From: Raphidiopsis brookii D9
GTDB lineage: Bacteria; Cyanobacteriota; Cyanobacteriia; Cyanobacteriales; Nostocaceae
DNA: 32,000 nucleotides
Assembly (NCBI GenBank): GCA_000175855.1
Contig: ACYB01000027.1
Location: 870 to 32,869, forward strand
Direction: 5' to 3'
Each line of letters starts with the position of its first letter. Position 1 is the stretch's first letter. The notes beneath the pieces were generated by a model that searched no databases, had not been told where the DNA came from, and saw only the letters and a program-made list of their open reading frames with translations. Below, one piece after another: positions 1-32,000 of the stretch. The position numbers were made by a program, and so were the translations under genes.

Positions 1-9
1 GGATTGCAT

Positions 10-3000
10 TCAACCTCTTAATAAAAATGCTGTTAAGGAAATTTGCATACTGGTAGGTTTAATTCCTTCATCCAAAATTAGGTTTAACCTATCCGTATCT
101 TCGAACAACTGAATAATAAATTTCTCATCATCCAAATTTGATTTGTCCCCATCTGTATATTCCTTCAAAAGTTTTTGTACAGATTTTCCCTCTTTCCAGG
201 TATTCAGTTTTTTTAGTGTACCTTTGACCTTACTACGGTCTAACTTATCTGGGAAACTATCCAGCTTATTCAAACGACGTTGAATTTTGGTAATCCGTTC
301 TGAAGTGATATTAATATTTTCCAGGGTTTCTAGTTCTTTTAGTTCTGCACTACCTTGTTCCTTGAGTTTCACCAGTTCGTCATAAATTGATTCAGCTAAT
401 GATATTAAATATTTTGAAGAAAATACATTGTTAGCTGCTGGGGTTTTAATAGCAGTGGCGATCGCCAAACCATAACCATCTTTTTCTCCTGTGATATTGT
501 TCCAAAATAGGGTTTTTTGCTTATTTTTTATAAGTTCACCATTGGGTCCGAAATATTGCACTGTTAGTGCTACTAATCCGGATGGTTGGTTTGGTTCATT
601 GATTCGACCTAGAGCAATGGGATTTGGTTGGTAATCATCGCCCATTTTTTTTAAAAGTTCACTCAGCTCTTCACTGTGTAATATTTCATTTTGGGTATAA
701 ACATCTCGATTGGTTTCTTGTTTTTTATAAGCATCCTCCTGTAAATTACCTTGTTCCATTTTTCTAGCTTTAATGAGACTTTGGATAAAATCCACATATC
801 CTGGTAAAATTTCGCCATCAAATAATGTATCACCATAAATAGAAGATCCTAATGTACCGGTATCAGAAATAGGGGAAATATTGTAATTATATTCAAGACT
901 TGTCTTATTTTCCTGTTGTTGAGATATTTCTCCTACTAACTTTTTATGTAAATTTTTTAGGCGAGATGCTTGTCTTAATAGTTGACTTTCACTGTTAGCA
1001 TAGTAAACGTAAATATATTCTGCCTTATGTTGTTTCGGTCTATCAATCCTGCCAATTCTTTGCTCTAAAATCATGGGATTCCAAGGTAAATCAATATTAA
1101 TTAAATAATCCGCATCTTGTAAATTTTGACCCACCGATAAGGTTTCTGAACCAATTAATACTTTAATTTCCTCTTCTGCTTGAGGAAGTTCTTCAAGATT
1201 TTTACAGGTAGCATGTGGAGCAAATAATCTAAAGATACTTTGGCGATCGCAAACAACTCGACCTCGATTAGGTTGTAGTACATCAGCAGGATTTACTCTT
1301 TGTGGTTTATCTGAATTGTCGGGATAATATAATTTTGTGGAACCAATTAACATCCCAATACCCTTAGCTGCGATCGCACCATCACGGGTCATGTGATGAT
1401 AATAATCAATTACAGTATCGCTAAAGGTAGAAATTAGTAGTACCTTATGACCAAGTTTCACTAACTCACGAACTTTTTGGGTAACTTGTTGTTTTTTGTG
1501 ATCAACAAAAAACTCATTTTCTAATAGGGTGTGAATTTCATCCAATTGTTGTAAGTCTTTTTTACAATCATCCAGCATGCGATTATAAATCCTTTGGGCA
1601 CTGTCAGGATCATTCTGTAGATTACCTGTGAAAGTATCTATAGAACTTCTTAATTGTTGACGGTTTTGTTCTGGATTTACTTGATTTTCTTCTTCCTCCT
1701 CATCTTCATAATCCTCATCTTCATAATAATCTAAGAACTTGTCTGAGTTATCTTTTTTATCGGAGTTAAAATTATAATGGACTAGTAAAAACTCCTTTAG
1801 TCCCTCCCCATCAAAAGAAACTGATTCTAATCGTTTCTGCATTTGTTTAATCCGGTAACCAAAACTCTCAATAGTTCTACCCAAAGCATACATACTAGAT
1901 TCAGCTCTTTGTAAGAAAAAGCGGCGCTGGTTAGATAACAAACTACGTTGTTCCACATTACTGGTTAAATAACGAATAGGGTCAGCAAAAGGAATATATA
2001 AACTAGTTTCAAATTGGGTGAAAATTTGCTCTAGCGCTAATTCAGTACTCTCTTCAAATTGTACTGGTAACCATTCCGCCACTCGTTTGGCATACAAGTT
2101 TAAATCCGGAGTAGCTTCTCGTAGCATTTGCCTGGTCCGTTGAAGAAACAGTTCCCGATAGGTGCGGCGAAATAGTTCCGTATTGTCAGTAAAGTTTTCC
2201 ACACCAGTTTCGCGATTTTGAAACCAGTGGGTTACTTCTGGGGGGAAGTTTAAATCATTAAAACCTTCTGGACGACTAATAAAGGGTGAAAGGATATTAT
2301 AAATATCTTCTCGGCGATTATTCCAGGGAGTGGCGGTTAAAAGCAAAAAATAACGTTGCTTGCCAGTTTTTCTATCTTGTTCTTGTATCTCTAAACAAGT
2401 TTTGTGAATACGGTTTCTATAATTGCGAATACCTTCGTGGGCCTCATCAATAATTACTAAGTCGGGTCCCCCATAACGACCAAAGTCTGCCAAAAAACCA
2501 CCTTTACGACTCATGAGGTTTTTATTATAAAATTCGTAATCACGGGATTGAAACCCTAATTCTGCTAGTTCTCTTTCCCAGTTAGGATGAAGTTTTTTAG
2601 CAGCTATAATAGCAATTTTAGCTTGTGCATTTTGTTGAAAGTATAATTTAGCTACGGTAGCGGCTAAACGGGTTTTACCTAAGCCTACTGCGTCTGCACA
2701 CACAGCTACACCAAAATTTTTCATCACTCTTAAACAATGTTGAGCGCCTGACTTTTGGTGTTCAAAGAGGGTGCTATTATTTAACAGTTCATCTAATAAA
2801 TCACTGCGTTCTACTTGAAACTGTTGGGGTTTTTGCCGTGCTAACCAATAAAGAAAGTCACTAGGTGTGCCATGATTACCCGCTAAAATCATTTCTACTG
2901 CTGGTTTAAATCCCTCAATTTCTGCAAATTCAGGAATTTCTGGGGAATGAGTAACCACCGGAGGTTTTTTCGGTGCTATTTCATAACTTTGTTCAGTAGT

Positions 3001-4251
3001 TCTTACCTTAAACGCTTTTAAAAGTGTTGGTGGATGATTTGTGTTTATGGTAATTTGACCGGAAATACGCTCCGGTTCTTTACTATTAATGGTAACTTGT
3101 ACCAGGTCATTATCAACAATTTGGATTTCTTCTACGTGGTCTAGATTTTGACCGGTAATTTCAACCTTGGTAGTCTTTCCTGAGGGAACGGTGTGGGGAG
3201 TGATAGAGTCAATAATTGGTGTTTTTAATTGACTGCGACGTTCCTTTTCTGCTAGTACTTCCTGGAGGAATTCTAAACTGATATCAAATGCTATATCTTC
3301 CCGTTCCCATTCCTTATCAAATTGACGAATGTTCTCTAATATGGTTTCTGTATCTAGTTCATCCCAGGAATATAAAAAAGTGATACTTTCAGCATTTCGG
3401 GAATAAGCAGCGCGGGTCAAGTTGTCTGAACCATCGTGTTGAATATGATATCCTAGGGAGTCGCTGAGGATTCCTGTTTTTTTATGATAAATGGCTCTTT
3501 CTGAGTCCATTTTGATTAGTTTAATCACCATAAATCCTAATCTGACTAACTCAGCTAATATTTCTGTATGATCTAGTTCTCTATCTTTTAAATTTCGTAG
3601 AAACTCTTGTAAGGTGCGTTGGATAAACCGAGTGCGATAATTAGGGTCATGAAGTTTTTCCAGTTCTTGAATATCGGACTTTTTAGTAAATCCTTGCCAG
3701 TCCATTAACAAGCGAATTTTTCCTTCTGCTTGAATAATAGCAGCCAATGGTTCTTCATATAATTTCAGAATGCTACTATCAAAATAGGCTGTGGAACGAC
3801 GATAAATTTGACTGCGCTCTAATACTTTACTAAAAAATTTATGGTACTTATCCAAATCATTGGGCAGATTGAAGCGACGCTGACGACCAGAGATTTCTCG
3901 GAAACTACCAGTTAATAAAGCTTTTTCTTTGGTGACATTTTCTAGATCCAAGAATTTTTCAATAATATTCAGCTTGGATGTTCTCAGTAAGCTCGTGCTG
4001 GGTAAGTCATTTTGCTTGATGGGGGTATACGTAAAGACCTTGCCAGCTTTTTGGTCTATTCTTAATAGTTTATAAGTTGTTTGTTTTTTACTAGCACCTA
4101 AGAATCTAACAACTTTATGTAGCAAGTTATCTGCATCACGATGTTTAAAAACCAACCAATACTGATTCTCAAGCCCTTTTATGGGTGTACCTTGGATGAT
4201 GTAGTAAGGACGCTGTTTTCGGATCAGTTCTTGGATAAAGGTGTCCAGCAT
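10..4251 (-). CDS. PLD-family nuclease / IPT-TIG / SNF2-family (SF2) helicase fusion protein, 1413 aa, defence-type
   Basis: Uninterrupted 1413-codon ORF. One HKD motif, YHKKTGILSD...DGSDNLT (3415-3486). Ig-like segment PIIDSITPHTVPSGKTTKVEITGQNL... (about 3040-3219). Helicase motif I GLGKTRLAA (2659-2685), motif II IIDEAHEGIRN (2422-2454), motif III LLLTATPWNN. Helicase-C block LSVGQNLQDADYLINIDLPWNPMILEQRIGRIDRPKQ. Poly-acidic insert DYYEDEDYEDEEEEENQ (1681-1731). The ~130 aa N-terminus and ~320 aa C-terminus are unassigned. Confidence 0.8.
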   Translation of the reverse strand: MLDTFIQELIRKQRPYYIIQGTPIKGLENQYWLVFKHRDADNLLHKVVRFLGASKKQTTYKLLRIDQKAGKVFTYTPIKQNDLPSTSLLRTSKLNIIEKFLDLENVTKEKALLTGSFREISGRQRRFNLPNDLDKYHKFFSKVLERSQIYRRSTAYFDSSILKLYEEPLAAIIQAEGKIRLLMDWQGFTKKSDIQELEKLHDPNYRTRFIQRTLQEFLRNLKDRELDHTEILAELVRLGFMVIKLIKMDSERAIYHKKTGILSDSLGYHIQHDGSDNLTRAAYSRNAESITFLYSWDELDTETILENIRQFDKEWEREDIAFDISLEFLQEVLAEKERRSQLKTPIIDSITPHTVPSGKTTKVEITGQNLDHVEEIQIVDNDLVQVTINSKEPERISGQITINTNHPPTLLKAFKVRTTEQSYEIAPKKPPVVTHSPEIPEFAEIEGFKPAVEMILAGNHGTPSDFLYWLARQKPQQFQVERSDLLDELLNNSTLFEHQKSGAQHCLRVMKNFGVAVCADAVGLGKTRLAATVAKLYFQQNAQAKIAIIAAKKLHPNWERELAELGFQSRDYEFYNKNLMSRKGGFLADFGRYGGPDLVIIDEAHEGIRNYRNRIHKTCLEIQEQDRKTGKQRYFLLLTATPWNNRREDIYNILSPFISRPEGFNDLNFPPEVTHWFQNRETGVENFTDNTELFRRTYRELFLQRTRQMLREATPDLNLYAKRVAEWLPVQFEESTELALEQIFTQFETSLYIPFADPIRYLTSNVEQRSLLSNQRRFFLQRAESSMYALGRTIESFGYRIKQMQKRLESVSFDGEGLKEFLLVHYNFNSDKKDNSDKFLDYYEDEDYEDEEEEENQVNPEQNRQQLRSSIDTFTGNLQNDPDSAQRIYNRMLDDCKKDLQQLDEIHTLLENEFFVDHKKQQVTQKVRELVKLGHKVLLISTFSDTVIDYYHHMTRDGAIAAKGIGMLIGSTKLYYPDNSDKPQRVNPADVLQPNRGRVVCDRQSIFRLFAPHATCKNLEELPQAEEEIKVLIGSETLSVGQNLQDADYLINIDLPWNPMILEQRIGRIDRPKQHKAEYIYVYYANSESQLLRQASRLKNLHKKLVGEISQQQENKTSLEYNYNISPISDTGTLGSSIYGDTLFDGEILPGYVDFIQSLIKARKMEQGNLQEDAYKKQETNRDVYTQNEILHSEELSELLKKMGDDYQPNPIALGRINEPNQPSGLVALTVQYFGPNGELIKNKQKTLFWNNITGEKDGYGLAIATAIKTPAANNVFSSKYLISLAESIYDELVKLKEQGSAELKELETLENINITSERITKIQRRLNKLDSFPDKLDRSKVKGTLKKLNTWKEGKSVQKLLKEYTDGDKSNLDDEKFIIQLFEDTDRLNLILDEGIKPTSMQISLTAFLLRG

Positions 4252-4340
4252 TTGAGGTTAAAAATGTCTAAAAATCACAGGTGCGGTTTGAGGAAATAAT
4301 TATTTTGATTGTAGCAGATGAAAAATAACTAATGCAATAT

Positions 4341-6136
4341 TTACTCAATGGGCCAGTTTGGTATGGTTTGATCAATTGATCGCATGAGTTTAATAGTTTG
4401 CTGTAGTGCTATAACTACGCGCTGATAATGTTGAATATCATCATCAGTTAGGGTGCGTCCCTTACGATCCTTGAGCCATTTTTGACAAACTTGATAACCT
4501 CCTATATAAAAGTTCCAAACTTCTTCGGGTACTCCCAAAAATTTGTCACCTTTTTTGTTGATTAATACTGCATTTTGGGTATATTTAGGATATCCCGCAT
4601 CTACTATTGAATTACCTCCATTTGGGGTAAATTGGGTGATAAGGTTATTTAATTTGGGTGATTTCATGAGGTGCAGGGCTACTAATTGTTCTCCACATTC
4701 TGCAAGTTGACAAAATAGGTTATTGTTTCTGGTGAGGGGAACGCGGGGGAAGTCTATTTTCAGAAATTCAGCGTAGCGTGTGCGGTAGGTGGGGGAGTGG
4801 AAGATGGCATAGATATAGTAGAATATGGTTTCTGGTGTGGGGAGATAACCCAGGTTTATTTCTATTTTTTTGAGGAACTTTTCTGAAAAGTTGGGGCGTT
4901 TTTTTTGTTGCAGTTCTTGCGGTTGATTTGTGTCGGGGTAGAGGTAAAGGGGAAAAACAGTTCCTCCACCTCTACGAAAAATATTTTGATCTATAATTAA
5001 ATTACAAATAAAAATGACATCCCAATAAGTTGATCCTATTGCTGCTCCTTGTCTTCCCAAGACTATGCCATAATTCAGATATAGAAAATGTTGCATAACA
5101 CGATAATTTAATCGTGCCACAAATTCTTGATGGTAAAAGATAAACCTTTGATCAAATGGTCTAAATATTTCTTGCTTAATATAAGTTTCTATTTCTTGAT
5201 CTGTGATACATTCTCTAGCTGTAGAAGCATTCCATTTATCTTTATCAAATAATTGTAATCCAAAGATATCAACTACTTCTTGATCACTTTTATTGCTGTC
5301 TAGAAATTTTACTATGTTATCTTTGATTTCCTTAAATGAATAATTAATAACCAGTTTATCTCTCTTAGTAAGACATCCTAAAGAATATTCTTGCATAATA
5401 TCAGTAATTTTTAAAAACTGCCCATACTCTGCAAATAAATATGTATCTTGAGGAATTAATAAATAAAACTCAGATTTTGGTTAAACCTTAGAAAACTTTT
5501 AAGTAATGTATGTAAATATCCATTTTCCCGTTCTTGCTTGTAAGCGATAGGTATTACCTGCTCAATCTGACGAGCTGCTTGTGCTAATTTTAGGGCCAAC
5601 TCTTTGGCGGTCTTGATTGGTTCATAAAACACCCATTCCACTAAAGGAACAGACATCAGTACTTTAGTAGCAATAAATATTTCGTCTTGTGTAATTCTTT
5701 TTAGTCTAGACAGTAACTGCTCATCATCATAACTAAAAGTTTGAATTTGTTGCTGACGCAATTTACCTTCTCCAGGAAGGATTAAAGAAATCCTACCAGA
5801 TGACCCATTGGGTAAAATTAGATACATGACGGGTTGTTCCTCAGCTACTCGACTGATGTAATGACCGTAAATATCTTTTTGTTGCGCTTCCTCAGTGAAA
5901 AATCTTTTAGCCTCTAATTCACTTAAAGACACCAGTTCTTCATAAAAACCTACTGCAATAGGGCAAGTTTCCGCTGCTTCCTCTTCATCATTACCAGGAC
6001 GTAAATACCAAAACCGTGAACCTTCCCGATCCAGTTCTTTCACCGGATATCCTAACAATTGCCGTAATGCTTCCACACGAATTTTTTCGTCTTGGCTATT
6101 TCTGACAATTTGTAACTGTCCTGATGTGAAGGTCAT
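4341..6136 (-). pseudogene. Remnant of an N6-adenine DNA methyltransferase (Type ISP / Type IIG / DrmMI-PglX-like) with its catalytic core removed by an internal deletion
   Basis: The N-terminal ORF 5456-6136 (226 aa) ends ...ENGYLHTLLKSFLRFNQNLSFIY*. The C-terminal frame is open from 5480 (PKSEFYLLIPQDTYLFAEYGQFLKITDIMQEYSLGCLTKRD...) to 4341. That part carries hallmarks of the Type ISP C-terminal domain: YRPFD-like FRPFDQRFIFY, FPLYLY, HSPTYRTRYAEFLKIDFPRVPLT and YQVCQKWLKDRKGRTL. The two pieces are in different frames and overlap at 5456-5483. Neither piece has an (N/D)PP(Y/F/W) motif or a SAM-binding motif. The combined 577 aa is short for this family, whose members I recall being substantially longer (roughly 1000 aa; not checked here). 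Confidence 0.65.
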
Positions 6137-6316
6137 TTTATTCCTTTCTTTAATTTGTCTGAATGTTATAGAGTTAAAATGTTATAAACTTAGTCGGATA
6201 ATGATGTTATATGATCATAACACTACCCGAATCTACTTAGCAAGCTTACTTGCTTGTTTTTATTACGTTTTATTAAGCATTGGAGAAAGGCGATCGCTCC
6301 TCAGTCTAAACTCCAG

Positions 6317-8035
6317 TTAAAATACTTGAGCTAAAACGAATGCAAATGCTGGGAGTTGAAGATGGATTTCTCCTGTTGATAATTTAGTTGCTTCACCAGA
6401 CGTAACAACTAATATCTTTAGTTGAGTGAAATCTCCATAACCATGGGGAGGTTTAAAACAAAAGTCAAATATGTCCTTACCCATATTCATGGCAACCAGA
6501 AAAGAATATTTTTCAGCTGGATCATGAATCAGCACGCACCGAATTCTATGATTTTCGTATAGTAAGGTGCGTCTACCATTTTTAATTAATTTATATTGCC
6601 AACGAGTTTCAGCAAGTTTGTGAATCAGTACAAAAGTAGGGTGGTTTTTATTGTAGGGTTGAAAAGTTTTACGGTTAATTGGACCAAATTTCCAAGTACA
6701 GGCGGGATTATCAAACATATCTTCTCGTACGTAACAGTCGTGACCCATAGAATCTGGTTTTTTTTCATCCTCATGCCATCCTAATGCACCATCAAATTCT
6801 TGCTCTGTTCCTTGATAAATAGAAGGTGTTTGTGGTCCCAATATTAAACAAGCCAGAGCAAAATGTACGCGAATACGTGCTTGGTCTCGATTGTGAGTAC
6901 GATGTAAAAACTCGTGGAAAACCCTGCTGGTGTCGTGGTTGTCTAGAAACATAATATTATTTTGCCAACCAGCATAATAGGAATGTGATGGTTCCAGGAA
7001 CCCACAAAAATAATCTACCAAACTAGATAGCCAATTAGCATCACCCAATGAATGCTTAACTCTATAGTAGGTAGGATAATCAATCAAACCGGAAAATTTG
7101 GCCGAGTTATATTCAATCACCTCTTCGTGGGTGCTCCCCGCATGTTCAGCTATTTGCAAAAATTCTTTTTTTCCTAAAACGCTTGCATATCTTGATATTT
7201 CTTCTACGCAGGGTTCCCAAAAATCTAACCCAACGTGGCGTGCAGAGTCATAGCGAAAACCATCAATATCAGTTTCACCAATCCAGTACTTTAGATGTTG
7301 GATTAGTAATTCACGAACATAAGGGGTTTCAGTGCGCCAGTCCTCTAAAAAGCCAAATAGTCTTTGATTAACCATGTCTGTGTATTCTGGTCCATGAAAT
7401 AGCAATGTATTCCTTGCTTCTATGGGAAAAGGCATAACCGCAGATTCATCACCCTGTATGTATTTGAACTCTCCCTGTGGTGGTCCACCATATTCTGGCC
7501 AGTTAATGCTATCAGCAATGTGATTAACAATTACATCTAGAACAATGGCAATATCCAGTTCATGAGCCTTTTTGACCAGTTGACGTAAGCTGTGAATTGT
7601 ACCTAAACGGGGATCAATCATCAATAAGTGAATAGGATGATATCCATGATAGCCATCTGGAGCGTTGACGTATACGGGACTGAGAATAATTACTCTGATC
7701 CCCAGAGACTTGAGGTAATCCAAATGCTCGGTTACACCCGCAATTGTACCTCCATGACTTGAATGGGGACAAGAAAGGTCATAGTTAACTAAGCTTAAAC
7801 GACTACGAATTGGATGTTTGCTGCGGGCAAATCTATCAATCATGATAGAATAGAATAAACGTGAGTTCCAGTTTTTAGGACTGGATGTCATGGGTACAGA
7901 TGGTTTTGGTCCGTAAACATGGTGATTATTAACCATTCCCAAAAATACGGAGGGAATCTCTTTCATGGAGCGAGGAGCTTCATCGCAAACAAAACAAAAA
8001 ATGGGATATTTCACTGATATGTTCAACGCCATCAA
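6317..8035 (-). CDS. Alpha-amylase family glycoside hydrolase (GH13) catalytic portion
   Basis: GH13 conserved regions are present: DIAIVLDVIVNH (region I), IDGFRYDSARHV (region II, nucleophile Asp), a region III-like segment FLQIAEH, and MFLDNHDTSR (region IV). The listed ORF starts at TTG 8035 / ATG 8032. The true N-terminus is probably further upstream (see the 8048-8329 feature and the related finding). Confidence 0.85.
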   Translation of the reverse strand: MMALNISVKYPIFCFVCDEAPRSMKEIPSVFLGMVNNHHVYGPKPSVPMTSSPKNWNSRLFYSIMIDRFARSKHPIRSRLSLVNYDLSCPHSSHGGTIAGVTEHLDYLKSLGIRVIILSPVYVNAPDGYHGYHPIHLLMIDPRLGTIHSLRQLVKKAHELDIAIVLDVIVNHIADSINWPEYGGPPQGEFKYIQGDESAVMPFPIEARNTLLFHGPEYTDMVNQRLFGFLEDWRTETPYVRELLIQHLKYWIGETDIDGFRYDSARHVGLDFWEPCVEEISRYASVLGKKEFLQIAEHAGSTHEEVIEYNSAKFSGLIDYPTYYRVKHSLGDANWLSSLVDYFCGFLEPSHSYYAGWQNNIMFLDNHDTSRVFHEFLHRTHNRDQARIRVHFALACLILGPQTPSIYQGTEQEFDGALGWHEDEKKPDSMGHDCYVREDMFDNPACTWKFGPINRKTFQPYNKNHPTFVLIHKLAETRWQYKLIKNGRRTLLYENHRIRCVLIHDPAEKYSFLVAMNMGKDIFDFCFKPPHGYGDFTQLKILVVTSGEATKLSTGEIHLQLPAFAFVLAQVF

Positions 8036-8047
8036 TATCTATGTAAC

Positions 8048-8329
8048 CTACTCTATACTGATATCCCCCACCATTACCAATAGGGGAAGAATAACTGAAA
8101 ACATCTTGAAGCCATTTTCAATTATGCCTTCCGTTTGTGTTGTAATGCGATCTATATCACAATACCCCTTTCCATCATTCAACTCATAAACTACCTGTCC
8201 AAAATCCGGATGTTTAGACACATGAACTCCAAAGGTAATAGAGATTTTTTCTTGATTTCTAAACACCCAGTTATAGGGTGCAATATCTGGATCTAAGTGT
8301 ACTTCACAGTATTCATCAAAATAGTGCAT
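8048..8329 (-). CDS. Hypothetical 93-aa ORF, probably the detached N-terminal domain of the downstream GH13 gene
   Basis: It is in the same frame as the 6317-8035 ORF and separated from it only by two TAG codons (8048-8050 and 8039-8041). A third frame stays open across the gap. The last ~18 residues (MFSVILPLLVMVGDISIE) look like out-of-frame read-through. Confidence 0.45.
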   Translation of the reverse strand: MHYFDEYCEVHLDPDIAPYNWVFRNQEKISITFGVHVSKHPDFGQVVYELNDGKGYCDIDRITTQTEGIIENGFKMFSVILPLLVMVGDISIE

Positions 8330-8516
8330 GGTCAGAACTGGATTTACTAACAGTGTTTAGGTATTGCATATTTGCGGGATGATTTAAGATTTTCTCCTAA
8401 TTTGAAAAATTTCTCTTTTGTTCCTCGCGGCGATCGCCTGCTAAAAATTCTTCCGCTCATTATATATCATCCTGTGCAGGTGCAACGCCTGGAAAATCTA
8501 TGGTGACTGAGAATTC

Positions 8517-9866
8517 TCATTGGGTTCTTACGTCGTTCATTTTTAGAACATCATTTAAAATTTGCTCATTGTTATTATCTCGGAAATAAAAATAATTGTA
8601 CAAACAGATGGATATCGATAACATTATCATTCCCTCTATAATCATCAAAAATCCAACACCTCGACCTGGACCTGTGGCAATTAATTTGCCAATACTATTG
8701 GCAAGTATGCCATTAACATGCAGCATGGGCTCTAAAAATTTATCCGTTAGTGGACTGGCACTAAGATTACCAATAGCCACACCTAAGCCCACAGAAGTAT
8801 GTAGAAATGAAAGCACTCGCCCTTGCACATTTGGATCAACGCTATTTTGCCAAATCGCACTGTTGTATCCTAAAACTAGGGGTAGGGTAAAGAAGGTAAT
8901 AAACATACCCAGAGCTATAATTGAAACAGAAGGTTGGAATCCGGAAATTATTAGACCAATACCATTGAATGCGCTAAAAATGAATAGGGTGGAAATAGGC
9001 TTTTTACTTCCGCCCCAAAAGGTCATAAATAAGCTCCCAAGAATCATTCCACAGCCAGCAATCGACATAACAATGCCAAAATTTTGAGGGGAAGAAAAGG
9101 ACAAGATTAGGGGATTAATCAAAACATTAGTCATACCGTCTAAAAAGAAATACAGTGTCATAAACATCAGTAAAATAATCAAAAAAATTTGTGATGAAAT
9201 ATTTTGCCAACCATCCACAATTTCATGAATAATGGTAGAAAAACCTAGCCTGGATTTGATACTTCTTTCTGGTTCAGGGATATGAATGATTAAAAGAGTA
9301 AACAAACCAATAAAATAGGTACATAGATCAATTATCAACAAGCCTTTAATTTGGATAATAGCAATAAGTATGGCCGCTAAAATCGGTGCGCCCAGTTGTC
9401 CTATGGCTGTGCTAAGATGAACCAATCCGTTGGCTCTTACAAGGTCATCTTTTTTCACCATCATTGGTAGGGCCGATCCCTTAGAAATCATTTGAAAAGA
9501 ACCACAAACGGATGTAAAAAATGCTGTTATGTAGGTATGCCAAATTTGTAAGTTATCTGTTGCAATAAGCACTATGAGTACTAGAGTTACGGTAGCTGCG
9601 GCTAGGTCACTAAAAATTATGGTCCATTTACGATTCGACCTATCCACTAATGCACCAACAAAGGGCGTGATTACTACTCCAGGTAGGGTTGTAAAAAACA
9701 CGATTAAACTCAATCCCGCAACTTCGTGGGTGTTTTGATAAACCCAGATACCCAAACCAAAACCTGTCAAACGATTCCCAATTTCTGACAAAGATTGCCC
9801 TAACCAGAAAATAATAAATCTACGTAATTCACCTACTATTAGTACCAGGTTAGTAGCATAGTCCAT
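8517..9866 (-). CDS. MFS-family transporter (efflux-type, ~12 predicted TM segments)
   Basis: 449-aa ORF, hydrophobic throughout, with about twelve hydrophobic stretches. An MFS-like loop motif GALVDRSNRK follows TM2. I did not assign a substrate. Confidence 0.75.
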   Translation of the reverse strand: MDYATNLVLIVGELRRFIIFWLGQSLSEIGNRLTGFGLGIWVYQNTHEVAGLSLIVFFTTLPGVVITPFVGALVDRSNRKWTIIFSDLAAATVTLVLIVLIATDNLQIWHTYITAFFTSVCGSFQMISKGSALPMMVKKDDLVRANGLVHLSTAIGQLGAPILAAILIAIIQIKGLLIIDLCTYFIGLFTLLIIHIPEPERSIKSRLGFSTIIHEIVDGWQNISSQIFLIILLMFMTLYFFLDGMTNVLINPLILSFSSPQNFGIVMSIAGCGMILGSLFMTFWGGSKKPISTLFIFSAFNGIGLIISGFQPSVSIIALGMFITFFTLPLVLGYNSAIWQNSVDPNVQGRVLSFLHTSVGLGVAIGNLSASPLTDKFLEPMLHVNGILANSIGKLIATGPGRGVGFLMIIEGMIMLSISICLYNYFYFRDNNNEQILNDVLKMNDVRTQ

Positions 9867-9961
9867 AGATTTTCCTGTTATCTCCCCTTCTTTATTACAA
9901 TACTATTGCCAATTTTTCTGGGTTCTCCGATCTGGGATGCGCTATCCCGTTTAGGTTAGTA

Positions 9962-10990
9962 TTATTCTCGTGGTAGTGCATTAGCAACTACGACCATATC
10001 AATTAAATGTAATTTTTTTAATGTTTCATTTTGATTTACCTGTTGTTCAAGTTCCAAGATTTCCTCTACACTCTCAATTGGTTTAATTGGTCGATAGAGC
10101 CGAGCTTGAATTTGGGGATATTCAATATATGTGCCACCTTCCATAGTTTTATGTGTATAAAACTGGGAGTGGTAAGCTTCCCATTTCTTGATGGTAAATA
10201 GGGGTGTTGTGGGCAGTTGATAAAGTGCTGATTCCGACTTGAATTCCTCTAAAAATATTGGTTGTAATCTAGGATTAAAGGGATTATCTAGGATAGTTTC
10301 TAACATTTCAAAAGGTATATATCTAACTCCTAATCCTGCACCTAAACCATTCTTACAAATTTTGGCAAATTCCGAGCGCGTAATTAAAACATGTTGATGA
10401 GCAAACTCCTTCTGGGCACGGATATGATAGAGGACGGGAGATTTACAAGCAAATATCACTAAAGAACCATTTGGCTTAAGGAAATTATAAAAAGCCGCAA
10501 TACTTTCTTGGATAACATCTAAACAAATATGCTCAAAAATGTGGGAACAAACGATCAGGTCAAAAGGCCCATATTGGGCAATATCTGGACTTTGCATCAC
10601 TTCATTGACAACATGGACTTTCTCACTATTGAGATGTGATGTATAAGCCAATAAGTTATTGTATTCCTGAGTTAGCCAAAAACCGTCATCTTTTAATTTT
10701 TTCAATAGTTCCTGATCATCATTCAGTAGACACTGAGCGACTAAGGAAGTGTGTAGAAATCTCCGGTGGTCAGGTTCGACTAAAACAATCTTTTTGGCTG
10801 TCCAAAAACGCGGTAGTAATCTGCCCAGTCCACACCCAGCATCCAGAATAACTGCATCAGGGGTAATCAAGTCTTGAATGTTGTTGGACCAAACTTCCTG
10901 ATCTCTGGCTTTCCAGGCTTGATGAGTAATATCTGTAACCCGCTGGTATGGGTCAACTGTTTCATACACTGTAGCAGTAATCTTTTCCAT
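9962..10990 (-). CDS. Class I SAM-dependent methyltransferase with an uncharacterised ~140 aa C-terminal extension
   Basis: Motif I VILDAGCGLGRL, acidic-loop motif II VLVEPD, and post-I/III-like FDLIVCSHIFEHI...LKPNGSLVI. The substrate cannot be inferred. Confidence 0.7.
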   Translation of the reverse strand: MEKITATVYETVDPYQRVTDITHQAWKARDQEVWSNNIQDLITPDAVILDAGCGLGRLLPRFWTAKKIVLVEPDHRRFLHTSLVAQCLLNDDQELLKKLKDDGFWLTQEYNNLLAYTSHLNSEKVHVVNEVMQSPDIAQYGPFDLIVCSHIFEHICLDVIQESIAAFYNFLKPNGSLVIFACKSPVLYHIRAQKEFAHQHVLITRSEFAKICKNGLGAGLGVRYIPFEMLETILDNPFNPRLQPIFLEEFKSESALYQLPTTPLFTIKKWEAYHSQFYTHKTMEGGTYIEYPQIQARLYRPIKPIESVEEILELEQQVNQNETLKKLHLIDMVVVANALPRE

Positions 10991-11088
10991 AATCTATACC
11001 TCAATAAAACTCCAAAAAAACTATTGGTAATAGGTAATTACAACGATTATTGCCATTATAACACTGATATATAACATTGATAAAAGTG

Positions 11089-12483
11089 CTAACTTTCTCC
11101 CCCGACGACCACATCTCGAATCCTTAAACTAGGTCCACCACAACCTACGGGTAACCCATTCTGTCCCCCCTTACCACATCCACCAGATTCATCCCAGTGA
11201 AAATCATCCCCAATTCCTTCTATATCTGCTAAAGTCTGAAAAACATTGCCGGATAGGGTTACATCTTTTACCGGTTCCGCTATTGCTCCATTTCTAATCA
11301 TCCATGCTTCACCTGCACTAAACGTAAACATTTCTCCATTGGTCATTCCTCCTAACCAATTCCGTGCATATACTCCTTCTTTAATATCTGTAAATAAATC
11401 TACCACTGGTGTTTTACCTCTTTCTATCCAAGTGTTGGTCATCCGCACAATAGGGGAAAAATGATAGTCTAAACAACGAGCATTACCCGTGGGTTTTTCT
11501 CCCAATTTACCCGCAGTTTCACGGGAGTGCAAACGTCCTACTAATACCCCATCCTCAATTAATTGGGTGGTTGTGGCGGGCGTTCCCTCATCATCGTACA
11601 AATAACTACCCCGATGACCTGGAGATCCTGCACCATCAAAAATTTGTAGTTCCTCTGGACCAAAACGTCTCCCCAAGGTCATCACTTCCAGTAAATCTGG
11701 ATTCTCATAGGCCATGTCCGCTTCTGAAAGATGACCGAAGGCTTCATGCACAAATAATCCTGTCAGTATGGGGTCAATAACTACAGTGTAGGTGTTACCT
11801 TTGACTGGTGGTAGAGATAAGGCCGTGACTGCTCTTTGGGCAGCTCCTTGTACTAAAGTGTCTAAATTGACTAAGTCATCATAATCTTTACGTGAACCTA
11901 CTGTTTCTCTCCCAGTTTGTACTGTGTCCCCATTCCTGGCTGTGGCAGCAAATCTCATTTCCATATCTACCCATGACTGCTCTATTAGGGTTCCTTCAGA
12001 AGTGGCAATTATTACTTTCTGACTACTATCGTTGTAACGAACGGATGTGGTCGTGATCCGAGAATCAACGCCCTTTAGTATTTCCCGGTAGCGATCGCAT
12101 AATTGTTTTTTCTTTTTTAAAGGAACCGTGGATGGGTCAATACCAGTTATGCCTAGTTTGTAAGTGGATTGAATAACAGGAATAGGAGCGAGAATGGTCT
12201 GTTCATCTCCGACTGTGCGTGCTGCGGAGATAGCTTCTTGAATGCGTTCTTCAATATCGGCAATGTGGTTGAAGCTAGTTAAACCCCAACCACCTTTATG
12301 ACAAGCCCGAACATGGGCACCCATGGAAACGCCTTCGCTAAGAGTTTCTACTTTATCACCTCGCAACAAGATATCGGTTCCCTCTGCTTCTTCCAGTCGA
12401 ATCATTAAGTAGTCAACCTGATTTTTATAGCGAGCAATCAGGTAGTTAAGCAAATCATGGGTGTCCTTGGTTAGTCTAAACAT
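11089..12483 (-). CDS. tldD: TldD-type metalloprotease (TldD/PmbA family)
   Basis: 464 aa. The HExxxH zinc motif FVHEAFGHLSEAD distinguishes TldD from PmbA. The C-terminus is glycine-rich, GGCGKGGQNGLPVGCGGPSLRI. Confidence 0.85.
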   Translation of the reverse strand: MFRLTKDTHDLLNYLIARYKNQVDYLMIRLEEAEGTDILLRGDKVETLSEGVSMGAHVRACHKGGWGLTSFNHIADIEERIQEAISAARTVGDEQTILAPIPVIQSTYKLGITGIDPSTVPLKKKKQLCDRYREILKGVDSRITTTSVRYNDSSQKVIIATSEGTLIEQSWVDMEMRFAATARNGDTVQTGRETVGSRKDYDDLVNLDTLVQGAAQRAVTALSLPPVKGNTYTVVIDPILTGLFVHEAFGHLSEADMAYENPDLLEVMTLGRRFGPEELQIFDGAGSPGHRGSYLYDDEGTPATTTQLIEDGVLVGRLHSRETAGKLGEKPTGNARCLDYHFSPIVRMTNTWIERGKTPVVDLFTDIKEGVYARNWLGGMTNGEMFTFSAGEAWMIRNGAIAEPVKDVTLSGNVFQTLADIEGIGDDFHWDESGGCGKGGQNGLPVGCGGPSLRIRDVVVGGES

Positions 12484-12519
12484 CTTTCTAGTTTTGTTTA
12501 TAAGCTTGGCTATAATTAT

Positions 12520-12958
12520 TCAACCATCTTGATCACTGTTAGGTCTAAAAACATATTTTTCAGCCACCTTCCAATAACGGGAAAATCTTTTCAGGTCAAG
12601 AAAACCATCATAATCAAAAAAGGGTTCCACTGCTAATACTTCCAAATCTAAATGGGGGCGAATCAAATCGCAAATTTGTGCAAATTTGGGACTGGGGCTC
12701 TTAGTAGTGATAACTAAACCAGTATTGTTTTCTCTGGCAAATCTAATCACTTCCTGTGCTACATCTCCCCGACGAATTTCCACTGGTAACTCTATTAGAC
12801 ATTCATAAATGAAAGTTATTCTTTTTAAACTAAGTTGCCATTCTGCAATTAAAAGCATCATCCCAGACCCAAATTGCTGAACTACCAGGATATTTCTTGA
12901 AAGCAGGACTATGGGGACTTAAACAGTCTCCGTTAACCCAAACTATTGGTTGATTCAT
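12520..12958 (-). pseudogene. Frameshifted conserved hypothetical protein; tentative resemblance to the N-terminal alpha/beta domain of the photolyase/cryptochrome family
   Basis: ATG at 12958 opens MNQPIVWVNGDCLSPHSPAFKKYPGSSAIWVWDDAF, which stops after a few more codons. The 113-aa ORF (12520-12861) continues in the adjacent frame as ...LLIAEWQLSLKRITFIYECLIELPVEIRRGD... Removing one T from the T4 run (A-run 12851-12854 on the + strand) joins them as ...VWDDALIAEWQLSLKRI... Confidence 0.55.
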
Positions 12959-12973
12959 ATTCAATTAAATATA

Positions 12974-13762
12974 CTAAATATATATATTTACTAATTCAGC
13001 GGTTTTGGATGGTGTCAACTCCTGAACATTGGTCAACAGTATATTTGCACCTGCTTGCAGCATAATTTTCTGATAAGCATCTCTACGGGATGGAGTTTCC
13101 TGAACATGGGGTGGTAAAACTCCTACAGATACCCAGGTTCGAGAACTGTCCAAAATTTTGGCTTTGGCTACAGTGTGCATATCCGCTACTGTATCCCCTA
13201 CATATATAACCGGTTGTTTTTTGTTTTGGTCTTGTTTGGCAATTTCTAAAAGATTAATGGTAGCGAAAAGTCCTGTAGGGTCAGGTTTACCAGGTGCATC
13301 TTCCATGGCGATTAAAACTGGAGATTTTAAACCTAAGCGACGCTCCAACACATAACTAGCAGATCCACGAGTTGCACCACTAAAAAATCCCCAGCTGATA
13401 TTTGCCTGGGTCAGGGACTCCAAATAACTTGGTTCTAATAATAGGGGTTCATCACAAATATAACCATTCCAGTTTTCTGTGTCAGTACCGCGATAACGAG
13501 ATTGAAAATAGGCAACAATGCTCTCATAATCTAATTGTAACTCTTCCCTTTGGTAACCCTGACTCACAAAATAACGGTAAATCAACTCTTGGGAACCCTC
13601 CCAATCATTGTTCCATATCCCCTCAGATTTGAGGTCGTCAATATCCGTAACCGTAGGACGATAGGCATAGTTAGTAAAATATTCTACTGTATCTGCCAAA
13701 GCACGGCGGTAAGAACCACTCACATCCCGAATTACACCATCAATGTCAAAAACAATTATCAT
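12974..13762 (-). CDS. HAD-superfamily hydrolase
   Basis: Motif I MIIVFDIDGVIRDV (DxDG), motif II SGATRG, motif IV YVGDTVADM. I chose the internal ATG at 13762 as start because the ORF's first 8 codons (from 13786) precede the conserved DxDG N-terminus. Confidence 0.75.
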   Translation of the reverse strand: MIIVFDIDGVIRDVSGSYRRALADTVEYFTNYAYRPTVTDIDDLKSEGIWNNDWEGSQELIYRYFVSQGYQREELQLDYESIVAYFQSRYRGTDTENWNGYICDEPLLLEPSYLESLTQANISWGFFSGATRGSASYVLERRLGLKSPVLIAMEDAPGKPDPTGLFATINLLEIAKQDQNKKQPVIYVGDTVADMHTVAKAKILDSSRTWVSVGVLPPHVQETPSRRDAYQKIMLQAGANILLTNVQELTPSKTAELVNIYI

Positions 13763-13946
13763 AATTAAGCTAAGAGCTAAATACATTAAATCAAATTATT
13801 AGATTATCTGGCAACTTTGCACAAATGGGGATCTTTGTCAAGACCAGATATTTGGGTGGAAACAAAAATATTGGCGTTGCAGAACATCTGATATTATGTA
13901 TACGTAGCCAGGCGAAAACTATAAAATTAAATTAAGGTGTGGAAAC

Positions 13947-14468
13947 ATGTTTAAAGTTTACCCTAAGCAGCTATTAACCTACTACTTCGAGGAACAATTT
14001 AGGTACTACCATTTGGTTTTTCTAGGGTTACTAGCATTATCAGGAGTATACTCAATTAGCTACCTCAGGGGGCAAAATCAAGTTAAAAGTTCATTCAATC
14101 CTCCATCTGTACAGGTAGCTAAAGTGGTGACAAACAGACCCAGTTCCATAAAGGTTGCCAGACCTGTCGTGAAGATCAATAAACAAAAAGCGGTCAAAGC
14201 TGTTTGGAATTTACGACAAGTACAACGGAAAGCCAAGGAGATTAAAACCCTTTCCCAGGGAGCTATTAATGTGGGTGTAGTTGTTAGCAGCTATCCAAAA
14301 ATTAGTCAACCATTTTACACTGTCAAAGTGTTAGAAAATCACCCTGACAGCACCACCAGTCCGGTTTATTGGTTTCGAGTTTCCAGCTCTAATGGTGCAA
14401 TTCAACCCCTAGATTTAGTAAGTAATAAATACACAACTTTGGCAAACTGGAATCCCGATGGTATTTAA
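13947..14468 (+). CDS. Hypothetical protein with an N-terminal membrane anchor
   Basis: 173-aa ORF with one hydrophobic segment, YYHLVFLGLLALSGVYSISYL. I recognised no family. Confidence 0.45.
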   Translation: MFKVYPKQLLTYYFEEQFRYYHLVFLGLLALSGVYSISYLRGQNQVKSSFNPPSVQVAKVVTNRPSSIKVARPVVKINKQKAVKAVWNLRQVQRKAKEIKTLSQGAINVGVVVSSYPKISQPFYTVKVLENHPDSTTSPVYWFRVSSSNGAIQPLDLVSNKYTTLANWNPDGI

Positions 14469-14472
14469 CTAA

Positions 14473-15263
14473 CTAATTCCTGACCACTTTCAGCCTTTGA
14501 GTAATCATGGTAACACCATCATCGCGAACGATGACGGCAGAAATCCATTGGTTTACTGGTTGTAAGGGAGCAGTGCCAGTTTTAAATAACCCCCCGTACT
14601 AAGTAATTCCAAGTTTATTGGTGTAGGATTAAGATACTTATTAGGTTTAATAGTTTCTTCCATAGCGGTTCCCAGGAGGAAGTTATTACCTAATGGCTCC
14701 TTTACAATGGCATCAAAAGCATATTTTTCACCCACCTTCACTTGTTGTGGTAACCTAAATTCCACCTGGGGAGGTTTTTTACCCGATGTCATTTGAGTTC
14801 GTTCTGACAAAATTTCTTGATGGGTAATTTGTGTACCCCTAATGTGCTGTCTTGAAGTGATAGCTGCATTTATGGCAAGAGGACTAGTCTTGTCGGAGGA
14901 TAGACCCGTAATCCGGGTTACAGTTTCTGCAATGATAGTCTTACCATTTGACTTCCAGGATTGTAATTTTGTCTGATAGCTCAATTTAGGGTATCTTTGC
15001 CAAAAGGATTTTAAAGACTGCTCCATAGCTTGTCGAGTTAATCCATCCCCATGGGTAAATTTGGAACTATAAAATCCCATGACTCCCTTGATGTCACCAC
15101 GACTGGAAGCAGCATCAATTTCAGCAATCAGCTTTTTCAGTTGGGGGGGTGCATTACCTGGGGTTGATGTTTGTGTTTGTGCGTATGCACAACTAACTAT
15201 ATCCAGACTCAACCAGAATGAGAACAAAGCAGTACTAAAGAGTAGTTTTTGGTTTGGGTGCAT
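14473..15263 (-). pseudogene. Secreted NTF2/SnoaL-like-fold protein (tentative) with an apparent 1-bp frameshift near the C-terminus
   Basis: Signal-peptide-like N-terminus MHPNQKLLFSTALFSFWLSLDIVSCAYAQ. The ORF 14553-15263 ends ...LLSTGGYLKLALLPYNQ*. The adjacent frame, open only from the G6 run, reads GGLFKTGTAPLQPVNQWISAVIVRDDGVTMITQRLKVVRN* and stops at 14473-14475. The switch point is the run of six C (+ strand) at 14590-14595. Confidence 0.55.
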
Positions 15264-15499
15264 GAATAAACCAACAATTCAAATAAGTCTAGTGAGTTTA
15301 GTTAACAATAGCTAACAAGAGCTACTAATAATAGTTTACTAAGTTGTCCGTGAGATGGGAAAATTCTGCGTTAAATAACAGGATATATTGCCATCCCTGT
15401 TGTATCCCATTGTAGGATCCAATTATAGGGTGCAATCAAAAAAAATGCAGTAACTACAAAAAAATCTCAGGAATAAACAGTATAACGGTATAAATTACT

Positions 15500-16618
15500 A
15501 TGGTAAACGGAAGGTTAAAACTATTAGTAGCTGCTAGTGGTACGGGTGGACATTTATTTCCAGCGATCGCTCTGGCCGAGAAATTGACGGAATATGATAT
15601 CGAATGGTTAGGAGTACCCAATAGACTGGAAACCCAGCTAGTGCCAAACCAATACCCCCTACATACTATCCCAGTGGAAGGTTTTCAGAAGGGTCTGAGT
15701 TTAGCTTCTTTAACTGTCATCTGGAAACTGGTCCGGTCCATTTTTTGGGTGAGACAGATTCTTCATCAAGGTCGGTTTCAAGGAGTATTCACTACAGGTG
15801 GCTATATCGCCAGTCCAGCTATTATTGCAGCTCGTTCCTTGGGGTTACCAGTTATTTTTCATGAGTCCAATGCTCTACCTGGAAAGGTGACCCGATTTTT
15901 CGGTTCCTATTGCACTAGAGTGGCTATAGGATTTGACGTAACTACCAAATATTTACCCAATGCTAAAACTGTATGTGTTGGCACCCCCGTGCGATCGCAG
16001 TTTTTAAACCGCAAAGCCAATTCTCCACTAGAGTTACCCATACCCGATGAAGCACCCTTAATTGTAGTTTTTGGGGGTAGTCAGGGAGCAGTAGGGGTAA
16101 ATCAATTGGTTAGACAAGCAGTAATTGCTTGGTGTAATGCAGGAGCTTATGTTGTCCACTTGACGGGAGATAAGGATCCTGATGCTAACAGTTTACAACA
16201 CCCCCAATACATAGTTTTACCCTTCTATGAAAATATGGCAGGTTTGTTGGGTCGAGCTAATCTAGCTATTAGTCGTTCTGGAGCTGGGAGTTTAGCCGAG
16301 TTGGCAGTTTGTGGTACTCCTGCTATTTTAATTCCCTATCCTTTTGCAGCGGAAGATCATCAATCCTATAATGCTGCTGTTTTTACCAAGGCTGGTGCTG
16401 CTTTAACTTTTCAACAATCAAAACTAACAGCAGTAATTTTACAGAACCAAGTTTTAGAACTATTAAAGTCGCCAACAATTTTACAAGGGATGAGTCATAG
16501 TGCTAAAGCTATAGCTGTTGTCGATAGTGCTGAGCAATTGGCTGAATTGGTGAGACAGATTTTCAGTTCCAACCACACCCAAACCAAGAGTTTAGAAAAA
16601 CGAGAAATTTTCCACTGA
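15500..16618 (+). CDS. murG: UDP-N-acetylglucosamine--N-acetylmuramyl-(pentapeptide) pyrophosphoryl-undecaprenol GlcNAc transferase
   Basis: 372 aa. N-terminal G-loop LLVAASGTGGHLFPAIALAEKL. C-terminal donor-binding region GGSQGA...SRSGAGSLAELAVCGTPAILIPYPFAAEDHQSYNA. Confidence 0.93.
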   Translation: MVNGRLKLLVAASGTGGHLFPAIALAEKLTEYDIEWLGVPNRLETQLVPNQYPLHTIPVEGFQKGLSLASLTVIWKLVRSIFWVRQILHQGRFQGVFTTGGYIASPAIIAARSLGLPVIFHESNALPGKVTRFFGSYCTRVAIGFDVTTKYLPNAKTVCVGTPVRSQFLNRKANSPLELPIPDEAPLIVVFGGSQGAVGVNQLVRQAVIAWCNAGAYVVHLTGDKDPDANSLQHPQYIVLPFYENMAGLLGRANLAISRSGAGSLAELAVCGTPAILIPYPFAAEDHQSYNAAVFTKAGAALTFQQSKLTAVILQNQVLELLKSPTILQGMSHSAKAIAVVDSAEQLAELVRQIFSSNHTQTKSLEKREIFH

Positions 16619-16714
16619 TTTTAACTCTTTACTTCCCCACTAGTCAAGTTTTAGATTAGAATGAGGTATTGCAAACCATAGCAAGTTATAGCCGGATTTT
16701 CCCCGGAGGTACGA

Positions 16715-17014
16715 TTGACCAAATTTATCTTAAAAATTCTCTGGTTAGATGATAATGTGGCCTTAGCAGTGGACCAAGTTGTCGGTAAAGGTACTAGTCC
16801 CCTGACTAAATATTTCTTCTGGCCCCGTAATGATGCTTGGGAAGAACTCAAGAAGGAGTTGGAATCCAAACACTGGATCAGTAATCCTGATCGCGTGGAA
16901 TTACTGAACAAGGCCACAGAGGTGATTAATTATTGGCAGGAAGAGGGTAAAAACCGCCCCATGTCTGAAGCACAGTTAAAGTTTCCCGAAGTTGCTTTCA
17001 CTGGTAGCACTTGA
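16715..17014 (+). CDS. ycf65: Plastid-specific 30S ribosomal protein 3 homologue (PSRP-3 / Ycf65)
   Basis: 99 aa with a TTG start. [21 protein letters not shown]...[28 protein letters not shown] is the characteristic PSRP-3 core. Confidence 0.88.
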
Positions 17015-17036
17015 TTGCTCTCTCCGCCAATTAAAC

Positions 17037-17064
17037 CTGCATGATGGTTACTACCACCATGCAG
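17037..17064 (+). terminator. Intrinsic-terminator-like hairpin between convergent ycf65 and atpC
   Basis: The arms CTGCATGATGGT (17037-17048) and ACCACCATGCAG (17053-17064) pair at 11 of 12 positions around a 4-nt loop. The + strand then reads TCTGTTGTTTATTTTA. The tail on the minus strand is less U-rich (GTTTAATT). Confidence 0.6.
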
Positions 17065-17083
17065 TCTGTTGTTTATTTTATCC

Positions 17084-17494
17084 TCATACCATACCACCAG
17101 CAGCTTGGAAGCGAGCTCGAGCCCGTTTTAATGCTGCCGTAGCCTGTATTTGGGCTTGCCTGTCTCCTCCTGCAACCTGGTTTAGTTTAGTTTGAGCTGC
17201 GTTAAACTCCGAACGAGCTTCCTCTAAATTAATAGTGTCACCACGCTGAGCCCCATTTACCAGGATAGTTACTTCATCTTCTTCAACTTCCGCAAAACCA
17301 CCTAAAAGAGCTATGGACTGCCAGTTGGCATTTTTCTCTGCCCTTACACGCATTACACCTATGTCTAATGCGGTTAACATGGGAGCGTGACCACTTAGTA
17401 CACCTAATTGACCAGTAGTGCTAGGGAGGATTACCTCATCAGCAGGACCATCCCAGACGGTTTTATCTGGGGAAACTACACGAATGGTTAATGT
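17084..17494 (-). CDS. atpC: F0F1 ATP synthase subunit epsilon
   Basis: [51 protein letters not shown] is a canonical epsilon N-terminus. I chose the ATG at 17494. The ORF-track start at 17536 is a GTG extension that runs into the intergenic hairpin. Confidence 0.92.
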
Positions 17495-17530
17495 CATCTG
17501 TCTGTTTTCCTTGATTATTTCTAATTTGTC

Positions 17531-17557
17531 AGTCACTAGTTGTTGAGACTAGTGACT
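17531..17557 (-). promoter_or_regulatory. Perfect 10-bp-stem hairpin in the atpD-atpC spacer
   Basis: AGTCACTAGT (17531-17540), loop TGTTGAG, ACTAGTGACT (17548-17557). The right arm is part of a tandem heptamer ACTAGTG ACTAGTG (17548-17561). The element lies 12 nt after the atpD stop and 37 nt before the atpC ATG. Confidence 0.55.
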
Positions 17558-17568
17558 AGTGACAATGA

Positions 17569-19047
<1,479 letters not shown>

Positions 19048-19171
19048 TCAAGTTGGTCTTCAAAGACCACAAGATCAAGCAATATCATCTTTTAGGTTAG
19101 CACTTAACGATCCCATCTTTGCTCTAAATTCATCATTTGCCAAGAATTTCCTTTGGAGCAAATTTCTTCTC

Positions 19172-19591
19172 CTATTTCTTGGTCGCTATGGCCAATTTCA
19201 CCCCTTCCACTTGTCTTATTTGATCCATTACCGCTACTACCTGCCCATGACTAACGGATTTGTCTGCATTAATTACTACAATTAATGGCTTTGATGGTTT
19301 CCTTTGTGATTTTACTTCTTTTGACAACTGCTGTAAATTAATTTTTTGTTGATTCAAAAAAATCTGGCCCTGGGGATTAATTGTCACTGTTATTTGCGGA
19401 GGGGGACCAGTTTGGGTTGTTCCCCCTTGAGGCAAATTTACAGGTAAGCTATTGAAACGGGTCAAGTATAAAGATGACATGATAAAAAAAGTCAAGATTG
19501 CGAATATAACATCAATCATGGGCACAATATTAATTTGTGCTGGTATATCCGGTTCATCTGGTAGACGCATAGGATTTATCTCCCCGTTCAT
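19172..19591 (-). CDS. exbD: Biopolymer transport protein ExbD/TolR family
   Basis: 139 aa. N-terminal INIVPMIDVIFAILTFFIM TM segment followed by a periplasmic domain (VVINADKSVSHGQVVAVMD). Overlaps exbB; an alternative start is the ATG at 19570. Confidence 0.85.
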   Translation of the reverse strand: MNGEINPMRLPDEPDIPAQINIVPMIDVIFAILTFFIMSSLYLTRFNSLPVNLPQGGTTQTGPPPQITVTINPQGQIFLNQQKINLQQLSKEVKSQRKPSKPLIVVINADKSVSHGQVVAVMDQIRQVEGVKLAIATKK

Positions 19592-20207
19592 AACGACGAC
19601 GGTATAATAGTTCTAGTTGTCCACCGTATTCTTGTATTAGGGCTATTTGCCTTTGGTAAAGACCTCGAAAGGAATTGGCAAATAAGAGGGTGAAAATAGC
19701 TACAATTAGACCTGTAGCAGTAGAAACTAACGCCTCACTAATACCACCGGTAACACCTGCTGTTTGAGTCCCTCCCACATTGCCAATATTTAAAGAAGCA
19801 AAGGAATTAATCAGTCCCAACACGGTTCCCAATAATCCTAATAGGGGGGCCAGGGCAATAATGGTGTCAAAAACCGTCGTGAATCGTTTCAATAAGGGTA
19901 TTTCCGCCTGAGCTTCAGTTTCCAAGGCCAAACGAAATTCCTCCGGGTTGGGTTCTTCTAGTTCTAAAGCAGTCAAAAAGATCCGAGCTATGGGTAAGTC
20001 AGCATTCCTTTGCAGAATGTCAACGATATTAACTAAGTTATTCTGACGATATAGATTCAATACGTACTTAACTACTTTTTCTTCTCGCTTGGTAATTTTT
20101 GACCAAAACCAAATACGCTCAATAATTAGTCCTACTGCAATTATGGAAGACAATAGCAGTGGCCACATAACCACGCCACCAGCTATAAATAATTGTTTAA
20201 TGTCCAT
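19554..20207 (-). CDS. exbB: MotA/TolQ/ExbB proton-channel family protein
   Basis: 217 aa with three TM segments. Conserved C-terminal channel region LAPLLGLLGTVLGLINSF...GISEALVSTATGLIVAI. Confidence 0.85.
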   Translation of the reverse strand: MDIKQLFIAGGVVMWPLLLSSIIAVGLIIERIWFWSKITKREEKVVKYVLNLYRQNNLVNIVDILQRNADLPIARIFLTALELEEPNPEEFRLALETEAQAEIPLLKRFTTVFDTIIALAPLLGLLGTVLGLINSFASLNIGNVGGTQTAGVTGGISEALVSTATGLIVAIFTLLFANSFRGLYQRQIALIQEYGGQLELLYRRRYERGDKSYASTR

Positions 20208-20383
20208 ACTGATTCTTCATACCTTCGCTGAACACAAAAAATAATTTACCTCGTGCCATTTTCCTATATACCAACCACAAAAAGCAAATATGTCAAGTGT
20301 ATACTGCATGGTAAAGTCCAGGTTAATTAATGGTTATTTTTTGTTTGATATATTAGAAATATAAGTAAGAGATTAGATTACTC

Positions 20384-21205
20384 ATGATCTGGCCGTTTAA
20401 ACCCAAGTTTCGTAAACAAATCGCTCGCATTGAAATTACTGGTGCGATCGCCAGTAGCACAAGAAAGCGAGTGTTGGAAGCCATAAAAACCGTAGAAGAG
20501 AGAAAATTCCCTGCTCTGTTGCTACGTATTGACAGTCCTGGTGGTACGGTAGGGGATTCCCAAGAGATCTATGGTGCCCTCAAGGAATTGGGCAAAAAAA
20601 CCAAAATCGTCGCCAGTTTTGGCAACATATCCGCTTCGGGTGGTGTCTATATAGGCATGGGGGCGAAGCATATTATGGCCAATCCAGGTACAATTACAGG
20701 TAGTATAGGTGTAATCCTACGGGGAAACAATCTAGAACGCTTGTTGGAAAAAGTTGGTGTGTCTTTTAAAGTAATTAAGTCTGGTCCATACAAAGACATT
20801 TTATCCTTTGACAGAGAACTGACCCAACCAGAGGAAAATATCCTGCAAGAACTGATTGATGTCAGTTATCAGCAATTTATTCAAACAGTAGCTCAGGCGC
20901 GCGCCTTACCTATAGAAACTGTCAAAACATTCGCTGACGGACGTATTTTTACAGGAGAGCAGGCCTTAAACTTGGGAGTTGTAGACCGTTTGGGAACGGA
21001 GGAAGATGCTCGACGTTGGACCGCTGAATTGGTGGGACTTGATCCCCAAAAAACTCCCTGCTATACCTTAGAAGAGCGGAAACCATTATTAAGTCGAGTT
21101 CTACCAGGTAGTCGCTATCCCAAATCAAGTATTAGATCTGGAATTGATTGGCTGGAGTTTGAAATGTCTACAAGTGGGTTACCACTGTGGTTATATAGAC
21201 CCTAG
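20384..21205 (+). CDS. sppA: Signal peptide peptidase SppA, 36K type
   Basis: 273 aa. LLLRIDSPGGTV, catalytic-serine region ISASGGVYIG, and downstream KSGPYKD (Lys region). Confidence 0.88.
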   Translation: MIWPFKPKFRKQIARIEITGAIASSTRKRVLEAIKTVEERKFPALLLRIDSPGGTVGDSQEIYGALKELGKKTKIVASFGNISASGGVYIGMGAKHIMANPGTITGSIGVILRGNNLERLLEKVGVSFKVIKSGPYKDILSFDRELTQPEENILQELIDVSYQQFIQTVAQARALPIETVKTFADGRIFTGEQALNLGVVDRLGTEEDARRWTAELVGLDPQKTPCYTLEERKPLLSRVLPGSRYPKSSIRSGIDWLEFEMSTSGLPLWLYRP

Positions 21206-21226
21206 AAGGTTATGTCATTCGTCAAT

Positions 21227-21261
21227 GGTCAGTCGTAAAAATTGGCAACTGACGACTGACC
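21227..21261 (+). other. Perfect 10-bp inverted repeat (hairpin) between sppA and aroH
   Basis: GGTCAGTCGT (21227-21236), 15-nt spacer, ACGACTGACC (21252-21261). The right arm is part of heptamer-like repeats ACTGACG ACTGACC. AACTGAC recurs at 21274-21280. No U-tract follows the hairpin. Confidence 0.4.
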
Positions 21262-21316
21262 GCTGATAGTAATAACTGACAACTAGAAAAGGAGGAACTT
21301 GGAAGTGGAATGGCAA

Positions 21317-21685
21317 ATGCGGGCAATTCGTGGCGCGACAACTGTTGCGGAAAATAGCGTAGTGGCAATTACGGAAGCAGTGACGGAATTACTTAATGAA
21401 TTGGAAGACCGCAATCAACTGCGACCTACGGAAATTTTGAGTGTCACCTTCTCTGTTACCCGTGACTTAGATGCTATCTTTCCAGCAGCGATCGCCCGCA
21501 GTCGTCCTTTATGGGATAGCGTGGCCATGCTAGATGTTCAACAAATGTATGTGGAAGGAAGTTTGCAGCGCTGTATAAGGTTTTTAATTCATGCCTATTT
21601 ACCCACTTCTTCTCCCATACACCACGTGTATTTACGTCAAGCAGCTAAATTACGTCCCGATTGGGGATTTGTGGGAGTTCAATAA
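21317..21685 (+). CDS. aroH: Chorismate mutase, AroH class
   Basis: MRAIRGATTV start typical of AroH, then FSVTRDLDAIFPAA, RCIRFLIH and HVYLRQAAKLRPD. I chose the ATG at 21317 over the TTG at 21299. GGAGGA lies upstream. Confidence 0.88.
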   Translation: MRAIRGATTVAENSVVAITEAVTELLNELEDRNQLRPTEILSVTFSVTRDLDAIFPAAIARSRPLWDSVAMLDVQQMYVEGSLQRCIRFLIHAYLPTSSPIHHVYLRQAAKLRPDWGFVGVQ

Positions 21686-22059
21686 TTTAGCAAGTTGGCA
21701 GGTATTAACGTTATGGAGCTGCAACTACTACTAAACAATTTAAAACTAGTCGTGAATCATTCTTTATCTTGCCTTTTGGTGAGTACTTATGCTTAAAAAA
21801 TGCTGGTTTTTAGAGTAACAATGGAGGAAAAAATAATAAATTCTGAAATCTATATAAATTAATGCTTTCACCTACCCACTTTCGACTACAAGACCTTAGA
21901 ATAATTCATTGAAAAGTCGAGCTGATCTGATGTACAGGGGTTGGGAGTGTAAATACTCTTAACGAACGATTTTTGTAATTCTACCGACAGAGATTTCCGT
22001 AAAGATGCGACAGGATTTCATCTTGCAGTAAATTTCAAGTAAACCTCAAGGAGTTTGAT

Positions 22060-22344
22060 ATGAACAAGGCTGAATTAGTAGATGCAGTGTCCGAAAAAGC
22101 TAGCGTGACCAAAAAACAAGCGGATGCTGTAATCAGTGCTGCCATTGACACTATTATTGAAGCGGTTGCTTCAGGTGATAAAGTTACTTTGGTTGGTTTT
22201 GGTTCTTTTGAATCACGGGACCGTAAAGCTCGTGAAGGTCGTAACCCTAAAACTAATGAAAAAATGGAAATCCCAGCCACGAAGGTTCCTGCTTTCTCTG
22301 CTGGGAAACTATTTAGAGAAAAGGTAGCACCCCCAAAAGAGTAG
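22060..22344 (+). CDS. hup: HU-family nucleoid-associated DNA-binding protein
   Basis: 94 aa. MNKAELVDAVSEKA...VTLVGFGSFESRDRKAREGRNPKTNEKMEIPATKVPAFSAGK is the HU/IHF beta-arm signature. AAGGAG Shine-Dalgarno 7 nt upstream. The 374-bp upstream region is non-coding. Confidence 0.93.
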   Translation: MNKAELVDAVSEKASVTKKQADAVISAAIDTIIEAVASGDKVTLVGFGSFESRDRKAREGRNPKTNEKMEIPATKVPAFSAGKLFREKVAPPKE

Positions 22345-22370
22345 TTTTAGTTCTAGGAAGCGCAGTTTTG

Positions 22371-23447
22371 ATGGGACACAAAGCACATGGGGGAAATCTA
22401 GCTTGGGCGGCGGCATTAGCTGGCTGTTCCCCGGAGGCTATTGTGGACTTTTCCGCTAGTATTAGCCCCTTGGGACCGCCTAAAACCGTAATTGATGCGA
22501 TCGCCTCCCAATTGGCTAGTCTAAAACATTATCCCGACCCGGATTACACGGAACTAAAACTGGCTCTGGGTCGTTTCCATGAACTACCACCGGACTGGAT
22601 TTTACCCGGTAATGGTTCGGCTGAATTGCTAACCCTAGTGGGTAGGGAACTAGCACAACTAAGAGGAACTATATTAGTAACTCCGGCTTTTGGCGATTAT
22701 TACCGCACTCTGGCGGCCTATAATGCTAAAGTGTTGGAGTTTCCTATGGATTTAAGTTGGGAGAGGGGGTTACCCCCCCTTTTATCTTCTGTTTCTGGAT
22801 CGGGGGAATATGGATTGTTGCTGAATAATCCCCACAATCCAACGGGTAAGTTATTTTTACGGGAGGAGATTTTACCCTACTTACAGGATTTTGCTCTGGT
22901 GTTGGTAGATGAAGCGTTTATGGATTTTCTCACCCCCGCACAAGAGCAAAGTTTGATAGGGTTAGTTCGGGAATATAGGAATTTGGTCATATTGCGATCG
23001 CTGACTAAGTTCTACAGTTTGCCAGGTCTGAGATTAGGCTATGCTATAGCTACACCTGACCTGGTACAAAAATGGCAGTCTTGGCGAGATCCCTGGCCCG
23101 TAAACAATTTAGCCGTATGTGCTGCTATAGCTGCACTTCAAGATCAGGAATTTCAACACCAAACCTGGACCTGGTTACCTCAAGCCAGGAATCAACTTGT
23201 ACAAGGTTTATCTGGTTTACCTGCTCTTAGACCTTTGCCGGGTGCTGTCAACTATTTATTGGTAGAGTCCCAAATTTCCACTTCTTGGTTACAAGAACAG
23301 CTACTAGTAAAACACCAAATCCTCATTCGTGACTGTTTGAGTTTTAAGGAACTAGGCGATCGCTATTTTCGTGTTGCTGTGCGCTCCATACCAGATAATC
23401 AACGTTTAATTACTGCTCTGGAATCCATAATGCAAAATCATCTATGA
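22371..23447 (+). CDS. cobD: Threonine-phosphate decarboxylase (cobalamin biosynthesis; class I/II aminotransferase fold)
   Basis: N-terminal HGGNLAWAA...DFSASISPLGPP, NPHNPTG, and the PLP-lysine region RSLTKFYSLPGLRLGY. I chose the ATG at 22371, one codon after the TTG at 22368. Confidence 0.82.
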   Translation: MGHKAHGGNLAWAAALAGCSPEAIVDFSASISPLGPPKTVIDAIASQLASLKHYPDPDYTELKLALGRFHELPPDWILPGNGSAELLTLVGRELAQLRGTILVTPAFGDYYRTLAAYNAKVLEFPMDLSWERGLPPLLSSVSGSGEYGLLLNNPHNPTGKLFLREEILPYLQDFALVLVDEAFMDFLTPAQEQSLIGLVREYRNLVILRSLTKFYSLPGLRLGYAIATPDLVQKWQSWRDPWPVNNLAVCAAIAALQDQEFQHQTWTWLPQARNQLVQGLSGLPALRPLPGAVNYLLVESQISTSWLQEQLLVKHQILIRDCLSFKELGDRYFRVAVRSIPDNQRLITALESIMQNHL

Positions 23448-24922
23448 AACTGGACTATGATATAATAATCATTGGTGATAGTATTGCGGGATATGAAGCT
23501 GCTTTATATGCAGCTCAACTACATGCCAAAGTAGCTTTAGTAAAGTCCCAACCCACTTACCAACTAAACTATGTTTACCCATTGAGGGAACTGAGCAGAA
23601 TCTCTTATCAGTACTTAGAAATGATGGGTTTAGGCATTTGTGCCAATCAATCTCCTAGTACGGAAGTAATAAAGCAGCTGCAACAGTCAGAAAGATGTTT
23701 AATTTCTTCTTACCAGCGGGCAATATTTTATGCCCAAGGTATGGAGTCCCAATTTAACTTAATAAATTCCCTGGATAATTTAGCTACTCAAGGAGTAGAT
23801 ATAATTATTGGTAGGGGGGAGTTTGCCAATTCTAGAAAACCCAGTTTTAGAGTTCAAGGTCGAACTTTAAGGGGGAGTAGATACTTACTGGCCTGTGGTT
23901 CGGTGACTAAAATTCCCGACATAGAAAATCTTGCCACCACTGGTTATGTTACCCTAACCAATATTTGGCAATACCTAGTAAGCGCCAATCTACCTAAACG
24001 CTGGGTAATTCTTGGTGGTTTACCCCAAAGTATAGAAATCGCTCAAACCCTAGTTCATTTAGGTTGCCATATAGATTTAGTCCTCAACCATCCCACGGTT
24101 TTATCGTATTTAGAGCCAGAAATAGTTGAATTACTCATGGCCCAACTAGAAGCTGAAGGGGTAAGTATTTTCCGAGAACAAACGGTCACCCAAACAAGAA
24201 AAATTAAAGGTCAAAAATGGGTACAACTAAAAGACCAAGCCATAGAAACTGACGAAATTTTAATAGCTGATCACCAACAACCAAAAATAGACAACCTGAA
24301 CTTAGCCAGTCCGAGAATTAAATCCTCAAGCGATCGCCTGATCACCAACGACAAACTACAAACCACCAATCCCAAAATTTATGCCTGTGGAGATATTATA
24401 GGTGGTTATGATATGGAGAACATTGCCAAATACGAGGCAAAAATAGCTGTGAAAAACGCCCTATTTTTTCCTAGACATCGGGTAAACTACAGTGCCATTC
24501 CCTGGATAATATCTACCCAACCTATGGTAGCTCAGGTAGGAATCACCGAATTACAGGCCAAAAAAACATATAATAAAAATCGAGTTCTAGTTTTTAAAAA
24601 CTACTTTAAGACCACAACAGCAGGTCAAGTTAAAAATGAGACCACAGGTATTTGCAAACTAATTGTTTTAGAAAACGGCAAAATTTTAGGGTGTAGTATA
24701 TTTGGTCAACAAGCAGAAGAAATAATCAACCTTATTGCCCTAGCAATAGCTCAAAACTTGAAAATTGACAACTTAGAAAATTTAGCTGTGGTCTACCCTA
24801 GCTGCTCAGAAATTCTCACCCAAACCGCTAGGGAATGGAGCACCCACAAACTACACAAAAACCACCTGTTACAAGAGTTCCTGCAGAGTTTTTTACATTT
24901 TCGCCGGGAATGGAAGTTTTAA
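23444..24922 (+). CDS. Pyridine nucleotide-disulfide oxidoreductase-family protein with degenerate catalytic motifs
   Basis: 492 aa. The fold markers YDIIIIGDSIAGYEAALYAA, IYACGDIIGG and a C-terminal dimerisation-domain-like region are present. There is no CxxxxC redox pair. GxGxxG is degenerate (GDSIAG; GGLPQS). The HPT(L)SE motif reads YPSCSE. The start ATG overlaps the cobD stop (ATGA, 23444-23447). Confidence 0.7.
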   Translation: MKLDYDIIIIGDSIAGYEAALYAAQLHAKVALVKSQPTYQLNYVYPLRELSRISYQYLEMMGLGICANQSPSTEVIKQLQQSERCLISSYQRAIFYAQGMESQFNLINSLDNLATQGVDIIIGRGEFANSRKPSFRVQGRTLRGSRYLLACGSVTKIPDIENLATTGYVTLTNIWQYLVSANLPKRWVILGGLPQSIEIAQTLVHLGCHIDLVLNHPTVLSYLEPEIVELLMAQLEAEGVSIFREQTVTQTRKIKGQKWVQLKDQAIETDEILIADHQQPKIDNLNLASPRIKSSSDRLITNDKLQTTNPKIYACGDIIGGYDMENIAKYEAKIAVKNALFFPRHRVNYSAIPWIISTQPMVAQVGITELQAKKTYNKNRVLVFKNYFKTTTAGQVKNETTGICKLIVLENGKILGCSIFGQQAEEIINLIALAIAQNLKIDNLENLAVVYPSCSEILTQTAREWSTHKLHKNHLLQEFLQSFLHFRREWKF

Positions 24923-24958
24923 CATCCATCCCAGCAAAAGGAAAAATATCGCCAATAT

Positions 24959-26131
24959 CTAACGAATATACTCCTTGAGAACACTGTTCCGATTGGGATG
25001 ACGCAGTTTCCGCAGGGCCTTAGCCTCGATTTGTCGAATCCTTTCCCGGGTAACATTAAAAATCTGACCGATTTCCTCCAGGGTTTTCATCCGACCATCA
25101 TCCAAACCATAGCGCAGTCTCAAAACATCCCTTTCTCGGGGACCCAAACTATCTAAAACTCTTTCTAGGTCTTCCCTAAGAAGACTTTTAGAAACCTGAT
25201 CCTCAGGTGTTTCACCATCAGATTCAATAAAATCTCCTAAACGGGAATCCTCCTCCTTACCAATAGGTGTTTCCAAAGAAATAGGCAATTGAGCTGATTT
25301 GGCAATAAACCTCAGTTTTTCAATGGTCATTTCCATGCGGGTCGCAATTTCTTCCTCCGTGGGTTTGCGTCCCATTTCTTGAGATAAAAGTTTGGTAGTT
25401 TTCTTAATCCGTGATATAGTCTCGTAAAGGTGAACGGGTAAACGAATAGTTCGAGACTGATCAGCTATTGCCCTTGTAATTGCTTGACGGATCCACCAAG
25501 TCGCATAAGTAGAAAACTTATAGCCCTTTTCATGGTCAAATTTTTCGGCGGCCCGGATCAGACCTAGACTTCCCTCCTGAATTAAGTCCTGGAATGACAA
25601 ACCCCTATTCATATATTTTTTGGCAATGGAAACCACCAACCGTAGGTTGGATTGTACCATTTTATCCTTCGCCCTGCGCCCGACGTGAAGACGATAGCGG
25701 AAGGTTGGTAATGGCAATTTTACGGCCTCGGCCCATTCTCTAAATTCCGGTTCCCTTTCTAGCTGTTCGTATAAATCATCCCTAACTCTTTCTAGCTCCA
25801 GCAAATCAGCTATTTTTCGTGCCAACTCAATTTCTTCATCTGCCCGTAGTAGTCTGATTCGACCAATCTCTTGCAGGTAAAGACGAATTGAGTCCTCAGT
25901 AAATGGCTTCTTCTTAGTCTGTGTGCGACGACGCGATTTAGCGGCTTTTCCAGACTTTGCGTCGTCCTCATCAGTCTGAGGCTCTAAAAAATCATCAATA
26001 TCCCCGTCATCAACTAGCAGTAAGTCCTCTTCCTCCTCGATTAATAAGAGTTCTTCTTCTATCTCGGGCGGATTTATCATTTCTAGCTCAGGCTGATAAA
26101 TGCTATCGAGTACGTTGTTAGCCTGGTTCAT
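24959..26131 (-). CDS. sigA: RNA polymerase principal (group 1) sigma factor
   Basis: 390 aa. Acidic region 1.1. Region 2 [17 protein letters not shown] (2.3/2.4). Region 4.2 [31 protein letters not shown] 381-bp untranslated spacer lies upstream. Confidence 0.95.
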
Positions 26132-26512
26132 GCCGCGTTCCTCATGCTCCTTGCAGAATCAATATTATGGAGTTAATTTTGTTGACTTTATTTTGCCCTT
26201 TGTGAAGGCATTATTTTAACTCTTGACGGATCCACTGATGTTTTACCGAAGATAGTTCAGTACACAATTCCCAGTTTACCCCGTCCCCACCTCATAAATA
26301 TAACTGGTGACAGATTTATTTTGTCAACTGTTTTCTAATTGTAACCTCTTTCACAGAAATTGCACTCTTTTTGTGTATTAACCATGAACTCATTTCCTCA
26401 TGGAAGGCCACCTTTATCAAAAAGACATTAAAAATGTATTCACACCATTAATTCTTATTGAAAGCTTTTTGGTTTATCATTAGTCTGTTTGTTGCTATCT
26501 TCCCCTGGAGGA

Positions 26513-28909
26513 CTAGATATCTAAATCTGTTAGATTGAGCTTAGAACCATAAGTTTCAATAAACTCCCTCCTAGGAGCAACCCGATCACCCATTAGTATG
26601 GTGAATATTCTGTCAGCTTCTGCTGCATCCTCTATTTCCACCTGTTTCAGGGTTCTGGTTTCAGGGTTCATAGTAGTAGTCCACAGTTGTTCTGGCATCA
26701 TTTCGCCCAAGCCCTTAAATCGCTGAATTGTGTAATTAGCGTTTCCAGGTAAGGTACTAATGTGTTGTTGTAGTTCTCGATCACTGTAACAGTAATTATA
26801 GTTCTTCCCTCTCTCTACTTTGTACAGTGGTGGACAGGCAATGTAGATAAATCCCTGTTCAATTAGTGATCTTTGGTATCTATAGAAAAATGTCAGCAGC
26901 AAGGTACGAATATGGGCCCCATCCACATCCGCATCTGTCATGATCACCACCCGATGATACCGCAATTGTGAAGCGTCAAACTCTTCACCTTTCACCCCTA
27001 AACCTAAAGCCGTAATTAATGATTGTACCTCATTATTTTTATAAATTTTCGCATCATCGGTTTTTTCTATATTTAAAATTTTACCCCGTAGAGGCAAAAT
27101 TGCCTGAGTCCGGCGATCGCGTCCTTGCTTGGCACTATTATGGACAAAAACTCCTGCTGCTAAAGCAAAGTTATGGGTATGGGGAACTTCTAAATCATAA
27201 ACATCAAATTTCTCTGGTAAACTTTCCACACTTACCACCCGGTGGTTATAGGTGGTGACAGCACTCCGTATTACAGTGGGTATAGACTGGTCATAATAGG
27301 GCATTAAGGAATCCTGTGGAGTGAGCAAACCAGCAGCTTGGTAATTTCCATCCCGCAACATAAATAAATGGTCAGGAGTGCAAATCAAAACCTGGTCATT
27401 ATCCAAAGTTACCCTAACTACCTCAGCGTTGGTTTTGGTCCTGCGGACATGAAGAATTTTTTCTATTCCCACCTCACCATTTTCCCGTATGGTATAACAA
27501 TAGTTTTCTTTACCTGCTGCTTGTTCAGCTATCAAATCTGTAAAAGTAAGATTACGCCCATCCTTTAGAGAAACTAAAGTATTGCCCACAAAACAACCAC
27601 CCGCACTGTCTCCTTCCACAATAAATATTTCCGACTCAGCAGGATCGCGGGAACTGCAGTCAGCTAATTTACCAGGTAAAGGGGAAGACTCCAAAACGGA
27701 TTTTCTGCGAACCAGCTCCCGTGCGTGTCTAGCTGCTTCTGCAGCTTTAAAAGCCTGGATAGCCTTATCCAAAATAGAATCCGCAATACCAGGGTGAAAT
27801 TCTAAATATTCCGTCAGCACTTCTCCCACCAGAGAATCCACAATGCCACGTACTTCCGTATTACCCAACTTAGTTTTGGTTTGTCCCTCAAACTCCGGAT
27901 CGGGAACCTTCACGGAAATAACTGCAGTTAAACCTTCCCTCACATGTTCACCGCTGAGATTGGATTCATTCTCCTTAATTTTATTACGTTTGCGGGCGAT
28001 AGAATTCAAAGTTCTTGTCAGAACAGTCTTCAGACCTTCTAAATGAGTACCACCATCAATAGTGCGAATATTGTTAGCAAAACCTAAAACATTATCAGTA
28101 TAAGCATCTGTACACCATTGTAAAGCCACCTCTACTTGAACATTATTGCGCTCACCTTGGACGTAGATAATTTCCTCATGTAAAGCCTGCTTATCTCGAT
28201 TTATGTAGGACACATACTCCTTAATTCCCCCCTTATATTCATAAGTTTCTACCTTAGGGGTATCGGTTTTGAGGAGTTCCAAACGATGATCGGTAAAACT
28301 AATTTTCACCCCCGCATTGAGATAAGCCAATTCTCGGAGACGACCGGCCAGGGTAATATAATCAAATTCAGTGCCAGTGGTAAAAATTTGGGCATCTGGT
28401 TTAAACTTTACGGATGTGCCAGTACGGGACTGTTGGTCTGGTTCTACTTGCAATTCAGTTGTGGGTGCACCTCGTTCATAACGTTGAGTATGAACCTTAT
28501 GCTCTCGCCACACCGTAATATCCACTACTTCCGATAAAGCATTAACTACGGACACACCCACACCGTGTAAACCCCCAGAAACCTTGTAACCACCGCCTCC
28601 AAATTTACCACCAGCATGGAGTACAGTTAACACAGTTTCCAGAGCGGACTTACCAGTTTTAGGGTGAATGTCAGTGGGAATACCTCGACCATCATCGGTA
28701 ACCGTACAGGAACCATCAGCATTGAGTTCTACATCTACATGGGTACAGTAACCCGCCAAAGCCTCATCAACAGAGTTATCAACTACCTCATAAACTAGAT
28801 GGTGCAGTCCTCGCGGTCCGGTAGAGCCAATATACATACCCGGTCGTTTGCGGACGGCTTCCAGACCTTCCAGAACTTGAATCTGATCGGCACTGTAACT
28901 GCTCGTCAT
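26513..28909 (-). CDS. gyrB: DNA gyrase subunit B, interrupted by a mini-intein
   Basis: GHKL ATPase N-terminus ([19 protein letters not shown]...[29 protein letters not shown]). Toprim EGDSAGG, then a 153-aa insert, then SAKQGRDR...[21 protein letters not shown]-terminal QRFKGLGEM. 798 aa in total, 645 aa without the insert. Confidence 0.96.
27137..27595 (-). mobile_element. GyrB mini-intein (153 aa, no homing endonuclease domain)
   Basis: In-frame insert [10 protein letters not shown]...GVFVHN, followed by Ser +1. Cys1 codon is at 27593-27595 and the terminal Asn codon at 27137-27139. Block A CFVGNTLV, block [10 protein letters not shown] (TxxH), block [18 protein letters not shown], block G VFVHN|S. 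Only about 50 aa separate blocks B and F. Confidence 0.9.
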
Positions 28910-29065
28910 GAAAATTCTCCTGATTTAAAGGGCGTTAATTCGCTAAAAACATAAAAAAGTAAAATCACCCCAGAATTATAGCATTAAAGCCTTGGTGTCG
29001 TGTTTAGCACCATTTAGTGATAAACTGATATGAGAGGGGGGGATGAGGTAAATGGGTAAATCAAG

Positions 29066-29983
29066 ATGGATCAATCAATTAGGTTAAATAGGGCTGTTAA
29101 GCTCATAGTGATTTGTGGTGCAACAGCAACGGGGAAATCCGGACTGGGGGTGAGTTTAGCACAAAGACTTGGTTGTGTCATTCTAGGTGCTGATTCCCGT
29201 CAGGTGTACCGCGAATTTAATATTGGAACAGCCAAGCCAACGGAGGAAGAACGGGGATTAGTACCCCATTATCTCATAGATATATGTGAACCAACGGAAA
29301 CCTTGACAGTAGCAGATTATCAAGAACAAGCCCAACGGTTAATTGATAATTTGCCAGTTTCACCAATATTTTTAGTTGGTGGTACAGGTTTATATATTCG
29401 GGCTATTGTCCAGGGCATGAAAATTCCCAGGGTATCTCCACATCCCCAATTGCGCTCCCAACTAGAATCCTTGGGTCAACATCAACTTTATCAGATATTG
29501 CAACAGGTTGATGCAGTTGCTGCCAGAAAAATTCACTCCCATGATTTGGTTAGGACTTTAAGGGCGTTAGAGGTGTATTATGTCACAGGTTCTCCCATAT
29601 CTGAACAGCAGGGAGAGAGACCACCGACCTACCCAATTTTACAACTTTATTTGGATTGTGAACCAGATGTTTTGGATTTGAGAATTTATGGGAGGACAAA
29701 GGAAATGATTAAAGATGGTTTAGTAGAGGAGGTAGAGTATCTATGTCAAAGATATGGTGTGAATTTACCGCTGTTGAATACCTTGGGGTATGCAGAAATT
29801 AAGCAATATTTAGCTGGGGAGATTAGTTTAGAAGCGGCAATAGATTTAATTGCTTTACACACCAGGCAATTTGCTAAGCGTCAACGAACTTGGTTTAGAC
29901 AGTCTTCCAATTTAGAATATTTTGATGTTAATAGTCCGGACTTATTAAATAGGCTTTGCAAGAGAATAGATCAGTTTATTTAA
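29066..29983 (+). CDS. miaA: tRNA dimethylallyltransferase (tRNA delta2-isopentenylpyrophosphate transferase)
   Basis: 305 aa. P-loop ICGATATGKSGLGVSLA, DSRQVYREFNIGTAKP, VPHYLID, and LVGGTGLYIRAI. Confidence 0.93.
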   Translation: MDQSIRLNRAVKLIVICGATATGKSGLGVSLAQRLGCVILGADSRQVYREFNIGTAKPTEEERGLVPHYLIDICEPTETLTVADYQEQAQRLIDNLPVSPIFLVGGTGLYIRAIVQGMKIPRVSPHPQLRSQLESLGQHQLYQILQQVDAVAARKIHSHDLVRTLRALEVYYVTGSPISEQQGERPPTYPILQLYLDCEPDVLDLRIYGRTKEMIKDGLVEEVEYLCQRYGVNLPLLNTLGYAEIKQYLAGEISLEAAIDLIALHTRQFAKRQRTWFRQSSNLEYFDVNSPDLLNRLCKRIDQFI

Positions 29984-30024
29984 TAAGATGATTGTTGACT
30001 GTTGATTAGTCTTTTCTCCTTCTC

Positions 30025-31830
30025 TTACTTAATCCCATTTGGACTGAAAAAAGCTAGATTGGATTGATTGACTGTTGGCACTAAAACCCCCCTATCTAAA
30101 TACTTATTCCCCCTTTCACAAGATGTTTCAGGACTGAATAAACAAGCATGACAAGCAGCCCAATGCAAAGAAGTCATACCCTGAAATGGTGTGTGTTCTG
30201 CACATAAAGGATCGGATGTACATAATTCCATTTGCTGTAAAGCTTGGCGAATATGATAACTTAACTTCTCAGGAACGCCCAAACTGACTAATCCGCCCAA
30301 AGTTCCTTCACTGTCTGGTGATGCCGTATAAATTAATATACCCGCCATCGGACCTTCTTCTTCTTCTGGACGTTTAGAGTAAATTCTTTCTTTTAAACTA
30401 GCTGCATTATATCCACATTCTACAGACATTTGTCGCATTAGGGCATGAGCAAAAGAGTGTAACAAAATATATCTTACATCGGAAAATTTGACTTTTGTAG
30501 GATCAAGGCTACGCACTTTACACCACTGTTGATGAGCTTCTACGATTTCATTTTGGTAATCTTGCAATGGTTGACTTTTTTCCCATTGATTTAATTTTGC
30601 TTCATTAAATTCTATGAATATACCTTCTCCTTTACATTCAGTTGCTATTACCCATTTTGGCTGATTACGACTTAGTTTTACTTTACATTCCTGGGGGATT
30701 TCACCAAAATCTAGAAATTCTCCCGGTGATTGAATACGTGTAAACCCAATCAATGCACAAACTTCTCGTAATCTTTCAGCCAAGATAATTTGTGCAAAGT
30801 AGTCCCGATAATCTATGGGCAATTCAACTTTTCTTAGGTGGAAATCGGATGTATTTAATCCAGGGTCACATTGACGAATTACTTGCCATTCTGGAGTTTT
30901 TAAGTCTGTGGCTTTATGACTATCGGGAACATCCAATGTTTGACTTTGTATTTGATTTTTCATTGCCGAGATTATTTCCCAGACTTTTTCTGTACTATAT
31001 TTTGATAATTCTTGTAATAGTTCAGGGAAGCTACCTATGGCTCGTAGTAGTTCTAAATTACTTTTTAAACTTATAAGGTCAGTAGCCTTATTTAAAATAT
31101 GCCAGTTTTGCGAAATTATTTGCGATAGTAATTTATCGTAACTTTGCGGGATAGAAAGGGCTGAAAGTGTAATCGAAAACCAGCTATTTGAAGCACCCAA
31201 TAAAATGGTTTTCATTTGTTGGTCACAGACATCATCAAAAGTTCTCAAATGAGGATGACGACCACGACAGCGAGGCATATTTTGTTTAGCCTTTTCACCA
31301 AAAGCATCCGATAGGGGACGCCGTTGATCACATGTGTCACAAATTACAAAAATATCACTGGGAGAGCCAGATATACCATATTCTTCAAATCTCAATTTAC
31401 CCGAACATTGACTATTTGTGCGGTGAACAAAATAATGCCAAGGAAAATCATCTAAATGTCCCCTTTCACAGGAAACTAGAAATCTGACAGGGAAGACATC
31501 GGGTGTTGTTTTACTTTGGTTGCAATTTGGATGAACATATTTAATTTGATCTGGTCGGCGGCCATTTTCTTTCAATTGAAAAAGTCCTGATGATAGTGAT
31601 CCTAAAAGATGGCATTGGGGACAAACCATCCATCCAGGAAAGGGTGCAACGGGAATACCTATTTTATTATTCTCATCAAATGGAGAATAGGGTGTAGATG
31701 TATTATTTTCCTGTGGAATGGGTGGTAAAAGCAGTTTTTCAACCTGGGAACCCAATTCCTGACGAACAGCAGCTAGTAGTCTAGGTTCATTTAATTCAAT
31801 TGTTGTATTGTCTATGTTCCAGAGTCTCAA
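30025..31830 (-). CDS. Zinc-ribbon + DUF1998 domain protein, DISARM DrmB-like; apparently 5'-truncated
   Basis: 601-codon ORF starting at TTG. Cys/His clusters CPQCH...HPNC, SCERGHLDDFPWHYFVH...CSG, CDTCDQ and PRCRGRHPH. C-terminal DUF1998 signature LLHSFAHALMRQMSVECGYNAASLKERIY...GILIYTASPDSEGTLGGLV...CTSDPLCAEH...AACHACLFSPETSCERGNKYLDR. An in-frame TGA lies 7 codons upstream of the TTG. Confidence 0.75.
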   Translation of the reverse strand: MRLWNIDNTTIELNEPRLLAAVRQELGSQVEKLLLPPIPQENNTSTPYSPFDENNKIGIPVAPFPGWMVCPQCHLLGSLSSGLFQLKENGRRPDQIKYVHPNCNQSKTTPDVFPVRFLVSCERGHLDDFPWHYFVHRTNSQCSGKLRFEEYGISGSPSDIFVICDTCDQRRPLSDAFGEKAKQNMPRCRGRHPHLRTFDDVCDQQMKTILLGASNSWFSITLSALSIPQSYDKLLSQIISQNWHILNKATDLISLKSNLELLRAIGSFPELLQELSKYSTEKVWEIISAMKNQIQSQTLDVPDSHKATDLKTPEWQVIRQCDPGLNTSDFHLRKVELPIDYRDYFAQIILAERLREVCALIGFTRIQSPGEFLDFGEIPQECKVKLSRNQPKWVIATECKGEGIFIEFNEAKLNQWEKSQPLQDYQNEIVEAHQQWCKVRSLDPTKVKFSDVRYILLHSFAHALMRQMSVECGYNAASLKERIYSKRPEEEEGPMAGILIYTASPDSEGTLGGLVSLGVPEKLSYHIRQALQQMELCTSDPLCAEHTPFQGMTSLHWAACHACLFSPETSCERGNKYLDRGVLVPTVNQSNLAFFSPNGIK

Positions 31831-32000
31831 GGAGAAAAAGTAAGTCTCTCATTTTTCTTTGTTCTCGCAATTAAAGCGCGAACTCTTTTCTCTTGATCTT
31901 ACCCCTTTTTTTCCTTAACCGAACAGTATTGCTTAGCAACAATATTAACACCTGGTGCTTTTTGTTATCCCTATCGTATGGGAGAAAGGAGAGGTGCATT

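Follow-up and report, generated by a model that had tools for sequence, protein, structure and literature searches.

The stretch of Raphidiopsis brookii D9 DNA analysed here (32,000 nucleotides, hereafter the window) carries, on its minus strand, an intact effector gene preceded by two shorter ORFs (Table 1). The effector protein, which matches CRD_00577 of R. brookii D9 at 100% identity, begins with an N-terminal domain, followed by a PLD nuclease, an IPT/TIG segment, and an SNF2-type motor; its C-terminal region is uncharacterised. An orphan, 5′-truncated drmB gene, unrelated to the pair, lies 26 kb away in the same window (30025-31836).

Table 1. Features of the effector gene and of the methyltransferase remnant in the D9 window (aa, residues of the effector)
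Feature	aa	Position	Strand	Basis
Effector gene, 1413 aa (CRD_00577), intact		10..4251	minus	ORF calling; Raphidiopsis brookii D9
Conserved beta-rich N-terminal domain	1-130	3862..4251	minus	AlphaFold2
Single-HKD PLD nuclease domain	134-324	3280..3852	minus	PADLOC PbeA, motif, Foldseek
IPT/TIG beta-sandwich	345-434	2950..3219	minus	Pfam TIG, AlphaFold2, Foldseek
SNF2-type SF2 motor	490-1100	952..2784	minus	Pfam, PDB profile search
Motif I, GLGKT	523-527	2671-2685	minus	
DEAH	602-605	2437-2448	minus	
Motif III, TATPW	639-643	2323-2337	minus	
Acidic insert, DYYEDEDYEDEEEEEN	841-856	1684-1731	minus	
Motif VI, QRIGRIDR	1064-1071	1039-1062	minus	
Conserved C-terminal region	1101-1413	13..951	minus	AlphaFold2, Foldseek
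Spacer, 89 nt, methyltransferase remnant to effector gene		4252..4340	minus	Gene tables
351-aa ORF, specificity (TRD) part of the former methyltransferase		4341..5396	minus	Pfam Type_ISP_C
Divergent tract relative to sister strains		4419..5498	minus	DNA alignment
226-aa ORF, N-terminal stub of the methyltransferase		5456..6136	minus	Identity to L081, CENA303
Deletion junction, one remaining copy of the 8-bp repeat AAGTTTTC		5491..5498	minus	Alignment to CENA303

The N-terminal domain of the effector was modelled with high confidence (AlphaFold2 pLDDT ~90, lower at aa 44-55) and has no sequence match in Pfam, PADLOC, or PDB. PADLOC PbeA models match the adjoining PLD region (E = 1.4e-38), in which HKKTGILSD (3460-3486) and GSDN (3421-3432) are found, and the residues H256-x-K258...D264...G274-S275-x-N277 were invariant in 12 homologues and again in 64. 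PLDc_2 (17.9 bits, Pfam cut-off 27) and TIG (19.4 bits, cut-off 20.9) both score below their thresholds, and both are backed by other evidence: with the model of aa 1-480 (pLDDT 78.5, and 86-96 in the IPT/TIG segment), Foldseek returned the PLD nucleases NucT, SauUSI, PLD3, BfiI, Nuc, and Zucchini, together with the IPT/TIG domains of EBF1/EBF3 and plexin IPT. In the motor, Helicase_C (39.3 bits vs. 23.5) and SNF2-rel_dom (30.8 vs. 24.9) exceed the curated Pfam cut-offs, ResIII (23.2 vs. 22.5) just passes, and a PDB profile search matched RapA and a Sulfolobus SNF2 helicase. For the C-terminal region, the model is of low confidence (pLDDT 66), and Foldseek against PDB returned no match below E = 0.6. 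The PLD-TIG-SNF2 architecture with an acidic insert, proposed in a preliminary description of this DNA, is thus confirmed by Pfam, PADLOC PbeA, the invariant motif, and AlphaFold2/Foldseek.

The two ORFs upstream are the N-terminal stub and the C-terminal specificity domain of one ~1075-aa adenine methyltransferase. Over residues 1-217, the 226-aa ORF shares 86% identity with the same residues in an intact 1024-aa methyltransferase of Cylindrospermopsis raciborskii (locus L081), and the region 6136-5499 is 99.2% identical in nucleotides to C. raciborskii CENA303 (locus L091); the homologous ~215-217 aa are followed by about ten out-of-frame codons, ending in ...FNQNLSFIY. This stub matches no family in Pfam, PADLOC, or NCBIfam, and has no homologue in PDB. 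Type_ISP_C is complete in the 351-aa ORF (E = 6e-86, covering model positions 3-341 of 342), which also matches PADLOC REase_MTase_IIG (model positions 720-1074 of 1096); the ORF has its own ATG, and its frame is open upstream as far as a TAA at 5481-5483. CENA303 contains the 8-bp repeat twice (7322-7329 and 8745-8752), and the intervening 1423 bp are absent from D9. Deletion of 1423 bp between two direct repeats of 8 bp therefore destroyed the methyltransferase of D9 and shifted its reading frame; the frameshift, followed by the TAA in the frame of the specificity domain, separates the two ORFs. Residues ~216-689 are gone, including motif I, NPPY, and all catalytic motifs; in the intact orthologue, both N6_Mtase (aa 334-538) and Eco57I (aa 455-626) lie within the stretch that D9 lacks. 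D9 consequently has no catalytically competent methyltransferase, and Type_ISP_C is the only Pfam domain that survives. The preliminary description, which had placed here a methyltransferase gene with a dead core, was right about the N- and C-terminal matches and the lost core, but the remnant is two ORFs and not one gene.

D9 is represented by a draft assembly that probably contains homopolymer errors: the nearby amylase gene has two 1-nt homopolymer indels that compensate each other, as is typical of pyrosequencing errors, and the exact deletion junction was not found in JGI metagenomes. One might accordingly take the deletion for an assembly artefact, with the methyltransferase of the strain really intact. 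We consider this highly improbable, because a clean loss of 1423 bp flanked by 8 bp of microhomology is what a real deletion leaves behind, unlike a homopolymer error or a collapsed repeat, because a different specificity allele and the TAA lie beside the junction as well, and because methyltransferase lesions occur independently in related loci (L089, split into 926 + 191 aa; L025, L046, and L092, damaged too).

The deletion is also very recent. Sister strains (C. raciborskii CENA303, CENA302, and others) retain an intact methyltransferase of 1073-1078 aa and the 89-nt spacer, which has the same length in the gene tables of L081, L085-L088, and L091; CENA303 also shares the upstream amylase gene of D9. 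The effector genes of D9 and CENA303 differ at 7 of 4242 nt (four synonymous and three nonsynonymous changes), and no codon change is private to D9 among the five sister sequences compared, so that the intactness of the effector reflects recency and not selection. The effector gene looks intact solely because too little time has elapsed since the methyltransferase deletion for it to decay. This directly demonstrates the very recent loss that had been offered as one of three explanations, and it removes the puzzle of a 4.2-kb effector keeping every motif beside a dead partner; for another of the three, that the effector had been put to another use, no evidence was found.

Divergence from CENA303 is low on both sides of the specificity region (0.16% at 4418-1 and 0.8% at 6136-5499) and rises to 6.7% at 5498-5394 and 3.7% at 4954-4419; between these, 5394-4954 has no DNA-level alignment with any sister strain. 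The specificity segment of D9 is thus a different allele from those of all sister strains, and the divergent tract points to a putatively imported specificity allele. A metagenome fragment (P0331) carries the D9-type allele (93% identity over aa 101-350).

We tabulated the neighbourhoods of effector orthologues, as the preliminary description had proposed. An intact effector with 4.5 kb or more of upstream flank was available from 37 species, and a methyltransferase lies upstream in 35 of them, as a single ORF on the same strand in 24 and in a two-ORF form in 11. The split arrangement described earlier, with nuclease and motor on one protein and methyltransferase and specificity on the other, is therefore conserved, and the pair is shown to be a real system; ORF clustering of 80 loci revealed no third conserved large gene. 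The intact methyltransferases (about 1025-1130 aa) consist of a ~330-aa family-specific N-terminal domain, which has no match in Pfam and no known homologue in PDB, a gamma-class N6-adenine methyltransferase with DPACGTG and NPPY motifs, and a C-terminal specificity domain, and Pfam identifies N6_Mtase, Eco57I, and Type_ISP_C in them. RefSeq applies the name "type ISP restriction/modification enzyme" to the methyltransferase alone. Methyltransferases that share 98-100% identity elsewhere are only 7-46% identical in the specificity segment (aa ~696-840), pseudogenised copies of the pair are frequent, seven cyanobacterial plasmids carry a copy, and many loci have toxin-antitoxin genes between methyltransferase and effector, with an XRE-type regulator upstream in 14 loci. 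Hypervariable specificity, pseudogenisation, plasmid copies, and such neighbours are hallmarks of defence.

Several known systems resemble the pair. Type ISP enzymes (LlaGI, LlaBIII) carry nuclease, SF2 translocase, methyltransferase, and specificity domain on one polypeptide. The same four activities, including a gamma-class methyltransferase, are found in the cyanobacterial pair, and the methyltransferase-specificity module is homologous: from aa ~330 on, profiles match DrdV (1e-76), LlaBIII (6e-71), and LlaGI (7e-66), in addition to the Type_ISP_C match given above, and intact orthologues show, over aa ~330-1025 against LlaBIII/LlaGI, the Type ISP order of gamma-class methyltransferase and then PF18135. 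The specificity domain is likewise homologous to that of Type IIL (DrdV). However, all 35 intact loci have two genes and not one, with the SNF2-type motor on the other protein than the methyltransferase; in place of an N-terminal Mrr-like PD-(D/E)xK nuclease there is an HKD/PLD domain on the partner protein, and the methyltransferase has its own ~330-aa N-terminal domain. Type III systems (EcoP15I) are similar in being two-gene operons, modification plus specificity (mod) followed by nuclease plus SF2 motor (res), and in them, too, loss of the modification subunit abolishes restriction. The Mod subunit of Type III is a methyltransferase of the beta class that bears its specificity domain internally, and Res has its SF2 helicase at the N-terminus and its PD-(D/E)xK nuclease at the C-terminus, whereas the cyanobacterial pair has a C-terminal specificity domain of ISP/IIL type and an N-terminal nuclease of PLD type; neither protein is related in sequence to those of Type III, save for the marginal ResIII match. 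SauUSI, an ATP-dependent Type IV enzyme, and the N-proteins of CglI/NgoAVII also fuse an N-terminal PLD nuclease to an SF2 helicase-like ATPase, and the SauUSI structure 7clg is a Foldseek match of the modelled N-terminal part of the effector. SauUSI is autonomous and targets modified DNA with a C-terminal reader domain of its own. Pfam found no modified-base reader in the effector, whose low-confidence C-terminal model has no fold match, and unlike SauUSI the effector is almost always linked to a methyltransferase; this tight linkage argues against autonomy.

Class 1 DISARM (DrmA, DrmB, DrmC, DrmD, DrmMI) also combines an SNF2 helicase, a PLD nuclease, and a large adenine methyltransferase, with the difference that PLD and SNF2 are fused in the cyanobacterial effector. 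One may ask if the pair is the DrmD/DrmC/DrmMI part of such a system, with the DrmA/DrmB core encoded elsewhere, given that the window contains a DrmB homologue (PDB 7s9v_B, E = 2e-162) and that PADLOC and NCBIfam DrmD models match the effector weakly. These NCBIfam matches (NF038317 and NF038318, 76.2 and 65.5 bits) are far below the cut-offs of 610 and 950. A tblastn search with the DrmB homologue of the window found nothing in 101 loci around effector homologues, DrmA is absent from the same 101 loci, and in 80 DrmB loci no gene closely related to the effector or to the methyltransferase was found. Within the window, moreover, there is no drmA or drmC, and housekeeping genes separate the truncated drmB from the pair. 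The comparison with DISARM made earlier consequently fails, and this origin of the pair is extremely unlikely.

MANTIS (Gao_RL, BREX-related (BR) type 2; MtsA-D) comes close, as it likewise pairs an N6-adenine methyltransferase with an effector in which an N-terminal HKD/PLD nuclease precedes an SF2 helicase-like motor. The MANTIS effector is predicted to act downstream of methyltransferase-directed recognition (bioRxiv 10.64898/2026.09.23.753747; PMC12839542). Of the curated models, NCBIfam NF042964 ("phospholipase D-like domain-containing anti-phage protein") matches the cyanobacterial effector best (E = 1.5e-35), with 122.8 bits against a cut-off of 1100. The effector has the HKD-then-SF2 order of MtsD. 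Differences are the Type ISP/IIL-type specificity domain on the cyanobacterial methyltransferase and an effector ~500 aa longer, with an extra N-terminal domain, TIG, acidic insert, and C-terminal region. Neither the DUF499 AAA+ ATPase (MtsA) nor a stand-alone DUF3780 (MtsB) occurs in the Pfam gene tables of L081, L085-L091, and L093 or among the RefSeq names of L100, and clustering revealed no DUF3780 either. Because DUF499, DUF3780, and DrmA/DrmB are all absent beside it, the pair is not MANTIS, DISARM, or Type ISP. No named system matching it was found in PADLOC 2.0, NCBIfam, or the literature searched, in agreement with the earlier statement that it has no characterised match.

In our reading, the pair represents an uncharacterised ATP-dependent variant of restriction-modification and is dead in D9; the locus is probably a very recently inactivated copy of a two-gene, restriction-modification-like, ATP-dependent defence operon conserved in cyanobacteria. 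For the intact system we infer a recognition site, methylation and cleavage of DNA, and direct contact between the two proteins. The methyltransferase-specificity protein would read a short asymmetric site and methylate one adenine, and at an unmethylated site it would recruit or license the effector, whose SNF2 motor would translocate and whose PLD active site, made by dimerisation, would cut. The effector would have no specificity of its own, so that loss of the methyltransferase would leave a harmless, restriction-minus and modification-minus cell. The earlier suggestion that the effector is harmless alone and needs the methyltransferase/specificity subunit fits the intact effectors of L013, where no methyltransferase lies within 8 kb, and of L025, where the methyltransferase is truncated N-terminally and dead. 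It fits also by analogy with MANTIS, in which restriction requires the methyltransferase complex and a methyltransferase knockout is nontoxic and abolishes restriction (bioRxiv 10.64898/2026.09.23.753747).

The L013 effector counts, as a single species, against an inactivated operon in D9, since it could mean a methyltransferase-independent role. The D9 effector might then have been retained because it still works, in such a role (repair, remodelling) or guided by the 351-aa ORF. As a complete domain with its own ATG, this ORF may keep residual activity, and it resembles natural stand-alone specificity proteins of ~410-450 aa in other cyanobacteria, which are common and conserved (11 of the 37 species and many database clusters). 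The D9 ORF is, however, ~62 N-terminal residues shorter than these proteins, without modification, targeted restriction would be directed at the host's own genome, a methyltransferase accompanies the effector in 35 of the 37 species, and, with no change private to D9, selection has nothing to explain. Retention for function is thus very unlikely. That the effector is still in use in D9, L013, and L025 alike, perhaps with a free-standing specificity protein (the surviving 351-aa ORF, for example) as its guide, seems very unlikely to us; if true, it would mean sequence-targeted DNA translocation or cleavage, uncoupled from methylation, by a PLD-TIG-SNF2 protein.

The N-terminal nuclease and Ig-like parts of the effector (the 1413-aa PLD-TIG-SNF2 protein, 100% identical to CRD_00577 of Raphidiopsis brookii D9) were the weaker of its Pfam assignments. 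Helicase_C, SNF2-rel_dom and ResIII exceeded the curated Pfam cut-offs, and helicase motifs I, II (DEAH), III and VI and an acidic insert are present; TIG and PLDc_2 fell slightly under the cut-offs. Both assignments, weak in Pfam, hold up on other evidence. The PADLOC models of PbeA, whose N-terminal part we take to be a PLD domain, matched effector aa 134-324 (1.4e-38), and the HxK...D...GSxN signature (H256, K258, D264, G274, S275, N277) was invariant in 12 homologues and likewise in 64 homologues. PbeA belongs to Pbe, an archaeal defence system based on phosphorothioate (PMC6459918). When aa 1-480 were modelled with AlphaFold2 (mean pLDDT 78.5), the structure matched the PLD nucleases NucT, SauUSI, PLD3, BfiI, Nuc, and Zucchini, and also the IPT/TIG domains of EBF1/3 and plexin. 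The N-terminal ~130 aa gave a confident model but no family or PDB sequence match, the last ~310 aa (aa 1097-1413; pLDDT 66) gave a low-confidence model and no fold match, and the PDB sequence search recovered the helicase motifs only. An exact look-up of the D9 effector in the gene-position index returned no record. The best curated matches in PADLOC and NCBIfam were all far under the family cut-offs (NF042964, a PLD-domain anti-phage protein: 123 bits, cut-off 1100; DpdE: 90 bits, cut-off 500; DrmD: 76 bits, cut-off 610).

Coordinates of the features discussed, in the window and at loci around effector homologues (L numbers)
Feature	Sequence	Position	Strand	Size
Effector gene	window	10..4251	-	1413 aa
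Spacer between effector and 351-aa ORF	window		-	89 nt
351-aa ORF	window	4341..5396	-	351 aa
Tract without DNA-level alignment to any sister strain	window	5394-4954
Gap between 351-aa and 226-aa ORFs	window		-	59 nt
226-aa ORF	window	5456..6136	-	226 aa
Retained AAGTTTTC copy	window	5498-5491
Alpha-amylase gene, farther upstream than 226-aa ORF	window	6317-8329	-
gyrB	window	26513-28909	-	798 aa
DrmB homologue	window	30025-31836	-	601 aa
Intact effector gene	L013 (Mastigocoleus testarum BC008)	8001-12236
Split sister-strain methyltransferase	L089 (GCA_026929755.1)	6457-9911		926 + 191 aa
Toxin-antitoxin-like pair	L008	7356-7799
Toxin-antitoxin-like pair	L012	6618-7378
Toxin-antitoxin-like pair	L100	6373-6988
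XRE/HTH_3 protein	L003	4400-4648
XRE/HTH_3 protein	L093	7672-7905
Analogous two-gene unit	L101 (L. plantarum plasmid NZ_CP023492.1)	1817-8742
Analogous two-gene unit	L098	3307-12152

The adjacent methyltransferase had been described as having lost its catalytic core, and a comparison of the two D9 remnant ORFs with the domain map of an intact relative shows this to be correct. In a C. raciborskii genome, an intact gene for a 1024-aa methyltransferase (N6_Mtase aa 334-538, Eco57I aa 455-626, Type_ISP_C aa 751-1012) lies 89 nt upstream of a 92%-identical effector. Over its first 217 aa, the 226-aa ORF shares 86% identity with the corresponding stretch (residues 1-217) of this protein, and the 351-aa ORF amounts to a full Type_ISP_C domain (Pfam, 6e-86). 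The methyltransferase profile matched DrdV (Type IIL) and LlaBIII and LlaGI (Type ISP) over its whole length beyond aa ~330, and its first ~330 aa had no match in Pfam or in the PDB sequence search. Relatives of the 226-aa and 351-aa ORFs were all short (at most 396 and 612 aa, respectively, among the matches listed); truncated copies and stand-alone specificity proteins were both abundant among them. Exact look-ups gave no copy of either D9 ORF in the protein collection searched.

The lesion can be read directly against the sister strains. CENA302, CENA303, and other C. raciborskii strains have effectors in the same 90%-identity protein cluster as that of D9, an intact methyltransferase of 1073-1078 aa, and the same spacer; CENA303 also shares the upstream amylase gene. 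DNA identity to CENA303 is 98.8% over window 8359-5491 and 99.5% over window 4954-1, and D9 is without 1423 bp that in CENA303 lie between two copies of AAGTTTTC, of which D9 keeps one. Since the missing 1423 bp are not divisible by three, the N-terminal stub reaches a stop after about ten codons, and a TAA is next in the specificity-domain frame. The exact deletion junction had 0 matches in JGI metagenomes.

Three explanations had been offered for an effector that is intact beside a dead methyltransferase. Very recent loss is the one that the comparison demonstrates: the D9 effector differs from that of CENA303 at 7 of 4242 nt (four synonymous, three nonsynonymous), and at no codon does it differ from all five sister sequences. 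Effector dN/dS against the sister strains draws on no more than 7-12 differences, of which none is unique to D9, and the intact 4.2-kb ORF carries zero information on selection. Recruitment of the effector to another use found no support. That it is harmless without the methyltransferase is plausible by analogy with MANTIS, a defence system whose effector requires the methyltransferase complex and in which methyltransferase knockout is non-toxic (bioRxiv 10.64898/2026.09.23.753747). On the sequence comparison, the deletion is simply very young; the D9 copy is an ordinary fresh pseudogene.

The amylase gene of the window is split into 93 + 572 aa relative to CENA303 by compensating 1-nt homopolymer indels at 8087 and 7994 (C5 to C4, T3 to T4), which may be pyrosequencing errors of the D9 draft and not real lesions. 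The gyrB gene carries an intein (Pfam Intein_splicing aa 447-591) between its GyrB and Toprim domains.

Next to the deletion, D9 carries a specificity allele unlike those of the sister strains. The DNA on either side of the unaligned tract is unusually divergent (6.7% over 5498-5394, 3.7% over 4954-4419) compared with the effector gene (0.16%). Residues ~696-840 are only 7-46% identical between sister methyltransferases whose remaining sequence is 98-100% identical, and at least four alleles of the ~150-aa specificity segment occur beside effectors that are >99% identical (sister loci L085, L086, L088, L089, and the CENA303 locus L091 compared with the window tract). So many alleles among near-identical C. 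raciborskii and R. brookii strains indicate frequent cassette exchange. The D9 allele is real; a 251-aa metagenome fragment, the sole close donor candidate found, has the same allele at 93% identity; the best full-length relatives of the variable part (Microcystis, Pseudanabaena) are about 50% identical. The junction is where the divergent tract starts, the deletion having removed its left border, and deletion and allele swap may for this reason have come from one homology-facilitated illegitimate recombination.

We scanned one genome per species and obtained 80 loci, nearly all cyanobacterial; in 37 of them the effector is intact and the upstream flank measures 4.5 kb or more. The upstream same-strand methyltransferase was a single ORF in 24 of these 37 loci, two ORFs (a catalytic part of ~660 aa and a specificity part of ~410-470 aa) in 11 (L007, L023, L026, L028, L032, L033, L038, L044, L052, L057, and L070), N-terminally truncated in one (L025), and absent in one (L013), the sole case among the 37 informative species with neither methyltransferase nor remnant within 8 kb on either side. 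In the two-ORF form the break falls on the boundary between the domains, and toxin-antitoxin genes sometimes separate the halves. The database also contains numerous stand-alone specificity proteins of ~410-450 aa (e.g., O53_3188 of Microcystis aeruginosa TAIHU98). The sequences suggest that separate methyltransferase and specificity subunits are a functional form, for which the proteins P0334 and P0348 are cited. Decay is common across loci and affects either gene; loss that struck the methyltransferase first was tolerated in three lineages or more (D9, L013, and L025), and at the sister-strain locus L089 the same gene has an independent lesion, with about 100-230 nt inserted or duplicated within the specificity domain.

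The distance between methyltransferase and effector ranges from overlap to 3.4 kb, and long gaps hold recurrent toxin-antitoxin-like genes (PIN/VapC with antitoxin, nucleotidyltransferase with DUF86/HEPN, and DUF433-like genes; L008, L012, L100, and others). A ~80-aa (82-aa) XRE/HTH_3 protein, resembling controller proteins of restriction-modification systems, directly precedes the methyltransferase in 14 loci (L003, L093, and 12 others) and is absent from D9 and its sister strains. ORF clustering of the loci returned no third conserved gene. The effector was found on seven cyanobacterial plasmids. Its full architecture has a handful of representatives among 1.84 billion representative proteins, and a wider PLD-SNF2 set in other phyla is 27-37% identical in the motor. 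Lactobacillales plasmids and one metagenome contig carry analogous two-gene operons, in which an Eco57I/MmeI-type methyltransferase (1162 or 1513 aa) adjoins a PLD-SNF2 protein (1146 or 1383 aa); the L101 and L098 units have no specific PADLOC model.

The pair joins a Type ISP/IIL-type methyltransferase-specificity protein to a SauUSI/MtsD-type PLD-helicase effector. Type ISP is defined by a single polypeptide with an Mrr nuclease (PMC3874165), whereas the cyanobacterial pair is two polypeptides without one. BREX-related type 2 systems (PMC12839542), of which MANTIS is the characterised member (bioRxiv 10.64898/2026.09.23.753747), combine a DUF499 AAA+ ATPase and DUF3780 with an N6-methyltransferase and an effector of HKD-SF2 type (PMC12839542; bioRxiv 10.64898/2026.09.23.753747); we ruled out membership, as neither DUF499 nor DUF3780 appeared in the gene tables or clustering of the examined loci. 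The literature searched contained no description of the two-gene arrangement. The family appears to be uncharacterised. Rather than a new category, it is a variant of the ATP-dependent restriction-modification-like systems already known.

DISARM was ruled out as well: the window's DrmB homologue is a truncated orphan lying 26 kb from the pair, other loci never show the two linked, and DrmA and DrmB were missing around the pair in the related loci searched. This DrmB (PDB 7s9v_B, E 2e-162; Pfam MZB/DUF1998) lacks about 37 N-terminal residues, with stops in all frames of the 170 nt upstream, and the window has no drmA or drmC, whereas its metagenomic relatives have a drmA overlapping the start of drmB and a PLD gene after it. 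It seems to be another decayed defence system in this window, and together with the possibly split amylase it may reflect the same gene-decay pattern as the methyltransferase.

What was observed is which domains the two proteins contain, that they are linked, and that the specificity segment is hypervariable. From there we propose a mechanism, based on the homology of the methyltransferase to ISP/IIL enzymes and on analogy between the effector and both SauUSI and MtsD. In it, the methyltransferase-specificity protein would read a short asymmetric site and methylate one adenine; unmethylated sites would license the effector, which would translocate at the expense of ATP and then cut through a PLD site built from two protomers. 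For docking of the effector, a purely conjectural candidate surface is the N-terminal domain peculiar to this methyltransferase family.

If these readings hold, the pair is a minimal system. MANTIS needs an AAA+ loader whereas the cyanobacterial pair is without one, and the pair could therefore show a methyltransferase handing unmethylated sites to a separate motor-nuclease. The methyltransferase matches PADLOC Type IIG models and is named 'type ISP restriction/modification enzyme' in RefSeq, and the effector is named only 'helicase-related protein' (both names stand on the pair of Synechocystis PCC 6714 pSYLA); inventories of defence systems in bloom-forming cyanobacteria (Microcystis, Cylindrospermopsis/Raphidiopsis, Nostoc, and Pseudanabaena) may therefore misdescribe it. 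On the same proviso, different specificity alleles among near-identical strains would bear on phage-host dynamics in blooms.
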